A stretch of DNA of 64,000 bases. Source: an uncultured bacterium (GTDB lineage Bacteria; Verrucomicrobiota; Kiritimatiellia; CAIKKV01). A model generated the notes under the pieces. That model ran no database searches and had not been told where the DNA came from. It was given only the letters and a program-made list of their open reading frames with translations. A program made the position numbers and the translations under genes. The stretch is from NCBI GenBank assembly GCA_938038445.1, contig CALHRZ010000019.1, positions 40,649 to 104,648 of the forward strand, read 5' to 3'. Positions 1 through 64,000 of this stretch are shown here, in pieces (positions within the stretch are counted from its first letter, which is position 1; every line of letters begins with the position of its first letter).

Positions 1-899
1 CTGCTTCCGCGATTGTTGTCAAACCCGATTTCAAGGGACCTTGCGCCGCAAGGGCTCTCATCCGTGCGCCGGATCCGGATGCCGCCTTTGTGCCCATCGC
101 CGTACTGCTGGCGCCGCCTTCTCCTCCGGCGCCTGCTGCCGGCGTGGATCCGATGGCCCGTGTGGCGGGCGATGCCGTATTTGGAGCGAACGTATCGATC
201 GGACCGTTTGCCGTTGTGGAATCGGGCGTTCGGATTGGGGAGAACACTCGAATTGGGGCTTTTTGTTACTTGGGGTATCGGAGTACGGTCGGTCGTGACA
301 GTTTGCTGTATCCCCATGTATGTATTCGGGAATATTGCACCGTTGGGGATCGTGCGATATTGCATCCGGGCGTGGTGATTGGCAGCGATGGATTCGGCTT
401 TTATCCCGATCGGCAAGGGCACTGGCAGAAAATACCCCAGGTCGGGCGGGTGGAGATTGGCCATGACGTTGAAATCGGTGCCAATACGTGCGTCGATCGC
501 GCGCGTTTCGGCGTGACGCGGATCGAGGATGGCGTCAAACTTGACAATTTGGTTCAAGTGGCCCACAACGTTGTGATTGGCGCTCATACCGTGGTGGCCG
601 GCTGTACGGGGATTGCCGGGAGCGTGGTGATCGGACGGCATGTCCGGATCGGGGGCAAGGTGGGAATCAGGGATCATCTGACGATTGGAGACGGGGCTAC
701 AATTGGAGGCGGTGCGCATCTCTTTCGGGACGTTCCGCCTGGTCAGTTCTATTCCGGCTCGCCAGCCATTCCGCACCAGCAATACATGCGGAAAGAGGTG
801 GAATTGAGCCGGCTTTACGAGTTGAGGGCTCGGATTCGGGAACTGGAGCAAAAGATCAACGCTTTGGAAGAAGGCGGGGAAGGAACAGCCAGGGCATGA
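1..899 (+). CDS. lpxD: UDP-3-O-acylglucosamine N-acyltransferase (LpxD), 5-prime end cut by window edge
   Basis: Frame 3 is open from nt 3 ([29 protein letters not shown]...) into listed ORF 90..899. It carries left-handed beta-helix hexapeptide repeats ([72 protein letters not shown]) and a C-terminal coiled tail, as in LpxD. Confidence 0.85.
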
Positions 900-1867
900 A
901 GATTCTGGTGACGGGAGGCGCCGGTTATATTGGGAGCGTCACAGTGACGCAGTTGTTGAACCGCGGCCACGAGGTGGTGGTTTTTGACAATCTGGAACGG
1001 GGGCATCGGCCTGCGGTGGATAGTCGGGCGGTTCTGTTTGAGGGCGATCTGCGGGACCGGGAGCGGGTGCTCAAAGTTTTTGAAACGGTTAAACCCGATG
1101 CGGTGGTTCATTTCGCCGCCTATGCGTTGGTCGGGGAATCGATGGAGAAGCCGGCTCTTTATTTTCGGAACAATGTGGGGGGCGGCATCCATCTGATTGA
1201 GGGGATGTTGTCCGTCGGGGTGCGCCCGATCGTGTTTTCGTCCACTTGTGCGGTGTATGGCCTTCCGGAACGTGTTCCGATTACGGAGCAGGAAACGTGC
1301 AAGCCGGCCAATCCCTACGGGGAATCAAAGCGGATGTTTGAGAAAATCCTGGAATGGCATGGGCGCCGGGATGGCATTCGCGCGGTTTGCCTTCGGTATT
1401 TCAACGCGGCGGGGGCTTCGGGACGTCGCGGTGAAGATCATGATCCCGAAACTCATTTGATTCCGAATGTGCTTAAAGTGGCGTTGGGGCAAGCGCCGGC
1501 TGTTTCGATTTTCGGGACCGATTATCCGACGCCGGACGGAACCTGTATTCGGGACTTCATTCACATTGACGATTTGGCCCTAGCCCATGTGCTGGCGTTA
1601 GAAAAGAAAGTTTCCGGTGCGTTTAATCTTGGAAACGGCAGCGGATATTCTGTCCGTCAGGTCATCGAGGCGGCCCGCACGGTGACCGGTCATCCGATTC
1701 CGACAAAGGTGGCGTCCCGCCGTCCGGGAGATCCGCCGGTGCTTGTGGCGGATGCGGGGCGGGCGAAAAGGGAACTGGGATGGGAGCCTCAGATACCGGA
1801 CTTGACCGACATTATTCGGAGCGCGTGGGAATGGGCGCGGCAGCATCCCAAGGGGTATGGAGAGTAA
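896..1867 (+). CDS. galE: UDP-glucose 4-epimerase
   Basis: [14 protein letters not shown] Rossmann motif and YGESK (YxxxK) catalytic motif. At 323 aa it is full-length for GalE. ATGA overlap with the lpxD stop. Confidence 0.93.
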
Positions 1868-2355
1868 ATCGGCCGGTCCTGCGGGGTTTGGCGAGACGAC
1901 TACAGGGCGCCGGCTTCATGCTGGCGACGGCCGAATCGTGCACCGGCGGGATGTTAAGTGCCCGTCTGACGGCGCTTCAGGGCGCCTCTGCCTGGTACAA
2001 GGGGGGTGTTATTGTCTATTCGAATGAACTGAAAATCCGACTTCTGGAGGTTTCGAAGCATCTGCTGGAGCGCCATGGTGCGGTGAGCCGGCAGACCGCC
2101 CGGGCGATGGCGGACGGCGTGCGTCGCCGATGTGGCGCGGAGGTGGGGGTGGCGATTACGGGCATAGCGGGTCCGACGGGGGCGGTGCCGGGAAAACCGG
2201 TCGGAACCGTATGGATTGCCGTGCGGGATCCGAAGGGGGGAATTGTTCGGTGTTTTCGTTTTTCGGGTTCGAGGGAGAACGTTCGGCGGGCCGCCTGCCG
2301 AGCTGCGATTGCCATGCTCGACGCGCGGGGGGTCTTCTGGCATAATTGGCGCTGA
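1831..2355 (+). CDS. pncC: CinA C-terminal domain / nicotinamide-nucleotide amidohydrolase PncC
   Basis: LATAESCTGGMLSARLT and GVAITGIAGPTG motifs of the CinA/PncC domain. It lies immediately upstream of recA, as in cinA-recA operons. Start uncertain: ATG 1831 overlaps galE; ATG 1918 is the alternative. Confidence 0.8.
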   Translation: MGAAASQGVWRVNRPVLRGLARRLQGAGFMLATAESCTGGMLSARLTALQGASAWYKGGVIVYSNELKIRLLEVSKHLLERHGAVSRQTARAMADGVRRRCGAEVGVAITGIAGPTGAVPGKPVGTVWIAVRDPKGGIVRCFRFSGSRENVRRAACRAAIAMLDARGVFWHNWR

Positions 2356-2391
2356 AACGGTTCCGGCGGGTCGTTCCCAACACGACAAGGA

Positions 2392-3456
2392 ATGATGACC
2401 ATGGTGAAAACAACGAAAACGGAAAGTAAAAGCAGCAATCCCGCCTTGGATGCGGTGATCGCTTCGATTCAAAAGGAGTTCGGGGAAGGCTCCATCATGA
2501 AGATGGGAGAGGCCTCGAAGGCGGCGAACATCCCGGTCATTTCAACGGGCGCATTTTCTCTGGATATGGCGCTTGGAGTAGGCGGACTTCCACGCGGGAG
2601 GGTTGTCGAAATTTTCGGGCCGGAGTCTTCGGGGAAAACCACCGTTGCCTTGCATGTGATTGCCAATGCGCAGAAGGAAGGCGGGGTGGCGGCATTTATC
2701 GACACCGAGCATGCGCTGGACCCGGCCTATGCCGCACGAATCGGCGTCAATTTGGACGATCTTTTGGTTTCTCAGCCGGCATCGGGCGAAGAAGCCTTGG
2801 CCATTACCGACAAACTGGTCCAGAGCCGTGCCTTGGACGTGATCGTGGTGGATTCAGTGGCGGCGCTTGCGCCGCGGGCCGAGTTGGACGGTGAAATGGG
2901 CGATTCGCACGTCGGGCTTCAGGCGAGGCTCATGTCGCAAGCCTTGCGTAAGTTGACGGCCGGCATTTCGCAATCGAAGACGCTGTGCTTGTTCACCAAT
3001 CAGATTCGGGAAAAGATCGGGGTGATGTTTGGGAATCCCGAAACGACGCCGGGAGGGCGGGCGCTGAAGTTCTACGCTTCCGTGCGTTTGGACATTCGAC
3101 GGATTTCGTCGCTCAAGGACAGTTCCGGCCGAGTGATCGGGAATCGGACACGGGTCAAAGTGGTGAAGAACAAGGTGGCCCCGCCTTTTACCGAGGCGGA
3201 ATTCGACATCCTTTTTTCGAAGGGAATTTCCTGGGCCGGCTCGATTCTGGACGCCGCGATGCTTCACGGATTGGTGGACAAACGCGGGTCATGGCTTTCC
3301 TTCGAGGGCACGCAGATTGGGCAGGGGCGGGACGCGGCGATCGAGTTTCTGGAGAAAGACGAAATGATGCAGCGCCGGCTCATGGAACGCGTGCGGGAAA
3401 AAGCGTCACACACGCCTGCGGTTATTGTGTCGGCGGCTGCGGCTGAAGAGGCGTGA
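2392..3456 (+). CDS. recA: recombinase RecA
   Basis: Walker [39 protein letters not shown] and [22 protein letters not shown], collinear with RecA over 354 aa. Confidence 0.98.
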
Positions 3457-3476
3457 GGGCGATTGGGGGAACGAGA

Positions 3477-5306
3477 ATGGAACGTTCATGGACGGCCGAC
3501 CGGTTGCGGGAGGCGTATCTTTCTTTTTTTGCGAGCAAGGGGCACGTGGTAATTTCCGGGGCGTCGCTGATTCCCGAAAACGATCCGACGGTCCTTTTTA
3601 CCACGGCCGGCATGCATCCGCTGGTGCCCTATTTGTTAGGCGAACCCCATCCTGCCGGGAAACGGCTGACGAACGTGCAGAAGTGCGTTCGGACGGGGGA
3701 TATTGAATCGGTGGGTGATACCGCGCATCTGACTTTTTTCGAGATGCTCGGCAATTGGTCGCTTGGCGATTACTTCAAGCAGGAGGCGATCGAGTGGTCG
3801 TATGAGTTTTTGACTTCCTCGCGCTATCTCGGTTTATCGCCCGACCAGCTTCATGTGACCGTGTTTGCGGGGGAGCCGGGCATACCGTGCGATGCGGAAG
3901 CGGCGCGCATCTGGCGGAGTCTGGGCATTCCGGATGATCGGATCTACTGGCTTCCGCGGGAGGATAATTGGTGGGGACCGGCGGGCCAGACAGGCCCTTG
4001 CGGACCGGACACGGAGATGTTCATTGACACGGGCAAAACGGCTTGTTCGCCCCGATGCGGACCGGGCTGCCATTGCGGGAAGTTCGTCGAAATCTGGAAC
4101 GACGTTTTCATGCAGTATAACAAGACATTGGACGGCGCCTATGAGCCGCTTCGGCAGCACAATGTGGATACGGGGATGGGCGTTGAACGGACGCTCGCGA
4201 TGTTGCAGGGGGTTTCGTCGGTTTTTGAGACGGAACTGTTTAAGCCCCTTATGGACCGGATCCGTGAACTGACGACGGCTGTTCCGGCGGATCCGAATCA
4301 GGCGGAGCGGGCGGCGCGCATCATTGCCGATCACATGCGGAGCGCCGTGTTTATTTTGGGCGATCCCAAGGGGGCGGTCAAACCGGGGAACGTGGGTGCC
4401 AACTATGTGTTGCGCCGCCTGATCCGACGGGCAGTACGGTATGCCCGCATGTTGGGGTTTCCTTTCGGGTTCGGGTTGAAGCTGGTGGAGGTGATTCTTC
4501 CGATCTACCGGAAGCCGTACCCGGAGTTGGAGGAGAACCGTGTACGAATCGTGGAAGAATTGAATGCGGAGGAGGAGCGTTTCGAAAAGACGCTTGCCGA
4601 GGGGCAAAAAGAGCTGTCGAAGTTGCTCGCGACGCTGCAGGCGCATCAGCAGACGGTGTTGCCGGGGCGGAAAGCCTTTCAAATGTACGATACGTACGGA
4701 TTTCCGCTCGAATTTACGGAGGAGATTTGCGCGGAGCAGGGTATTCGAGTGGATCGGGCGGGATTTGAGGAAGCCTTTCGAAAACACCAGGAAATTTCCA
4801 AACAGGGCGGGCAATCTTTCAAAGGCGGTCTTGCCGATCATTCGGAAGCGGTTACCCGTCTTCACACCGCCACCCATCTGCTTCACAAGGCCCTTCAGAT
4901 TGTACTGGGGTCCCACGTTCAGCAAAAGGGTTCCAACATCACCCCGGAGCGGCTTCGGTTCGATTTTTCGCATCCGGAAAAGTTGACGCCCGAACAGCTT
5001 GCCGCGGTGGAGCAAATTGTCAACGACGCGATTAAGCGGGACCTTCCCGTCCGTTGCGAGACCATGACCTTGGAGGAGGCAAAGGCACGGGGGGCGACGG
5101 CCCTCTTCAATGCCAAATACGGGGAACAGGTCAAGGTGTATAGCGTGGGCGATTTCAGTGCCGAAGTGTGCGGCGGACCTCATGCCGGCCGGACGGGGGA
5201 ATTAGGTCGTTTTCGGATCATGAAAGAGGAGTCCTCCAGTGCGGGCGTGCGGCGGATTCGGGCGGTTCTTGAGCCCTCGGACGATCGGACTCTTACCGAA
5301 CGCTGA
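3477..5306 (+). CDS. alaS: alanine--tRNA ligase, short form without a C-Ala domain
   Basis: FTTAGMHP, QKCVRTGDIESVGDTAHLTFFEMLGNWSLGDYFK and EIWNDVFMQ mark the catalytic core. HTATHLLH and CGGPH mark the editing-domain zinc site. The protein ends about 25 aa after the editing domain. I prefer ATG 3477 with GGGGGA 6 nt upstream; the listed ORF starts at GTG 3453, which overlaps the recA stop. Confidence 0.93.
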   Translation: MERSWTADRLREAYLSFFASKGHVVISGASLIPENDPTVLFTTAGMHPLVPYLLGEPHPAGKRLTNVQKCVRTGDIESVGDTAHLTFFEMLGNWSLGDYFKQEAIEWSYEFLTSSRYLGLSPDQLHVTVFAGEPGIPCDAEAARIWRSLGIPDDRIYWLPREDNWWGPAGQTGPCGPDTEMFIDTGKTACSPRCGPGCHCGKFVEIWNDVFMQYNKTLDGAYEPLRQHNVDTGMGVERTLAMLQGVSSVFETELFKPLMDRIRELTTAVPADPNQAERAARIIADHMRSAVFILGDPKGAVKPGNVGANYVLRRLIRRAVRYARMLGFPFGFGLKLVEVILPIYRKPYPELEENRVRIVEELNAEEERFEKTLAEGQKELSKLLATLQAHQQTVLPGRKAFQMYDTYGFPLEFTEEICAEQGIRVDRAGFEEAFRKHQEISKQGGQSFKGGLADHSEAVTRLHTATHLLHKALQIVLGSHVQQKGSNITPERLRFDFSHPEKLTPEQLAAVEQIVNDAIKRDLPVRCETMTLEEAKARGATALFNAKYGEQVKVYSVGDFSAEVCGGPHAGRTGELGRFRIMKEESSSAGVRRIRAVLEPSDDRTLTER

Positions 5307-5309
5307 CTT

Positions 5310-5618
5310 ATGGAAGAGAACAGGAACAAGCCATCGCGGCCTAAAATCTTTTCAGAGGAGGACATTCCGAAACGGCCACGTTTGTTTGATGATTCGGATC
5401 GTAGCGAGCGGCCTTCGCTGTTTGGGGAAGAGGACCGAAGTTCAACGCCGAAGATCTTTGATGCCTCGGAAAAGGGACGACTTTGCCGTTATTGTCGCCA
5501 TTACGTGGTCAACCCGTTTGTTCAGCGCTGCATGCTTCATCGAAAAATGGTCGAAGCGACCGACACCTGTGAACAGTTTCAAGCGGTGGTGCCTTTGGGA
5601 GAGCAGACGTCTTCCTGA
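5310..5618 (+). CDS. hypothetical small protein: four acidic P-x-[IL]-F repeats plus a Cys/His-rich C-terminal module
   Basis: ORF begins 4 nt after the alaS stop. It has four 12-aa repeats (RPKIFSEEDIPK / RPRLFDDSDRSE / RPSLFGEEDRSS / TPKIFDASEKG) encoded by 36-nt units, then CRYCRHYVVNPFVQRCMLHRKMVEATDTCEQF. Confidence 0.55.
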   Translation: MEENRNKPSRPKIFSEEDIPKRPRLFDDSDRSERPSLFGEEDRSSTPKIFDASEKGRLCRYCRHYVVNPFVQRCMLHRKMVEATDTCEQFQAVVPLGEQTSS

Positions 5619-5621
5619 ACA

Positions 5622-8006
5622 TCAGGGGATGCGGATGCGATAGAAGATGCGCGGTGGGGAATTGGTGTCCCACCATTCATTCCAGCCGCTGGCGCTGCGG
5701 GGGATATTCGAGACGACCGGGACCCAGTTTTCGTCGAGTGCGAAGGCGCGTTCGACGGTAAAAGGAGAAAAAACGCCCGAATTGGTCGTTGCATACCAGA
5801 GCAGGTAGTTGGAACCGGGGTGTGGGGTGAAATCAGTGATGCGAAATACCGACCGGCCGTCGAGGGGGTCCGTGCCGGCGAAATATTCCTGCCAGGTGGC
5901 CTGACCGTCTTCGTCCGGATCCTCCTGTTCGGCGCGATTGTAATCATTGGTATAACCGATCGTTGCGATCAGCCATGGGACGGGCACCCCGTGGAGCGTA
6001 CTGGAGGGCGCGACGGTCAACGAGAGGATTCCGTACTCGCTGTCGTTCCATCCGTCGGTTGCATCATACGCGAGGGCAACGGTTCCGGTGAAGTTGGGGG
6101 GCGGCATCCAGACCCAGTGAGGGGGTTTTCCGGTGATGGTACCCCAATCGGGCCAGTCATGAAGCGCGAAGGCGATCGGATCGCCATCGGGGTCATGGCC
6201 TGCGCCCGAAAAGGGGAGTGGCTGACCCATGAGCGCCACGAAGGTTCGATTGGAAACGACGGGAGGGCGATTGATGGAACCATCCGGTTCGATCCGTATT
6301 CGGGAGGCGAGGCTGAGGTTGGTAAAAGTACCGCTTCGGACGGTTTCGCGTCGGGCAGCACGAACAGCGTAGCAGACCGCTGTGTCTCCGAACCAATGTT
6401 CTGAGAAGGAGTTGGAGATCCAGAGTCCGCTGTGTAGATTGGAAAACGCCGTTTCATTCGTTGCGGCGCGTTGGACGATGTAGCCTGTGGTCTGGCCTGG
6501 TGCGGGATCGGTCCACGTGAGGGTAATCACGTCGTTGGACAGGAAAGCGGTCAGTGCTACAGGTGCGGGAGAATACCAGAGACGCAGGGTGGGATCACCC
6601 AGGAGTGCGGCGTGGGGGCCGGAACTATACACTTGGTCTTCGTAATTGGAGTAAGCGGGGCGGTGAAGCATCAAAAAGGCGGAGCCGATCGGTTCGCCGA
6701 GGTCCATGACATGGGTGAACCATTTAGGGCGGCCGGCCCAGACACAGGTCAAGGCATCGGGCATGGAGGCGATGGCGGCTCGGAGGAGATTGTTCGTCAC
6801 GTCCCAATCGCCGAAATAGCTGCCGAGAAGCATGGTGAAGACGGTCCGAACTGCGCCGGTCGCGAAATCGTTGACGTTCGCCACGCCGGAACAGTTGGTG
6901 AAGGAACCTGCGCCGCAGCCGTAAGCGGCCATCCAGCGGTTGGTTCGTAAATCGGAAAACCAGGGGCCTGATTGCACTTGATCGGGGCCGAAGAAAAGGC
7001 CGTAATCCCGAAAACCGACCTGGGCGAACGCCTCGGGCATCGTGGGGAAATTGTTGCGAACTTTTCCTTGCAAGGGGAGGGTGTTGGACTGTTTTCGGAA
7101 GCGGCGTGATTTTGCGAGATATTGCCGAAGGAGTTCGGTTTCCGACTGAACGAAGGCGGGAAGGGAAGCGAAATCCACGCGACCCACCATCAGTTCGGCG
7201 TCGTATTCTGCGAACCACGTCACATCGAACTTGCCGTCGCCCGGTTGATTGTACAGACGGGCTCCGCTATTCGAGGGAGACGTAAGCTGATCGGGCCAGA
7301 CGCCATCCATGTCGCCATAAAAAGCATCCGCCGGCCAGGCGCCACGATGGTTATTTGTGTGCCCATCCGGGCAGGAGTCGCCCGAATAGGGGACGGGAAC
7401 ATGGCCGAGAAGGAAAACGGCGCGGCAGAGGGAGGTGTTTTCAAGCCAGACGTTCCGGATGGATTCCTTCACATTAGAGACGGCCGATGCCCAGCCGGGT
7501 TGGTTCCATTCGGTGCGGGGGGCGGTTTGAAAGGCGACGCGCCAGCCGTCGCTCATCAAGTCGGTTCGAAGCCTCTGGATTTCCACCGGCATTGTGGAGA
7601 GCAGGTTGCTTTCCACAACGAGGACCAATGTTCCACGGTCAGAAACCAAGGGTCGCTCATGACCAGCCAGAAGGAACCCCCATCCATTGGTAGCCGTGTC
7701 GAGGCGGGTGACTTTGTATTCATAGACTTGACCGGGCATGGCATTCGTATCGGTGAAAGAAGAAGCGGTCGGATTGGTGAAAACGGCCAGGGTGTTCCAC
7801 CCATTTTCGAGCCAGTTTTTTCGTTGGACGATCCAATTTGTGGGTTGCCCGTTGAGAGACCAGTTGATCCGAAGTCCCGCCGGGTCGTTTGTCCATTCAG
7901 CAGAGAGATGGATCACCCGATGAAGGGCCGGATCGTCTGCCAGGGCGACAGAGGACGATACAACCGACATCAAGAGGCATACGATGTACGGAGAAGCGGC
8001 TCTCAT
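5622..8006 (-). CDS. secreted multidomain protein (FN3 / Ig-like repeats, central gingipain-C25-like region, DPDEDG...TDPLD tail)
   Basis: ATG at 8006 gives the signal peptide MRAASPYIVCLLMSVVSSSVALA. FN3-like segments include ITLTWTDPAPGQTTGYIVQRA. The central part shows LLGHVPVPYSG...PDGH...FYGDMDG...MVGRVDF. The upstream 49 codons of the listed ORF are AT-rich and non-protein-like. Confidence 0.72.
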   Translation of the reverse strand: MRAASPYIVCLLMSVVSSSVALADDPALHRVIHLSAEWTNDPAGLRINWSLNGQPTNWIVQRKNWLENGWNTLAVFTNPTASSFTDTNAMPGQVYEYKVTRLDTATNGWGFLLAGHERPLVSDRGTLVLVVESNLLSTMPVEIQRLRTDLMSDGWRVAFQTAPRTEWNQPGWASAVSNVKESIRNVWLENTSLCRAVFLLGHVPVPYSGDSCPDGHTNNHRGAWPADAFYGDMDGVWPDQLTSPSNSGARLYNQPGDGKFDVTWFAEYDAELMVGRVDFASLPAFVQSETELLRQYLAKSRRFRKQSNTLPLQGKVRNNFPTMPEAFAQVGFRDYGLFFGPDQVQSGPWFSDLRTNRWMAAYGCGAGSFTNCSGVANVNDFATGAVRTVFTMLLGSYFGDWDVTNNLLRAAIASMPDALTCVWAGRPKWFTHVMDLGEPIGSAFLMLHRPAYSNYEDQVYSSGPHAALLGDPTLRLWYSPAPVALTAFLSNDVITLTWTDPAPGQTTGYIVQRAATNETAFSNLHSGLWISNSFSEHWFGDTAVCYAVRAARRETVRSGTFTNLSLASRIRIEPDGSINRPPVVSNRTFVALMGQPLPFSGAGHDPDGDPIAFALHDWPDWGTITGKPPHWVWMPPPNFTGTVALAYDATDGWNDSEYGILSLTVAPSSTLHGVPVPWLIATIGYTNDYNRAEQEDPDEDGQATWQEYFAGTDPLDGRSVFRITDFTPHPGSNYLLWYATTNSGVFSPFTVERAFALDENWVPVVSNIPRSASGWNEWWDTNSPPRIFYRIRIP

Positions 8007-8199
8007 GACACTTGAGTTATTTATGATGATTATAAAACAGTTGAGATTATGGGAAAAGGCTAGAAACTGCGGGTAAGAGACAAAGGCGGAATGAAGGGTT
8101 GGAAACGCGCGGGAATGGCGAGGAGAGGAAAGCGGACAAGGCTTGTTTTTCAAGCGGTGGGGTTTTAGGATAACAAGTTTTCATAGGAGACTGGACTTT

Positions 8200-9087
8200 A
8201 TGGATTGCCTTGGGGTAGGGGCCGGCATGCTGGCTGCTTTTTTCCAGGCACTTTCCTATCCGGCCTCTCGTTGGTTTATTCATTTACCGATGGGTTCATC
8301 GAGGCGGTTGCTTGCCATTTCCCATGTTTGGATGGGGATTGGGGCATTGGGTCTTGGGCTGTTTTTGGGTGTTGGCGGTTTCCGCGGTATCGGGTCCTAT
8401 GGTTGGGCGGCGTGTGGAGCGACGGGTTTTTATCTTGTGGGTCAGATGGGTCTTTTTATGGCCTTACGGAGGGCGGAATCTTCGGATATTGTGCCGCTTT
8501 TGGGGATGAAAGTAATTCTTTTGGCTTTGATCAGTGTTGTGTTTGCCGGCCAACGGTTGACGGGTTGGCAGTGGGTATCTGTGGTGTTGAGCGTGGGAGC
8601 GGTATTTTTGTTATGGGAACGACGCGGACGGATACCGGCTTTGGCATGGGCGGGAGTGGGATGGGCGGTGCTCGGCTATTCTCTTTCCGATCTCAGCATC
8701 AAAGCGTTGGTTCAACGGTTGTCGGTTTATGGTCCAAAGGCACCCTTAGCAGGGGTTACCGTGTCGTATCTTTTGGGGGCGGTAATGGCTCCGTTGTGGT
8801 TGGATCGCGAATCGCTTCGATACGGCAAACTATGGGCAGCGGGGTTGCCTTTTTCCGTGCTGTGGTTTTTGGGGATGATTTTTCTTTATATAACCTTTGA
8901 CCGCGTCGGGGTCGTGCTGGGGAACATTCTTCAATCCACTCGTGGCGTGATGGCCGTTGGGCTTGGGGTGTTGCTGGCCCGGGCGGGGTTTGAAGCGGTG
9001 GAAAGCCGGCAATCGATGTCTGTCACCGTTCGGCGGTGGGCCGCCGCGCTTGCGATGACCACGGCGATTGTTTTGTATTTTGTTTAG
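8200..9087 (+). CDS. polytopic membrane protein, DMT/EamA-like transporter (tentative)
   Basis: About 10 hydrophobic segments in 295 aa. ATG 8200 is preceded by AGGAGA 9 nt upstream. The family assignment rests only on size and topology. Confidence 0.55.
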   Translation: MDCLGVGAGMLAAFFQALSYPASRWFIHLPMGSSRRLLAISHVWMGIGALGLGLFLGVGGFRGIGSYGWAACGATGFYLVGQMGLFMALRRAESSDIVPLLGMKVILLALISVVFAGQRLTGWQWVSVVLSVGAVFLLWERRGRIPALAWAGVGWAVLGYSLSDLSIKALVQRLSVYGPKAPLAGVTVSYLLGAVMAPLWLDRESLRYGKLWAAGLPFSVLWFLGMIFLYITFDRVGVVLGNILQSTRGVMAVGLGVLLARAGFEAVESRQSMSVTVRRWAAALAMTTAIVLYFV

Positions 9088-9104
9088 AGGGCGAAGGGGT
9101 CGCG

Positions 9105-9560
9105 TCAGATTTTGACGGCCTGATAGATGAAGGCGAGCACAAACAGGGCGACGGTTTCGATGACACCGAGCGCCATGAAGTAGTTGGCGGCGCCCTGTCC
9201 GGTTTCGGCGAGAGCGTCAGCGGCTGCGGCGCCGGCGCGGCCTTGCAGCCAGGCCGAAGCGCCCATGGCGATCCCGCCGAAGAGGCCGGCGCCGAGAAGG
9301 CCGGCCCAAAACGCCCCCGCGGCGGAAGCGTTAAGGATGAACAGCATCACGATGAAGCCGTAAATGGTCTGGGAGAGAGGAGCTCCGATGAACGCGACGA
9401 GCATAAACGGAGCCAACTTATTCTGGGCATAACATTTTTTCCAGGAGCCGATGGCCGCGAGTGCGGCGGTTCCACTCCCGAGCGCCGAACCGAGCGCGGA
9501 GAGGCCGAGCACTGCAGTGGCACCGATTTTACCGATTGAGACGATTTCCTCTGGGGTCAT
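9105..9560 (-). CDS. ntpK: V-type ATPase subunit K (16-kDa, 4-TM proteolipid)
   Basis: 151 aa with four TM helices. GAPLSQTIYGF, AWLQGRAGAAA and LGVIETVALF align with the ion-site segments of Enterococcus hirae NtpK. Confidence 0.9.
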   Translation of the reverse strand: MTPEEIVSIGKIGATAVLGLSALGSALGSGTAALAAIGSWKKCYAQNKLAPFMLVAFIGAPLSQTIYGFIVMLFILNASAAGAFWAGLLGAGLFGGIAMGASAWLQGRAGAAAADALAETGQGAANYFMALGVIETVALFVLAFIYQAVKI

Positions 9561-9576
9561 GGGGTATTCCTTTCCT

Positions 9577-11391
9577 TCACGGGTTCAGCGGTTTTGGAGA
9601 TTGTTCGTCCACTTCCTTTCGGAAGGGGGTATAGGGGCGACCCAGCCATTGGATGCCCATATGGGTGGAAAATTCGAGGGCATTCAGTCGGACGCCGTGT
9701 ACGAGGACTGCGAGGGATGCCAACATGAGGTTCAGCATGTGCACGAAAAAGAGGACGATGCCGGCTGCGATCATGCCGGCCCAGCCGAGGGGGCCCGTGC
9801 CGAAGAGGATGCCATTGACCGCCTTAATGAGCACGATGGAGGCACTTCCGACGAGGTAGAGGCGGAGGTAGGAGACAACGTCGCCGAAATTTCCGATGAG
9901 GCTGAGGGGCAAGGTGACGAGCGAGACGGCTTCCGTGCGGAACCGGTCGAGGGGGACGGTAAAGAAAAAGATATAGAACACACTGACCGCCAGGAGGGCG
10001 AAGAACCCCGGGGGGAGCGGAACGGCGAGGACGAGAAAATTGGCCAGGGCGTACATGGCAGCGCACAGTCCGATCCAACCTAGATGGGCGATGGCCTGTG
10101 GGCTTGGGAGTAGGCGGAGGGCATTCCAACCATGGGCGATTGAAAGATGGATTGCGCCGACGAGAAAGCAGAACGATTGAAGCGCGACGGGATCGGCCAG
10201 AAGGGGGAGTTTCAGGCGGGCAAGAGGCGGGGGAAGCTTTTCGATTCCGAGATAATTACCGCTGAGAACACCCCAGAGCAAGGTGGCGATGGAGAGAATG
10301 CCGAGGAGGGGCAGAACATGTTCGGGCAGTCGGAAACGGCGCCATTTGAGGAAAAAGGTCAACCCAAGGAACAGAAGGCCATAGACCGCATCCCCGATTA
10401 GCATGGCCACGAACAGGGTGAAGAAAAGGAGGAAAACCGGGCTGACATCCGTTTCACGGTAGCCGGGAAGGATACCGATGAGTTTGAAGACAGCCTGGAC
10501 GGGTCGGATCCAGGGAGGGTTTCGGATTAAAGTGGGGGGAAGATCGTCAGGTCCTGGGGCTTCTGACAACAGGCCCCAACCGTGTCGGGCCGAAAGCTGG
10601 CGGAGGGATGCAACGCATTCTTCCGGGGCATAGCCCTGGAGGAGAACGACGGGGCCGCGTCCTGCCATTCCGGCGCGGGCCTCTTCCCATGTCAGTTTTT
10701 CTTCCGCTTCCGCTTCAAGGGGCTTCAGGACGGTCCGGTAAACGGATAGAGCCATCAAACGGTTTCTGCTGTTTTGGGCCGTTGCATCGGCTTCCTCAGC
10801 GTCCCGGATGAGAGATCCGAGGGAGCGGTCAGGGAGGGGGACCGCTGAGGCTCCTTGACAGGTTGGTTCCTCGGATGCGAGGAGAGCGAAGTAGTCGTAA
10901 CGGCCGTCGGAGGAAAGAGGGATTTGAATGATGCCTTCGGGTAGGGTGAGATGGGCACGGGATGGGGACTTGAAGAGGCGCAGGATGATGCCATGGGATT
11001 CGAGCTCGCGGGCGAGCGACGGATCGAAATTTCCAAACGGGCGGAGGAGGCGAATCTGTTCGTTCAGGGCATGGCGGCGGTTTTGAGACTCCTGGATGGC
11101 GTTGAGCAGGCGTTCGGTTTCTTCGATGAGGGCGTTGGGTGAAGGGGACGAGGCGTGCAGCGGCGTTGTGGAAGTGGCGTTAGCCAAGGCGCTTTCTCTG
11201 CCGATGCGGGTCAAGACGGTCTGAACTCGGCGGATTCGCTCCAATTGCTTGCGGGCTGCTTCGAGCGATTCTCCGGTGGGGGGCTGAAAGGGATGGAGAT
11301 GGAGGACCCCCGCCTTTTGCAGAATGTTCAGGGCGGAAGTTTGGCCGGACGCGAGGGTCAGCACCGTGATTTTGGACATGGGAACGATCAT
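9577..11391 (-). CDS. ntpI: V-type ATPase subunit I
   Basis: 604 aa with a soluble coiled N-terminal half and about 7 TM helices in the C-terminal half. Operon position is between D and K. Overlaps the ntpD stop by 4 nt. Confidence 0.88.
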   Translation of the reverse strand: MIVPMSKITVLTLASGQTSALNILQKAGVLHLHPFQPPTGESLEAARKQLERIRRVQTVLTRIGRESALANATSTTPLHASSPSPNALIEETERLLNAIQESQNRRHALNEQIRLLRPFGNFDPSLARELESHGIILRLFKSPSRAHLTLPEGIIQIPLSSDGRYDYFALLASEEPTCQGASAVPLPDRSLGSLIRDAEEADATAQNSRNRLMALSVYRTVLKPLEAEAEEKLTWEEARAGMAGRGPVVLLQGYAPEECVASLRQLSARHGWGLLSEAPGPDDLPPTLIRNPPWIRPVQAVFKLIGILPGYRETDVSPVFLLFFTLFVAMLIGDAVYGLLFLGLTFFLKWRRFRLPEHVLPLLGILSIATLLWGVLSGNYLGIEKLPPPLARLKLPLLADPVALQSFCFLVGAIHLSIAHGWNALRLLPSPQAIAHLGWIGLCAAMYALANFLVLAVPLPPGFFALLAVSVFYIFFFTVPLDRFRTEAVSLVTLPLSLIGNFGDVVSYLRLYLVGSASIVLIKAVNGILFGTGPLGWAGMIAAGIVLFFVHMLNLMLASLAVLVHGVRLNALEFSTHMGIQWLGRPYTPFRKEVDEQSPKPLNP

Positions 11392-11993
11392 GTACCGGCG
11401 GCTCCTTGGGTGGCCTTTTTCGCAGCTTTTCCACGTGCGATATCGGCGGTGAGGAGATCGCCCAGATAGACTTTTATAATTCGGATGGTTTCCTTGCAGC
11501 GGGGGATCATGATTTTTTCAAACAGATTGACCCGCTGGCTGGTGATGCGGAGTTCTTCGGAGAGTCGGCGGATTTGTTCTTCCAAAACGGCTTGTTCGGT
11601 CCGGAGTTCGGCGAGGCGGGCGATCAATTCGAAGGCTTCGTCGAACCAGGCGGGGGTTTCGAACAGATCGAAGCCGGGGTCGGCCACTGCGAACGCGTCC
11701 AGATGAGGTACGGCCACTCCCGCAATATTATCTTCGGACAGTTTGAGTTGGGCGGGTCCGGCGAGCGGTTCCGATCGGCCGGCGGCTTCGGCAAAGAGGG
11801 CAATCCAGGAAGCGGACTGTTTTCGGAGGGCGTTCGCTTTTTCGCGATTTTGGGCCAGGGCATGTTCGACGTGCTGGACTTCCATTTGAAGTTGCTGTTT
11901 TTTGAGTTGGAGCATGGGCAGGTATCGTTGGTAGCGCCGGAGGGCATCCCGTTGATTCTTCAATTCGATTTTTGTTTTCTTGATTTGCGCCAT
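11388..11993 (-). CDS. ntpD: V-type ATPase subunit D
   Basis: MAQIKKTKIELKNQRDALRRYQRYLPMLQLKKQQLQ is a typical subunit D N-terminus. 201 aa, long coiled coil. Confidence 0.9.
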   Translation of the reverse strand: MAQIKKTKIELKNQRDALRRYQRYLPMLQLKKQQLQMEVQHVEHALAQNREKANALRKQSASWIALFAEAAGRSEPLAGPAQLKLSEDNIAGVAVPHLDAFAVADPGFDLFETPAWFDEAFELIARLAELRTEQAVLEEQIRRLSEELRITSQRVNLFEKIMIPRCKETIRIIKVYLGDLLTADIARGKAAKKATQGAAGT

Positions 11994-11999
11994 GGTGCG

Positions 12000-13301
12000 T
12001 CAGGCCGATTTGCGTGGCCAGAACTTTTCCACCATTTGGGTTGGAATTCCCGTTTCCATCGGATCAAAGCAATCGGCCAGAATTTTCCATCCGAGGTCGA
12101 GTGCCTCTTCGAGGGGGATGTTCACCGCGAGATCCATCATTTTGGCTTCGAACAGGCCGCCGTATTGCAGCAATTTGCGGTCCCATGCGCTGAGGCGGAA
12201 GCCCATGGACTGTTTTTCGAGGGTTTCGCGGAAGGCCGCGTAAAGCTGGATCATCGTGTTCATGATGGTTCGGTGATCTTCACGGGTCTTGCCGTTTACG
12301 AGTTGTTTGAGTCGGCTGAGGGAACCGAAGGGTTCGATGCGGCCGCCGCGAAGGTAGAACTGGCCTTCCGTGATGTAGCCGGTGTTGTCAGGGACGGGGT
12401 GTGTCACGTCGTCGCCCGGCATGGTGGTGACGGCAAGGATGGTGATCGAGCCGGCCGTGTCGAAATCCACGGCCTTTTCATATCGCGCGGCTAGCTGGCT
12501 GTACAGATCGCCGGGGTAACCGCGGTTGGAGGGAATCTGCTCCATCGTGATCGCGATTTCCTTGAGGGCATCGGCGAAATTGGTCATATCGGTGAGGAGG
12601 ACAAGGACTCGTTTTCCTTCGAGGGCGAACTGTTCGGCGATGGCGAGGCTGATATCGGGGACGAGAAGGCATTCGACGATGGGATCGGAAGCGGTATGAA
12701 CGAAGAGAACGGACCGAGAAAGGGCGCCACTTTCGTCGAGGGTGTCGCGGAAGAAGAGGTAGTCGTCATGCTTGAGTCCCATACCGCCGAGGATGATGAT
12801 ATCCACTTCGGCCTGGAGGGCGAGGCGCGCGAGGAGAGGGTTATAAGGCTCGCCGGCTCGGGCGAAGATGGGGAGCTTTTGGGATTCGACGAGGGTGTTG
12901 AAGACATCAATCATCGGGATGCCGGTCCGGACCATGCGGCGGGGAATGATACGTTTGACGGGATTGACGGGGGGGCCGCCGATCGGGACGTTGGAACCCT
13001 CGGGGATAGGCCCGTTGTCGCGGGGCTGCATGCCGCCGGTGAAGACGCGGCCGAGCAGGTCCGATGTGAAGGGCACGCGCATCGGGTGGCCGAGAAAGCG
13101 CACGCGGGCGTCGGTGGCCACGCCGCGGGCGCCGGCGAAAACCTGAATGGCGACGTGGCGGTTATGGAGGCGGATCACCTGGCCGAGGGAAACGCCGCGG
13201 CGGGAACGGATTTCCGCGAGGTCTCGGTAACGAACCCCGTCGGCTTGGACGTAGATCACGTTGCCGGTGATGTTATCCAAACGGGTGCAGACCTTATCCA
13301 T
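12000..13301 (-). CDS. ntpB: V-type ATPase subunit B
   Basis: 433 aa. [15 protein letters not shown]-type segment ([18 protein letters not shown]), [20 protein letters not shown], and the non-catalytic B-subunit pattern. Confidence 0.95.
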
Positions 13302-15027
13302 GGTGGGCGACCTTCTTGAGGAGGGATTCGATCTCGTTCTGGATGGACGCGAAGGCGGGGTCGTCCATAGCGGTCCGGTTCCAGTCCCGCACCTTTTGTG
13401 TTAGTCGGTGGAAAAAAGCTCGAGCCGCGTCGTTTGTTTCAAAGTGAAGGGGGGTCTTGAGAATTCTGTACAGGGTGCTGAAGACGTGGCGTTGACGGTC
13501 GGCTGGAGTTGCGGCATCAATTTCGTGGAAGGCGTCCTGCTGGAGGTAGGTGTTGTCGAGGAACTCGGATTTTAGGAAAAGAACGAACTCGTCCTGGGTG
13601 ATTCCCTCTTCGCCAACGACCTTCATCATCTGTTGGATTTCTTGGCCTTTGCGGAGAATATTGCGGGCTTCGGCGGATTGTTCGGGCTCAATTACCGGGG
13701 GATAGACGCTCCAACTGTCGAGGGGGTCAATGGCGGGGTAGCGGCGGGCGTCCGAACGGGAGCGGGAGAGTCCGTGAAAGGCGCCGACGACTTTGAGGGT
13801 GGCTTGGGTGACGGGTTCGTCGAAGTTACCGCCGGCGGGGCTGACCGTACCGCCGATGGTGATTGAACCGGTTGTACCGTCCTTGAGGCGGACGAGTCCT
13901 CCCCGTTCGTAAAAGGCCGCGATCACGGATTCCAGGTAGGCGGGGAAGGCTTCTTCGCCAGGGATTTCTTCGAGGCGGCCGGAGATTTCACGAAGGGCTT
14001 GAGCCCAGCGGGAGGTCGAATCGGCGAGGAGCAGCACGTGAAGTCCCATTTGCCGGTAGTATTCGGCGAGGGTGACCGCGGTGTAGACGGATGCTTCACG
14101 GGCGGCGACGGGCATGGAACTCGTGTTGCAGATGATGACCGTGCGCTCCATGAGGGTACGTCCCGTTCGGGGGTCCTGCAGGTGTGGGAATTCGCGCAGG
14201 GTTTCGACGACTTCACCGGCCCGTTCCCCACACGCCGCGATGATCACGACATCCACTTCGGCATGACGGGAAGTGATCTGTTGGAGAACAGTTTTTCCGG
14301 CGCCGAATGGGCCGGGGATGCAGTAGGTGCCGCCGCGGGCGACGGGGAAGAAGGAATCAATGAGGCGTACCTTTGTGACCAAAGGTTCGGATGGCCGGAG
14401 GCGTTCGATGTAAGCTCGGATAGGAAGTTTGACCGGCCATCGCTGGATCATGGAGATTTCCCGGCTGCGGCCATCGTCGAGTTTCAATCGGGCGATGACG
14501 GAACCGGCGGGGCGATCGCCTGCTTCCGCAATGAACTCGACGGTTGCGGCTTCGGGAAGATCGAACGGGACCATGATACGGTGTTGGAAGATCCCTTCCG
14601 GCACGGTTCCAAGGGTTTCACCGGCGGTCAGACGGTCCCCGACTTGGGCGACGGGGGTAAACGGCCAGGAAGCATCGGGTTCAAGGGCTTCGAGGTAGGT
14701 GCCGCGTTGCAGGAAGAAGCCGCACTGTTCCGCAAGACGGGGGAGGGGGTTTTGGAGCCCGTCGAAAATTTGGCCGAGAAGGCCGGGTCCGAGCTGGGCC
14801 GACAGCAAGTGACCGGTAAACTCGACAGGGTCGCCGACGGCGAGCCCGGTGGTATCTTCGAAGACTTGAAGGTCGGCCCGGTTGGCTCGCACACGGACCA
14901 CCTCCGCCATCAGTCGTTTATCTTCCGTTCGGGCGAATGCGACTTCATTCTGACCGACGGCGCCTTCGAATTGGACGGTGATAAGGTTTCCGTTAACGGC
15001 GGTTATGGTGCCGGTGGTTGAACTCAT
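13294..15027 (-). CDS. ntpA: V-type ATPase catalytic subunit A
   Basis: Walker [44 protein letters not shown] and [21 protein letters not shown]. 577 aa. Confidence 0.96.
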
Positions 15028-15587
15028 GCGGGGGTTCCTGAGATAGGGGAAAGGGGTAGGCTTTGGAAAAGACGTTCGATCTCCTTGTGGAGTACGGTTT
15101 CGCCGGTTTCCGGGCGGAGTGCAGCCCAGCGGGCAACCATTCGCAGGCGAAGGGCGTAGGCGAAGAGGGTGTCGAGAGTGAAGGGATCATGCCCGGCCAG
15201 TTCGTCGAGCAGGATCCATCTCGACCGATCGAGTTTGCGTTCCCGTTCCAGGGGGGAGGGGGATTGGAACGCTTCTTCGACGGCGTTTCGGATATCCAGT
15301 CGGATCACGCCAGGGAAGGGTTTGAGCCAGGGATCGGGGAGACGCTTGAGTCGCTGGGCGCGGGCGGTGGCGACGGCATTTCGAAGCTGGGTTTCCAAGG
15401 CACGCCATGCACGAGCGAAGGGGTGTTCCGCATGCCGTCCGCCGGTTTCGAGCAGATCTTTCAGGGTGAGGAGCTCGGGGGGGGACAAGACGGGTTGAGC
15501 GCGGCGGAGCAATTCCTCTGGTGCAACAGGGGGAGGGCTTCCGAGTTGGAGGAAGGGAAGCGAGGCGAGAAGATAGGTCAGGCTCAT
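15024..15587 (-). CDS. DUF2764-type V-ATPase-associated protein (occupies the subunit C slot)
   Basis: 187 aa, N-terminus MSLTYLLASLPFLQLG. It sits between E and A with 4-nt overlaps on both sides, the arrangement known from Bacteroidota/Chlamydiota-type V-ATPase operons. Confidence 0.7.
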   Translation of the reverse strand: MSLTYLLASLPFLQLGSPPPVAPEELLRRAQPVLSPPELLTLKDLLETGGRHAEHPFARAWRALETQLRNAVATARAQRLKRLPDPWLKPFPGVIRLDIRNAVEEAFQSPSPLERERKLDRSRWILLDELAGHDPFTLDTLFAYALRLRMVARWAALRPETGETVLHKEIERLFQSLPLSPISGTPA

Positions 15588-16237
15588 GAGGCGGTGGGAG
15601 GGGGGGACTTTTGCGGCGCGGTTTCGGCCGCCGTCCGGACAATATCGGCCAGATGGGGGCGGAGAAGGCGGCTGAGCGCTTCGGCGATGGCCTGAGGGGT
15701 AAAATCGAGTTCAACGTGTTCTGTGCGGCGAACGACCTTGAACCCTTTTGTGAGGGTGGGGTCGGCATGAATCAGGAGGCCGTTTCCGCCGGCCTGTTGT
15801 TGAAAATCTTGGAGGATGGAGTTTTTCAACGTTTCCTGGATATCGGGGGGAACCAGGAGTTCAAGGTCTTTGGCGGAATGATGGGAAGAGAGCCAGGCTT
15901 GCACGGCGGTGCGGATGAGATCCTTGAGTTCTTCGGGCGCGAGGGCTTTACCGACCTGTTGGGCAAGGAGGTTCTCGAAATAGCGGATTGTGGCGGAGCG
16001 AACGGAGAGGAGGAGATCGCGTGCGGCCAGCTCAAGGGTTTTGCGCCCGCGTTCGACGGATGCGGCGGCGTCGAGCGCAGCTTTTTGGCGCAGGGCATCC
16101 GCATCCCGTTGAGCCTCTTCACGGATTTTTTCGGCTTCAGCGCGAGCTGTTTGGAGGAGAGACTGCGCCTGTTGCTGTGCTTTTGCGAGACCCTCGGTCT
16201 GGATCCGTTCGAGGAGGGGCTGAAGTGGATCGGACAT
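15584..16237 (-). CDS. ntpE: V-type ATPase subunit E
   Basis: Starts at internal ATG 16237 (MSDPLQPLLERIQTEGLAKAQQQAQSLLQTARAEAEKIREEAQRDA...), with the charged helical N-terminus typical of subunit E. The 123 upstream codons of the listed ORF 15584..16606 are not protein-like and cross the ilv leader region. Confidence 0.85.
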   Translation of the reverse strand: MSDPLQPLLERIQTEGLAKAQQQAQSLLQTARAEAEKIREEAQRDADALRQKAALDAAASVERGRKTLELAARDLLLSVRSATIRYFENLLAQQVGKALAPEELKDLIRTAVQAWLSSHHSAKDLELLVPPDIQETLKNSILQDFQQQAGGNGLLIHADPTLTKGFKVVRRTEHVELDFTPQAIAEALSRLLRPHLADIVRTAAETAPQKSPPPTAS

Positions 16238-16360
16238 ATCAGAATTTCCGGATATTCGTTTCGAAACAAACAGGCAGAGGATACCATTATTGACTGTCCT
16301 GGGCAAGGCCAATTTGCCTTGTGAGGAAGGTTGGTGGGTGGGGCGAACGACAAATAAATG

Positions 16361-16389
16361 TTGACAGGACTTTGGGAAAGCTCGATTAT
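16361..16389 (+). promoter_or_regulatory. sigma70-like promoter for the ilv leader (TTGACA - 17 nt - GATTAT)
   Basis: Perfect -35 TTGACA at 16361-16366, a 17-nt spacer and GATTAT at 16384-16389, about 60 nt upstream of the leader ORF. Sequence match only. Confidence 0.35.
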
Positions 16390-16450
16390 AGCACTTATGA
16401 GGACAGAGGAAGGGATCTCTCGAATCTTGGGGAACTTCCACGGGACGGAA

Positions 16451-16516
16451 GTGAAGATTCTCGCGCTGCTCGTCGTGGTTGTTGGCAACCGCGCGGTGGG
16501 GCGGGTTCTTTCCTGA
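16451..16516 (+). CDS. ilvBN leader peptide, (M)KILALLVVVVGNRAVGRVLS
   Basis: GTG-initiated 21-codon ORF. Codons 3-11 are I L A L L V V V V, so eight of the nine specify Ile/Leu/Val. It ends 24 nt before a strong intrinsic terminator that precedes ilvB. Too short for the ORF track. Confidence 0.6.
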   Translation: MKILALLVVVVGNRAVGRVLS

Positions 16517-16539
16517 TCGGGAGATTCGCCGGAAGAGCC

Positions 16540-16571
16540 AAAACCACCGCCGAAAGCGGTGGTTTTTTTTT
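16540..16571 (+). terminator. intrinsic terminator acting as the ilvBN attenuator
   Basis: CCACCGC (16544-16550), loop CGAAA, GCGGTGG (16556-16562), then 9 T (16563-16571), with an A-tract on the 5-prime side. It lies 20 nt before the ilvB ATG inside a divergent promoter region. An identical GCGGTGG at 16493-16499, inside the leader ORF, can pair with 16544-16550 as an antiterminator. Confidence 0.7.
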
Positions 16572-16590
16572 AGTTGGAAAGGAGGCAGAG

Positions 16591-18315
16591 ATGAGAACGG
16601 GCGCACAGTGTGTGATCGATGGGTTGATCCAAGCGGGTGTGAAGACCGTTTTCGGGATCCCTGGTGGAGCGGTCTTAGACCTTTATGCGGCGTTGTACCG
16701 CGCGCCCATCGAGTTCGTGTTGACGCGGCATGAGCAGGGCGCCGCGCACATGGCGGACGGTTATGCGCGGGCTTCAGGAAAGCCTGGGGTGTGCATTGTG
16801 ACCTCAGGACCTGGGGCTACGAACACGGTCACTGGCCTGGCCACGGCCTTTATGGACGGTATTCCGGTTGTGTGCATTACAGGGCAGGTTCCTTCCCATA
16901 TGATCGGCAACGACGCGTTTCAGGAGGCCGACACACTGGGGATCACCCGTTCGGTAACCAAGCACAACTATTTGGTGCGCGATGTGGATGATCTGCCGCG
17001 GATCATGGCGGAAGCCTTCAAAATTGCAACGATTGGACGGCCGGGACCGGTTCTCATCGACATTCCGAAAGACATTCAGCGCGCGAAGACAAAGGCGGTT
17101 TGCACGAGCGAACCGGAACTCCGCAACTACAAACCAACGATTCGGGGGCATCCGAAGCAGGTCGCCAAACTTGCACACGCGATCAACAGCGCCAAGCGCC
17201 CTTTGATTTTGGCGGGTGGGGGTGTCATCGCGGGAGACGCTTCGGCCGAACTCACCGCAGTGGCGCGGAAGGCGAATATTCCCGTGGCGACCACCCTACT
17301 GGGTTTAGGGGCGTTTCCCGAAACGGATCCTTTGGCTCTAAGGATGGTGGGCATGCACGGACTGGTGGCGGCGAATTTGGCGATTAGTCATTGCGATCTT
17401 CTCATTTCCGTGGGTGCCCGGTTCGACGATCGGGTCACGGGGAAGGTGTCGGAGTTTGCGCCCCATGCGACGATCGCCCACATTGACATTGACCCTTCTT
17501 CCATCTCCAAAAGTATCGAGACGGACATTCCGGTGGTGGGCCACGTGAAATACGTTTTGGAGGATTTGCTTAAACTGGTGGAACCGATGGACCGCAGGGA
17601 ATGGCTGTCGCAACTTGCGGAATGGAAGTCGAAGCATCCCTTGTCGTACAACGGGTCGGAAGGGCGCCTTCCTCCCCAGTATGTGATCGAAACTCTTTAT
17701 CGGGTGACGGAGGGATCGGCCATTGTGGTGACGGATGTGGGGCAGCATCAAATGTGGGCAGCCCACTACTATCTGTACCGTGAGCCGAGGAGTTTCCTCT
17801 CATCGGGGGGGTTGGGGACGATGGGGTACGGTTTGCCGGCCGCCATTGGCGCGCAGATGGCCCGTCCGGAAAAACGGGTTGCAGTGATTTCGGGGGATGG
17901 CAGCATCCAGATGAATTTTCAGGAGATGGTGGTTGCCGTCGAACATCGTCTTCCCTTGGTGATTGTGGTTCTCAACAATCGGCATCTGGGCATGGTGCGG
18001 CAATGGCAGGCCATGTTCTACAACCGCGAATACGCGGCGTCGGTTCTGAAGCCGAAAGGACGTGGGCCGAACGAAAAGGTCCTTCCTCCCTGTACGAGTG
18101 ATTATTTGCCGGATTTTGTCCGTTTGGCCGAAGCGCATGGTGCGGTAGGAATTCGCGTGTGCCGGCCGGAGGATGTGGAGCCGGCTCTTCGAAAGGCATG
18201 GGTGGAGAGGGAGCGGCCGACGCTGGTCGAGTGTCTGGTCGAGGAGGAAGAGAATGTCTATCCGATGGTGCCGCCGGGGGCATCCTTATCGGAGATGGTG
18301 CACAGTTTGGCCTGA
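16591..18315 (+). CDS. ilvB: acetolactate synthase large (catalytic) subunit
   Basis: ATG 16591 with GGAGG 6 nt upstream. MRTGAQCVIDGLIQAGVKTVFGIPGG, GGLGTMGYGLPAAIGA and the ThDP motif GDGSIQMNFQE...NN. The longer listed ORF (from 16321) is an artefactual upstream extension. Confidence 0.96.
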   Translation: MRTGAQCVIDGLIQAGVKTVFGIPGGAVLDLYAALYRAPIEFVLTRHEQGAAHMADGYARASGKPGVCIVTSGPGATNTVTGLATAFMDGIPVVCITGQVPSHMIGNDAFQEADTLGITRSVTKHNYLVRDVDDLPRIMAEAFKIATIGRPGPVLIDIPKDIQRAKTKAVCTSEPELRNYKPTIRGHPKQVAKLAHAINSAKRPLILAGGGVIAGDASAELTAVARKANIPVATTLLGLGAFPETDPLALRMVGMHGLVAANLAISHCDLLISVGARFDDRVTGKVSEFAPHATIAHIDIDPSSISKSIETDIPVVGHVKYVLEDLLKLVEPMDRREWLSQLAEWKSKHPLSYNGSEGRLPPQYVIETLYRVTEGSAIVVTDVGQHQMWAAHYYLYREPRSFLSSGGLGTMGYGLPAAIGAQMARPEKRVAVISGDGSIQMNFQEMVVAVEHRLPLVIVVLNNRHLGMVRQWQAMFYNREYAASVLKPKGRGPNEKVLPPCTSDYLPDFVRLAEAHGAVGIRVCRPEDVEPALRKAWVERERPTLVECLVEEEENVYPMVPPGASLSEMVHSLA

Positions 18316-18332
18316 GAGGGAGGAAGCGCGAC

Positions 18333-18812
18333 ATGAAACACATCGTGACGCTTTTGGTGGAAAACAAGCCGGGAGTTTTGGCCCGAATTGTGGGGCTGAT
18401 TTCTGGACGGGGATACAACATTGAGGGCCTGACGGTGGCGCCAACGCACGATCCGGAAGTCTCGAAGATGACGATCGAGGTGCCGGGGGATGATCGGGTG
18501 CTGGAACAGGTGACGAAGCAGCTTAACAAGTTGATTGACGTCATCAAGGTTGCCGATCTGACATCGCAGCGTTTTTTTGGTCAGGAAATGATCCTGGTGA
18601 AAGTCGCAGCGGGTCCTGAACAACGCCGGGGGGTACTCGACATAGCGGAAATCTTTGGTGCAGTGGTTTTGGGCGTGCAGGCGTCATCCATGACCCTGCG
18701 GTTGGCGGACAGTCCTGGACGGATTGCGGAGTTTCTGGATTTAGTCAAACCGTTTCGGATTTTAGACGTCAGTCGGTCGGGGATGATTGCGATGCCGGCA
18801 GACGGCATTTGA
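18333..18812 (+). CDS. ilvN: acetolactate synthase small (regulatory) subunit
   Basis: ATG 18333. ACT-domain N-terminus MKHIVTLLVENKPGVLARIVGLISGRGYNIEGLTV. 159 aa, immediately after ilvB. Confidence 0.93.
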   Translation: MKHIVTLLVENKPGVLARIVGLISGRGYNIEGLTVAPTHDPEVSKMTIEVPGDDRVLEQVTKQLNKLIDVIKVADLTSQRFFGQEMILVKVAAGPEQRRGVLDIAEIFGAVVLGVQASSMTLRLADSPGRIAEFLDLVKPFRILDVSRSGMIAMPADGI

Positions 18813-18820
18813 GGCCGCTT

Positions 18821-19687
18821 ATGATCCGGGAGATTGTGGAGATCGGGTATCCGTTTTTTACCGTCCTCGCGTTTCTTTGGGGAGGGTGTCTGGGCAGTTT
18901 TCTCAACGTGTGTATTTACCGCATTCCGCGGGGCATGTCCCTCATTTCCCCTCGTTCCCACTGTCCGGCCTGTAAACAGCCGATCGCGTGGTATGACAAC
19001 ATTCCGCTGGTGAGCTGGTTGGTGCTGCGGGGGCGATGCCGGCGTTGCGGGGTGGGAATTTCGTCTCGTTATTGGGTGGTGGAACTTTTGACGGCGGTTC
19101 TTATTCTATTGGTCTGGTTCCAGTATGGGGAACCGCCTCGACCGCTTGGGCTTCAGGCGCTTGATGGGCCGCACGCGTTGGCGCATGGGCTGGCAGTTTT
19201 TGGTCTCTTATTGGGCGGGTTTGTGGATTGTCGGCACATGATTTTACCGGATCGGGTCACCTTGGGCGGGATTGTGGCCGGGCTGGTGCTCAGTCCCCTA
19301 ATCCCGTCGCTTCATGGGGAGACCGCTGCGATGAAGGGGTTTGCATGGGGGGTTGTGGGAGCGGCATTTGGTTTTTTACTGATGGAAGGGTTGGCCGTTT
19401 TGGGGCGGATGGTATTTCGGAAGGAGGCGCTTGGATTTGGCGATGTCAAACTGATGGGGGCGGTGGGTGCCTTTTTCGGGATTCGGGCGGTGTTGGCCAC
19501 CCTGTTCATGGGTTCGATGTTGGGGGCGCTGGTTGGTGTGTTTCTCATTTTGACGGGAAAGCGAAAATTGGGACGCCATATCCCGTTTGGGCCGTACCTT
19601 GTGGCTGCGGTTTTGATCTGGATGTTTTGGGGGCCGTTGTTGTGGTCCGGCTACCTACGTTGGCTGGGGCTGGAGGGGGCGATTTAA
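18821..19687 (+). CDS. pilD: prepilin (type IV leader) peptidase / N-methyltransferase, A24 family
   Basis: GSFLNVCIYRIP, the CPACKQPIAWYDNIPLVSWLVLRGRCRRCG zinc motif, GFGDVKLMGAVGAF and PFGPYL. ATG 18821; the listed ORF starts at TTG 18809, which overlaps the ilvN stop. Confidence 0.9.
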   Translation: MIREIVEIGYPFFTVLAFLWGGCLGSFLNVCIYRIPRGMSLISPRSHCPACKQPIAWYDNIPLVSWLVLRGRCRRCGVGISSRYWVVELLTAVLILLVWFQYGEPPRPLGLQALDGPHALAHGLAVFGLLLGGFVDCRHMILPDRVTLGGIVAGLVLSPLIPSLHGETAAMKGFAWGVVGAAFGFLLMEGLAVLGRMVFRKEALGFGDVKLMGAVGAFFGIRAVLATLFMGSMLGALVGVFLILTGKRKLGRHIPFGPYLVAAVLIWMFWGPLLWSGYLRWLGLEGAI

Positions 19688-21657
19688 TCTCGAAACAGAT
19701 TGCCGTCGCGGTATTGGCCCCAGGTGGTTTCGAACCACGCGTCGGAAGGGGGGACGGGTCGGCGGGGAACCCAGCGATGGCGTCGGAGGGTGCCCTGGAC
19801 CTCCGTTTCAAGAACGAACTCGCGGAATTTGGGGTTTTCCGGCGCATAGTGCCAGGCGGCGTCCAAACGGGGGTCGGCGAGCGGTCCGGTTGGATCGAGG
19901 ACGAGAGCGGAGCCACGGCTCCCCACGCCGGTAGAGACGGCGTATCGGATGGCGTCGAGAATGACGAGGTGTGCGAAGATGAGTTGGCGGGTCGTCAGTG
20001 TTTCGTACCATTCCCGCCGGCGCCCTTTAAGTCCTTGTTGTTCGATTCGTTCCCATTGGGCTTCGGCTTCGGCGACGGCCTGTTCGAGGCGAGGGAGGGA
20101 GCGGATATGAGCGCCGGCTCGGGACATTCGTTCCTGGAGTGCGTCGCGTTCCGGACCGTTTTCGGCGGAGGAGGGTTCCTTTCCTTTTTCCAGCCATTGG
20201 TTGAGTGATTGGACGGCTGTCGTGGCCGCCTGGAGGAAGTCGGCGAGGCGGAGGGAAGGTTCGCGGTAGACGTGTGCAATGCGAAGAGCGGCGCGGAGTC
20301 CTCCGACCTGGCCGGAATTGAGGGCGGACCCGCCGGGTCTCGCGACTCCGTGGGATCCGTTCACCTCGCCGATAGGGAAGAGGTGGGGGATATTGACGGA
20401 CTCCCACCAGATGGAGCCCGCGAGTCCTCCGTTGTGGTGCTGAGCGCAAACGGCGATTTCGAGAGGTTCGCGGTCGAGAAGGATGCCATGTTCGCGGTAG
20501 AGCGCGATGGCGGCGGGGTTCATATGGGCGAGGCGGGCCAAGGGTGTGGTTTGAAGGGCACCGGAGCGCTGGAGATATTCCCGTGCTTCGGCGCTCAGGG
20601 CGTCGAAAGAAAATCCGGTCGGGTCGGCGCGGAAATCGAGAAAGACACGGCGGCCACGAAGTACGGTTTCGATGTAAACCAGAATATCAATCACGGAGGA
20701 TCCGCCATTGAGTTTGCGGGAATCGAAGGGCCACTGGTAGCCTTTCAAGAAGACCAGGCTATGCAGATCCGAAGGGCGATCGAAGTATTCGAGGAGGAAT
20801 TCCCTGGGATCGCTCCGACCATCCGGTCCGGTACTGAGGAAACGGGGGATGACCTGCATGTACGTTCCGGAGACATTCCATCGGAATTGGGTGGATGCCA
20901 ATCCGAACTGGGATTCGGGAAGGTTTTGTGCGAGGGCGCCGGCCAACAGAGCGGTTCCGATGGCGCCGGTATGGCACGGGGGGTAAACGCTCGCTTTGTA
21001 GAGACCGCCGGGTCCGCCGACGGCATAGACGACATTATCGGCGGCGTAGGCTTCAAAACGGCCGGTTGCCGTGAGTGCAATAGCACCGGCGGCACGGGGC
21101 AGGCCGTCTTTTTCGGGCACCTGGACGAGGGCGACGACTCGGCGATGCTCCCGCAGGGGGATGCGGAGGGATCGTACCTCACGGATCAGGGCGCGGCACA
21201 TTTCGCGAGAGGTGTAGGGGCCGATGGAGGTTGCGCGTTGGCGAGGATCGTGATCGGTTTTATAGCCGACGTACTGGCCGTAGCGGTCGTGCGGAAAGGG
21301 GACGCCGAGATTGACGAGGTTCATGAAGCAGCGGGCGGAGCATGCGGCTTCGATGAGGGCGAGATCTCCGTGCATGCTGCCGGCCTGAAGAAATGATTCC
21401 GCCATGAGGGCGGGGGCGTCCGGTTCGGTTCCGTAAAGGCCGAGTTTGTAATACGTTTGTTTGTCGCTCCCCGTATTGATCGAAGTGCCTTGGTCGAGTC
21501 CTTCGGTCACGATGAGGATGTCCTTGATTCCGTGGCGATGCAACTGAACGGCCGCATTGAGGCCGGCCGCACCCGATCCGACGACCAGGGTGTGCATGCG
21601 AAGCAGGGGGATTTGGGAAGAACCGATCGAGAGGGTGGCATGTGACAATTTGGACAT
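19684..21657 (-). CDS. FAD-binding oxidoreductase of the succinate dehydrogenase/fumarate reductase/aspartate oxidase flavoprotein superfamily
   Basis: LVVGSGAAGLNAA dinucleotide fold, GSDKQTYYK, and AIGEVNGSHGVARPGGSALN near the C-terminal capping region. Start chosen at ATG 21657, 20 nt after the upstream SDR stop; the longer listed ORF overlaps the SDR gene by 100 nt. Confidence 0.78.
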   Translation of the reverse strand: MSKLSHATLSIGSSQIPLLRMHTLVVGSGAAGLNAAVQLHRHGIKDILIVTEGLDQGTSINTGSDKQTYYKLGLYGTEPDAPALMAESFLQAGSMHGDLALIEAACSARCFMNLVNLGVPFPHDRYGQYVGYKTDHDPRQRATSIGPYTSREMCRALIREVRSLRIPLREHRRVVALVQVPEKDGLPRAAGAIALTATGRFEAYAADNVVYAVGGPGGLYKASVYPPCHTGAIGTALLAGALAQNLPESQFGLASTQFRWNVSGTYMQVIPRFLSTGPDGRSDPREFLLEYFDRPSDLHSLVFLKGYQWPFDSRKLNGGSSVIDILVYIETVLRGRRVFLDFRADPTGFSFDALSAEAREYLQRSGALQTTPLARLAHMNPAAIALYREHGILLDREPLEIAVCAQHHNGGLAGSIWWESVNIPHLFPIGEVNGSHGVARPGGSALNSGQVGGLRAALRIAHVYREPSLRLADFLQAATTAVQSLNQWLEKGKEPSSAENGPERDALQERMSRAGAHIRSLPRLEQAVAEAEAQWERIEQQGLKGRRREWYETLTTRQLIFAHLVILDAIRYAVSTGVGSRGSALVLDPTGPLADPRLDAAWHYAPENPKFREFVLETEVQGTLRRHRWVPRRPVPPSDAWFETTWGQYRDGNLFRD

Positions 21658-21676
21658 GGCCGTCGAAGCTCCAAGT

Positions 21677-22453
21677 TTAAAGACGCGTGACATGAAATCC
21701 GCCATCCACAAAAATGATTTGGCCGGTGGAGTAGGCGAGATCACCGCGGGCAAGCATAGCGGCCGCTCGGCCGACATCTTCCGGCAGACCCCAGCGGGAC
21801 TGTATGAGAAGCCCTTCCGCGATCAGTTTGTCGTATTTTGGAGCCACGGGGGCGGTCATGTCGGTTTGGATGATTCCGGGACGGATTTCATAAACAGGGA
21901 TATCGAATTCACCGAGACGGGCAGCCCAGAGACGGGTCGCCATGGAGACACCCGCCTTGGAAATGCAATAATCGCCGCGGCTGGGAGATGCGACGGAAGC
22001 GGAGATGGAGGAAATGTTGAGAATGGCAGCCTTGAAGGCTGGATCGGCTTTTTTCTGCTCGATCATCCAGCGGGCGGCGAGTTGGGTGAGGAAATAGGGT
22101 CCTTGGAGATTGATCCGGATCAAACGCTCGAAGCTCTCTTCCGTGGCCTCCAGGATATCGGCTCGAATCTTTGGGGCAACTCCTGCGTTGTTGACGAGGA
22201 CATTCAACTGGCCGAATCGTTCGCGGATCGTGGCGATCAGCCGTTGTCGGTCGGAGGTGCTCGAGACATCGCAAGGGACATAGAGGCACTCCGCGCCGAG
22301 AGAGCGGATTGTGCGGATTGATTCAGCGGCTGCCGATTCTTCTTGGACGTCGGCGATAGCAATGGCGAATCCTTCGGCGGCGAGGGCACGGGCGATTCCG
22401 AACCCGATTCCCCGGGCGGCGCCGGTGATGCAGGCGATGCGTGGGGTGGGCAT
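21677..22453 (-). CDS. short-chain dehydrogenase/reductase (SDR)
   Basis: ITGAARGIGFGIA (TGxxxGxG), NNAG, and YCISKAG (YxxxK). ATG 22453 with AAAGGAGA upstream. Confidence 0.88.
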   Translation of the reverse strand: MPTPRIACITGAARGIGFGIARALAAEGFAIAIADVQEESAAAESIRTIRSLGAECLYVPCDVSSTSDRQRLIATIRERFGQLNVLVNNAGVAPKIRADILEATEESFERLIRINLQGPYFLTQLAARWMIEQKKADPAFKAAILNISSISASVASPSRGDYCISKAGVSMATRLWAARLGEFDIPVYEIRPGIIQTDMTAPVAPKYDKLIAEGLLIQSRWGLPEDVGRAAAMLARGDLAYSTGQIIFVDGGFHVTRL

Positions 22454-22469
22454 GATTGGTCTCCTTTGG

Positions 22470-23462
22470 TCAGGCCATGGTTTGGGCCATTGATTTTGTG
22501 ACTTGCCAGCGCAGGGGGGTGCCGGCAAGGTGGCGGTCCAGTTCTTCGATCATGAAGCGTGCCATCCGCCGACATTCGCCGCTCATGGAGCCGGCGATAT
22601 GGGGGGTGAGCGCCACGTTGGGAAGGGTATAAAGTGGGGAACCGGGTACGGGCGGTTCGGGGTAAGTTACATCGAGTACGGCAAAAATATCCGGTCGTTC
22701 TTGAAGGACCTGGATCATTTCAGTTTCCCGAACAATTGCTCCACGTGCGGTGTTGATGAACGTTGCGCCGGGTTTCATCGCACGGAAGTGGGCACCCGTG
22801 ATCATCCCTTCCGTTTCCTTGAGCCATGGGGTATGCAGCGAGATGACTTCGCATTCATGGAAGAGGCGGTCCAGCGGCTGGAGGGTAACCCCCAACCGGG
22901 CGGCATCTTTTTCCTGGACAAAGGGGTCATAAGCCAGCACGCGAAGGTCGAAGGGTCGGAGGAGTTCCACCACTCGGCGGCCGATCATGCCGAGCGAAAT
23001 GATTCCGACGGTGGTTCCGTAGGCGCCTGGGACGGGTTCCCGTGGCGGGTAACTTCCCTGGCGTTTGATGGCGAGCGCGTATTTCCATCCGTGTTTGAGT
23101 GAGAACAAGATCTGCGAGAGGGTGAACTCGGCGACGGGGATCGCGTTGGCCGCCCAGGCTGAACAAATGGGGATGGAACGCGCCCAGAACTCGGGAGTGA
23201 CGAGGCCGCGGATGGACCCTGCAGCGTAGAGGACGAGTTGGAGTCGAGGGGATGCGTTAAGAAAGGACTCGTCGAGTTTGGGTCCTCCCCATGAGGAAAT
23301 CAAGACCTCCATCCGGCTGAGGAGGTCCGGCCGTGAACGGGCGGCGTCGGGGGGCAGAGGCGGAGCAAGGAAGTGAAGGCGACGGGAAAGATCAGCTTGT
23401 TCCGCCGGGCCAAAGACGGTCTCGAAGTTGGCGGGATTGAGGATGAAGAGGGCGTTTAGCAT
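22470..23462 (-). CDS. D-isomer-specific 2-hydroxyacid dehydrogenase family protein
   Basis: GIISLGMIGRRV NAD fold, INTARGAIV, LDVTYPEP and TPHIAG. 7-nt overlap with the upstream gene. Confidence 0.88.
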   Translation of the reverse strand: MLNALFILNPANFETVFGPAEQADLSRRLHFLAPPLPPDAARSRPDLLSRMEVLISSWGGPKLDESFLNASPRLQLVLYAAGSIRGLVTPEFWARSIPICSAWAANAIPVAEFTLSQILFSLKHGWKYALAIKRQGSYPPREPVPGAYGTTVGIISLGMIGRRVVELLRPFDLRVLAYDPFVQEKDAARLGVTLQPLDRLFHECEVISLHTPWLKETEGMITGAHFRAMKPGATFINTARGAIVRETEMIQVLQERPDIFAVLDVTYPEPPVPGSPLYTLPNVALTPHIAGSMSGECRRMARFMIEELDRHLAGTPLRWQVTKSMAQTMA

Positions 23463-26086
23463 GGAGAAATCCTTTGGGAAGAAAGGAAGGCAGCGATTGC
23501 TTCGGCGGAACGGGCGCCGTCCGCGACGGCGCGAACGGCCGTGGTGCCGCCGTTTACGAGGTCGCCGCCCGCATATACTCCCGGCAGGTTGGTTGCGCCG
23601 GTTCGGGGGTTAACGGCCAAGGTTCCATCGGGATGGAATGTCAGGCGGGCGAGCGCTTTTCGTGTCAGGTTGGGGAGGGTTTGGCCGAGGGCTTCGATAG
23701 CGAGTCGGACCGGCAGCACATACTCGGTCCCCGGGATTGGCAGAGGTTTGCGGCGTCCGGAGGCATCTGGATCGCCGAGTTGGGTATGTTGCAGGCGGAT
23801 TCCGGTGAGCCGGTTTTGGGCATCGGCCTCGTAGCCGAGGGGTTGGGTCAGGATAAGGAAGTGGACGCCGAGGGATAGGGCATGGTCCCGTTCAGCAGGC
23901 CAGGCAGGCAATTCCTGGAAAGAACGGCGGTAAAGGAGGAAGACATCACGGGTCCCCTGGCGTTTGGCCTCGCAAGCGGCGTCCATGGCGGTGTTACCGC
24001 CGCCCAGCACGGCGATACGGTCGGGAAGAGGAAGCGGCCACGATGCTTTTTTGATGCGGGAAAGAAAATCGAGCGCTTCCACGACGCCTTCTGGTGCGGG
24101 GCCAAGCGTTGCGGGGGAGGGCAGACCGAGCGCGAGGAAGATTGCGTCGAAATCGTGCAAAAGCGTTTCGAGGGAGAGGTCAACACCGAGTTCGCATTTG
24201 GGATGAAAAACAGCACGTTTCTTTTCGAGGGCAGGCTGTAAGATGGCCTGCCATTCCGGATGGCCGGATGTGAGACGCTCGGAAGGAATCACGCGATCGG
24301 GGATGCCGCCGGGGTCATTGGCGCGGTCGAACAGTTCGACGGTTGCGCCGCGTTCCAGCAGACGGATTGCGCAGGCGAGACCGGCGGGGCCCGCCCCAAC
24401 AATGGCCACTCGTCCGATGGGAGGTGTGGGAGGAATTTGGACGCCGATCCATCCCTTTTGCCGGGCGATGCGGCAGACGGCTTCTTGAATTTCGCGGATT
24501 GGGACGGGACGTTGGGAGAAGATTGTTTCGACACAGCGGCCCTCGCACTGCACGTCCGAGGGGCAAACACAGGCGCAGATTTCGGGAAGAGGATTTTGCC
24601 GGCGGAGGATATCATAGGCGTCGCGCAGACGATCTTCTCGAAACGCTTTGAGAAAGGCGGGTATTTCAACAGCGGTTGGGCAACCTGTGCGGCAGGTGGG
24701 CGATTCACATTCTCGGCATCGTTGGGCTTCCTCCTTTAGAAAATCGAGAGCTCTACGGCGGGCCTTACGGTATTGGGGACCGTATATCTCGCTATCGCGG
24801 ACCACACAACCTGTTTGGCCTCCGTCGCGCATGATTTGCGTGCAGGCCGAGCAGGTAATGCAGCATTTGCCGGGATTCATGGCCCCTTTTTCGAAAATGT
24901 CTCGAACGGAGTCGGGGTAGGCGAACGCACCACGTCCCTGGCCGACAAGTGCCGCACCTTGTTCTTGGATCAAGCCGGACGCTACGTAGGGCATAAGGTG
25001 GCGGAGCCAAGAGTGTCCGGACGCGACGACAGGCGTTTGGGGAACGGCCTGTTGGATTTGGCGTGTAATGGCGGTAAAGCGGGCGATGGCTTCAAGGGGA
25101 TGTTCGTCGGGAAGCGGCATTCCCTTGATGGGGAAATCGAAGGGGCGGCCGTATTGGGGGTTATAGTAGGGATTTCCGATGGAGATGTTGAGGATCGGGG
25201 TGCCCAAGGTTTCGAGCATTCGGGCGAGCGCCTTGGGTTCGGTAAGATCCGGGATGCGGTAATCGGTTCGTGAAACGCCGAAGCCGAATGGGAAAGGGAT
25301 GGCGTCATAGGCGTTCATGCGGGTTGTGATGAAAAGGGAAGGGACGGCATCCCGGATGCGGGCAAGTGTTTCCCGCAGGAATCGGGTCCGATTTTCAAAA
25401 GAACCGCCATAGCGGCCTTCTCGAGTATGGGATGCAAGGAGTTCCGAGACCAGGTAACGATGGCAGCTTTTGATGTCTACCCCGTCAAATCCGGCTTTTG
25501 CGGCAAGGCGAGCGGCCTCGATGAACGTTTCCTGAAGGCGGTCAAGATCGTCGTCGGAGAGGAGGGGGTAATCGGGTGGAAGGTTATGTTGGGGGTCCAG
25601 AATGGGGCTGTGATGGACGATGAGGGGTGCGGGGACACCGTCGGGTTTACTGTAGCGGCCGGAGTGCGTGAGTTGGAGGATGAGCAGGGGAGGGCGTCCG
25701 AACTGTTCGCATGCCACGCGGCGGGTTTCTTCTGTGAGCTGTCGGAATTGGTCCACGTTGCCGGCGTGAATCCACAGTTGGCGCGGATTGGAGCGGGCTT
25801 CGCGTAGGACGGCGGTTGCCTCGAACCAGAGGAGGCCTGAGCCGCCGGCGGCATACCGTTTATAGCGGCGGAAGGTAAGGGGGCCAGGACCGCCGTCTGG
25901 GGCGGCATCGAATCCTTCCATGGGCTGAACGGCAAAACGGTTGGGGATAATGGACTCTGTACGAAGAGGAAGGGGGGCGGCAAGAATAGAAAGGTCGTGG
26001 GAGATGGGCAGAGAAATTCCCAGCCGTTGGAGGGCGGCTGCGAGGTCTTCGGTTGTTCGGAGGTGGAATCGTTCGTGGGGTGCCAT
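23456..26086 (-). CDS. fusion flavoprotein: OYE/2,4-dienoyl-CoA-reductase-like TIM barrel + 4Fe-4S + GltD/PreT-like FAD/NAD(P) oxidoreductase
   Basis: The N-terminal half has NADH:flavin oxidoreductase motifs (FDGVDIKSCHRYLVSELL, and CCITCSACTQIMRDGGQTGC for the cluster). The C-terminal half has CRECESPTCRTGCP...CACVCPSDVQCEGRC and two Rossmann folds (IVGAGPAGLACA, VLGGGNTAMDAA). Confidence 0.85.
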   Translation of the reverse strand: MAPHERFHLRTTEDLAAALQRLGISLPISHDLSILAAPLPLRTESIIPNRFAVQPMEGFDAAPDGGPGPLTFRRYKRYAAGGSGLLWFEATAVLREARSNPRQLWIHAGNVDQFRQLTEETRRVACEQFGRPPLLILQLTHSGRYSKPDGVPAPLIVHHSPILDPQHNLPPDYPLLSDDDLDRLQETFIEAARLAAKAGFDGVDIKSCHRYLVSELLASHTREGRYGGSFENRTRFLRETLARIRDAVPSLFITTRMNAYDAIPFPFGFGVSRTDYRIPDLTEPKALARMLETLGTPILNISIGNPYYNPQYGRPFDFPIKGMPLPDEHPLEAIARFTAITRQIQQAVPQTPVVASGHSWLRHLMPYVASGLIQEQGAALVGQGRGAFAYPDSVRDIFEKGAMNPGKCCITCSACTQIMRDGGQTGCVVRDSEIYGPQYRKARRRALDFLKEEAQRCRECESPTCRTGCPTAVEIPAFLKAFREDRLRDAYDILRRQNPLPEICACVCPSDVQCEGRCVETIFSQRPVPIREIQEAVCRIARQKGWIGVQIPPTPPIGRVAIVGAGPAGLACAIRLLERGATVELFDRANDPGGIPDRVIPSERLTSGHPEWQAILQPALEKKRAVFHPKCELGVDLSLETLLHDFDAIFLALGLPSPATLGPAPEGVVEALDFLSRIKKASWPLPLPDRIAVLGGGNTAMDAACEAKRQGTRDVFLLYRRSFQELPAWPAERDHALSLGVHFLILTQPLGYEADAQNRLTGIRLQHTQLGDPDASGRRKPLPIPGTEYVLPVRLAIEALGQTLPNLTRKALARLTFHPDGTLAVNPRTGATNLPGVYAGGDLVNGGTTAVRAVADGARSAEAIAAFLSSQRISPC

Positions 26087-26221
26087 AACGGTATTTCCGA
26101 GAGCGGTTTAAGATATCAAAATCCAGGACATCGCCCAAGCAAAAGTTGCTTTTTTGCCCTTGCGCCAAATCACAATTCAGCAAAAGACAGTGCCTTTCAA
26201 GCAGTACGTTGAAAAACGCAA

Positions 26222-26246
26222 AATGTTGAATGTTGAGGTCTGACCC
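26222..26246. repeat. 25-nt motif AATGTTGAATGTTGAGGTCTGACCC, copy 1
   Basis: Identical to 51335-51359. Contains the tandem heptamer AATGTTG x2 and the palindrome GGTCTGACC. It lies in the divergent intergenic region, 70 nt upstream of the 26316 gene. Confidence 0.6.
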
Positions 26247-26315
26247 CGATGAGGGGGATATCCAGGAGGGATGAAGAAATAGGTTGAGGATTGGGAGGGT
26301 TTGAGGTAAGGAACC

Positions 26316-28787
26316 ATGAAAGGGAGGATTGCGGTGAAACGGCATTTGCGCTGGATGGGAAAGCTGGGAATGGCAGCGGGAATCGTGAACGGTGCGGTTT
26401 CGGGGTCTGGGGAGATCCTTCTCGTTCAAGACGGTGACCCCCGGGCGACCATTTACCTTTCCGGACCTGTGGCGGAGTCCGTTCCCCCTGCTGCCTCTCG
26501 TTTGGCGCCGACGGCACCTCAGATACGAGCGGAGATTGTGGAAGAGCTCAATTATCACCTCGAAAAAATGAGCGGGGTTCGTCTGCCGGTCCGCTTGACT
26601 GAGGATCCTGCGGATATTAAACCGCCGGCGATCGTTATGGGGGACCTTGCCGTTCGGATGGGTGCCGAACCGCGTCGGCGCGTCGAATCCAAGGAGGGCT
26701 TTCGGATTTTGGCGAAAGAGGGGATTGTCCGAATTGGGGGGGAGAGCGAAGAGGCGGTTCTTTTCGGCGTGTATGAAGTGTTGGAACAGCTTGGCTGTGA
26801 ATGGATCATGCCGGGAGAGATCGGAATTGTAACTCCCGTAAAACGAACGGTATCGGTCGTGGAGCAAGATCGGTCATCAGCGCCTGATTTTCTTTTTCGG
26901 CGGCTCTGGTACCGGGGGTATCCACCTCCACGACTTCCGGAAGAAGGGGAACGGATGGCCCGTTGGCTTCGGCGGCAGCGGAGCGGACAGTGGACGAGTT
27001 TTGCGAATGCAGCGGCGGGGCATGTCTGGGACGCCTTCATCCGTCGGCACCGGGCGGAATTCGAGGCTGATCCGACGATGTTGGCCCTTCGTCGTGGGCC
27101 GGATGGGATTCTGAAACGGATGGGGCCGCAATTGGAGACGACCCATCCCCGGGTCATCGAACTGTTTGCGGAGGAGATCCGGGAAACCTATCGAAAAAAG
27201 ATTGCGGCGGGAGAGTGGACGGCCGAGACACCGGCCGCGTTTCCGGTCGGTCCTGCGGATGGATTGGGGTATTCGATGTCGGCGGAAGCGTTGGCGGCCG
27301 GGTCAGGCTTGATGGACCCGATTGTAGGAGAACCCGATCGTACCGACGAGTTGATTCTTTTTTGCAATCGGATTCTCGAGAAGGTGCATCCGGACTATCC
27401 GAATGCGCATGTCGGGTTTTATTCCTATTCGACCCATGCGGGTTATCCGGTTCGGTATCGGCCGAATCCGAAGATAATTCAGATTTTTGCCCCGATCAAT
27501 TTTTCGCGGTTTCACAGTGTATTGGATCCCTTTTCCAAGAGTCAGGCGTGGTATCGGCGGGTGGTGGAACAATGGGGTGTGCTTTCCCGCGAACAGGGGA
27601 ACATTCTCATTTATCGAGGGTACAATTGGAATCTGGCCGAGAATATGCTGCCGTACAGCAAGATTCGGATTTGGGGAGAGGAATTGCCGTTCTACAAACG
27701 GCAAGGAATTATTGGGCTGAATATCGAGGCGACCAAAGCGTGGTCGGTGAACGGCGTTTCGGATTTTATTTTCATGAAATTGGCCTGGGATACTAGTAAA
27801 GATTGGCGGAAGGTTTTGCGGTATTATTGTGAGAAAGCGTTTGGCGGTGGGGCAGATGCGATGGAGTCTTATTATTTACGTTTGACCGACACGCAGCATG
27901 CGGCGGGGCAGGAAGCGGGTTCCTACCATGGCTATCCACTTCTCTACGATCGCGAATGGGTATCGCGGGCTTTGGAACTGATGGCCAGGGCGTTGCAGCA
28001 GGCGCAAGGGGAAGAGGAACGGACGCGCATTCGCTTTGTGAAGGGTAACGTGGAGACGCTGCAGTTGTTTTTGGAATATGAAGAAGCCGTTCGCCGACTG
28101 GATTTTCCTGCCGCCAAGGCGGCTTATGATGCCATGCATTCCCACTGGAGAACGCAATATGAGCGCAACACCGATTTAGTGTCCAACGAGGTGCCGCAGT
28201 ATTTGAAACGGTTCAAGGAGGCGTTTGTCCTGGAGGGGTTGCGGTACACGTCGGATCCGTATCGCCTGGCGGTGGCGATTCCCGATGAGCTTCCCACCTT
28301 CTTTGATCCCTATGAAGCGGGGGAATTTCTAAATCTTGCGGCTCCGACCATTCCGGAACGGCGATGGATCCGAACGCGAACTTATTCTTCCACATGGGAT
28401 GCGCAGGGGTTGGGGGGGCTTCGAAACGGCGCGGTGTGGTATCGCTTCCGTTTTCAGCGGCCGGTGGTGGGAGTTGGGGAAGGATTGGGACTTTTTATAG
28501 GAGGCGTGGAGGATGAGGCGAGGGTATGGCTTAACGGAAAAGAAATCGGCAGTTCGGGGCGAGGCTTCAGTCGGCCGTTTGTTTTTGATCTGACCGACGG
28601 GTTGGAGGAAGGGGAGAATCTCCTGGCGATCCAGGTCGTGCGGAACAGCAAAGCCAATGAGATCGGCCTGGGAGGAATAATTCGTCCGTCGTTTCTTTTT
28701 GCCGGGCCGCGATTGTTGCAGAAAGCGCCTCAGAGGGTGCGGGAGGAGCGGATTTTGTTTGGCGGGGAGACGGCGGGGGAGCCTTAG
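26316..28787 (+). CDS. secreted DUF4838-like glycoside-hydrolase-related protein with a C-terminal GH2-type sugar-binding jelly roll
   Basis: The N-terminal part (GFRILAKEGIVRIGGESEEAVLFGVYEVLEQLGCEWIMPG) resembles DUF4838/GH20-like proteins. The C-terminus WYRFRFQ...LFIGGVEDEARVWLNGKEIG...FVFDLTDGLEEGENLLAIQV matches the GH2 sugar-binding domain pattern. Confidence 0.7.
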   Translation: MKGRIAVKRHLRWMGKLGMAAGIVNGAVSGSGEILLVQDGDPRATIYLSGPVAESVPPAASRLAPTAPQIRAEIVEELNYHLEKMSGVRLPVRLTEDPADIKPPAIVMGDLAVRMGAEPRRRVESKEGFRILAKEGIVRIGGESEEAVLFGVYEVLEQLGCEWIMPGEIGIVTPVKRTVSVVEQDRSSAPDFLFRRLWYRGYPPPRLPEEGERMARWLRRQRSGQWTSFANAAAGHVWDAFIRRHRAEFEADPTMLALRRGPDGILKRMGPQLETTHPRVIELFAEEIRETYRKKIAAGEWTAETPAAFPVGPADGLGYSMSAEALAAGSGLMDPIVGEPDRTDELILFCNRILEKVHPDYPNAHVGFYSYSTHAGYPVRYRPNPKIIQIFAPINFSRFHSVLDPFSKSQAWYRRVVEQWGVLSREQGNILIYRGYNWNLAENMLPYSKIRIWGEELPFYKRQGIIGLNIEATKAWSVNGVSDFIFMKLAWDTSKDWRKVLRYYCEKAFGGGADAMESYYLRLTDTQHAAGQEAGSYHGYPLLYDREWVSRALELMARALQQAQGEEERTRIRFVKGNVETLQLFLEYEEAVRRLDFPAAKAAYDAMHSHWRTQYERNTDLVSNEVPQYLKRFKEAFVLEGLRYTSDPYRLAVAIPDELPTFFDPYEAGEFLNLAAPTIPERRWIRTRTYSSTWDAQGLGGLRNGAVWYRFRFQRPVVGVGEGLGLFIGGVEDEARVWLNGKEIGSSGRGFSRPFVFDLTDGLEEGENLLAIQVVRNSKANEIGLGGIIRPSFLFAGPRLLQKAPQRVREERILFGGETAGEP

Positions 28788-29713
28788 AAGCGGCGGGGTT
28801 CATCGGTTTGGGATTCGGGGGCAATCGGCGGAGGAAACGGGCCGGCGAGGGGTGCGAGCCATTCCAAATCGGAGGGGCGGCGGTACTGATAGCAGAGAAG
28901 GGCGAGTTGGTTATGGGCGGCGTCGTGCTGGTACCGGACATGATAGTGGAGGCAGCCGCGTAGGATTTCGGAGTAATGGTAGCGGCCGAAGAATGAGCGA
29001 CGACGCGCGATGATGCGGTCATTTTCCTCTATGAAAAGCGGGCCGGGCAGACGCGGATCGGCGGCCAACGCCGCGAGTGCCCAATGGCGAGGGGTTTGAA
29101 ATCGTTTGAGGGCCATATCGGCGAGGGAGACGAACGAAAGACAAAGTCTTCGGCGGGAACGCGTGAAGGTGAATTGTTTGAGGCCGGCATGGAATGCGGC
29201 GTGCTCGAGTTCGAAAAAGGGAGGGGAGAGGAAATGGAGGTCGTAGCAACGCCACGGGCGGGGATGATGGAGGGGATGGAAAATGAAGCCGGCCATGAAG
29301 CGGAGCAAACGGCTTTTCATTTCACCGAGCGAACCCTGGCCGCGATGGAATTCGAAAACGCCGAAGAGGTCCCGTTGTGGGGAAAGATAGAACGTGAGAC
29401 CCATCGTCGAATCGTCCGCCATTTCATAAACTGCCGCGGACCAACCCGGGGGCAGATGGGTCAAGGATTCGCTTTTACGGGCGGACTTTCGAAGGGATGC
29501 GGAGCTGTTTTCGAAACGCCGGTGGATTTCTGCGAACTCCGGTCCTCCTCGGGGGGGGGTCGTCCATTCGCCGATCAACCGGACGGTGGCATCGTCTTCG
29601 AGACGGATGCGGACCACTCCCATCCGTTTTTCATGGAAGGCGAGTTCCCAATCGGCCGGGACGTCAAAGGAAACTCCTTCCCAGGCGAAGCGACGTTCAA
29701 GGGGGGGGGTCAC
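28784..29713 (-). CDS. hypothetical soluble protein (309 aa), last gene of the ABC/PqqD operon
   Basis: The GTG at 29713 overlaps the upstream ATPase stop (GTGA). No TM segments and no motif I recognise. Its stop overlaps the stop of the convergent 26316..28787 gene by 3 nt. Confidence 0.6.
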   Translation of the reverse strand: MTPPLERRFAWEGVSFDVPADWELAFHEKRMGVVRIRLEDDATVRLIGEWTTPPRGGPEFAEIHRRFENSSASLRKSARKSESLTHLPPGWSAAVYEMADDSTMGLTFYLSPQRDLFGVFEFHRGQGSLGEMKSRLLRFMAGFIFHPLHHPRPWRCYDLHFLSPPFFELEHAAFHAGLKQFTFTRSRRRLCLSFVSLADMALKRFQTPRHWALAALAADPRLPGPLFIEENDRIIARRRSFFGRYHYSEILRGCLHYHVRYQHDAAHNQLALLCYQYRRPSDLEWLAPLAGPFPPPIAPESQTDEPRRF

Positions 29714-30453
29714 GCGAGGGTTTTGCCGTCGATGGTACCGATTTCGATCTTGATTTCGCCCTTGCGGGCGGAGCGTTCGAGCTGTCCATCCTTGATCCAA
29801 AAGACCACATCGGAGGCGGAGAGCATTTTCATATCGTGGGTTGCGGTGATGATCGTGATTCCGAGCGTCGCCTTCATTTCGCCGATGAGGTTGATGATTT
29901 CTTCGCCGGTATGGAGGTCGAGGTTACCGGTGGGTTCGTCGGCCAAAATGATGGAGGGCTTGTTGACGATGGCGCGGGCGATGGCGATGCGTTGTTGTTG
30001 GCCGCCGGAGACCTGGGAGGGGAGGTGATGGAGTCGGTGGCCGAGTCCGACGCGTTCCAGGGTTTCGGCGGCGTCGCGGCGGGCTTGAGCCGGAGGGACG
30101 CCGGCGAAAATGCGCGCGATCGCGACGTTTTCCAAAGCCGTCATGGTGGGGATGAGGTTGAAGGACTGAAAGACGAAGCCGATGCGGTGGCAGCGGACCC
30201 AGGCGAGCTGGGAGGGGGAGAGTTCGGAGAGGCGGAAACCGTCAATGAGAACCGAACCGGAGGTGGGCGTATCGAGTCCACCGATCATGTTGAAGAGGGT
30301 GGATTTTCCTGAGCCGGAGGGTCCCATGATGGAGACATACTCGCCTCGCGTGACGTTGAGGGAGATTTCGCGGAGGGCATGGACTTCCTCTTCGCCGCGG
30401 CGGTAGATCTTGCTGACGTTGCGGACTTGGACGATGAAGTCGTTTTCTTTCAT
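29710..30453 (-). CDS. ABC transporter ATP-binding protein, MacB/LolD/FtsE type (copy 2)
   Basis: Walker A GPSGSGKSTLFNMIGG, signature VSGGQQQRIAIARA, Walker B IILADEPTGNLD. The ATG at 30453 overlaps the upstream permease stop (ATGA). The listed ORF to 30741 is an artefactual extension. Confidence 0.93.
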   Translation of the reverse strand: MKENDFIVQVRNVSKIYRRGEEEVHALREISLNVTRGEYVSIMGPSGSGKSTLFNMIGGLDTPTSGSVLIDGFRLSELSPSQLAWVRCHRIGFVFQSFNLIPTMTALENVAIARIFAGVPPAQARRDAAETLERVGLGHRLHHLPSQVSGGQQQRIAIARAIVNKPSIILADEPTGNLDLHTGEEIINLIGEMKATLGITIITATHDMKMLSASDVVFWIKDGQLERSARKGEIKIEIGTIDGKTLA

Positions 30454-31127
30454 TCTTCCACCCTCATGGCTTCGACGGGCTCTTTGCGGGCGGCCCAATA
30501 GGCGGGCGCGATGGAGGCGACGATGGAGAGGAGGATACCGATGAGGGCGGCGATGCCCAAAGCGCTCAGGGCATCGCCCCACGGGAAATGGGCCAGGGGG
30601 TAACGGCCATAATGGATCGTGGCGATCAGGATGGCCACGACGAGGCCGATGATCATGCCGAGGAGGGTTCCGAGGAAGCCTTGGAGGGAGGATTCGATGA
30701 AGTAGGATTTGACGATGAACGAATCGAGGGCTCCGAGGCATTTGAGGGTTCCGATTTCTCGGATGCGTTCCGTGACGGACATGAGCATGGCGTTGATGAT
30801 TCCGACGAGGCAGGTGATGAGGGAGAGGACAATGAGGAGAATGGTCATACTGTCCACTCGGGACGCGCTGAAGATATCCACACCGGCCTTCTGGAGGAGG
30901 AGGTTAAGGTCGTCGAGGTTGAGGGCCACGAGGGCATCGGTGACGGACTCGGTGATCAACATATAGGTGAGCAGGGCGATGGCGAGCACAACACCGAGCA
31001 TGGTGATGGCGGAGCGGAAGATCCGTCGGCGGACGCCGGCCCAGGAAACCTGGAAGGCGACGCTCCAGGGAATGGGGTACTGGTCGGGGATTTCCCGGCT
31101 GGAGGGGGAGAGGGAGGGCTCATCCAC
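30450..31127 (-). CDS. minimal FtsX-family permease (4 TM, about 40-aa periplasmic loop)
   Basis: FtsX signature region MLMSVTERIREIGTLKCLGA. TM1 (ITMLGVVLAIALLTYMLI) is followed by only about 40 residues before TM2. GTG start with AGGAGA 7 nt upstream. Confidence 0.85.
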   Translation of the reverse strand: MDEPSLSPSSREIPDQYPIPWSVAFQVSWAGVRRRIFRSAITMLGVVLAIALLTYMLITESVTDALVALNLDDLNLLLQKAGVDIFSASRVDSMTILLIVLSLITCLVGIINAMLMSVTERIREIGTLKCLGALDSFIVKSYFIESSLQGFLGTLLGMIIGLVVAILIATIHYGRYPLAHFPWGDALSALGIAALIGILLSIVASIAPAYWAARKEPVEAMRVEE

Positions 31128-31139
31128 GGCGAAGTCTCC

Positions 31140-34112
31140 TCAATTGCGGTTGAGGTCGATTTGAATGGGGGTATCGAGTGCGAGGGAGAGGATCATGGCG
31201 AGAGCGACCATGATCAGTTCGCCGGCGATGAGGCCGATGAAGAGACCACGGGCGCGGTAATAGGTGGCTTTTCCGCCGTAACGGGTGACAAGGGATTTGG
31301 CCAACCATCCGAGGAGGATGGAAAACCAGTAATAGCGCATGATGGGGTTGACGAGCATGATCAGGCCGATGGGGTGGGGGAGCCAGAAGAGGCTTTGGCG
31401 AAGGTAGAGGAGAAGGGCCATGGCGATGCCGCCGGCAATCACCCAGCTGGCTTCGGCGGAGGTGGGCAAGGGGGGCGTTTTCGTCATGGAGGCGATTTTA
31501 TCGAAGAGAGACTTCGGGAAGCTTGTATAGAACCAGCCGGACATGTTATCAGCGCCCTTGGAGTAGGAGAGCATCAGAGCGGTGGCGATGGAGATGACGG
31601 CAGCCAGCAAGATGGCGAGGATCATGGCGCCATGGAAGCGGAGGCGAGAAAGTCGGAGATCGTCTCGCAGCTTGAGGCTGTTGGCCATGGCGGGTGCGAT
31701 GAAGGTTTTGATATCGAGGAACAGGATGGAATAATAGACCATCAGAGGCGCGAGAAGAGAGGGCGCGGTGGCGGGACGGTGCATACCGAGGAAGGAGCGA
31801 ATGAAGTGGAAGGGGCTGGTCCAGGCCTGGAAGCCGAGGATTCCGCCTTCGGTGACGGCGCGGACGAGTCCGATCGTGATCACGAGGATGACGAAGAGGG
31901 CGAAGAGGGAATGCCAGAATCCGGCCCCCATGCTGCGCCAGAGCAGAAGGACGAGCCCCGCGAAGGAGGCGAGGAAGATGATGGAGGCGAGGCGAAGTTC
32001 CTGGCGCTCGTCAGGGTCCAGTCCTTTTGTGACGGAGGGACGGATGGCGCAGAACAGGTAGCGGCGGCATTTCCAGAGAACGACCGACGCAAAGACCATG
32101 AGGGCTCCGGCTCCTTCGGCTGTTCGGAAGCTGAAGGTGTACCACCATTCTTCGGGAAACGACTGTTCGTTGACACCGTGGCCGAGTCCGACGAGGATCA
32201 TCAGTTGAACCATATAGAGAACGGAGAAGAACCAGAGCGAGAATGAGACCTTGGCGGGGATGAGGAAGGTCAGGCCGATCATGGTGAAAAAGATTGCGGA
32301 TTTCGCGCTGGGCAGAAGAGCCTGGAAGGGGGTGTTGTCGATATAATCCTTCCATACGTTATGGAGGTCGAAGGGCTGAATATTTTGGACCCAACCGGTT
32401 TTGCAAAGGATATTCCATCCGAGCACGAGGGCGGGCACGGCGAACCCGACCCAAAAGAGGCCATTCCGAAAGAGTTCGGGAACGCGGCCGGGTTTCGCGT
32501 CTTGAGCGCCGGCGAGGAGTTCGGGCAGTTCGGTGAGTGGGTAAATGAGCTTTTCGTTGTAGGCCCATTGGCGGAAAATGAGGACATTGAACGCGAGGAG
32601 CATTGCGTAGGTGAGGGCCACGAGCACCATCCAACGGGTCAACGGCAACAGCCAGTCGGACCAGGGGACATCGCCCCAGAGGTAACGGGTGAAGGTGGCA
32701 TCAATGGCCGGAAGCAATGCGCGGGAATTTCGGAGAGCGGAAAAGGTATCCTCGGGCGTTTCGGTCGGGAGACGGTTTTGGATTTCCTCGAGGGTGTTAC
32801 GAAGGGTGTGGATGGTTTGGGCGATTTCGAGGTTGCGGAGAGCGAGTTCACGGAGTCCTGAACGTTGTTCGGTTTCTTTTTTCAGCTGACTGACTTTTTT
32901 GCCCAAAGCGAGCACCTGGGCGTCCAAGCGGCGGATTTCGTCTCCGACGGCGGAGCGCCGGGCATCGCTCAGACGGCTTAACTCCGTTTCAAGATCGGCC
33001 CGTTGGCGGGACAGGGAAACGAGTTCGGCGGAGAGTTCGTCGCGGCGCCGTTCGAACGGGGTGGAATCCGAGACGGCATAAAGGGCGAGGGAGGCCTTTG
33101 AGAGCGCGTCGGCAACGGTTCTCTGCCGCTCGGTTGAAAGCCGGGGGCGATCGCGTTCCTGCTTTACGATTTCCATGGCACGGTGGATTTCCGCGAGCAC
33201 CCGGCGACCGGCGAGGAGACGACGGAGCCGTGCCATATAGCCGACGAAATCATCTTCGCCACGGATGGGGATGAAACCTGGGAATGCACGGAGAGGGGGG
33301 GGGAGGCCGCGTCGGAAGACATCCACCTTATCAAAGGCGTGTTGTTCGAGGCGGGCGAGCTCGGCTTTTCGGGTTTCTGCTTCCCGTCGTTTGGCCTCGA
33401 GTTGTTCGGCAAGGAAGGGGAGCGCCTGTTCTGGGGTGGGGGGGAGATCTGGGGGGCGAACCAGCGCATGCCAGTTCTGGAGAGCGCGGCGAACAGTTTC
33501 ATCGGCCTGTGCGAGGTCGGAGCGAAGGGCGGCGAGTTCCAAGTCTCGTTGTGGGGAGGGGGGATCGGTTTCCAATTTCGCGAGGCGGTTTTTGCGGGTC
33601 TGAAGCGTGGCGAGAGCTTGAACGGTTTGGGCGGCCGTGTCGTGGAGTGTTTGCCATTGTTGGGATTCGTCGCGGGCTACGCGGTAGGCGGCGGCGGCCT
33701 TTTGGATACCGGGTACTGCGACAAAATACGCGTCGTTGAGGAAGGGTTCGACGTAACGGTTCCATTCCGTTTGGTCGTTATTCCAGTGCCGGTTGAAGAG
33801 ACTGCCCATGACGGGGATGAGTTGGTCGGTGAGGCCGAAGGTTGAGACGCCAGCCGAGACGAGTCCCATGGTGAAGATGACGAGGGTTTCTGCGACGGTG
33901 AAGGGACGGAGGACCCGAAGGAGACGTGCGGCCGGGTTGAGGAGAAGAACGGTGATGAGGAGGAGGACGTAAGGGAGTACGGGGATCTGAACGGAGCTGA
34001 TATAGATGTTGTGGCGGTTCCCGAAGTAAACGGTCAGGATGGCAAAAAGGACGGTGAAGAGGGCACCGAGGAAGACGGCCCGGAAAGTGATCCGATTGGT
34101 TTGTTCGTTCAT
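31140..34112 (-). CDS. 990-aa polytopic membrane protein with a roughly 370-aa coiled-coil insertion after TM3
   Basis: About 14 hydrophobic segments. Residues about 125-500 are Arg/Glu/Leu/Ala/Gln-rich and helical (e.g. LETELSRLSDARRSAVGDEIRRLDAQVLALGKKVSQLKKE). The N- and C-terminal motifs are shared with the next gene. Confidence 0.8.
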   Translation of the reverse strand: MNEQTNRITFRAVFLGALFTVLFAILTVYFGNRHNIYISSVQIPVLPYVLLLITVLLLNPAARLLRVLRPFTVAETLVIFTMGLVSAGVSTFGLTDQLIPVMGSLFNRHWNNDQTEWNRYVEPFLNDAYFVAVPGIQKAAAAYRVARDESQQWQTLHDTAAQTVQALATLQTRKNRLAKLETDPPSPQRDLELAALRSDLAQADETVRRALQNWHALVRPPDLPPTPEQALPFLAEQLEAKRREAETRKAELARLEQHAFDKVDVFRRGLPPPLRAFPGFIPIRGEDDFVGYMARLRRLLAGRRVLAEIHRAMEIVKQERDRPRLSTERQRTVADALSKASLALYAVSDSTPFERRRDELSAELVSLSRQRADLETELSRLSDARRSAVGDEIRRLDAQVLALGKKVSQLKKETEQRSGLRELALRNLEIAQTIHTLRNTLEEIQNRLPTETPEDTFSALRNSRALLPAIDATFTRYLWGDVPWSDWLLPLTRWMVLVALTYAMLLAFNVLIFRQWAYNEKLIYPLTELPELLAGAQDAKPGRVPELFRNGLFWVGFAVPALVLGWNILCKTGWVQNIQPFDLHNVWKDYIDNTPFQALLPSAKSAIFFTMIGLTFLIPAKVSFSLWFFSVLYMVQLMILVGLGHGVNEQSFPEEWWYTFSFRTAEGAGALMVFASVVLWKCRRYLFCAIRPSVTKGLDPDERQELRLASIIFLASFAGLVLLLWRSMGAGFWHSLFALFVILVITIGLVRAVTEGGILGFQAWTSPFHFIRSFLGMHRPATAPSLLAPLMVYYSILFLDIKTFIAPAMANSLKLRDDLRLSRLRFHGAMILAILLAAVISIATALMLSYSKGADNMSGWFYTSFPKSLFDKIASMTKTPPLPTSAEASWVIAGGIAMALLLYLRQSLFWLPHPIGLIMLVNPIMRYYWFSILLGWLAKSLVTRYGGKATYYRARGLFIGLIAGELIMVALAMILSLALDTPIQIDLNRN

Positions 34113-34136
34113 GGAAGGTCCAGGGGTTGCATCGGG

Positions 34137-36134
34137 CTAATAGAGGAGCGGGGCGATCATTTTGGTCAGGATGGTGATGGCGATGGAGACCATGGCGGTC
34201 AATCCCATGCCGCAGGAGAAACCGGCCATGAGCACGGTGGCGTATTTGAGCCACACGTCGCCGATTCGTTTTCGGATGTAGAACCGGCCTACGAGGGCGC
34301 CGCAGAGCTGGAGGATGAGAGCGCCGGGATAGGACTCGCCGAGGCCGCGCACCATACCGAAGATGAGAAGGGTGGGGAGATTAAACAGGGCGAGAAAGGC
34401 GTAGGTGAAAACGCCGGAGACGGTTCCGGTAAAGAACCATCGCCATTTCCACGCTTCCATGAAGAGGGACCCCCCCTCCATTGTTGCGCTGTAGGTGAGG
34501 GAAGCGTTCTTGGCCTGAAGGTCCCACATCATTTGGGCGAAGGGGTAAGCTTCGGAAGGGACGGGCGCCATTTGCCAGAGAACCTGCGAAAAGATGAGGG
34601 AGGCGATGATGATGATGGGGACCACGATGATTTGGGTTTTGATTTGGCTGACGATTTTGGTGCCGCAGAGTTCCATGACGCGGAATTCTTTGGCGGCGAA
34701 GCCGTAGTTTGGAATTGGAGCGGGGGCGAACCAGATGCGGACACCGCGGTAGCCGGAGAGGATGTAGGTGGCTTCGCGGATGAGGGGGATGGTGACGTGC
34801 TGGCCGCAAAGCCCTTCCAGTTTTGCGGAGGCGTAGGAGATGAGGGGGGTATAGACGATCGCGTAAAAGACGAAGAAGGGCCATGGGAAACCGGGGACGA
34901 GAATACAGGAGAGAATGATCCAGAAGGCGCTCGTGAAGAGATAGATGCCGAGCGCGATGAAGATGGAAAAATCGCCGCGTTTGACGTTGTTTGTGACAAG
35001 TCTCCGCCAGGCAGAGGGTTCTGCTTGGAACGGGGCGTTGGAGAGGGAAGCGTGTTGTTTTTCCCGCCGTTTTTTGAGGAGGGTTTCGAAAATCTTCCAG
35101 AAACTGATCAAGGTGACGGCGATGGTGAGACCGACGGAGAATGAAAGGTAGAAGTCCACCGAATTGCTGAAGACCGTATCGATGAACTGCATTTGGGGCG
35201 TCCAGTTGGTCAAGATGCCCCGGGCGTGAAGGAAGGGATTGAGAATCATGGTGAAGAGGACGCCAAAGGCGCCGCCGATTACGGCCCAAAAGGGCATGAC
35301 GGTTCCGAGGAGGAAAGCGCCGAGGTCGAAGGTCAAATTGATGGGGGTAGCGGGGAATACACGGCTGAACTGTTCCGTGAAATCCACCCAGGGGATGGGG
35401 ATAAGGCGGATGGGTTTGGCGAGGAAGGCGCCGGTGACGGCTGGAATCCCGATGTAGAAGAAGCCGAAGACGAGGCCGAGCATCCCCCCGATGGAGAACC
35501 AGCGCCATCGCCAAGGCTGGCGGTTTTCCTTTGATTCGGTCAAGGCCATGATTCCGGAGGCATCTACGGGAGCGAAGGGGAAGGGAAGTTTTTCCACATC
35601 GTTGGTGATGCGGTAGAGGACATAGCCGAGGCCGTAATGGTCGAGCCGATGGATAATGACGGCCAGGGAGGTGAGAAGGATAGGGGGAAGCCACGCCCGG
35701 GTGAAGAAGGTACGTCCAGCCGCTTCGATCTGGTCGGCGGAGGGGGCGAACCAGGGGGGGATGTCCTGGGCGACTCCCATGGCGCGAGCGTATTCGGATT
35801 GGACGTAGTACTGGTTCCAGAGCAGGCCTTGGAAGGGGGAAGCCAGGGTGAGACCGGCCATGTAGTAGAGGACGTACACTTCCTGCATGCGCAATTCTTT
35901 GAGGGAGCGGCGGGCGATTTCCGCGAAGATGATGATGGTGACCCATCGGGCGGCGGCGCCGATATGGGCGCCGCTGCCGGCGAAAAGGGCGAGGTACATG
36001 GAGGCCGGCATCATGACGAACCCGAGGAACAGGGCGCCGATCGCCGTTTTCCAGGTGAAGCCGTCCTCATACGTTTCGGGCGGCAGCATTAGGTTTCGGT
36101 ATCGCTCGAGTTCTCGATCTTCGGCTCGCGACAT
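34137..36134 (-). CDS. 665-aa polytopic membrane protein, paralogue of the 990-aa protein without the coiled-coil insert
   Basis: ATG 36134 with GAGGA upstream; the listed ORF start 36197 overlaps the upstream gene. About 14 TM segments. It shares an N-terminal motif (TWKTAIGALF here, TFRAVFLGALF in the 990-aa protein) and the layout of the C-terminal region with the 990-aa protein; compare GRFYIRKRIGDVWLKYATVLMAGFSCGMG here with LVTRYGGKATYYRARGLFIGLIAGE there. Confidence 0.8.
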   Translation of the reverse strand: MSRAEDRELERYRNLMLPPETYEDGFTWKTAIGALFLGFVMMPASMYLALFAGSGAHIGAAARWVTIIIFAEIARRSLKELRMQEVYVLYYMAGLTLASPFQGLLWNQYYVQSEYARAMGVAQDIPPWFAPSADQIEAAGRTFFTRAWLPPILLTSLAVIIHRLDHYGLGYVLYRITNDVEKLPFPFAPVDASGIMALTESKENRQPWRWRWFSIGGMLGLVFGFFYIGIPAVTGAFLAKPIRLIPIPWVDFTEQFSRVFPATPINLTFDLGAFLLGTVMPFWAVIGGAFGVLFTMILNPFLHARGILTNWTPQMQFIDTVFSNSVDFYLSFSVGLTIAVTLISFWKIFETLLKKRREKQHASLSNAPFQAEPSAWRRLVTNNVKRGDFSIFIALGIYLFTSAFWIILSCILVPGFPWPFFVFYAIVYTPLISYASAKLEGLCGQHVTIPLIREATYILSGYRGVRIWFAPAPIPNYGFAAKEFRVMELCGTKIVSQIKTQIIVVPIIIIASLIFSQVLWQMAPVPSEAYPFAQMMWDLQAKNASLTYSATMEGGSLFMEAWKWRWFFTGTVSGVFTYAFLALFNLPTLLIFGMVRGLGESYPGALILQLCGALVGRFYIRKRIGDVWLKYATVLMAGFSCGMGLTAMVSIAITILTKMIAPLLY

Positions 36135-36156
36135 AGCGGGGGGTCCTCGCTCCGGC

Positions 36157-39100
36157 TCAGGCGAACGATTCTGTGCCTTGTTGGATGTACAGGGCATGTT
36201 GCGCGGCGTCGAGATTCCGCCACTGCATCATGTGTTTCCGCAGTTTTTCAAGAAACGGTTTGTTGGTGCTGATCCAGTTTGTGTCCTGGCCGCTCAGGCG
36301 GTCGGTTTTCATGGTCACGCGGTAGGACTGAACGAGGGGATCGTAGGCGGCTTCAAACCGGGTGCGCTGCGTCACGCCGAGGTCGAAGGGAGCCAACGCG
36401 ATTTCGTAGACCAATCGGTAGAACGGGCGGCCTTCGGCATCGGCACCTTTTTCTTTTCCCACGCAGCGGGCGATGAGGTCGCCCATGGATGCCTCGGTGT
36501 ACTGACTGAGGTATTCTTCGAGATAGCGCATGATTCCGGGGAGGAGGGACTCCTGATAGATGAAGGGGAATACGACTTCCATTCGGTTGCCGTCGGTCGC
36601 GGGCATGGACCATTTGCGTTTGCCGGAGGGAACGGCGGCCTTGGTGGCGACCACGGCAGGGTAAAGGGTGGAGAGCAGGACGACCGCAATGGTGAAGACA
36701 ATGACGTATGCGACAGCGAGCGAGGAGAAATTGAGATTGATGTCGCTGACGAGGCCGAGGCGGTTGAGGCCGAGACTGAGAAACTGACCGATGAGGTACC
36801 CGCCGACGGAGCCGATTACGCCGTACACGAAGGATTCGGCGAGGAAGAAAAGTCCTATGTGGGTGGGATTGAGGCCGACGGCGTTATAGATGGCGATTTC
36901 CCTTTTTCGTTCAAAGACAGACCCCAGCATGGTGTTGAGGATGATGGTGCTGGCGATGAGAAGGGGGATGATGAGCATGGCGAGGCCGCCGATGGAGGTT
37001 CGATAGTTCGAGCCGATGTAGAAAATGCCGGGTTTGTTTTCCCGCCCTTTTCCATGCTCCCCGACAACGAAGGAGCGCCGGCTGCCCATAAAGAACTTTG
37101 CGGCGGTGGCGGTCAAGAGATCATCGACGGCCTCCCAGATGGTCGAATCGTCCCGCAGGCGAATCGACAGACTGTACGGGAGGGCGCCAAGGCGGCGGGC
37201 GGTTTGGGCGGGCATGAGGAGAAGAGCCGAAGTTTCCACATAAAAGACTCCGGATTCGTCCATTTCTTCTTCCGACATGCTGCGACCGGTGTCACCGCTG
37301 TCCGCCATCATTCCGGTGACCTGGCGGACGAGGTCTTTGATGGGGATGAGGGGGCGTTCATTGAGATCCGTGATGGTTCGGAAGCGTTCTTCATCCAGAA
37401 TGCCGATGACCCGATATGGGCGGCCTTGGATGAGGAGACGGGCGGTTCCGATCGTATCGGGTGTGAGGTGAAGGACGCGGGCGAGGCTGGCGGGGACGAT
37501 CACTTCGTTTGCATCGTCATGCGTGAAAAAGCGGCCGGCCACAATCGGCATGGGCTGAAGAAAGCCGTCCTCAGCGGCCATCAGGCCGAGGATTGCTTCG
37601 ATCTGGGCGGAAGCACCTGTTTCTGTTTCGACCCGGAGGGGGACGGCGACGCCGCTGACCTTTTCGGGGAGCCACCAGTGGCGTTCGATGATATCGGCAC
37701 GATGGGCAAACATGGCTCGGATGGCGTTATAGGTGCCGTCGTCCATTCGGGCGTTTCCGGGCCAATGGAAGAGGATGCCGGTGTAAGGGGCTTCGGGACC
37801 TCGGCTGACCAACGTAGGCGCCAGGCGCCTGGAAATGCTGGTGAAGGAAAGCATGGTAAACGTGACGAGCACGATGGTCGCGGTGGTGAGGGCCGTCCGG
37901 ATTCGGCGTTTTTTCATATTGTTCACGCCGATCAGCATGGCCTGTTGACCGACGGTTGAAACCCCCACTTCGGTGTATTCGGAGGCGGACAGGGTTCGGA
38001 CGAGCATTTGCATCTCGCCTTCGAAACGCCCGTGGAGGATGAAAATGACGAAGAGTCCGAGCGCGAGCATCACGAAACCGAGGAAAATCGCTTCGGGATA
38101 CTGGGCGATACGGAAGGCGGGATGGATGAAACGGAAGAGGAAAAACGTTCCGACGAAGAGGGCGGCAAAAAGGCCCATTTCGGCCTCGATCCGAGAGACG
38201 GTGAACAGCATTTTTTCGAGGAAGAAGCAGAAGGGGAGCAACAGGGCCATGTAAAAGAGAACCGCCTTGAGCATGTCGTTGGTTGTTGCGGCGGTTTGTT
38301 CATACGATTTCACGGCGGCGCCGAGCGCAGCGGCCAATTCGCGGAGATAGGCGACATGCTGATGGTTTTTGATGGACTCTTCCGCGCGTTGGGAGGCGTT
38401 TCGTGCCCGGCGGAGGAAGTCTTGAGCGAGTTCATCGGAGACCCCTTTCATCCCGCCGAGGCGGTGCGCGTTGAGGAAGATCATGTCCCGCACGGCATCC
38501 CAGAAAAAGTCGGGGTTCATTTCGCCTTGGCGGAACCCGATGCCTACGGGATTTTCAGGGGAAGCGTTCAGGGCCAGTCGTTTATTGGATGTGATCAACT
38601 TGATGCGTTCGTCGGGGTGGAGGTAGAAAGCGCCTGGGCCCGTGAGATCCATGGGAAGGGATTTGCCGGCGGCATACAAGGAGGCGATTCCCATCATTCC
38701 GAACCGACGGGGGGAAGCGTTTTTGACTCCCGAGAGAAGAAGATAGGGACGGGCGCTGACGTCAATGGACCGGGAGCCGATGAGAGAGGAGTCTTGGAAG
38801 GAATAGACGGGGAATTCTACAGAGGGAAAGAGTGCGAAGCGACGGACGGGCGTTCCACGACTGACTTGGGAAAGGACTTTCGAATGGCTTTCCCCTGCGT
38901 CGATGACATGGTCGACGGAAATCCAATCGGGCGCAAGCCGGTATGCGGTACTGGAGAGCGAGAGTTTTTCGCGGAGTCCATAGAAAATCGCTGAGGCGCG
39001 TTCGTCTGTCAAAGCGGTGTAGATGTTGGGAATTTCGCCGCTGAATCGGCGGGCTTCGGCTGCGTAAAGGATGACCAAACTACCGGGGACGGGAATTTGA

Positions 39101-41163
39101 GGAAGAACCGATGCGGCGAATTCGTCGAACTTATATGTTTTGACTTGTGAGGACCAGAAGGCGAAGTCCTGAGGCGGGCGGGTGAGGTCGGTGGAGCGGG
39201 TGATGGTTGGATCGTCCAGCAGGGCTTTCAGGAATCGTGGGGCGAAGGCCATTATTTCCGCAAGGTTTTCATAGGGGAGGCGGTCGAACCGGTCGGAGGG
39301 GGTAAAAACAGAGCCGAATCCGGCAAAGGGCGTGTTGAGGCTGAAGGCGGGGGTTTGTCCGGCGGCATGGAAAAAGCCTACGGCAGGGGTTGCGGTGCGG
39401 ATAAAATACGGCTCCGGCATTCCTCCGACGAAAGTTAAGGTGTCTTCGAGGAGATTGGGTTTCCCTTCCGTAACGACTTCCGGAAGGGAGCGTGCGACGC
39501 GGACGGCATTGACCCCGAACGCGGGGGCCCACCGGCGTCCGGAGGCGGCGCCGGACTGAGACGAAAAACCGATCCATGGATTGTCGAACGTCAGTTCGAG
39601 CGTCAAAACAAACGGGACGGTATAAGGCTGGGCGGCTTGACGGATTGCCGCGTTTCCAAGGCTGATTTCCAGATCCTGGCGGTCCAGCTCCGCGGCTCGG
39701 CGATTGGTCTGCACAATATCCCGCACATAATGGCGAAGGATCTCGCGTTCCTCCTCGGAGAGGTCGCCGAGGACTGTTTTGACCCCCGCTTTGTTGAAAA
39801 GGGTCAATACGTTGACGAATTTGGCTTGCTGGACGGCCATTTCCGCGAGGCGGGTCTCGATCGCGTGGATTTCTTGGTTCAACCGTTTCGCTTCGGTTTC
39901 GTTTTCCTGATCCCGAAGACGGCGGGCATCCCGGATGAGCCGGTCTTTTTGCTGTTCGAGTCGGGCGCGGTCGCCCTTTAAGCCGTTGACGTCGCGCTTG
40001 GCGCGAGCGACGATTGGTTCTTTTATCGTGATGATCCGGCCGACGGAGTCGTCGGTCAGGGAACGCCACTGAAGGAGCCGTTCGGAATCTTCTGCGTCGC
40101 GGGTCCCGTCGAGAACGAGACGGGAGTAATAATCAACATAAAGTTCCTCGATCCGGAGATCGGCGGCCAAGACGTTGCGGACGGTTTCGATTTCGCCGGG
40201 GGGGGCGAGCAGGTACCAAGCCAATGCGCGTTCGCCGAGGAAGTACTGGGTATGGGCGTTGACGGCGGCGAGCATGATGGAACGGGCCGGCCGATTTTCT
40301 TTGAACGATTCCAAGAGGCGGGTTAAGAGGTAGAGATTTGCGCCGGCGCGAGCACTCTGCCCGAGTCCGGGAACCACATTGTTGCCGTCGATCGGAGCGA
40401 CAAGGAGCGGCATTTCCCGGGCGAGTTGAGGATCGGCACCCGGCAGAATGACCCAGAGAGCGCGGGCGTAGCAACGTTCCCAGCGGGAGGGTTCTGACTC
40501 GATGCGCGCCGTGAGGGTTTTGCCGGAGGCCAGGGCTTCGCGGAGGATGGCGGCCTCGGCGGGTTCGAGGTAATAGCGGGGGACTGCGACCTCCGAATTG
40601 GAGACCTTGGTGGTGGCTTCGCGATGTTCGAGATTTTCCTCGCCGAGGAAGAGGAAACCGCGAAGTCCGAACCTTAACAGGTGTTCCCATGCGGCGCCTG
40701 AATTGAACTCCAGGACGCCGATGCCGTTGTGCAGGGGAATGCCAGAGGCGGCTTGGAGATCGGGAATATCGCCGCGGCCGAGGTAAATAAGGGAGGCGGT
40801 GAAATCGGGCGTTGGAAAGTTGCCGGGGCGCAGCCAGGTAGGGTGCATGGCGTGGAGCGTCAGGCGACGCCCATTGGGGAGGGTCAGAGCCGCAGGGCCG
40901 GGAATAAACCGCATGGCGGGAAAGCGGACGGCTCCATGGGGGAAACCGGTTTCGGCGAACAGGCGTGCGATTTTTTCCTCGAGGGCGGCATTTCCGGGAG
41001 ACCCGACAGAACGATTTTCAAATCCCTGAAAAAAGGCGTTCAAGGATTCCCGGAGGGCGTGAATCGCGTCGGGATCGGTCCAGCGCGGGGTTTTTGGGGC
41101 GGATGCCCAAAGGGCCGACGCCAGAAAACCTGCGGTCCAAAGGGTCCACAGAAACGATTTCAC
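36157..41163 (-). CDS. 1668-aa fusion protein: signal peptide, degenerate M28/PA-like periplasmic domain with coiled coil, 3 TM, MacB-type FtsX permease, 180-aa cytoplasmic tail
   Basis: GTG start with AGGAGA 9 nt upstream. Signal peptide MKSFLWTLWTAGFLASALWASA. M28-like start RSVGSPGNAALEEKIARLF. FtsX TM1 KKRRIRTALTTATIVLVTFTMLSF, then a roughly 230-aa loop and the FtsX core FERKREIAIYNAVGLNP plus 3 TM. Confidence 0.85.
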   Translation of the reverse strand: MKSFLWTLWTAGFLASALWASAPKTPRWTDPDAIHALRESLNAFFQGFENRSVGSPGNAALEEKIARLFAETGFPHGAVRFPAMRFIPGPAALTLPNGRRLTLHAMHPTWLRPGNFPTPDFTASLIYLGRGDIPDLQAASGIPLHNGIGVLEFNSGAAWEHLLRFGLRGFLFLGEENLEHREATTKVSNSEVAVPRYYLEPAEAAILREALASGKTLTARIESEPSRWERCYARALWVILPGADPQLAREMPLLVAPIDGNNVVPGLGQSARAGANLYLLTRLLESFKENRPARSIMLAAVNAHTQYFLGERALAWYLLAPPGEIETVRNVLAADLRIEELYVDYYSRLVLDGTRDAEDSERLLQWRSLTDDSVGRIITIKEPIVARAKRDVNGLKGDRARLEQQKDRLIRDARRLRDQENETEAKRLNQEIHAIETRLAEMAVQQAKFVNVLTLFNKAGVKTVLGDLSEEEREILRHYVRDIVQTNRRAAELDRQDLEISLGNAAIRQAAQPYTVPFVLTLELTFDNPWIGFSSQSGAASGRRWAPAFGVNAVRVARSLPEVVTEGKPNLLEDTLTFVGGMPEPYFIRTATPAVGFFHAAGQTPAFSLNTPFAGFGSVFTPSDRFDRLPYENLAEIMAFAPRFLKALLDDPTITRSTDLTRPPQDFAFWSSQVKTYKFDEFAASVLPQIPVPGSLVILYAAEARRFSGEIPNIYTALTDERASAIFYGLREKLSLSSTAYRLAPDWISVDHVIDAGESHSKVLSQVSRGTPVRRFALFPSVEFPVYSFQDSSLIGSRSIDVSARPYLLLSGVKNASPRRFGMMGIASLYAAGKSLPMDLTGPGAFYLHPDERIKLITSNKRLALNASPENPVGIGFRQGEMNPDFFWDAVRDMIFLNAHRLGGMKGVSDELAQDFLRRARNASQRAEESIKNHQHVAYLRELAAALGAAVKSYEQTAATTNDMLKAVLFYMALLLPFCFFLEKMLFTVSRIEAEMGLFAALFVGTFFLFRFIHPAFRIAQYPEAIFLGFVMLALGLFVIFILHGRFEGEMQMLVRTLSASEYTEVGVSTVGQQAMLIGVNNMKKRRIRTALTTATIVLVTFTMLSFTSISRRLAPTLVSRGPEAPYTGILFHWPGNARMDDGTYNAIRAMFAHRADIIERHWWLPEKVSGVAVPLRVETETGASAQIEAILGLMAAEDGFLQPMPIVAGRFFTHDDANEVIVPASLARVLHLTPDTIGTARLLIQGRPYRVIGILDEERFRTITDLNERPLIPIKDLVRQVTGMMADSGDTGRSMSEEEMDESGVFYVETSALLLMPAQTARRLGALPYSLSIRLRDDSTIWEAVDDLLTATAAKFFMGSRRSFVVGEHGKGRENKPGIFYIGSNYRTSIGGLAMLIIPLLIASTIILNTMLGSVFERKREIAIYNAVGLNPTHIGLFFLAESFVYGVIGSVGGYLIGQFLSLGLNRLGLVSDINLNFSSLAVAYVIVFTIAVVLLSTLYPAVVATKAAVPSGKRKWSMPATDGNRMEVVFPFIYQESLLPGIMRYLEEYLSQYTEASMGDLIARCVGKEKGADAEGRPFYRLVYEIALAPFDLGVTQRTRFEAAYDPLVQSYRVTMKTDRLSGQDTNWISTNKPFLEKLRKHMMQWRNLDAAQHALYIQQGTESFA

Positions 41164-41176
41164 AAGGGCAACTCTC

Positions 41177-41557
41177 CTACGGGATGATGAGGGTAATCAG
41201 TTTGCGTTCCGTCAACTGACGAAGAAAAGCGGCCACCATATATTCCGCCTCTCGCCGGTTGTTGCGGTATCGGGCCACGAAGGCATCCAGAATTTCCCGG
41301 ACACTTCGCTCGCCGTTGATCTGTTCGAAGACGAAAGAACCCAGTTCGTCCAACTGGACGCGTTTTTCGAGGATGGGCGGCATGAATCGGGCGAAGAGCC
41401 CCGGTTTACGGGGCGAGCGGATGACGAGATGAAGAGTACCGTCGGCCTGTCGCTCGATATGGACACCCCCGTTGATCATCGGCCGGGCTTCGAGGGAGCG
41501 GGCCCGGTCGAGGGTTGGGCGGGGGAGGGACGGAGCGGTCGGTCGCAGGAGGCTCAA
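41177..41557 (-). CDS. PqqD-family (RiPP-recognition-element-like) small protein
   Basis: The C-terminal half, VQLDELGSFVFEQINGERSVREILDAFVARYRNNRREAEYMVAAFLRQLTERKLI, matches the PqqD winged-helix pattern (LN..g..iw.l.dG..tv.ei...l...y......a..dv..fl..L...gli). ATGA overlap with the upstream ATPase stop. Confidence 0.78.
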   Translation of the reverse strand: MSLLRPTAPSLPRPTLDRARSLEARPMINGGVHIERQADGTLHLVIRSPRKPGLFARFMPPILEKRVQLDELGSFVFEQINGERSVREILDAFVARYRNNRREAEYMVAAFLRQLTERKLITLIIP

Positions 41558-42354
41558 TGGATATCCTCTCCGATTCCTCCGACGCGGATGTTCAAATTCT
41601 TCCGTGATTCGATCCGGTCAATTTTGCCGTCGCGAATCCAGAGAATTCGATCGGACACGTCGAGCATTTTCATGTCATGGGTTGCGGAAATCACGGTGAC
41701 GTTGTCTTCTTCCTTGAGCTGGCAGAGCAATTCGATCATTTCCCGTCCCGTCTTGACGTCCAGATTGGCCGTAGGCTCGTCGGCCAGGATGATGACCGGG
41801 TTATTGGCGATGGCGCGGGCGACGGCGACGCGCTGTTGCTGCCCGCCGGAGAGTTCGTAGGGCCGGTGAAATATACGGTTGCCGAGTCCGACCCGTTCCA
41901 GAATGCCGGCGGCCTTTTCTCGAGCTTCGTCCTCCGTGAGCCCGGCGAAGATCATGGGGAGCATGACATTTTCGAGGGCGGTAAGAACGGGCAAGATGTT
42001 ATAGGTCTGGAAAATGTAGCCAATTTTATGGCAGCGCATCCACGCCAGTTCGTAGGAGTCGAGCTGCGCCACATCAATTTCATCAATAAAAACCATGCCG
42101 GAGGAGGGGGCGTCAATGCCGCCGATCATATTGAAGAGAGTCGTTTTGCCGGATCCGGACGGGCCCATGATGGAGAGGTATTCACCCCGATAGACGTCGA
42201 GTGTAACGCCGTCGAGAGCCTTGGTGACGGTTTCTCCCGATCCATAGTAACGTTTGACGTTGATGGCACGGATTACGATATCGCGAGGCTGGCTTTGGGT
42301 GTTTTCCGTCAACGGCGGCTCCTGGCTTATATTCGCTGGGAGTAGTGGGATCAA
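41554..42354 (-). CDS. ABC transporter ATP-binding protein, MacB/LolD/FtsE type (copy 1)
   Basis: Walker A GPSGSGKTTLFNMIGG, signature LSGGQQQRVAVARA, Walker B IILADEPTANLD. The listed start 42354 is TTG. An alternative TTG at 42312 has AGGAG 6 nt upstream and would remove the N-terminal 14 aa. Confidence 0.92.
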   Translation of the reverse strand: MIPLLPANISQEPPLTENTQSQPRDIVIRAINVKRYYGSGETVTKALDGVTLDVYRGEYLSIMGPSGSGKTTLFNMIGGIDAPSSGMVFIDEIDVAQLDSYELAWMRCHKIGYIFQTYNILPVLTALENVMLPMIFAGLTEDEAREKAAGILERVGLGNRIFHRPYELSGGQQQRVAVARAIANNPVIILADEPTANLDVKTGREMIELLCQLKEEDNVTVISATHDMKMLDVSDRILWIRDGKIDRIESRKNLNIRVGGIGEDIH

Positions 42355-42415
42355 AGGATATCACAGAGGAAACAAAAGTCAATCCGCGAAGAAAAAAAAC
42401 GCGTGGCTCGAAACG

Positions 42416-43567
42416 TTAATTTCGGGAGTGCGAAGGGGCGTGGGGGGACGGTGGGGAATGAGGAAGAAGAGGAGGGGAAAGAAAGTCCCGCAGCCGGACG
42501 CGGAGCGCATCGAGTCCTTCGCCGGTTGCGGCGGAGATGGAAACGGCCTCCGGAAATGCAGCGCGCAATGCAGGCAAAGCGTTTTGCGCTTCGGGGCGGT
42601 CGCATTTATTGAGCACGACGAGTTCGGGAACAGCGCGCGCCCCGATTTCCACGAGGGTTTCCCGGACGATCTGGGCGTGTTCCGCTACGAAGGGGTGGGA
42701 AGCGTCCGCCACATGCAGGAGGAGATCCGATTCGACCAATTCATCCAGAGTGGAACGGAAGCAGGCGACCAATCCGTGGGGAAGGTGGCGGATGAAGCCG
42801 ACCGTGTCGGTGAGGAGGACGAATCGGCCGTCTGGAAGCACCATACGGCGGGTTTTGGTGTCGAGTGTGGCGAAGAGGCGGTCATCCACGTAGGCATCGG
42901 CGCGGGCAAGGGCATTAAGGAGAGTGGACTTTCCGGCGTTGGTATAGCCCACGAGGCTGACGACCGGAATGTGGCGGTGGCGGCGGGTGACCTGACGGCG
43001 TTCCTGGATACGCGCCAGTTTTTCTTCCAGTTCGCGTATGCGGCGGCGCATGGGGGCGTTTCGAAGGGCGAGAGGGCTTTCCCCGGGGCCGCGCATCCCC
43101 GTTCCCCCTCCGAACCGGGGCTGTCGCTGGGAGACGGGAATTCGGGAGATGAGATAGCGGAGTTGGGCGAGTTCGACCTGAATTTGCGCTTCGGAAGACC
43201 GGGCGCGCCGGGCGAAAATCTGAAGAATCAATTCCGTCCGGTCTATCACGCGGATGCCCAACGCGAGGTCGAGGTTGTTGACCTGAATGGGTGAGAGGTC
43301 GTTGTCGAACACGACAAGGGTTGCGCCGGTTTGGCGGCAGGCGAGTTGGATTTCGGGCAGTTTGCCCGATCCGATAAAGTACTGGGGGGTAGGGCGATCC
43401 CGCCGTTGCGTGATGGCACCGACCACCTGAAGACCGGCGGTGTCTGCCAGACGCTCGAGTTCCGTGAGAGAGTCCTCCGCTTCTTCTCGTGTCTGCCGTC
43501 CGATTGCCGTTTGGACCAACAGCGCCTTTTCCCGCATAGCGGCACCCATTGCATGCAGGGTTGTCAT
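42416..43567 (-). CDS. hflX: GTPase HflX
   Basis: HflX N-domain (GSGKLPEIQ..., QVELAQLRY) plus the G domain GYTNAGKSTLLNAL, DTVGFI, LNKCD. ATG 43567 is preferred because the listed start overlaps the A2M gene by 41 nt. Confidence 0.92.
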   Translation of the reverse strand: MTTLHAMGAAMREKALLVQTAIGRQTREEAEDSLTELERLADTAGLQVVGAITQRRDRPTPQYFIGSGKLPEIQLACRQTGATLVVFDNDLSPIQVNNLDLALGIRVIDRTELILQIFARRARSSEAQIQVELAQLRYLISRIPVSQRQPRFGGGTGMRGPGESPLALRNAPMRRRIRELEEKLARIQERRQVTRRHRHIPVVSLVGYTNAGKSTLLNALARADAYVDDRLFATLDTKTRRMVLPDGRFVLLTDTVGFIRHLPHGLVACFRSTLDELVESDLLLHVADASHPFVAEHAQIVRETLVEIGARAVPELVVLNKCDRPEAQNALPALRAAFPEAVSISAATGEGLDALRVRLRDFLSPPLLPHSPPSPHAPSHSRN

Positions 43568-43598
43568 GTCTTTAGTGTAAGGGGGAGTGCCGGCGAGG

Positions 43599-46500
43599 TC
43601 AATCGCGGATGGAAACCTTGCGGGAACCGGAAAGGCCACTCAGTTCCGGCGCGTACATGCCGGTGATTCGCGCGGGAAGGAGGCCAAACCGGCCGGGAAT
43701 TTCAGCGCGCATTCGGTACCGAAAGGAGTGAAGTCCTCGGGGGACCGAGCGAATAAACAGGTTGATCCGGTCGTCACGGAATTCGATGTAAGGCCAAAGT
43801 GGGACGGGCAGATAGCCGCTTCGGACCTCGACCGGTTCGAATCCGCCCGCTTTCGGATCTTCCACCATTAGATATTCGTAGTCGTTTTTGCTTTCCAAAG
43901 TCAGTTCGATTTCCACGATATCGCCGATGCGCACCAGGTCCGATTCCCTCAGCTCCTCCCGTTTTTCGGTGGGCCGGGTGAGCGATACGGTTTGGCCGCG
44001 GGCATCGGGGACGTCCGAAACGCGGCTTTCGGAGACTATGCGGAAAAGGCGGCGGCGGAGACGGACTTCCAGCCCGGCTTCCGGAATGGGGTCTTCCAAC
44101 GTGAAATGGGTGAGGTAGGCATTGAAGTAAAGGGGGCCACGGCCGGTTCTCAGAATCTCCAGAGTATGAGGACCGTCCGAAAGCGCGGAACCCTCCACCC
44201 GGAGGGTATTGGGGATTAGGAAAAGATTGTCGGGAGTGACGCGGACGGGTCCATCGCCCCAAGGTTGCCCGTCGAGTCGAAATTCAACCGTCAGGTCAGG
44301 CTTGTCTTCGCCGGAGGCGGTCAGGTAATCGGCCAGCGCTTCAATGCAGAGGGCCGTGTCGCGGGTGGAACGCCAAGCGGAATGGTGTTTGCGATGATTC
44401 AGGAGGTATTTGACAAGGCGGGAAGCGAGGAGAGGGGCGGATTGCGAGCGGGTCAGAAGCTTGAGGAAAGCGGCATGAGATTCCATTTCGTCACCGTACC
44501 AGAGCCACCAGGGGTAGTCGGCATGATTCATCCGGAGCCAAGCGGTCTGATTCTCCTCGTCCTGTTCGACGTATTGGGCGATCTGATGGATCATTTCATC
44601 GCGCGGACCGGCGAGCCCTTCGCGGTCGAGGGCGAGGCCGAGAAGGGCGAGGCCATAGAGGGAGAGATCCGCGCGGTCGCGGAGGAGGAAATCGCGAAGC
44701 GCGTGATGGGACTGGCCCGTTTCTGTCAGAACGGCAAGCACCAGGGCGTCCAGATTGTCGGCTTTCGTTTTGAGAGGCTCCTTCTTTTCGAGCGCATTGT
44801 TCAGCCAGAGGGCTTGACGATCGGCGTATTGGACGAGCCAACGGACACCGCGATTGAGCACGGGAGGGTCCACGGGTGCGCCGGCCTCACGGGCCCGGGA
44901 AAGGCCATGGACGATTTGGGCGGTCAAATGGGGGCAGGATTCCCCTCTCCAGCCGGGAAACCAATTCCAGCCTCCGTCGCTGTTCTGCATGTCGGCCAGG
45001 CGGGCAAGGCCGGTTTGGATGATCTCCTTCAACTCCTCCTCGTCGAAAACGGGGTTATGGTCGAATCGTTTCCATCCCTGGGCCCGATGGGCCGGGTCCC
45101 CCAGCTCCTGGGGATTAAGATTGGCTCGCGTTTGTTTTAAGGCGGCAAGGTTTACGCCGGTCTGTTGAAGGACGCGTTGCACGATAACAGCGGGGACAAA
45201 CCGGTTCAGGGTTTGTTCCGTGCAACCGTGCGGGTATGTGATCAAATAGGGGAGTGCATCCACCAACGCGCCGGCCAAGGTGGGAGACCATCGAACGATC
45301 AGTTTCGTCTGCTCGGGGCGTCGTTCGTGTGGGACTGTTATTCCAAGACGCCCCTGTTCTTCGGGGGGTCGGAGGACACCGCTCCAGGATTCGGTTCGGA
45401 GGATGCCGTGCACGTGGACCGGGAAGCGCATCTGCATTGCATCCGATTCTTCGTCGGTCAACGCTTTCATGCGGACGATCGCTTCCCCTTCCTGCAAGGC
45501 GTGAACGCGCCAGTCCACCCGCGCTTCGCCTCCGGCGCCGACGGTCAGGCGACGGACGGAGGCATCGAGCGGGGCGAGGGTATTGCCTTCCAGTTCGAGA
45601 ATGGCCTGAACGGCTTTCAAGGTTGGGAGACGGTTGTGGATATTGGCGGAAAGGACGACCTCATCTTTTTCGACGAAAAAACGGGGTGCCTGGAGGCGCA
45701 GGAGGAATTTTTTATCCGTGGTGAAGGTGGTTTCGGCTTCCCCCACTCGAGCGCCGCGGCCGAACAGCCAGACACGGGCCTTCCACTCCCCGAGATTTTC
45801 GGGCATCGGAACGACGATCTCCGCTTCGCCGTTTTCATCGGTTTCCAGCGAACCTGCCCAGAGGGCGGTATCGGCGAATTCCGTCCGAACGGAGGCTTCG
45901 ACTGACCCCTCGAGAGAGTCCCCGTCGGGATTTGCGGCCTCTTCAAGAGAGTTCATTTCGCGAAAGGACGCGCGTTTTTCGCTGGGGGCCATAGCGGCAG
46001 TTGGCATACGGTCGGCGGCAAGGCCGGCCGTTGGGGCTCTGCGGGTTGCGCCCGGTGTGGGGGAAGGGACGAGAAAGGAATGATCGTCGGCGACGGTGCC
46101 TCCGAACAGGCCAATCGAGGCCATTGCGGCGGTTTTGGGAGGAACGACAGGGGGCTCTGTACGATCGGCGGAGGATCGGATATCGGGCCAATGATGGCGT
46201 TTCCATTTCCAAAAAACCGTTCGGATGTCGGGCACATTCGGTCCTCCGGAAACATATTCAACGGCGCGGTCATAGACCGTCAGTGCGAAGGCGGCTTGAA
46301 CAGGGCGGCCGTTCGATCCTGTTGTCTGGAGGCGTAGGCGGTTCGGTTGACCGGGTCTGACGGAGGCTTGTTCCGCGTGGAGGGCGACGTTCAGAATCCG
46401 TTCCTCTGGGGGGACGAGGAATTCACAATAATCCGTCCAAACGCGGCCGCGTTGAACGGATACGGCTTCGACGAAGAAGTTTGGGCGGTCACCGGGTGTG

Positions 46501-49500
46501 ACGGGGATCGTTCGGACCGCGGTTTTACCGGTGAGGCGGAGGGGTTCGGGTTGTGCGTATCGGCCATTTTGAGGTCGGAGGAAAAGCAGTACCGAGCCGT
46601 CGGGAATTTCGGACTGGATGAGGATGCGGGCGTCTGTGGCGGGGAGAACGATGGGTTGTTCGGGAATCAGGCGGAAAGCGGTGAAGTGGAATTCTTCGCG
46701 GGCGGGCGCTTCGCCGCGGATGGTGATTTCGGTGGTGTTCTCGACCGTGTGACCGCGTGTGTCGGTGATCGCGCATCTCACGCGATATTGACCCGGCTGA
46801 GCCGCGGAGAAAATGAGACGGTTCTCTCCATCTGCCGTTGCATCCTGCTCCCATTCTTCAATCGGCTGGAGGGAAACAGCGGCAGCGGAGGGGACCAAAC
46901 GGAGCAGGTGAATGCGGGCGGTGCCGGCAACTGCTTTGCCGTCGGCCCGTCGGGCGGTGTATTGGATCTCAATCGGATCCCCGGTCCGGTAGAAGCCGCG
47001 ATGGGGCCAGACGGAGACGTCGAAGGGTTTTCGCGCGGCGATGCATTGTCCGCGGCCGACGATGGTGCGGCGCGAGGCATCGGTCACTTCGGCGATGATT
47101 TCGTACCGGTGGTCGGTATTTCCAAACAGTTCGCGGTCTGGGGCGGTATCGAGAACGATTTCCAAAGCACCGTTGGGTCCGATGGGAAGACGGTTTTCTG
47201 CGACCAGTTCCGGAGGAGTTCTGGCGAACGGTTGCCAGGGCCGAACCGATTGAACGAAGCGTCCACGCAGGGTGTTCGGCGGAGGTTCGTCCGTGTAACG
47301 GCTGATCCAAGCAGCTCCGACGCCGTACAGCCAATCCCAGGGGGAAGGTGGATACCAGCGGGTGGTGTGGGAATAGCGGAAAATTTTGTAAGCGACGGTT
47401 CCTTCCTGGACGTCGGCACCGAAGTAATAGCGGGCCACAACGCGAATTTTGGTCGAATCGCCAAGCATTAGCGGTTCGTCGGGCGTTTCCACCCGCACCT
47501 CGAATTCCGGTTTTTTGTATTCTTCGAGGTGGAAATAGCCTGTGGTGGGATGGTCAGGGAACGCTATCGCATAGCGACCGAGCGTGGCATTGGAGGGAGA
47601 TATCCATTCCCCTTGGATGCCCCCCCAGGCATCGGCCGTTGCAAGCGTTTCGAGCACTTTTTCGCCGCGCGGATCATGGATCAGGATGTGGATTTGGCGT
47701 CCTGCGAAAGGCGAATGGGTTTCTGGCAGATCGTAGTGAACGGGGGAGAACCACGCTTTGAAATGAATGGTTTGGCCGGGTCGGTACACGGGGCGGTCGG
47801 TGATGACAATCCCGCGGGACTCCGAGAAGAAGCGGTCTTCGTTCCCCCGGGACCAGAAGCCGCTGAAGCCGAGAAAGGCGAACCGCCCTCTTTCATCCGA
47901 TGCGGTGAAAAGCCACTGCCAGGGGCCGAGCGAGTCTGGGGAGGTTCGAGAGAGAGTGGCGAGGCCGTTGCCATCGGTGCGGAGGGGGAGAGTATCCGTT
48001 TCGACTTGCGAGCGGCCCGAACGGCCGCCGGCTCCTTCGATCCAGCGGGTTCTGTAAGCGAACGCCTCGATGAAGGCATTTGGGATGGGTGTTCCGGTTT
48101 CTGCATCGGCCAGAAACAATAGGATGCCGTTGGTGAGCGGTTTCTGGACGAGGATTGTATCCTGAATCCAGAGAACGCCGTGGGTGGTGTTACCGTTTTC
48201 CATTTGGGCGGTGAGCCACCAGGCGCCGGGGGCGAGGGGGGGAGCCGTGACGGCAATGCGGCGGTCAAAATGGTTTGGAAGCGGTTCGAGATCGAGCGTC
48301 CATTCGGCGACAGGGGGTTGGAGGTAGCGTTGGCGGTCCGCCTCGATGAGGGTGTAACCGAGCGGCTCGATCTGAATTCGGCGCCAATCCAGTTCACGCG
48401 GCGCAGATTTTAAGTATTGGCGGACGTCATCCAGAAGCCGGCGGATATTCACGGATTGGGCCTGGAAGTGGACTTTCCGGCCGTTTCGGAATCGGAACGA
48501 AATGGAGGAGCGGCCGTCCTGGGGCTGGGACGGGAGGGGCTCCAATGTGCCCCAGTTACCGATTATTTGGTTTAAGCGGTTCTGTTTCCACTGGCTGTTT
48601 CCTGGACCGTATCTTTCGATGGACATTCGCCAGCATTCCGCGGCGGCAGTAAACTGGCGGCGATTCTCGTAAATTTCCGCAAGCATATTCCAGGCTTGTT
48701 CGCTTTCCTGCGGCCGAAGGGAAGCGCTTTCTGTCTCTGCCACCATCCGCCGGAGCAAGCGGATTGGGTTATGCTCCTCGGGGAGGGAGAACCGCCGGAT
48801 TCCGCTGGCAAGACGAGCGATGGTTTCATCGTCCGAGAGGGTGTGAAGGGTGAAGCGATTGGTTCTTTCCTCATCCAGTTCAGAAAGCGCATGGAAGCGG
48901 ATCATCCAATCGGCCAGCGTTTCCACACCGAATTGGCTGTGGACGAAGCGGGCCCACGTGAGGATTTGCCGGGGGGCGGTGGAAGGATCGAGGCGGGCGG
49001 CTTGATCGAGAAGAAACCGGACCCGTTCCCCGTCGTTCACGGCCTCCTCGAAACTTTTCGGAATGGCGTAGTAGAGGGGAAGGCCGTCGGGACCTACGGG
49101 AGCCCCGGAGGTGGAGGGGGGGCGATTCGGCTCTTCGCTCCATTCGGGGAGGGACGAAAGGTCTGTTTTGAGCTGGAGGGACCAGGAGAAGAGGGGGGAA
49201 AGGCGTCCCTCGAGGAGGGCGTCCGCGTAGTCGGCGAGGATTCGGGCAGTTTCCGGAGGAGAAAGGGAGCCAGGAGAGAGTTGTCGGGCTTGCTCCAATA
49301 GCTGGAGGGCGCGCCGCCTATCCCATTCCGTGGCGTCCACATACATGCCGCCCTCCCGGCGAGGTCCCCGATGAAAGCGGCCTTCGGCCAAAAACCCATA
49401 GTGCGGAAGATTCCGCCAGGCGCGGGCGATGGCGGCGAGAACGATGGGGGAGGTTGAATGCCGATCTGCGGCTTTTTCCAGGAACTCGTCGGCTTTGGAG

Positions 49501-49748
49501 AGCGTATTGAGGCGGCGGAGGCAATCGAGATGTTCCCGAATGGCTTGAAGGATTTTGGACGGGTCATGTTTGGCGGGAAATGGCGGGAGGGCGAACCATT
49601 CAAACGCAGCGGCCGCTTCGAGGAAACGGCCCTCCTTTTTCCATTGAAGGGCCTGGTCCCAGGAAGGGGTGGCTGGGGGAGTTTGTCTCAGCAGGAAAGG
49701 AAGGAAGGGAAGGAGCAACAATGGAAAGGAAATGAAACGCGATTTCAT
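43599..49748 (-). CDS. bacterial alpha-2-macroglobulin family protein with thioester motif (2049 aa)
   Basis: Thioester-type motif YPHGCTEQTLNRF. Repeated macroglobulin-like beta domains, and C-terminal receptor-binding-like segments. Signal peptide MKSRFISFPLLLLPFLPFLL from ATG 49748. A roughly 450-aa helical-repeat N-terminal extension. Confidence 0.9.
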   Translation of the reverse strand: MKSRFISFPLLLLPFLPFLLRQTPPATPSWDQALQWKKEGRFLEAAAAFEWFALPPFPAKHDPSKILQAIREHLDCLRRLNTLSKADEFLEKAADRHSTSPIVLAAIARAWRNLPHYGFLAEGRFHRGPRREGGMYVDATEWDRRRALQLLEQARQLSPGSLSPPETARILADYADALLEGRLSPLFSWSLQLKTDLSSLPEWSEEPNRPPSTSGAPVGPDGLPLYYAIPKSFEEAVNDGERVRFLLDQAARLDPSTAPRQILTWARFVHSQFGVETLADWMIRFHALSELDEERTNRFTLHTLSDDETIARLASGIRRFSLPEEHNPIRLLRRMVAETESASLRPQESEQAWNMLAEIYENRRQFTAAAECWRMSIERYGPGNSQWKQNRLNQIIGNWGTLEPLPSQPQDGRSSISFRFRNGRKVHFQAQSVNIRRLLDDVRQYLKSAPRELDWRRIQIEPLGYTLIEADRQRYLQPPVAEWTLDLEPLPNHFDRRIAVTAPPLAPGAWWLTAQMENGNTTHGVLWIQDTILVQKPLTNGILLFLADAETGTPIPNAFIEAFAYRTRWIEGAGGRSGRSQVETDTLPLRTDGNGLATLSRTSPDSLGPWQWLFTASDERGRFAFLGFSGFWSRGNEDRFFSESRGIVITDRPVYRPGQTIHFKAWFSPVHYDLPETHSPFAGRQIHILIHDPRGEKVLETLATADAWGGIQGEWISPSNATLGRYAIAFPDHPTTGYFHLEEYKKPEFEVRVETPDEPLMLGDSTKIRVVARYYFGADVQEGTVAYKIFRYSHTTRWYPPSPWDWLYGVGAAWISRYTDEPPPNTLRGRFVQSVRPWQPFARTPPELVAENRLPIGPNGALEIVLDTAPDRELFGNTDHRYEIIAEVTDASRRTIVGRGQCIAARKPFDVSVWPHRGFYRTGDPIEIQYTARRADGKAVAGTARIHLLRLVPSAAAVSLQPIEEWEQDATADGENRLIFSAAQPGQYRVRCAITDTRGHTVENTTEITIRGEAPAREEFHFTAFRLIPEQPIVLPATDARILIQSEIPDGSVLLFLRPQNGRYAQPEPLRLTGKTAVRTIPVTPGDRPNFFVEAVSVQRGRVWTDYCEFLVPPEERILNVALHAEQASVRPGQPNRLRLQTTGSNGRPVQAAFALTVYDRAVEYVSGGPNVPDIRTVFWKWKRHHWPDIRSSADRTEPPVVPPKTAAMASIGLFGGTVADDHSFLVPSPTPGATRRAPTAGLAADRMPTAAMAPSEKRASFREMNSLEEAANPDGDSLEGSVEASVRTEFADTALWAGSLETDENGEAEIVVPMPENLGEWKARVWLFGRGARVGEAETTFTTDKKFLLRLQAPRFFVEKDEVVLSANIHNRLPTLKAVQAILELEGNTLAPLDASVRRLTVGAGGEARVDWRVHALQEGEAIVRMKALTDEESDAMQMRFPVHVHGILRTESWSGVLRPPEEQGRLGITVPHERRPEQTKLIVRWSPTLAGALVDALPYLITYPHGCTEQTLNRFVPAVIVQRVLQQTGVNLAALKQTRANLNPQELGDPAHRAQGWKRFDHNPVFDEEELKEIIQTGLARLADMQNSDGGWNWFPGWRGESCPHLTAQIVHGLSRAREAGAPVDPPVLNRGVRWLVQYADRQALWLNNALEKKEPLKTKADNLDALVLAVLTETGQSHHALRDFLLRDRADLSLYGLALLGLALDREGLAGPRDEMIHQIAQYVEQDEENQTAWLRMNHADYPWWLWYGDEMESHAAFLKLLTRSQSAPLLASRLVKYLLNHRKHHSAWRSTRDTALCIEALADYLTASGEDKPDLTVEFRLDGQPWGDGPVRVTPDNLFLIPNTLRVEGSALSDGPHTLEILRTGRGPLYFNAYLTHFTLEDPIPEAGLEVRLRRRLFRIVSESRVSDVPDARGQTVSLTRPTEKREELRESDLVRIGDIVEIELTLESKNDYEYLMVEDPKAGGFEPVEVRSGYLPVPLWPYIEFRDDRINLFIRSVPRGLHSFRYRMRAEIPGRFGLLPARITGMYAPELSGLSGSRKVSIRD

Positions 49749-49787
49749 GGCGTGCCTTTCACTGTCCAAACGTTTGTCGGGTTTGGA

Positions 49788-50573
49788 TTATTCGCTAAAA
49801 GAAAAGTTTTCGCCGTTCCACCATTGTTTCATGCGGTGCAGGGCATGGACGAGGTAAGACCGGTCGGGGGCGAACGTTTCGATTGTGAGGGTGCCGTTAT
49901 AGTGAACATTCCGGAGCGCGGCAAGGGTTTTTGGCCAATCGAGCGTTCCGGTTCCGGGGGGAAGGTGTTGGTCTTCCCGGCCGTTGTTATCATGGGCGTG
50001 GAGATGGGTGAGGCGCGAGGAGAATCGGTGGATCCACTCCCACGGTTGACAATCGTTGAGATGGGCATGGCCGAGATCGAGGTGGCATTCGAGCTCCGGG
50101 AAGGCGTCGTAGAGGGGTTGGAGATGGTCGGGGGTGTCGAAGGGAGAGGCGGCGGGTTCCAGCATCAAGCGGACGCCGGCGTTTCGGGCAATGGGCAAGA
50201 GACGGGCAATCGATTCGGTCTGAAAGGCGATGCCTTCTTCCACGGAAAAAAGATGGGAAGGCCAGTGAGTGTGAAGAGTGGCTTTGGGGACGCCGATACG
50301 GGCGAACGTTTCGATGGCGGCAGTGGCAAATGCAATTCCGGCTTCGCGGAGGGAAGCCATGGGGGATCCGATGGGAAGGAACCAGGCCATGTGGCCGACC
50401 AGACCGATGCCGGCATGGCGGGCGGCTTCGCGGATGACCTTGGGATCGATCAGGTCGGGCATAGCGCGGTCGGGCTCGAGTGACAGGTCAAGGAAATCAA
50501 ACCCTTGACGGGCGGCCCAGGCGATTTCCTCTTCCGGAGGGCGTCTGGGGTTATTGGGCATTCCGAATTGCAT
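49788..50573 (-). CDS. sugar phosphate isomerase/epimerase (xylose-isomerase-like TIM barrel)
   Basis: 261 aa. Pattern ...GFDFLDLS...HAGIGLVGH...LMLEP...HLDLGHAHL...THLHAHDN is typical of AP-endonuclease-2/xylose-isomerase-like TIM proteins. Confidence 0.82.
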   Translation of the reverse strand: MQFGMPNNPRRPPEEEIAWAARQGFDFLDLSLEPDRAMPDLIDPKVIREAARHAGIGLVGHMAWFLPIGSPMASLREAGIAFATAAIETFARIGVPKATLHTHWPSHLFSVEEGIAFQTESIARLLPIARNAGVRLMLEPAASPFDTPDHLQPLYDAFPELECHLDLGHAHLNDCQPWEWIHRFSSRLTHLHAHDNNGREDQHLPPGTGTLDWPKTLAALRNVHYNGTLTIETFAPDRSYLVHALHRMKQWWNGENFSFSE

Positions 50574-50689
50574 GGGACCACGCTAACCAATGGCAGGGCG
50601 GAGGGCAATTCTAAAGTACATCCCCGCAACGGGAGGGAGCCAAGAGACAGACTGATGGCGGAGGAGGCTTGGACAAGGAGCAGGACAGT

Positions 50690-51132
50690 CTAGAGGCCGC
50701 CTTCCATCTTATTTCGAACTTTCCATTCGAGGAAAATCTCTATGCAAGGAATACGGAGCGGAATTCCCTTGTCAAGCGGCATAATTTTTCGGGAGGGACG
50801 TTGGCGCGTCGAAGGGTGTGTTCGTAGAAGAGCAGGGGGTTGATCCTCGACAACGCCCAAGACCTGGAGGTTTCCCACCGCTTGACGGTGCGGCTGATGC
50901 CGATCGCATCAGGATGAGTATTTTGAATGGGACAACAGAAGTCGAGAGGGAACCGGGACTTCCGTTCCTGGTTCCCGTGTGTTGGCTCTTCCCAGTGTGC
51001 GGGTCCCCCCCGAAGCAAGTTGCTTTTCGAGCAGCAAAGTCCGTACGCCACGCCTTTCCGCCGAGAGAGCGGCGGCGAAGCCGGCTCTACCGCCGCCGAT
51101 GGTGAGAAGGTCATACCGTTATTGAGGTTCAT
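50690..51132 (-). pseudogene. decayed N-terminal remnant of a FAD-dependent (DAO-family-like) oxidoreductase
   Basis: One minus frame (51115-50909) reads YDLLTIGGGRAGFAAALSAERRGVRTLLLEKQLASGGT, a GxGxxG FAD fold with an acidic end to beta-2. It has no start codon in frame (TAA two codons upstream), and the only ATG (51132) is in another frame. The reading frame breaks after 68 codons. Only about 540 nt are available before the next gene. Confidence 0.4.
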
Positions 51133-51334
51133 GTTTTCTTCGGCATAAAAGAGGTCCGATCTGTTTTTCGTATTTCATTCTTCGGGGAGGGGGAGAGATA
51201 ACGTTCGGAAGGAAACACAGCAAGAAATATTAACCTAAGGGAAGGGCATGCGCGGAAAGACGAATGTTGCGTCCTGACCGAATCGGAGGTTCTCCCTTCT
51301 CTGCGGGAGAACACCGGAATTCACGAATCGGAAG

Positions 51335-51359
51335 AATGTTGAATGTTGAGGTCTGACCC
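51335..51359. repeat. 25-nt motif AATGTTGAATGTTGAGGTCTGACCC, copy 2
   Basis: Identical to 26222-26246. A degenerate partial copy, GAATGTTGCGTCCTGACC, lies at 51262-51279. This copy is 35 nt upstream of the tRNA-His promoter -35 box. Confidence 0.6.
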
Positions 51360-51393
51360 TAAAAAGGGGGCCGCTTTTATTTTTTTCCTCCTG

Positions 51394-51422
51394 TTGATTT
51401 TAAAGCGGGCAAAGGGTATGAT
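51394..51422 (+). promoter_or_regulatory. sigma70-like promoter of tRNA-His (TTGATT - 17 nt - TATGAT)
   Basis: TTGATT at 51394-51399, a 17-nt spacer and TATGAT at 51417-51422. The mature tRNA 5-prime end is 20 nt downstream of the -10 box. Confidence 0.5.
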
Positions 51423-51441
51423 CGGCTTTGGTTTGAAACGC

Positions 51442-51519
51442 GGTGGATGTAGCTCAGTCGGTTAGAGCGTCAGACTGTGGATCTGAATGTCGGGGGTTCA
51501 AATCCCCTCATCCACCCCA
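51442..51519 (+). tRNA. tRNA-His (anticodon GTG) with encoded G-1 and encoded CCA
   Basis: Manual fold: G-1, acceptor GTGGATG/CATCCAC, D stem GCTC/GAGC, anticodon stem TCAGA/TCTGA with loop CTGTGGA, T arm GGGGG-TTCAAAT-CCCCT, discriminator C, then CCA. Confidence 0.95.
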
Positions 51520-51525
51520 GTCCGT

Positions 51526-53001
51526 TTACGGAGATTGAGGAAGTCGGTATTGGGCCGCAATCCGCGCGTTGGCGGCGGTCAATTGCTCTCGATTGAGAAC
51601 GAGATCGATGTGGAGGTCGGAGATCCGGACGCGGTGGATAAAGCCATCCCGTTTTCGGATTTCCAGGATATCGGCCAGGCTTTGCACCGGTTCGCCGTTG
51701 ACGTGGGTGACGACCGCATCGGAAATCTCCTGGTACCCTATGTTGATTTCATCGGGCAGTACGGCGACGAGCAATGGCACCCGTTCGCCCGACAAGGCGG
51801 GATCCTCCCGCCCGAGCAGGAAAAGACGAACCAGCCGCGCGTTGGCCCGCATGAGCCAATTTCCTCCGACCGCCCGCAAATAATCCCCCGAAAGATCGCG
51901 AAAAATAAATCCTCCTTCTATGAGCCAGGGGGGTGGCACGGGATCATAGACGGGAACGCGGCTCGGCAGGTCCGTCCAGGCGGACAGCGTGAGGGTGTCC
52001 CGGCGGAGTTCCCCGTTGCGTAAAACGGCGATGGGGATTTCATCGCCGGGAGATGAGAATGCGATTTGGGCGGAAAAGGGCAGGGGGCCAAGCCATTCAT
52101 CCCGGTAATATCCTTGATGGTCGAGGTGGTGGCCATCCCACTCGAGCAGGATATCGTTGGGTTGGAGGATTGGAGCGGCCTTCGATCCTGGGAACGTGCG
52201 GACGACCAACACCCCTTCGGAGATGGATTCCGGAGCACGGAGAAAGGCACGGAGGGCCGGATCGGGAAGCGGTTGCCAGGAGAATCCGGCCGCGGCGGCG
52301 CCACGATAGGCGCCGGATTGTGCTTCGGCGGCGAATCGGCGCAGGGCGAGACCGGGGACCAACACGCCGAGGCGCGTCGAGTTTTCGTAGCGGGAGATGA
52401 TCCCCGCGAGTCGTCCTTTGAGGAGAATGGGAGCGCCCGTCCCGTTTACAGGAAGCTCGGAGAGAAACGAAATCGCGGGAGTAGGGGGGACGGTTTCATC
52501 GGACGCTTCCATGATTCCTCGGAGAAGGAGTGCGGATCCCTTTTGAAAAATGCCTCCTTCGACAATATGATAAAGGCTCCCGTTTTCGCCAAGGGGAGGC
52601 TTTTCATCGATTTCCAGGGGCTTCAATGCCCCCTCAAAAGGGGTGCCGGCCACATCGAGCAGTGCGAGATTTCGTTCGCGGTCGGTCAAAAGCAAGCGGA
52701 TGGCGGTAAAACGGGCGCTTTCACTTTGTCCAAGCTCCACGAGTGTGGAGTCTCGAACGAGCGTTTCGACGGTCAGAAGCCGATTGGAAGAGAGGGCGAC
52801 CGCGTAACCGGCGCGACGTTCCGGCGGCTCTTTTTTCCAGGGTTGGGCGGGCACCGTTCGTTGCGCTGTCACCCGAAGGGGGAAGACGGAATCGCGCAAC
52901 GAGTTTTCGCGAGTGGGGAGCGCGGGCTGAGCCGGGAGGAGACCGGCGATCCCGGCTACGGCCGAAAGGCAAGCGACGCGCAATGAAAGCCAGTCGGTCA
53001 T
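51526..53001 (-). CDS. Deg/HtrA-like pseudoprotease (catalytic triad substituted) with PDZ-like C-terminal region
   Basis: Collinear paralogue of the upstream gene. The triad positions read RLLTVETLV (His to Thr), RNLALLDV (Asp to Asn) and VNGTGAPIL (Ser to Thr). Signal peptide MTDWLSLRVACLSAVAGIAGLLPA. ATGA overlap with the upstream stop. Confidence 0.8.
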   Translation of the reverse strand: MTDWLSLRVACLSAVAGIAGLLPAQPALPTRENSLRDSVFPLRVTAQRTVPAQPWKKEPPERRAGYAVALSSNRLLTVETLVRDSTLVELGQSESARFTAIRLLLTDRERNLALLDVAGTPFEGALKPLEIDEKPPLGENGSLYHIVEGGIFQKGSALLLRGIMEASDETVPPTPAISFLSELPVNGTGAPILLKGRLAGIISRYENSTRLGVLVPGLALRRFAAEAQSGAYRGAAAAGFSWQPLPDPALRAFLRAPESISEGVLVVRTFPGSKAAPILQPNDILLEWDGHHLDHQGYYRDEWLGPLPFSAQIAFSSPGDEIPIAVLRNGELRRDTLTLSAWTDLPSRVPVYDPVPPPWLIEGGFIFRDLSGDYLRAVGGNWLMRANARLVRLFLLGREDPALSGERVPLLVAVLPDEINIGYQEISDAVVTHVNGEPVQSLADILEIRKRDGFIHRVRISDLHIDLVLNREQLTAANARIAAQYRLPQSP

Positions 53002-54485
53002 GGCATTTGTTCGGAAGGGGGAAGGCGGCTCATGGCCGGCACACGGTAGAGTGCCGCGATGGCCGGCCATGAGGCATCGGCGGCATCGGCAGGGAGGACA
53101 AGGAAATCAGGCCGATCGTGGAAACGGATCACGTGGAATCCCTGAACGGGCGACTCCAGAGCAGGGGGCAGATCGTTTATGGAATGGATGGGACGATCAT
53201 TGACGGCGGCAACGGCGCTGAGGAGGAAGGAATCGGCGTAGGCATTGACTGCATGGGGCAGACGGCCGATGAGCACGACACGCTCGCGGTCCAGCGCATG
53301 GAGGCCGTCGGCACGACCAAACTGCCAGGCATAGAGAAGGTGTTGCGCCTGGGGCATGTTGAGTTGGCGTTGAGTGGCAATAAGGAGTTCGCGGGAAAGG
53401 GGGGAGAAGATGAGGCCGCCGAGCACGAGGTAAGGAGGGGCGATATCGTACTGGCGAGCGAAACGGAAGTCCGGCGAAGGGGGAACGAGGGGGACGGCGA
53501 TTCGGAGAAGGGCATTTGAACGCCAGAGGTCAAAAAAAACAGTTTCGCCGACCTGTTTTCGCTCAAGGAGTTCGATGAATTCGATGGGTTGTTTGCCAAT
53601 CAAAATGGTCCCATCGTCGCGGATTATCGCTCCGTCGATGGCCAGGAGGACATCGCCCGGCAAGAGCCTGTTGGCGGCGCTTTCCCGTGGGTCGACGCGA
53701 GCGACGACGACTCCGGAGCGGTTGGTGGGGAGGCCGAGGGAAGCGCGGAGGGCGGGATTGCGAAGGGGGAGGTGCGCCACGCCGAGTTCGGGGTAGCCGT
53801 CGTAGCGGCCGTCCGCGATGTCATCAAGGAAGTGACGGATGACGGGGATGGGAATAGCGTATCCAATATTCTGGGCCCCTCGGATCCCCTGGAAGGCAAC
53901 CCCGACGACGCGGTTTTTGTAAAGTACAGGGCCGCCACTGTTGCCGGGATTGATAGCGGCGTCAATCTGAAGAACAAGATGACTGTCCACGTCGCTATGA
54001 GAATAGGGCTGATAATCGATGCGGGAAACGACGCCCCGGGTGATGGAAAGGCGGTTTCCGCCGATCGGGAAGCCGACGGCAATGACCTGGTCATCGAGAG
54101 CGGGAAGCGCGCGACTGAGGCCGAGGGGACGAATACCGTCCCAGAAAGCGGAGTCGAGCACATCCAGAACGGCGAGGTCACAATCGTGTCCGATGAAGGC
54201 GACTCGGGCGGGAAAGCGGCGGGCGTCGCCCTCGCGCTGGACTTCGAGATAGCGGGCGTCGGAAACCACATGGGCATTCGTAAGCAGCCGTTGTTTTCGG
54301 CCATCTTGGAGAATAAAACCGGAGCCACTGGCTTGGGCAGGAGCGCTTTCCTGCCAGGGGAGCGTGAAGTTGGGGCGTTGAGCGGTGACGAGGATTTTGA
54401 CGACGGAAGCCGACCAAGAGTGGGCGGACGTTACGCCAATCATCAGGCTCAATCCGATGGCGAGGAAAGGGGAACGGTATCGCAC
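52998..54485 (-). CDS. S1C (Deg/HtrA-like) serine protease with C-terminal PDZ-like domains
   Basis: Intact triad motifs LLTNAHVV, HDCDLAVLDV and INPGNSGGPVL. Signal peptide MRYRSPFLAIGLSLMIGVTSAHS. Confidence 0.9.
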   Translation of the reverse strand: MRYRSPFLAIGLSLMIGVTSAHSWSASVVKILVTAQRPNFTLPWQESAPAQASGSGFILQDGRKQRLLTNAHVVSDARYLEVQREGDARRFPARVAFIGHDCDLAVLDVLDSAFWDGIRPLGLSRALPALDDQVIAVGFPIGGNRLSITRGVVSRIDYQPYSHSDVDSHLVLQIDAAINPGNSGGPVLYKNRVVGVAFQGIRGAQNIGYAIPIPVIRHFLDDIADGRYDGYPELGVAHLPLRNPALRASLGLPTNRSGVVVARVDPRESAANRLLPGDVLLAIDGAIIRDDGTILIGKQPIEFIELLERKQVGETVFFDLWRSNALLRIAVPLVPPSPDFRFARQYDIAPPYLVLGGLIFSPLSRELLIATQRQLNMPQAQHLLYAWQFGRADGLHALDRERVVLIGRLPHAVNAYADSFLLSAVAAVNDRPIHSINDLPPALESPVQGFHVIRFHDRPDFLVLPADAADASWPAIAALYRVPAMSRLPPSEQMP

Positions 54486-54494
54486 GTTGTGTCT

Positions 54495-55049
54495 TTAGAA
54501 TTTGAGGGAAAGGCCGGCGGAAACTTCTAGATCGTTGAATTTGAATTCGTCCAGTTCTTGCCATTTATAGAAGTCGTAAAAACCCGTCAGATTGAGCGAC
54601 AACCGGTTCCCAATCGGCACTTCGATTCCGAGCAGCCAGTTGAAGTAGAGGTCATTCCAGCCGCGACTTTCTTGATCGGTGTCCAGGAAATAAGGTTTTC
54701 GGATTCCGAGTCCTGCGAAGAGCCAGCGGTCCTGGAAGCAAAGGCTGCCGAAAGGGGTCAGAGCAAAGCCGTCCGTTTCCGCTCCGGGTCTGCTGCAGAA
54801 TTCGAGGCCGAACTGCAGGAAGCCGGCTGCGTCGTGGTATTCGTAGGAGAGGCCGAACCCGACATCGTCCTTTTGGAATGGCCGGTTGGTGTAGGCGCTG
54901 TGGTCGCCGTAGTAGCGGGCGGACGCCGTAAGGGTGTGCCTTCCGGAAATGGTACGCGTGGTCTTGCCGCGGGGTGCGGCGGTCGTGGTGGAGGCGAGGA
55001 CGGCGAAGAAGGCGAGAGCCAGAGGGGTGAAGAAATGTTTTTTTCTCAT
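54495..55049 (-). CDS. small outer-membrane beta-barrel protein (184 aa)
   Basis: ATG 55049 gives the signal peptide MRKKHFFTPLALAFFAVLASTTTAA. Alternating aromatic/hydrophobic beta-strand pattern, and the C-terminal residue is Phe (...VSAGLSLKF). The longer listed ORF is an extension with no protein-like character. Confidence 0.65.
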   Translation of the reverse strand: MRKKHFFTPLALAFFAVLASTTTAAPRGKTTRTISGRHTLTASARYYGDHSAYTNRPFQKDDVGFGLSYEYHDAAGFLQFGLEFCSRPGAETDGFALTPFGSLCFQDRWLFAGLGIRKPYFLDTDQESRGWNDLYFNWLLGIEVPIGNRLSLNLTGFYDFYKWQELDEFKFNDLEVSAGLSLKF

Positions 55050-55244
55050 GGTGGATCTCCTAACCTTTTGATTATGCGGGAGGGCAACGTTGCCGGTCAA
55101 TTCCGTAAATCTGTTTTCTTTTGGGCGACGCTTCTTTACGCCGATGCGGCAGGTGCGCAGAATGTTATGCGAAGGCCTCTGCAAAAAAATCGTAAGGGGT
55201 CTTGTTCCTCCCCCGTGGTTTGCTATCATTTCCCTTTTCGTGCG

Positions 55245-55868
55245 ATGATTACGATCGTGGATTACAAAGCCGGGAATCTCACCAGCGTACGACTGGCGTT
55301 TGAAAAGCTGGGGGAACGAGCAGTTGTGACGGGCGACCCCGAGGCAGTGCGGGGGGCGGAGCGGGTTGTGTTTCCAGGAGTGGGAGCCGCTTCCTCCGCA
55401 ATGGCCACTTTGCGGCGAACGGGGCTGGAGGAAGCGCTTTCGGAAGCGGCTCGTCGGGGGGTCCCTTTTTTGGGCATCTGTTTGGGAGCCCAAATTATTT
55501 TGGAACGTTCCGAAGAAGATGGGGGCACAATGGGGCTGGGCTTACTGCCGGGTACGGCCCGGCGGTTTGGTTTTTTCGATCCTCGGATAAAGGTACCGCA
55601 CATGGGCTGGAATGCGGTGCGTCCCTGCAGGGCGCATCCCTTGTTTGCGGGAATTCCCGAGAACAGTGAGTTTTATTTCGTTCACAGCTATTATCCCGAT
55701 CCATCGGCGGAAAACCTCCGGCTGGCGGTGACCGAATACGCCGGCTTCGAATTTGCGTCGGCGATTGGGCGTGGATCCCTTGCGGCGGTCCAGTTTCATC
55801 CTGAGAAGTCGGGACGGGTTGGGCTTCGGTTGCTGGCCAATTTCGCGCGGTGGGACGGTGGATGCTGA
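55245..55868 (+). CDS. hisH: imidazole glycerol phosphate synthase, glutamine amidotransferase subunit
   Basis: MITIVDYKAGNLTSV, catalytic Cys in GICLGAQ, HMGWN, and FHPEKS. The listed ORF 54558..55868 is an upstream extension. Confidence 0.93.
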   Translation: MITIVDYKAGNLTSVRLAFEKLGERAVVTGDPEAVRGAERVVFPGVGAASSAMATLRRTGLEEALSEAARRGVPFLGICLGAQIILERSEEDGGTMGLGLLPGTARRFGFFDPRIKVPHMGWNAVRPCRAHPLFAGIPENSEFYFVHSYYPDPSAENLRLAVTEYAGFEFASAIGRGSLAAVQFHPEKSGRVGLRLLANFARWDGGC

Positions 55869-56641
55869 CGCGGCGGATCATTCCTTGTTTGGATGTTCGG
55901 AACCGTCGGGTGACGAAGGGGGTCCGGTTTCAGGGAAACGTGGATTTGGGGGATCCGGTGGAGATGGCGGCCCGGTATAGCGCGGAAGGGTGCGACGAGC
56001 TGGTGTTTTATGATATTACGGCCTCGGCCGAGCATCGGCCGATTGACTTGGCGATGGTGGCCGAAGTTGCCCGGACGATTTCGATTCCTTTTGCGGTCGG
56101 CGGGGGGGTATCTTCGTTAGCGGACATGGAACGCGTGCTTCTCGCGGGTGCGGAAAAAGTGTCGGTTAATTCCCATGCGGTGCTTAATCCGGCGTTGGTG
56201 CGGGAAGGTGCCGCCGCATTTGGCCGGCAGTGTATTGTACTGGGGATGGATCCTGTGAAGGCGGAGGATCGGACGCGGTTTCCAAGTGGGTATGAAGTGA
56301 CGATTCGGGGGTTCCGAACGCGGACGGGGCTGGACGCGCTTGAGTGGGCGCGGCGGGCGGCCGACCTTGGGGCGGGAGAGATTGTGGTCAATTCGGTGGA
56401 TGCGGACGGAACGCGGGGGGGATTCGAGCATACGATTACACGGCTTGTTGCCGAGGGAGTGAGTGTTCCGGTTGTGGCTTCGGGCGGTGCTGGCCATCCG
56501 GATCATCTGGTGGCGGTGTTTCGGGAGGCGCATGCCGATGCCGCGATTGTTGCGGGCATTCTGCACACGGGCGAGTGGACGCTTGCGGCCATCAAGGAGC
56601 GGCTGCGGGAGGCGGGAATACCGGTGCGTCGGGTTTGGTGA
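55862..56641 (+). CDS. hisF: imidazole glycerol phosphate synthase, cyclase subunit
   Basis: MLTRRIIPCLDV, DELVFYDITAS, AVGGGV and VNSVDADGTRGG. Overlaps hisH by 7 nt. Confidence 0.95.
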   Translation: MLTRRIIPCLDVRNRRVTKGVRFQGNVDLGDPVEMAARYSAEGCDELVFYDITASAEHRPIDLAMVAEVARTISIPFAVGGGVSSLADMERVLLAGAEKVSVNSHAVLNPALVREGAAAFGRQCIVLGMDPVKAEDRTRFPSGYEVTIRGFRTRTGLDALEWARRAADLGAGEIVVNSVDADGTRGGFEHTITRLVAEGVSVPVVASGGAGHPDHLVAVFREAHADAAIVAGILHTGEWTLAAIKERLREAGIPVRRVW

Positions 56642-56668
56642 AGGGAAGAGAAGGCGGAGAAGAAAGCC

Positions 56669-58597
56669 ATGGACGTCAGCACATTGGAACGCTGGACCGT
56701 CGAACAGTCGGCCGAATTGTATGCGATCCGGAATTGGGGCAGTGGGTATTTTGATGTTTCGCCGGAGGGGGATGTTGTGGTTCGGCTGCCCCGCCTGGCG
56801 AATGGGGGAGCGACGACGGTTCGGCTTTTGGACATAGTTGAGGGATTAAAGGCCCGCGGGATGATGTTGCCGGTGGTGCTTCGGTTTGCGGACATCCTGG
56901 GCGACCGGATTCGGCAGATCAACGAGACGTTTGCGCGGGCGGCTCAGGGGATCGGATATCGCGGAGGGTATCGTGGGGTTTATCCGATCAAGGTCAACCA
57001 GCAGCAGCAGGTGGTGGAGGAGGTGGCCCGGCAGGGGCGCCGTTGGCATCACGGTTTGGAGGCGGGAAGCAAAGCCGAGTTGGTTGCGGCGCTGGCCTAT
57101 CTTCAGGATCCGGAGGCCTATTTGGTTTGTAATGGATACAAGGACGAGGAGTTTATCCGGCTGGCATTGAACGCGCAGAAAATGGGGATGCATCCCCTGC
57201 TGGTTCTCGAGATGCCCGGCGAGTTGGAATTGATTCGGCGGGTGGCGGCCGATATGAACGTGCGGCCTGCGATGGGCGTGCGGGTGAAGCTGGCCTCTCG
57301 GGCGGGCGGGCGGTGGACCGAATCGGGAGGGGATCGGAGCGTTTTTGGGCTCAACACGGCCCAGGTGATGGACGTGGTCGAAGAGTTGCGGCGGCAGGGG
57401 ATGCTGGATTGCCTTCAAATGCTGCATTACCATCTCGGGTCCCAGATTCCGAACATTGACCACATTCGCCAGGCGGTTGCAGAGGCGGCTCGTCTTTATG
57501 TGGAACTGGTTCGGGAAGGGGCTGCGATGGGCATTCTCGACATCGGGGGGGGATTGGCGGTGGATTATGATGGGTCCCACACCAACTTTCCGAGCAGCAG
57601 TAACTACGACCTCTTCGAGTACTGGTCGGACGTGCTGGAAGGGATCTTGCGGGTCGCGGATTCCGCCGGGGTCCCCCATCCGACCATCATCAGTGAATCG
57701 GGCCGCGCGCTTGTCGCCTACCATTCCGTCCTTCTCTTTCAGATATTGGATACGGCCCGGCTCAGTTCTCACCCACCACCGGCGGCGATTCCGGCCGATG
57801 CACCGGAGCCACTGCGCAATCTGAAGGAGCTGGCGGACCAGCCATTGACCGCGAAAAATCTTCAGGAGTGCTATCACGACGCCGTGTATTATCGGGACGA
57901 ACTGCGGAATGGTTTTCTTCATGGAACGGTTCGCCTTCGGGATCGGGCAATCGGGGAACAGATTTTCTGGCATTTGGCCGATCGGGTTGTGAAAGAAGCG
58001 CGTTCACTGAAATATGTTCCGGAGGAAATTCAGAAGCTGGAGGTCGCGCTGGCGGACATCTACTATGCCAATTTCAGCGTCTTTCAGAGTCTGCCGGACT
58101 CCTGGGCGATCGGTCAGCTTTTTCCCATTCTGCCGATCCACCGCTTGAATGAACGGCCGTCTCGGTTGGCGACCTTTTCTGACATCACGTGCGACTGCGA
58201 CGGGAAAATTGATCGTTTCATTGACTTGCACGATGTCAAGGAAGCCCTTCCGGTCCATTCGGTACGGCCGAACGAGGATTATATTTTTGGTGTTTTTCTT
58301 GTCGGGGCTTACCAGGAGACGCTGGGCGATCTGCATAATCTATTCGGCGACACCAACGTGGTCACGGTAGCCGCATCCCCCGACGGAATGGGATTTGAGT
58401 TGGTGCATGAGATCCATGGGGATTCCGTTGCGGACGTTTTGTCCTATGTCGAATATGACCCGAAAGAGATGGTGGAGCGGGTGCGGGAACTGGCGGAAAA
58501 TGCGGTCCGAACAGGCCGGATCACTGCGGAAGAACGACGGGTAATTTTGGACGAGTACAGTGCGGGGCTTCGGGGGTACACCTATTACGAAACATGA
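56669..58597 (+). CDS. speA: biosynthetic arginine decarboxylase
   Basis: 642 aa. WTVEQSAELYAIRNWGSGYFDV N-terminus, PLP-lysine segment GVYPIKVNQQ, GGGLAVDYDG, and a C-terminal SpeA-specific region. Confidence 0.95.
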   Translation: MDVSTLERWTVEQSAELYAIRNWGSGYFDVSPEGDVVVRLPRLANGGATTVRLLDIVEGLKARGMMLPVVLRFADILGDRIRQINETFARAAQGIGYRGGYRGVYPIKVNQQQQVVEEVARQGRRWHHGLEAGSKAELVAALAYLQDPEAYLVCNGYKDEEFIRLALNAQKMGMHPLLVLEMPGELELIRRVAADMNVRPAMGVRVKLASRAGGRWTESGGDRSVFGLNTAQVMDVVEELRRQGMLDCLQMLHYHLGSQIPNIDHIRQAVAEAARLYVELVREGAAMGILDIGGGLAVDYDGSHTNFPSSSNYDLFEYWSDVLEGILRVADSAGVPHPTIISESGRALVAYHSVLLFQILDTARLSSHPPPAAIPADAPEPLRNLKELADQPLTAKNLQECYHDAVYYRDELRNGFLHGTVRLRDRAIGEQIFWHLADRVVKEARSLKYVPEEIQKLEVALADIYYANFSVFQSLPDSWAIGQLFPILPIHRLNERPSRLATFSDITCDCDGKIDRFIDLHDVKEALPVHSVRPNEDYIFGVFLVGAYQETLGDLHNLFGDTNVVTVAASPDGMGFELVHEIHGDSVADVLSYVEYDPKEMVERVRELAENAVRTGRITAEERRVILDEYSAGLRGYTYYET

Positions 58598-58614
58598 GCG
58601 GGAGGATCCAAGCA

Positions 58615-59790
58615 ATGAATCGGGTATTGATTATCGGGGCGGGCGGCGTGGCCAATGTGACGGTTCGGAAATGTGCTGCGTTGCCGGACGTTTTTCATGA
58701 GATCGTGTTGGCCAGTCGGACGAAAGAGAAATGCGACCGAATTGCCGCCGATCTCCCCCGTCCGATTCGGACGGCGGCGGTTGATGCGAGCGATCCGAAA
58801 CAGGTGGGCGACTTGATTCACGCGGTGAAACCGCGTCTGGTTGTGCATCTTGCCTTGCCTTATCAGGATCTGGCCGTCATGCAAGCCTGTCTTGAGAAGG
58901 GGGTGGACTATTTGGATACGGCCAACTACGAGTCGCCCGAGGAGGCGCGGTTCGAATATCGGCAGCAATGGGCCTTTCACGAGCCCTATGCGGAGAAAGG
59001 GATCATGGGGTTGCTCGGGTGCGGGTTTGATCCGGGCGTGACCAACCTCTTTATCGCCTATGCCCTTAAGCATCATTTTGATGCGATTGAGGAAGTGGAC
59101 ATTATGGACTGCAATGCGGGCTCGCATGGGCTTCCCTTTGCGACCAACTTCAATCCGGAAATCAACATTCGGGAAATCACCCAGAAAGGGCGGTATTGGG
59201 AAAATGGCCAATGGAAGGAGACGGAACCGTTGGCGGTTCACAAGACATTCGACTTTCCAGAAATCGGCCCCCGGGAAATGTATTTGATGTATCACGAGGA
59301 ATTGGAATCATTGGTGCGAAACATTCCCGGTCTCAAAGCGATCCGGTTTTGGATGACCTTCAGTGAGTCTTATTTGACCCATTTGAGAGTTTTGCAGAAC
59401 GTGGGGCTTACCCGCATTGAGCCGGTTTTGTTTGAGGGGCGCCCGATTGTTCCGCTCCAATTTTTGAAAGCCCTGTTGCCGGATCCGGCGTCGCTGGCGC
59501 CGCGGTACACGGGCAAGACGAACATCGGCTGTTTAATCCGTGGCAGGAAAAACGGACAACCTCGAACGTACTACATCTATAACGTGTGTGATCATGCGGC
59601 CTGCTATCGCGAAGTGAAAGCGCAGGCGATTTCTTATACCACGGGGGTTCCGGCCATGATAGGGTCGAAACTCATTCTGGAAGGCGTTTGGCGGCGGCCC
59701 GGCGTGTGGAACACCGAGCAACTGGACCCGGATCCCTTCCTGGCCGATTTGAATCGGTTCGGATTGCCTTGGCAGGAGAAATTTCTGTGA
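58615..59790 (+). CDS. carboxynorspermidine/carboxyspermidine dehydrogenase (saccharopine dehydrogenase family)
   Basis: MNRVLIIGAGGVANV Rossmann start with GGAGG 9 nt upstream; an alternative ATG at 58594 overlaps the speA stop. About 390 aa with a GFDPGVTN segment. Sits between speA and the decarboxylase gene. Confidence 0.88.
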   Translation: MNRVLIIGAGGVANVTVRKCAALPDVFHEIVLASRTKEKCDRIAADLPRPIRTAAVDASDPKQVGDLIHAVKPRLVVHLALPYQDLAVMQACLEKGVDYLDTANYESPEEARFEYRQQWAFHEPYAEKGIMGLLGCGFDPGVTNLFIAYALKHHFDAIEEVDIMDCNAGSHGLPFATNFNPEINIREITQKGRYWENGQWKETEPLAVHKTFDFPEIGPREMYLMYHEELESLVRNIPGLKAIRFWMTFSESYLTHLRVLQNVGLTRIEPVLFEGRPIVPLQFLKALLPDPASLAPRYTGKTNIGCLIRGRKNGQPRTYYIYNVCDHAACYREVKAQAISYTTGVPAMIGSKLILEGVWRRPGVWNTEQLDPDPFLADLNRFGLPWQEKFL

Positions 59791-60935
59791 GGGGGAGGGA
59801 CTGGCGCACTCTGGCTTCGACCCCCTGCTTTGTCGTGGATATCGAGCGGCTGGAGCGGAACCTTCGCGTGTTGTGGGAAGTCAAACAGCGAACGGGGTGC
59901 CGGATTCTTTTGGCCCAGAAGGGGTTTGCGTTCTATCGGCTCTATTCGCTCATCGGACGGTATTTAGACGGGGTGTGCGCCAGTTCTCCGCACGAGGCGC
60001 GATTGGGCTGGGAGGAAATGGGGAAAGAGGTGCATGTTTTTGCGTCGGCATACAGCGAACAGGACATGGGGGACCTTCTGAAATGGTGTGATCATATCGT
60101 GTTCAATTCGCTGGCCCAATGGGAACGGTTCCGCGCGATGCTGGTCGGTGCACCGCGAAGCATCAGCGCGGGGCTTCGGATCAATCCGGAGTATTCGGAG
60201 ATTACAACGCCGCTGTACGATCCCTGTCGTCCCGACTCCCGATTGGGGGTTCGGCGCCGTCATTTGGAGGGCCGATCACTGGAAGGGATTGAGGGACTTC
60301 ATTTTCATTGTTTGTGCGAACAGAATAGCGACGTGCTCGAGCGGGTGTTGACGCGGGTGGAGCGACAATTTTCTCCGTGGATTGCCGGCCGCCGCTGGGT
60401 GAATTTTGGGGGCGGGCATCATATCACGCGGAGGGATTATGACCGCGAGCGGCTGTGCCGTTTGTTGGAGGATTTTCGGCGACGGTATCCCCACCTTGAG
60501 GTTTATCTCGAGCCGGGAGAAGCCGTGGCGTTGGATGCGGGGTGGTTGGTGGCGACGGTTTTGGACGTGGTGGAGGCGGACCGTCCGATTGCGATTTTGG
60601 ACACTTCCGCGGCGGCGCACATGCCGGATGTTCTGGAAATGCCCTATCGCCCCCGGGTTGAAGGGGCGGGGGATCCTGGGGAAAAGGCCTGGACGTGTCA
60701 GCTGGCAGGATTGTCGTGTCTGGCGGGGGATGTGATCGGGGAATATAGTTTTGAGCGGCCGTTATCGGTGGGGGATCGCGTTGTTTTTGAGGACATGGCC
60801 CATTATACGATGGTGAAGACGACGACCTTTAATGGGCTTCGGTTGCCTTCGATTGCGATTTGGGACCCGTCAAAGGGAGTGTTGGACATCGTTCGTGAGT
60901 TTGGGTACGAGGATTTCAAATCGAGACTGGCATGA
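59787..60935 (+). CDS. nspC: carboxynorspermidine/carboxyspermidine decarboxylase
   Basis: TPCFVVDIERLERN, PLP-Lys region LLAQKGF, GGGHH, and CLAGD. The GTG start overlaps the upstream stop (GTGA). Confidence 0.9.
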   Translation: MRGRDWRTLASTPCFVVDIERLERNLRVLWEVKQRTGCRILLAQKGFAFYRLYSLIGRYLDGVCASSPHEARLGWEEMGKEVHVFASAYSEQDMGDLLKWCDHIVFNSLAQWERFRAMLVGAPRSISAGLRINPEYSEITTPLYDPCRPDSRLGVRRRHLEGRSLEGIEGLHFHCLCEQNSDVLERVLTRVERQFSPWIAGRRWVNFGGGHHITRRDYDRERLCRLLEDFRRRYPHLEVYLEPGEAVALDAGWLVATVLDVVEADRPIAILDTSAAAHMPDVLEMPYRPRVEGAGDPGEKAWTCQLAGLSCLAGDVIGEYSFERPLSVGDRVVFEDMAHYTMVKTTTFNGLRLPSIAIWDPSKGVLDIVREFGYEDFKSRLA

Positions 60936-61843
60936 TGCGAAGGGTACTTCCCTTTCTTGGATCGGAGTTTCCACCGGTTTCTCGCGAGCAGGCATATTTT
61001 GAAATTATTCCTGCGCCGATGGAAGTGAGTGTCTCGTATGGCAGAGGGGCGGCCGGCGGGCCGGCGGCGATTCTTGCAGCTTCCCAGCAGTTGGATCCGT
61101 TGGAGGAGGGAAGTTGTCCGGGAGCGGTGGGCATTTACACGGGTATGACAGTTTCCTGTCGGGGATCGGCGGCGGCAATTTTAAAACGAATTGAGGGGCG
61201 AGTTTTCGAAGCAATTCGGGGGAGGAGGGTTCCGGTCGTGTTGGGGGGAGAACACACCGTGACGTTGGGGGCGATTCGAGCGTTGCACCGGGCGGGGCAG
61301 CGTTTGGGGATTCTTCAACTGGATGCCCATGCGGATTTGCGGGATTGTTACGAGGGCAATCCGTACAGTCATGCGTGCGTGATGCGTCGAGCGGTTGAGG
61401 AGACCGGCGTTCCGTTGATGCAGCTTGGTGTTCGGACTGTGTGTGAGGAAGAGGTTGCGTTTCGTCGAGAGCGGGCCATCGGGCATCGGGATGCGGCGGT
61501 GTTGGAACGGTTTCCGGGGTATTGGTGGCGGCCCCTTCCGGTGGATTTTCCGGAGGCGTTGTATCTGACGGTCGATGTGGACGGGTTGGATCCTTCTGTC
61601 ATTCCCGCCACGGGGACGCCGGTCCCGGGAGGGTTGAGGTGGTCGGAGGCTCTGGCGCTTCTTTGGGCGCTGAGTGCGGGTCGGAGGGTGATCGGGTTCG
61701 ATGTGGTGGAACTTGCGCCTCGGCGTGGAGATCGGGTTTCCGATTTTGCCGCCGCCCGCTTGGTTTATTCTCTCATGAGGCTATGTCTTCGAACGAAGAG
61801 GGATTTTGAGATTGAGGTCCGAGTCGGGAAATGGTATAGTTGA
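60932..61843 (+). CDS. speB: agmatinase (arginase/ureohydrolase family)
   Basis: Mn-ligand motifs GGEHTVT, QLDAHADLR and LTVDVDGLDPS. ATGA overlap with the nspC stop. Confidence 0.9.
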   Translation: MMRRVLPFLGSEFPPVSREQAYFEIIPAPMEVSVSYGRGAAGGPAAILAASQQLDPLEEGSCPGAVGIYTGMTVSCRGSAAAILKRIEGRVFEAIRGRRVPVVLGGEHTVTLGAIRALHRAGQRLGILQLDAHADLRDCYEGNPYSHACVMRRAVEETGVPLMQLGVRTVCEEEVAFRRERAIGHRDAAVLERFPGYWWRPLPVDFPEALYLTVDVDGLDPSVIPATGTPVPGGLRWSEALALLWALSAGRRVIGFDVVELAPRRGDRVSDFAAARLVYSLMRLCLRTKRDFEIEVRVGKWYS

Positions 61844-61876
61844 AAGTGAAAATTTTAAGGTGTTCTTTTCCAGAGT

Positions 61877-62233
61877 GGGGGCGCACTGGTTTCGACGGGA
61901 GAGTGGAAACCATGGCGGCGCGCCGAGGTCTCCGGTTGGCCTCGTAAAAAAACCGGAAACCAACACAAACGCCGACGAAAGTCTGGCTCTTGCGGCTTAA
62001 TCACCCGCAACGTCCCGCCGTCCACGCCTGCTAGGCGGATCGGGACGTCAGCAGCAGGCTGGCCGTGCGATTGAGCGACCGGATGGCGCGGCGAGACCTT
62101 TTCGTGGACGCTGGTTTCGGGGCAAGCCTGTCCGTGGGCATTCTCCGAAACGAGACCTCAAACACGGAACACGCGCGTAGAAGTCATGGGGACCCTTTTT
62201 CGGACGGGGGTTCGATTCCCCCCGCCTCCACCA
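61877..62233 (+). ncRNA. ssrA: tmRNA (SsrA)
   Basis: 5-prime GGGGGCGCACTGGTTTCGACGGG. 3-prime tRNA-like end GGACGGGGGTTCGATTCCCCCCGCCTCCACCA, with a G3:U acceptor pair (GGGGGCG/CGCCTCC). Internal tag ORF ...GCCGACGAAAGTCTGGCTCTTGCGGCTTAA encodes ...ADESLALAA followed by a stop codon, ending at 62000. Confidence 0.93.
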
Positions 62234-62348
62234 ACTTTTTTGTTATTTTTTCATTTTTACGATTGTGTTTTTTTTCCTTTGAATTACAATCTCCCCATCG
62301 TAATCCCAACGTTGCGACCTGAGTTCTCGGATGGCAAGGAGCGGAAGG

Positions 62349-64000
62349 ATGAAGCGGCGATTCAGGAAGTTTCTGTGGATTCTGTGCACGGTCGGATCTA
62401 CGGCGGCCGCCGAGGCGCCTCTCGCAACGTTTCCGATGGCCCCTGGGGAGTTTTCCCCCTTGTGGAAGGTGGTGGACACGAATAGCGTGTGGGCGCTTCG
62501 GCCGGTTGAGGACGAGCTGCTTGGTTATCCGGTCTGGGATGTTTACGGATTGCCGTTTGATGCGCGTACCCAGCGGGGAAAATCACGGAGTTTGATGATC
62601 CGCTATGGCGCAGGGTGGACTTCGGACTGTTATGTCGTGGAGGCATTGGTTCGATTTCCTGTGGTGGAGAGCGGCCGGTCGAACCGTCCTCATGCGATCA
62701 TGACGCTTCTTCTTTCGGTGGGTCTGATAGGGGAAGGAGAATCGTCCGTTCCGGCTTATGGTCTCGAAGTTGGCGTGGGCGGATTTTCGGCCGGCGGCGG
62801 CCGGCTGTATTCGGTGTTGGGTTGGACGGGAAAAGGAAATGGCGCATCACCCTGGACGGTGTCGGGGCGGGTGGTTCCCAATCTCACTCCTGCCGATATC
62901 TCGCCCTTTTCCCCCGAAATGTTTCGGTTGGAAACGGAAGCCGAGTTGGACCGGATGCCCCGATTGGACGCGATGTGGATTCCCTTGAGAATTGAGGTCT
63001 GGCGCTCGTTTGTTCGAATGTATGCGCACGGGTGGCTTGTGGCCGAAAAATCGGCCGATCGGGATGTCCAAGGCGCGGTTGCCATCGAGTTCCGGGGTCC
63101 AGCCCGACTGGCCGCGCTGACGGTTCGGGCGCGTGATGCGAACGCGACGGCGGGATTTGTCCCTGTCCCACTGGATGCGCGTTGCAACGGAACGTCCCGC
63201 TTGAGCCGAGAGGGTGGAGAAGCATTGCGAGGCGACCAGGTCCTTCACGGCATTCCCTGGGTTCTTCCAACCGGCTCACCTTTCGACTTCGTTGACGTTG
63301 GCCAAAGCGTTTTCCGATTTCGGATGGGGACATCCTACTCGGCGCATTTTGATCCCCGCGTGACCACCCCGGAGCCGAACCGATTCGAACCGGGCCGTAT
63401 TCAACTCATTGTGCCGGCGCGGGCTTATCGTCGAGCGTGGTTATTGGCGGCGGCCGAGGAGAAGCCGCATCATGTCCCCCGCGTCACGCTCCGCTTTTAC
63501 AAGCCGTACACGGCTTGGTCTGTGGATGCGGCGGCGCAAGTTCCTTCTTACGCCGAGGATTTTTCCGGCGACGCCATCCAATCGGTTCTCGTCCAGGATT
63601 TGGCTGGGCGGACGCGGCGGTTGTGGTTGGTTCCCGTCGAATTGGACGCGGCCCATCTGGCGGCGGAGTTTCAGGGGGAGGACGGAATGGCCTTGGAACT
63701 GACCAAAGAGATTCGTCCCAACATCGGGTGGCCTGACCCGGCAAATTATTCCTATCAAGCCGGCGGGCTTCCCAGTAGCGTGCATCTTTACGGGTTGACG
63801 CTGGAAGAGGCGCCGGTATGGGCGTATGGGACCAGCGGTGCTCATGGCAACACCTTCACGGATCCTCAAACGCCGGTCTGGCAGGTCCTGGTATCGAATC
63901 AGACGGACCGTCCCTTGCGGCCCGTCGTTGAGGTGGCGGTGATAACTCCTTATGGCGAATCCGCCGACCGCCTTCAGCAGACGGTTTCGCTGGCTGCACG
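62349..64000 (+). CDS. secreted hypothetical protein, 3-prime end beyond the window; not in the supplied ORF track
   Basis: I translated frame 3 by hand from ATG 62349 to the window end and found about 550 codons with no stop. AAGGAG lies 7 nt upstream. Signal peptide MKRRFRKFLWILCTVGSTAAAEA. The track apparently omits open-ended ORFs. Confidence 0.7.
   Translation, partial: MKRRFRKFLWILCTVGSTAAAEAPLATFPMAPGEFSPLWKVVDTNSVWALRPVEDELLGYPVWDVYGLPFDARTQRGKSRSLMIRYGAGWTSDCYVVEALVRFPVVESGRSNRPHAIMTLLLSVGLIGEGESSVPAYGLEVGVGGFSAGGGRLYSVLGWTGKGNGASPWTVSGRVVPNLTPADISPFSPEMFRLETEAELDRMPRLDAMWIPLRIEVWRSFVRMYAHGWLVAEKSADRDVQGAVAIEFRGPARLAALTVRARDANATAGFVPVPLDARCNGTSRLSREGGEALRGDQVLHGIPWVLPTGSPFDFVDVGQSVFRFRMGTSYSAHFDPRVTTPEPNRFEPGRIQLIVPARAYRRAWLLAAAEEKPHHVPRVTLRFYKPYTAWSVDAAAQVPSYAEDFSGDAIQSVLVQDLAGRTRRLWLVPVELDAAHLAAEFQGEDGMALELTKEIRPNIGWPDPANYSYQAGGLPSSVHLYGLTLEEAPVWAYGTSGAHGNTFTDPQTPVWQVLVSNQTDRPLRPVVEVAVITPYGESADRLQQTVSLAA

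What the first reader, a model, noticed from the sequence alone, without database searches (positions are those of the whole stretch)
36157..41163. 1668-aa protein fusing a catalytically degenerate M28/PA-like periplasmic domain to a MacB-type FtsX permease
Seen: a cleavable-looking signal peptide, then about 900 exported residues that begin like an M28 aminopeptidase/PA-domain protein (RSVGSPGNAALEEKIARLF...). In my by-eye alignment the zinc-ligand segments read LLVAPIDGNNVVPGLGQSARAG where M28 enzymes have ..AH.D.....GA.D..SG, so the His and the bridging Asp are replaced. The domain is interrupted by a coiled coil (DRARLEQQKDRLIRDARRLRDQENETEAKRLNQEIHAIETRLAEM). Three TM helices follow, then a canonical FtsX unit: TM1, a roughly 230-aa periplasmic loop, ERKREIAIYNAVGL and 3 TM. 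A roughly 180-aa cytoplasmic tail with no motif I recognise ends the protein. The helix count is consistent with this topology: exported N-domain, an odd number of TM helices, then an in-to-out FtsX TM1. Inference: a non-catalytic peptidase-fold binding module (the transferrin-receptor precedent) is mechanically coupled to an ATP-driven FtsX piston within one polypeptide. I know of no studied example.
Basis: partly seen in the sequence, partly recalled or inferred. Interest (0 to 1): 0.7.

Follow-up and report, generated by a model that had tools for sequence, protein, structure and literature searches.

The report
FtsX permease with dead-peptidase head
A 1668-residue membrane protein joins an exported aminopeptidase-like domain that has lost its zinc site to a MacB/FtsX-type ABC-transporter membrane unit. 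It belongs to a conserved, unstudied gene cluster found in more than ten bacterial phyla, whose cargo is unknown.

Summary
ORF 36157-41163 (-) is one real gene. Homologues of 1450-1950 aa with the same architecture occur in at least 596 species-level genomes from more than ten phyla.

The exported N-terminal part is an M28+PA aminopeptidase fold. AlphaFold2 gives pLDDT 92. Foldseek matches 2ek8, BSAP, PaAP, transferrin receptor and GCPII at E 1e-14 to 1e-10. The family profile hits 2ek8 at 3e-10 and nicalin at 4e-5.

Four of the five zinc ligands are gone, and the general-base Glu is an almost invariant His. No family member examined keeps the full ligand set.

The C-terminal part has three extra TM helices, then a canonical MacB-type FtsX unit with a MacB_PCD domain, then a conserved 160-aa cytoplasmic α/β tail of unassigned fold.

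The gene lies in a tightly packed eight-gene operon (28784-42354, - strand). The operon encodes two LolD-like ATPases, a PqqD-like protein, two distantly related OPT-like polytopic proteins (one is DUF6785/6784), a small FtsX lacking a periplasmic domain, and a soluble unknown protein.

Best reading: it is the large subunit of an asymmetric type VII ABC mechanotransducer whose non-catalytic head works with OPT-like permeases. The substrate is unknown. This is a new variant of a known kind, and no literature was found.

The parts
41098..41163 (-). aa 1-22: N-terminal hydrophobic segment, either a signal peptide or an uncleaved anchor. GTG start at 41163, preceded by GGAG.
   Evidence: Translation, DNA around the start, helix 2-19 in the AF2 model. 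Cleavage was not tested.
40174..41046 (-). aa 40-330: first half of the M28 core with the inserted PA domain (about aa 115-235). Holds the equivalents of H97 (P257), D99 (D259), D117 (A273/G274), E151 (H304) and E152 (T305).
   Evidence: Family profile against PDB: 2ek8 at 3.3e-10, YwaD at 2.6e-5, AAP, nicalin, nicastrin. Foldseek. Residue frequencies in 82 homologues.
39631..40200 (-). aa 322-511: helical insertion (H322-346, hairpin H382-418/H422-456, H470-503) between the E151 and D179 equivalents.
   Evidence: AF2 secondary structure, pLDDT 83-97. Insertion length is 38-40 aa in many phyla and 193-440 aa in PVC members.
39184..39630 (-). aa 512-660: second half of the M28 core. E523 is the D179 equivalent and F620 the H256 equivalent; D624 is conserved.
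   Evidence: Spliced-core profile against PDB: AAP alignment, nicalin at 3.6e-5. Frequencies.
38584..39171 (-). aa 665-860: beta-rich exported domain of unassigned fold, with invariant D755.
   Evidence: AF2 strands 670-857, pLDDT 80-96. No Pfam hit.
38275..38508 (-). aa 886-963: exported helical stalk (three helices) that runs into the first extra TM helix.
   Evidence: AF2 models.
38035..38274 (-). aa 964-1043: three extra TM helices (964-986, 992-1014, 1025-1043). They return the chain to the cytoplasm.
   Evidence: Hydropathy. Helices in the AF2 model of aa 924-1668. Invariant HPAF motif.
37891..38034 (-). aa 1044-1091: cytoplasmic linker with the basic segment NNMKKRRIRT just before FtsX TM1.
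   Evidence: Alignment conservation. AF2 helix at 1068-1085.
36994..37890 (-). aa 1092-1390: FtsX TM1 and the periplasmic MacB_PCD domain.
   Evidence: Pfam PF12704, 35.8 bits against a cut-off of 27. Foldseek matches to MacB periplasmic domains 5c59 and 5lj8.
36643..36993 (-). aa 1391-1507: FtsX TM2-TM4 with the coupling-helix segment ERKREIAIYNAVGL.
   Evidence: Pfam PF02687, 49.9 bits. phmmer to LolC 7arh at 5e-9, with alignment. Foldseek MacB 5gko at 1.3e-11.
36160..36642 (-). aa 1508-1668: conserved cytoplasmic alpha/beta tail: one strand, one helix, four long antiparallel strands, two C-terminal helices. Fold unassigned.
   Evidence: AF2 pLDDT about 80-90. 22 invariant columns in 12 sequences. 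No Pfam hit and no PDB sequence hit. Length is constant at 161-184 aa across the family.
41554..42354 (-). ABC ATPase 1 (LolD/MacB-NBD type). Walker A, signature, Walker B and H-loop are intact.
   Evidence: Pfam and NCBIfam. Motif scan.
41177..41557 (-). PqqD-like (RRE-type) 126-aa protein. Its start overlaps the stop of ATPase 1.
   Evidence: Pfam PqqD at 4.6e-10. Conserved next to the giant gene in many loci.
34137..36134 (-). 665-aa polytopic membrane protein, a distant OPT-like protein. It is the most conserved partner of the giant gene.
   Evidence: More than 2092 homologues, some named 'peptide transporter' or 'OPT/YSL family transporter' by NCBI. phmmer E 1e-130 to 0 across phyla. A Pfam OPT hit in only 1 of 16 members.
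31140..34112 (-). 990-aa polytopic protein with DUF6785 and DUF6784, an OPT-like N-terminus, and a roughly 330-aa coiled-coil insertion. Distant paralogue of the 665-aa protein.
   Evidence: Pfam. hhalign against the 665-aa family: probability 81%, E 1.2e-5 over 559 columns.
30450..31127 (-). Small FtsX permease (225 aa, 4 TM) with only about 35 aa between TM1 and TM2, so no periplasmic domain.
   Evidence: Pfam FtsX at 3.7e-18. Hydropathy.
29710..30453 (-). ABC ATPase 2 (247 aa from the ATG that overlaps the small-FtsX stop). Motifs intact.
   Evidence: Pfam and NCBIfam. Motifs. The same ATGA overlap occurs in Oligosphaera.
28784..29713 (-). Soluble protein of about 309 aa with no Pfam family (motif FAWEGVSFDVPADWEL). 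It is homologous to a roughly 330-aa gene found between the OPT-like gene and the PqqD gene in other phyla.
   Evidence: BLASTP E 2e-7 to L069:17158-18150. Found in 27 loci. No TM segment; GTG start overlaps the stop of ATPase 2.

Best explanation
The protein is the large membrane subunit of a type VII (MacB/FtsX-type) ABC mechanotransducer.

Shown:
- an exported head with the M28 aminopeptidase + PA fold, which lacks the co-catalytic zinc site throughout the family
- a beta-rich domain and a helical stalk
- three extra TM helices
- a canonical FtsX unit (TM1, MacB-type periplasmic domain, TM2-4 with coupling helix)
- a conserved cytoplasmic tail
- LolD-like ATPase genes with intact motifs in the same operon

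Inferred:
- The giant subunit pairs with the small FtsX that lacks a periplasmic domain, giving an asymmetric TM dimer. One ATPase in two copies would serve it, or ATPase 1 plus ATPase 2 in PVC bacteria. LolC/LolE/LolD2 and the one-domain asymmetry of BceB are precedents.
- ATP binding and hydrolysis move the FtsX stalk helices and periplasmic domain. That motion is passed to the covalently attached, non-catalytic head, which acts as a ligand or partner-binding module, as in transferrin receptor, nicastrin and nicalin.
- The head works with the two OPT-like polytopic proteins that almost always accompany it. The most likely job is to capture, extract or hand over a peptide-like or amphipathic envelope substrate.
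- The PqqD-like protein, the soluble 309-aa protein and the cytoplasmic tail form the cytoplasmic side of the complex.

The substrate and the direction of transport are not known.
For: One gene, not an artefact:
- 37 close homologues, nearly all 1630-1700 aa
- at least 596 loci in GTDB species genomes, and the best 80 match nearly full length
- 889 representative clusters at 50% identity match the ectodomain, and the long ones are nearly all 1450-1940 aa

Fold of the head:
- AF2 pLDDT 91.9, pTM 0.89
- Foldseek: 2ek8 at 3.5e-14, PaAP, BSAP, TfR1 at 4.8e-12, GCPII
- family profile: 2ek8 at 3.3e-10, nicalin at 3.6e-5
- Pfam Peptidase_M28 and PA in distant members

Lost zinc site:
- explicit alignments
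- frequencies in 82 members: no Glu at the E152 position, no His at the H256 position, His at the H97 position in 6 of 82, Asp at the D117 position in 4 of 82

FtsX unit:
- Pfam above threshold
- LolC, MacB, LolF and YtrF by sequence
- MacB, LolCE, HrtB, YtrF, YbbP and BceB by fold

ATPases: adjacent and with intact motifs.

Small FtsX without a periplasmic domain. In Desulfobacterota, Armatimonadota, Nitrospirota and Desantisbacteria, a small-FtsX gene and a single ATPase gene sit together next to the giant gene.

Partners:
- Of 46 loci with at least 8 kb on both sides, the 665-aa OPT-like gene is present in 34 and the DUF6785 gene in 38.
- The order ABC-PqqD-giant-OPT-like-DUF6785-FtsX-ABC is the same in the cultured Oligosphaera ethanolica.
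- Gene boundaries overlap or lie 12-24 nt apart.

Precedents:
- Mechanotransmission to a degenerate peptidase domain through an antiparallel coiled coil: FtsEX-EnvC (PMC7668044).
- BceB as two fused MacB units, one of which has lost its periplasmic domain (PMC5985334).
Against: - No experiment or complex model supports the proposed pairing of the giant and small FtsX. In many Latescibacterota, Gemmatimonadota and Omnitrophota loci, no ATPase or small FtsX lies within 10 kb.
- D259, H304, K186, D624 and an acidic residue at position 523 are almost invariant. This argues for a specific conserved site, which could be catalytic rather than merely binding.
- OPT relatedness of the partners is weak. 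Pfam OPT hits 1 of 16 members, there is no PDB sequence hit, and hhalign between the two partner families gives only 81% probability. 'Peptide' as the substrate class therefore rests mainly on annotation names, the PqqD fold and the peptidase ancestry.
- The AF2 model of the membrane half is of moderate quality (pLDDT 77.7, pTM 0.54).
- The whole protein could not be modelled in one piece.
Confidence: 0.55

Rival explanations
1. The head is not inert. The M28 scaffold has been rebuilt into a different active site: invariant Asp259, His304 at the old general-base position, Lys186, Asp/Glu523 and Asp624, possibly with a single metal. The protein would then be a membrane-tethered hydrolase or transferase whose activity or access is gated by the ABC motor, comparable to type VII ABC systems that control hydrolases (FtsEX with amidases, CwlO or RipC; YbbAP-TesA).
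For: - D259 is present in 82/82 members, H304 in 79/82, K186 in 81/82, D624 in 81/82, and an acidic residue at 523 in 69/82, across more than ten phyla.
- The best-scoring AAP chain for the family profile is the E151H mutant 2anp, so the His sits exactly at the catalytic position.
- Type VII ABC systems are known to partner with hydrolases (abstracts of PMC12646458 and PMC7668044).
Against: - No known M28 enzyme works without the two-zinc site.
- Conserved residues at a vestigial site are also seen in binding-only relatives.
- The positions that replace the ligands are variable (P/Y/F at H97, S/Q/A/N at D117, T/F/H at E152, D/F at H256), which is not what a new metal centre would show.
- The geometry of the site could not be inspected because no coordinates were accessible.
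Confidence: 0.2
2. It is an ordinary MacB-type exporter or efflux pump. The large N-terminal module would be only a lineage-specific decoration, for stability, oligomerisation or envelope anchoring, and the OPT-like neighbours would be functionally independent transporters.
For: - The FtsX unit and the ATPases are canonical.
- Sources annotate family members simply as ABC transporter permease.
Against: - No MacA/HlyD-type adaptor or outer-membrane factor is encoded in the operon.
- The head, beta domain, stalk, three extra TM helices and tail are all conserved in length and sequence across phyla at 25-30% identity.
- The OPT-like genes stay next to the giant gene even where the ATPase genes do not.
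- Gene boundaries are tightly coupled.
Confidence: 0.12
3. It is a sensor or target-protection module of the BceAB type. The head would detect an extracellular peptide, and the ABC motor would signal to, or protect, a partner rather than move cargo.
For: - The proposed asymmetric FtsX arrangement with one large extracytoplasmic domain resembles BceB (PMC5985334; Foldseek hit 8g4c at 1.6e-4).
- The head has a peptide-binding ancestry, and a PqqD-like protein is present.
Against: - No histidine kinase or response regulator is in the operon or in the conserved neighbourhoods.
- The invariant partners are polytopic transporter-like proteins.
Confidence: 0.06
4. The ORF is two genes joined by a frameshift or assembly error.
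For: None found.
Against: The same uninterrupted architecture occurs in independent assemblies, including the isolate genomes of Oligosphaera ethanolica and Desulfogranum mediterraneum, and in at least 596 loci.
Confidence: 0.01

Closest known systems
MacB / LolC-LolE / other type VII ABC (FtsX-fold) permeases
   Same: - Four-TM FtsX unit with a MacB_PCD periplasmic domain between TM1 and TM2.
- Coupling-helix segment after TM2.
- Separate LolD/MacB-type ATPase.
- Sequence and fold matches.
   Different: - About 940 exported residues and three additional TM helices precede the FtsX unit, and a 160-aa cytoplasmic domain follows it.
- No MacA/TolC or LolA-type partner is in the locus.
- NCBIfam equivalog models for LolC/E, MacB and FtsX score 17-33 bits against cut-offs of 225-966.
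- The likely partner is a small FtsX without a periplasmic domain.
FtsEX-EnvC (and FtsEX with PcsB, CwlO or RipC)
   Same: A type VII ABC motor is coupled to a degenerate metallopeptidase-fold domain through an antiparallel coiled coil, and mechanotransmission rather than transport is the output (PMC7668044). The PVC members of this family also carry a helical hairpin next to a dead peptidase fold.
   Different: - Here the peptidase fold is M28+PA, not LytM/M23.
- It is fused in cis to the permease, and the hairpin is inserted inside the peptidase domain.
- The hairpin is absent in many phyla.
- FtsX equivalog models are far below cut-off.
- No amidase is in the cluster.
Transferrin receptor, nicastrin, nicalin (non-catalytic M28/PA-fold ectodomains of membrane complexes)
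   Same: - M28+PA fold with incomplete metal ligands, used as an exposed receptor or gatekeeper domain of a membrane protein or complex.
- Foldseek TfR1 at 4.8e-12.
- Profile hits to nicalin at 3.6e-5 and nicastrin at 0.16.
   Different: - Those are eukaryotic single-pass proteins.
- None is fused to, or known to be driven by, an ABC motor.
- The pattern of retained residues differs: here Asp259, His304 and Lys186 are retained.
PA-domain M28 aminopeptidases (Aneurinibacillus AM-1 aminopeptidase 2ek8, B. subtilis YwaD/BSAP, P. aeruginosa PaAP)
   Same: These are the closest sequence and fold relatives of the head. The PA domain is inserted at the same place.
   Different: - They are soluble secreted enzymes with the full H-D-E-D-H two-zinc site and a catalytic Glu.
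- The window protein keeps only an acidic residue at the D179 position and has His in place of the catalytic Glu.
BceB and YbbP (asymmetric or duplicated FtsX permeases)
   Same: They set a precedent for a type VII TM assembly in which only one FtsX unit carries a large extracytoplasmic domain, and for extra TM helices (PMC5985334). Foldseek hits 8g4c and 9ge7.
   Different: In those proteins the two FtsX units are in one chain. Here they would be two separate gene products, which is inferred. Neither BceB nor YbbP has a peptidase-fold head.

Membership tests
Type VII ABC / MacB-FtsX permease superfamily | FtsX C-terminal three-TM module (Pfam PF02687) above the gathering score | tested here: met
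   49.9 bits against a cut-off of 25.5, aa 1396-1508. LolC 7arh at 5.4e-9 with alignment.
Type VII ABC / MacB-FtsX permease superfamily | Large periplasmic domain of MacB_PCD type between TM1 and TM2 | tested here: met
   PF12704, 35.8 bits against a cut-off of 27, aa 1090-1289. Foldseek matches to MacB periplasmic domains 5c59 and 5lj8, E 2.6e-4 to 2e-3.
Type VII ABC / MacB-FtsX permease superfamily | Cognate LolD/MacB/FtsE-type ATPase with intact motifs | tested here: met
   Two ATPase genes are in the operon. LolD model: 221 and 236 bits (below the equivalog cut-off of 307, so they are not LolD itself). Walker A, Walker B and H-loop are intact in both.
Type VII ABC / MacB-FtsX permease superfamily | ATP-driven mechanotransmission across the membrane | not testable with these tools
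   Needs ATPase and conformational assays or structures in different nucleotide states.
MacAB-TolC tripartite efflux pump | Periplasmic adaptor (MacA/HlyD family) and outer-membrane factor encoded with the permease; MacB equivalog score | tested here: not met
   No HlyD or OMF domain in the operon or flanking genes. The MacB model NF007826 scores 17.5 bits against a cut-off of 966.
LolCDE lipoprotein extractor | LolC/LolE equivalog score | tested here: not met
   TIGR02212 scores 27.6 bits against 362; NF008076 scores 33.2 against 473.
FtsEX cell-division complex | FtsX equivalog score | tested here: not met
   FtsX_Gneg, FtsX_Gpos and FtsX_actino score 19-24 bits against cut-offs of 225-255.
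FtsEX-EnvC-type hydrolase-activator system | Coiled coil plus degenerate metallopeptidase-fold domain associated with the FtsX permease | tested here: inconclusive
   A helical hairpin next to a dead peptidase fold is present in PVC members. However, it is fused in cis, the fold is M28+PA rather than LytM/M23, the hairpin is absent in many phyla, and no amidase is in the cluster.
M28 metallopeptidases (MEROPS M28, Pfam PF04389) | M28 alpha/beta fold | tested here: met
   Foldseek: 2ek8 at 3.5e-14, 6hc6 at 3e-12, 8acr at 2.2e-12. Family profile: 2ek8 at 3.3e-10.
M28 metallopeptidases (MEROPS M28, Pfam PF04389) | Pfam Peptidase_M28 gathering score | tested here: not met
   No hit in the window protein even at E<=10. 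Met only by distant family members: P0035 at 45.5 bits, P0036 at 24.5 bits.
M28 metallopeptidases (MEROPS M28, Pfam PF04389) | Five co-catalytic zinc ligands (AAP H97, D117, E152, D179, H256) | tested here: not met
   The equivalents are P257, A273/G274, T305, E523 and F620. Only the D179 position keeps an acidic residue. None of 82 homologues has the full set.
M28 metallopeptidases (MEROPS M28, Pfam PF04389) | Catalytic general-base Glu (AAP E151) | tested here: not met
   Replaced by His304, which is His in 79 of 82 members.
Non-catalytic M28/PA receptors (TfR, nicastrin, nicalin) | M28+PA fold with an incomplete metal site, exposed on the non-cytoplasmic side of a membrane protein | tested here: met
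   Foldseek TfR1 at 4.8e-12. Nicalin at 3.6e-5 and nicastrin at 0.16 by profile. The topology follows from the N-terminal hydrophobic segment and the TM count.
Non-catalytic M28/PA receptors (TfR, nicastrin, nicalin) | Demonstrated ligand or substrate binding without catalysis | not testable with these tools
   Needs purified ectodomain, metal analysis, and activity and binding assays.
OPT/YSL transporter family (partner genes, not the giant protein) | Pfam OPT (PF03169) match over the protein | tested here: inconclusive
   - The 665-aa partner has no Pfam hit itself; 1 of 16 diverse members hits OPT at 3.2e-8.
- Some sources name it 'OPT/YSL family transporter'.
- The DUF6785 partner hits OPT only at aa 8-91.

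The most novel reading that the evidence does not exclude
The eight-gene cluster encodes a previously unrecognised envelope machine that is widespread in diderm phyla. In it, a type VII ABC motor carries its own nicastrin/transferrin-receptor-like receptor head and is physically coupled to a pair of OPT-like secondary-transporter-fold proteins and to a cytoplasmic PqqD/RRE peptide-binding protein. This would be a hybrid ABC plus OPT system for ATP-gated capture and translocation, or extraction, of a peptide or peptide conjugate. In PVC bacteria, the periplasmic helical hairpin of the head and the roughly 330-aa coiled coil of the DUF6785 partner would form the mechanical link.
Probability: 0.3. 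Interest if true: 0.8.

Novelty: new variant of a known kind. Interest (0 to 1): 0.62.

Why it matters
Type VII ABC systems (MacAB-TolC, LolCDE, FtsEX, BceAB, YbbAP) are the model for ATP-driven work done outside the cytoplasmic membrane. Each newly characterised member has revealed a different envelope process.

This family adds an architecture not described in the literature searched. The effector-like, peptidase-derived domain is fused to the motor subunit itself, and the conserved partners are two transporter-fold proteins rather than an adaptor or a hydrolase.

The family is large and old: at least 596 species-level genomes and more than ten phyla, many of them poorly studied (Kiritimatiellia, Lentisphaeria, Latescibacterota, Omnitrophota, Gemmatimonadota, Armatimonadota, Desulfobacterota). 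A function assigned once would annotate thousands of genes, including the DUF6785/DUF6784 proteins and a 665-aa family with more than 2000 members.

It is also a bacterial parallel to nicastrin and nicalin. It gives a tractable case of how a dead aminopeptidase fold is reused as a module of a membrane machine.

At least two cultured hosts could be used for experiments: Oligosphaera ethanolica and Desulfogranum mediterraneum.

Tried and rejected
- Pfam on the N-terminal 400-aa pieces and on the last 180 aa at E<=10 gave nothing relevant. The M28 relationship needed a family profile and a structure model.
- A single-sequence search of the whole protein against PDB found only FtsX-type chains.
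- The tail profile against PDB sequences found no hit at E<=10. Foldseek on the C-terminal model gave weak matches of 130-170 columns to PsbP, Bet v 1, PYL and SRPBCC proteins (E 3e-3 to 4e-2). The output does not say which part of the query aligned, so no fold is assigned to the tail.
- The profile of the 665-aa partner against PDB found no hit. BLASTP between the two large partners found nothing; only hhalign linked them.
- The search for related loci with the head-only alignment failed because it had no conserved 7-10-column stretch. The whole-protein alignment worked.
- PADLOC gave a strong hit to 'CARF_m8--CARF_LolE_TM' (141 bits). Scanning the pieces showed it covers only the PCD and FtsX parts, not the head or tail. 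It is a closer FtsX subfamily, not evidence for a defence role. The ATPase hits in PADLOC are generic P-loop matches.
- Literature searches found no description of this architecture or cluster: DUF6785/DUF6784, FtsX + peptidase M28, FtsX + PqqD, FtsX + PA/nicastrin, FtsX + OPT.
- The frameshift or fusion artefact reading was rejected.
- Whole-protein and complex modelling was not possible: the limit is 1200 aa and two jobs.

Full report
**1. Observation**

The ORF at 36157..41163 (- strand) is present as described: 1668 codons with a GTG start. The start is credible. TAG, the stop of the upstream PqqD-like gene, is followed by GGAGAG and, 8-10 nt later, by the GTG. The next gene starts 22 nt after the stop, at 36134, and is preceded by GGAGCGAGGA.

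Hydropathy gives this layout:
- an N-terminal hydrophobic segment
- no further hydrophobic segment until aa 964
- three TM helices at 964-986, 992-1014 and 1025-1043
- a basic cytoplasmic linker
- FtsX TM1 at 1092-1110
- a 280-aa loop
- TM2-4 at 1391-1409, 1436-1454 and 1482-1500
- a 160-aa tail

Pfam finds MacB_PCD (aa 1090-1289, 35.8 bits) and FtsX (aa 1396-1508, 49.9 bits), both above the gathering score, and nothing else.

**2. Is it one gene?**

Yes. A search with aa 1-1010 returned 37 proteins. Nearly all are 1630-1700 aa and carry FtsX. They come from Kiritimatiellae, Lentisphaerae, Oligosphaera ethanolica and Victivallales, and more distantly from Desulfogranum mediterraneum and other Thermodesulfobacteriota.

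The best 80 match the query from about residue 30-100 to the end, at 24-62% identity. They come from these groups:
- Kiritimatiellia
- Lentisphaeria
- 'Verrucomicrobiota'
- Planctomycetota
- Latescibacterota
- Gemmatimonadota
- Omnitrophota
- Armatimonadota
- Desantisbacteria
- Nitrospirota
- Desulfobacterota-type MAGs

An exhaustive phmmer of the ectodomain (aa 1-960) against 1.84 billion representatives found 889 clusters at E<=1e-3, 428 at E<=1e-10 and 75 at E<=1e-30. The long hits are almost all 1450-1940 aa. The short ones look like contig-truncated fragments. The head is therefore essentially always fused to the FtsX unit.

**3. The head**

Pfam does not see M28 in this protein, even at E<=10 on sub-pieces. 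Distant family members do hit it: Peptidase_M28 in P0035 (9e-12), P0036 and P0034, and PA in P0034.

A profile of aa 40-345 from 13 members hits PA-containing M28 aminopeptidases in the PDB:

| PDB chain | Protein | E-value |
|---|---|---|
| 2ek8 | Aneurinibacillus aminopeptidase | 3.3e-10 |
| 6hc6 | YwaD/BSAP | 2.6e-5 |
| 1amp | Aeromonas aminopeptidase (AAP) | 5e-3 |
| 7tm3 | nicalin | 5e-3 |
| – | nicastrin | 0.13 |

An AF2 model of aa 1-970, built with a 37-sequence alignment, is very confident (pLDDT 91.9, pTM 0.89). Its best PDB matches are 2ek8 (3.5e-14), PaAP, BSAP, transferrin receptor 1 (4.8e-12) and GCPII.

**4. Metal ligands**

These come from the HMM alignments to AAP and from frequencies in 82 distinct family members taken from the loci.

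| AAP residue | Window residue | Family (82 members) |
|---|---|---|
| H97 (ligand) | P257 | P32, Y30, F11, H6 |
| D99 | D259 | D in 82/82 |
| D117 (bridging ligand) | A273/G274 | S, Q, A, N; Asp in 4 |
| E151 (general base) | H304 | H in 79/82 |
| E152 (ligand) | T305 | T, F, H; never Glu |
| D179 (ligand) | E523 | D52, E17 |
| H256 (ligand) | F620 | D41, F37; never His (weak-scoring stretch; motif FTPSD against HTTQD) |

The best AAP chain for the profile is the E151H mutant 2anp. No member examined has the full ligand set, so the two-zinc aminopeptidase site is lost family-wide.

D259, H304, K186 (81/82), D624 (81/82) and an acidic residue at position 523 are nevertheless conserved. Some defined site persists there.

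**5. Other exported parts**

It is inserted between the E151 and D179 equivalents.

This insertion is not a family constant. The spacing is:
- 38-40 aa in many Latescibacterota, Omnitrophota, Gemmatimonadota and Armatimonadota (AAP has 28)
- 140-180 aa in other groups
- 193-440 aa in PVC members

After the M28 core come a beta-rich domain (about aa 665-860, no assignable family) and a three-helix stalk (aa 886-963) that continues into the first extra TM helix.

**6. The membrane half**

The AF2 model of aa 924-1668 has pLDDT 77.7. It matches the following:
- MacB (5gko at 1.3e-11; 5nik)
- LolC and LolE
- Spr0694-0695
- HrtB
- YtrF
- YbbP
- BceB
- isolated MacB periplasmic domains

phmmer aligns ERKREIAIYNAVGL with the LolC segment EKQGEVAILQTQGL that follows TM2.

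NCBIfam equivalog models for LolC/E, MacB and FtsX are far below their cut-offs. The protein is therefore a member of the superfamily but of none of the characterised families.

The tail (aa 1508-1668) is predicted as one strand, one helix, four long antiparallel strands and two C-terminal helices (pLDDT about 80-90). It has 22 invariant columns in 12 diverse sequences and a constant length across the family. It has no Pfam hit and no PDB sequence hit. Its fold remains unassigned.

**7. Context**

On the - strand between 28784 and 42354 lie eight genes with overlapping or nearly abutting boundaries:
1. ATPase 1
2. PqqD-like protein
3. the giant FtsX
4. a 665-aa polytopic protein
5. a 990-aa DUF6785/DUF6784 protein with an OPT-like N-terminus and a roughly 330-aa coiled-coil insertion
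6. a 225-aa FtsX with only about 35 aa between TM1 and TM2
7. ATPase 2
8. a soluble unknown protein of about 309 aa

Both ATPases keep Walker A, Walker B and the H-loop.

The same order occurs in the isolate genome of Oligosphaera ethanolica. Desulfogranum mediterraneum has small FtsX, ATPase, giant, DUF6785 and a 652-aa protein.

I searched the ORFs of 84 loci with the window's proteins.
- The 665-aa protein is the best-conserved partner (E 1e-130 to 0, even where the giant protein is only 25-30% identical).
- The DUF6785 protein is next.

Among 46 loci with at least 8 kb on both sides:

| Component | PVC-like loci (16) | Other phyla (30) |
|---|---|---|
| 665-aa partner | 15 | 19 |
| DUF6785 | 16 | 22 |
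| PqqD-like | 12 | 8 |
| small FtsX | 13 | 4 |
| cluster-type ATPase | 14 | 4 |
| ~330-aa soluble protein | 9 | 8 |

The 665-aa family has more than 2092 members. Some are named 'peptide transporter' or 'OPT/YSL family transporter' by NCBI, but only 1 of 16 diverse members reaches a Pfam OPT hit. hhalign links it to the DUF6785 family over nearly the full length (probability 81%, E 1.2e-5).

PVC members combine the long hairpin in the head with the long coiled coil in the DUF6785 partner. This is suggestive of an interaction, but it is confounded by shared ancestry.

**8. Mechanism**

Shown: a type VII ABC TM unit, its ATPases, and an exported M28/PA head without the zinc site, all in a conserved operon with two transporter-fold proteins.

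Inferred:
- **Pairing.** The giant subunit pairs with the small FtsX. This is parsimonious where only one small-FtsX/ATPase gene pair accompanies the giant gene. There is precedent in LolC/LolE/LolD2 and in the one-domain asymmetry of BceB (PMC5985334).
- **Motion.** ATP-driven movement of the FtsX stalk and periplasmic domain is passed to the head. FtsEX passes motion through the EnvC coiled coil to a degenerate LytM domain in the same way (PMC7668044).
- **Role of the head.** It binds a ligand or partner and cooperates with the OPT-like proteins.

The peptide-like nature of the substrate is the weakest step. It rests on the ancestry of the head, the PqqD/RRE fold and annotation names.

**9. 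Rivals**

- **A repurposed catalytic site** is the main alternative, because D259, H304 and K186 are invariant.
- **A plain efflux pump** is unlikely. No adaptor or outer-membrane factor is encoded nearby, and all the extra parts are conserved.
- **A BceAB-like sensor** lacks a two-component partner in the locus.
- **An assembly artefact** is excluded.
- **A defence role**, suggested by a PADLOC hit, was traced to FtsX/PCD similarity only.

**10. Novelty and verdict**

Sources annotate family members only as 'ABC transporter permease' or 'FtsX-like permease'. Five literature searches found no description of the architecture or the cluster.

It is a new variant of a known kind: a type VII ABC permease with a fused nicastrin/TfR-like dead-aminopeptidase head and OPT-like partners.

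The function remains open.

Interest is moderate to high. The family is widespread, ancient, multi-component and entirely uncharacterised, and cultured hosts are available.

Noticed in passing
window 1-64000: GC skew of the + strand is strongly positive in every 2-kb window (+0.09 to +0.29) and never changes sign. This holds even though the long genes between about 29 and 50 kb are on the - strand. The skew is therefore tied to the strand, as replication-related skew would be, rather than to gene orientation, and it is unusually strong.
   Followed up: no
window 43599-49769 (-): 2056-aa bacterial alpha-2-macroglobulin (MG2, MG3, A2M_BRD, A2M, TED and bMG10 domains; weak TPR hits near aa 358-391). 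It lies upstream of HflX (42416-43639) and the cluster. It is not conserved with the cluster in other genomes.
   Followed up: partly
window 31140-34112 (-), aa ~140-475: The DUF6785 partner of PVC bacteria carries a roughly 330-aa coiled-coil insertion that the 640-740-aa versions in other phyla lack. The same lineages have the long helical hairpin in the head of the giant protein. Possible co-evolving periplasmic coiled coils.
   Followed up: partly
window 28784-29713 (-); L069:17158-18150, L041:17050-18060, L081:15808-16743, L072:19467-20474, L037:14632-15621: A soluble protein of about 310-335 aa with no Pfam family (N-terminal motif FAWxGhxhxVPxDWxL) travels with the cluster in several phyla. 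It sits next to the PqqD-like gene outside PVC and after ATPase 2 in the window.
   Followed up: partly
L050 (Latescibacterota OZ244937.1) 7436-20906; also OZ241838.1 (L046, L047) and OZ220721.1 (L045, L069): Some Latescibacterota genomes carry two copies of the giant gene. In L050 there is a tandem DUF6785-giant-DUF6785-giant arrangement.
   Followed up: no
window 36643-38043 (-), aa 1041-1507: The FtsX/PCD part scores much higher against the PADLOC model 'CARF_m8--CARF_LolE_TM' (141 bits) than against Pfam FtsX (50 bits). The TM unit of this family is therefore a close relative of the LolE-like membrane module fused to CARF domains in candidate type III CRISPR accessory proteins.
   Followed up: partly
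window 26316-28787 (+): 823-aa protein with DUF4838 and a GH2-type sugar-binding domain, convergent with the end of the cluster. This fits a glycan-degrading PVC organism.
   Followed up: no
window 34137-36134 (-), N-terminus of the 665-aa partner: The cytoplasmic N-terminal peptide of the 665-aa partner (…ELERYRNLMLPP…FEDGFTWKT) is conserved across phyla. It could be a docking peptide for the PqqD/RRE-like protein. This is pure conjecture.
   Followed up: no
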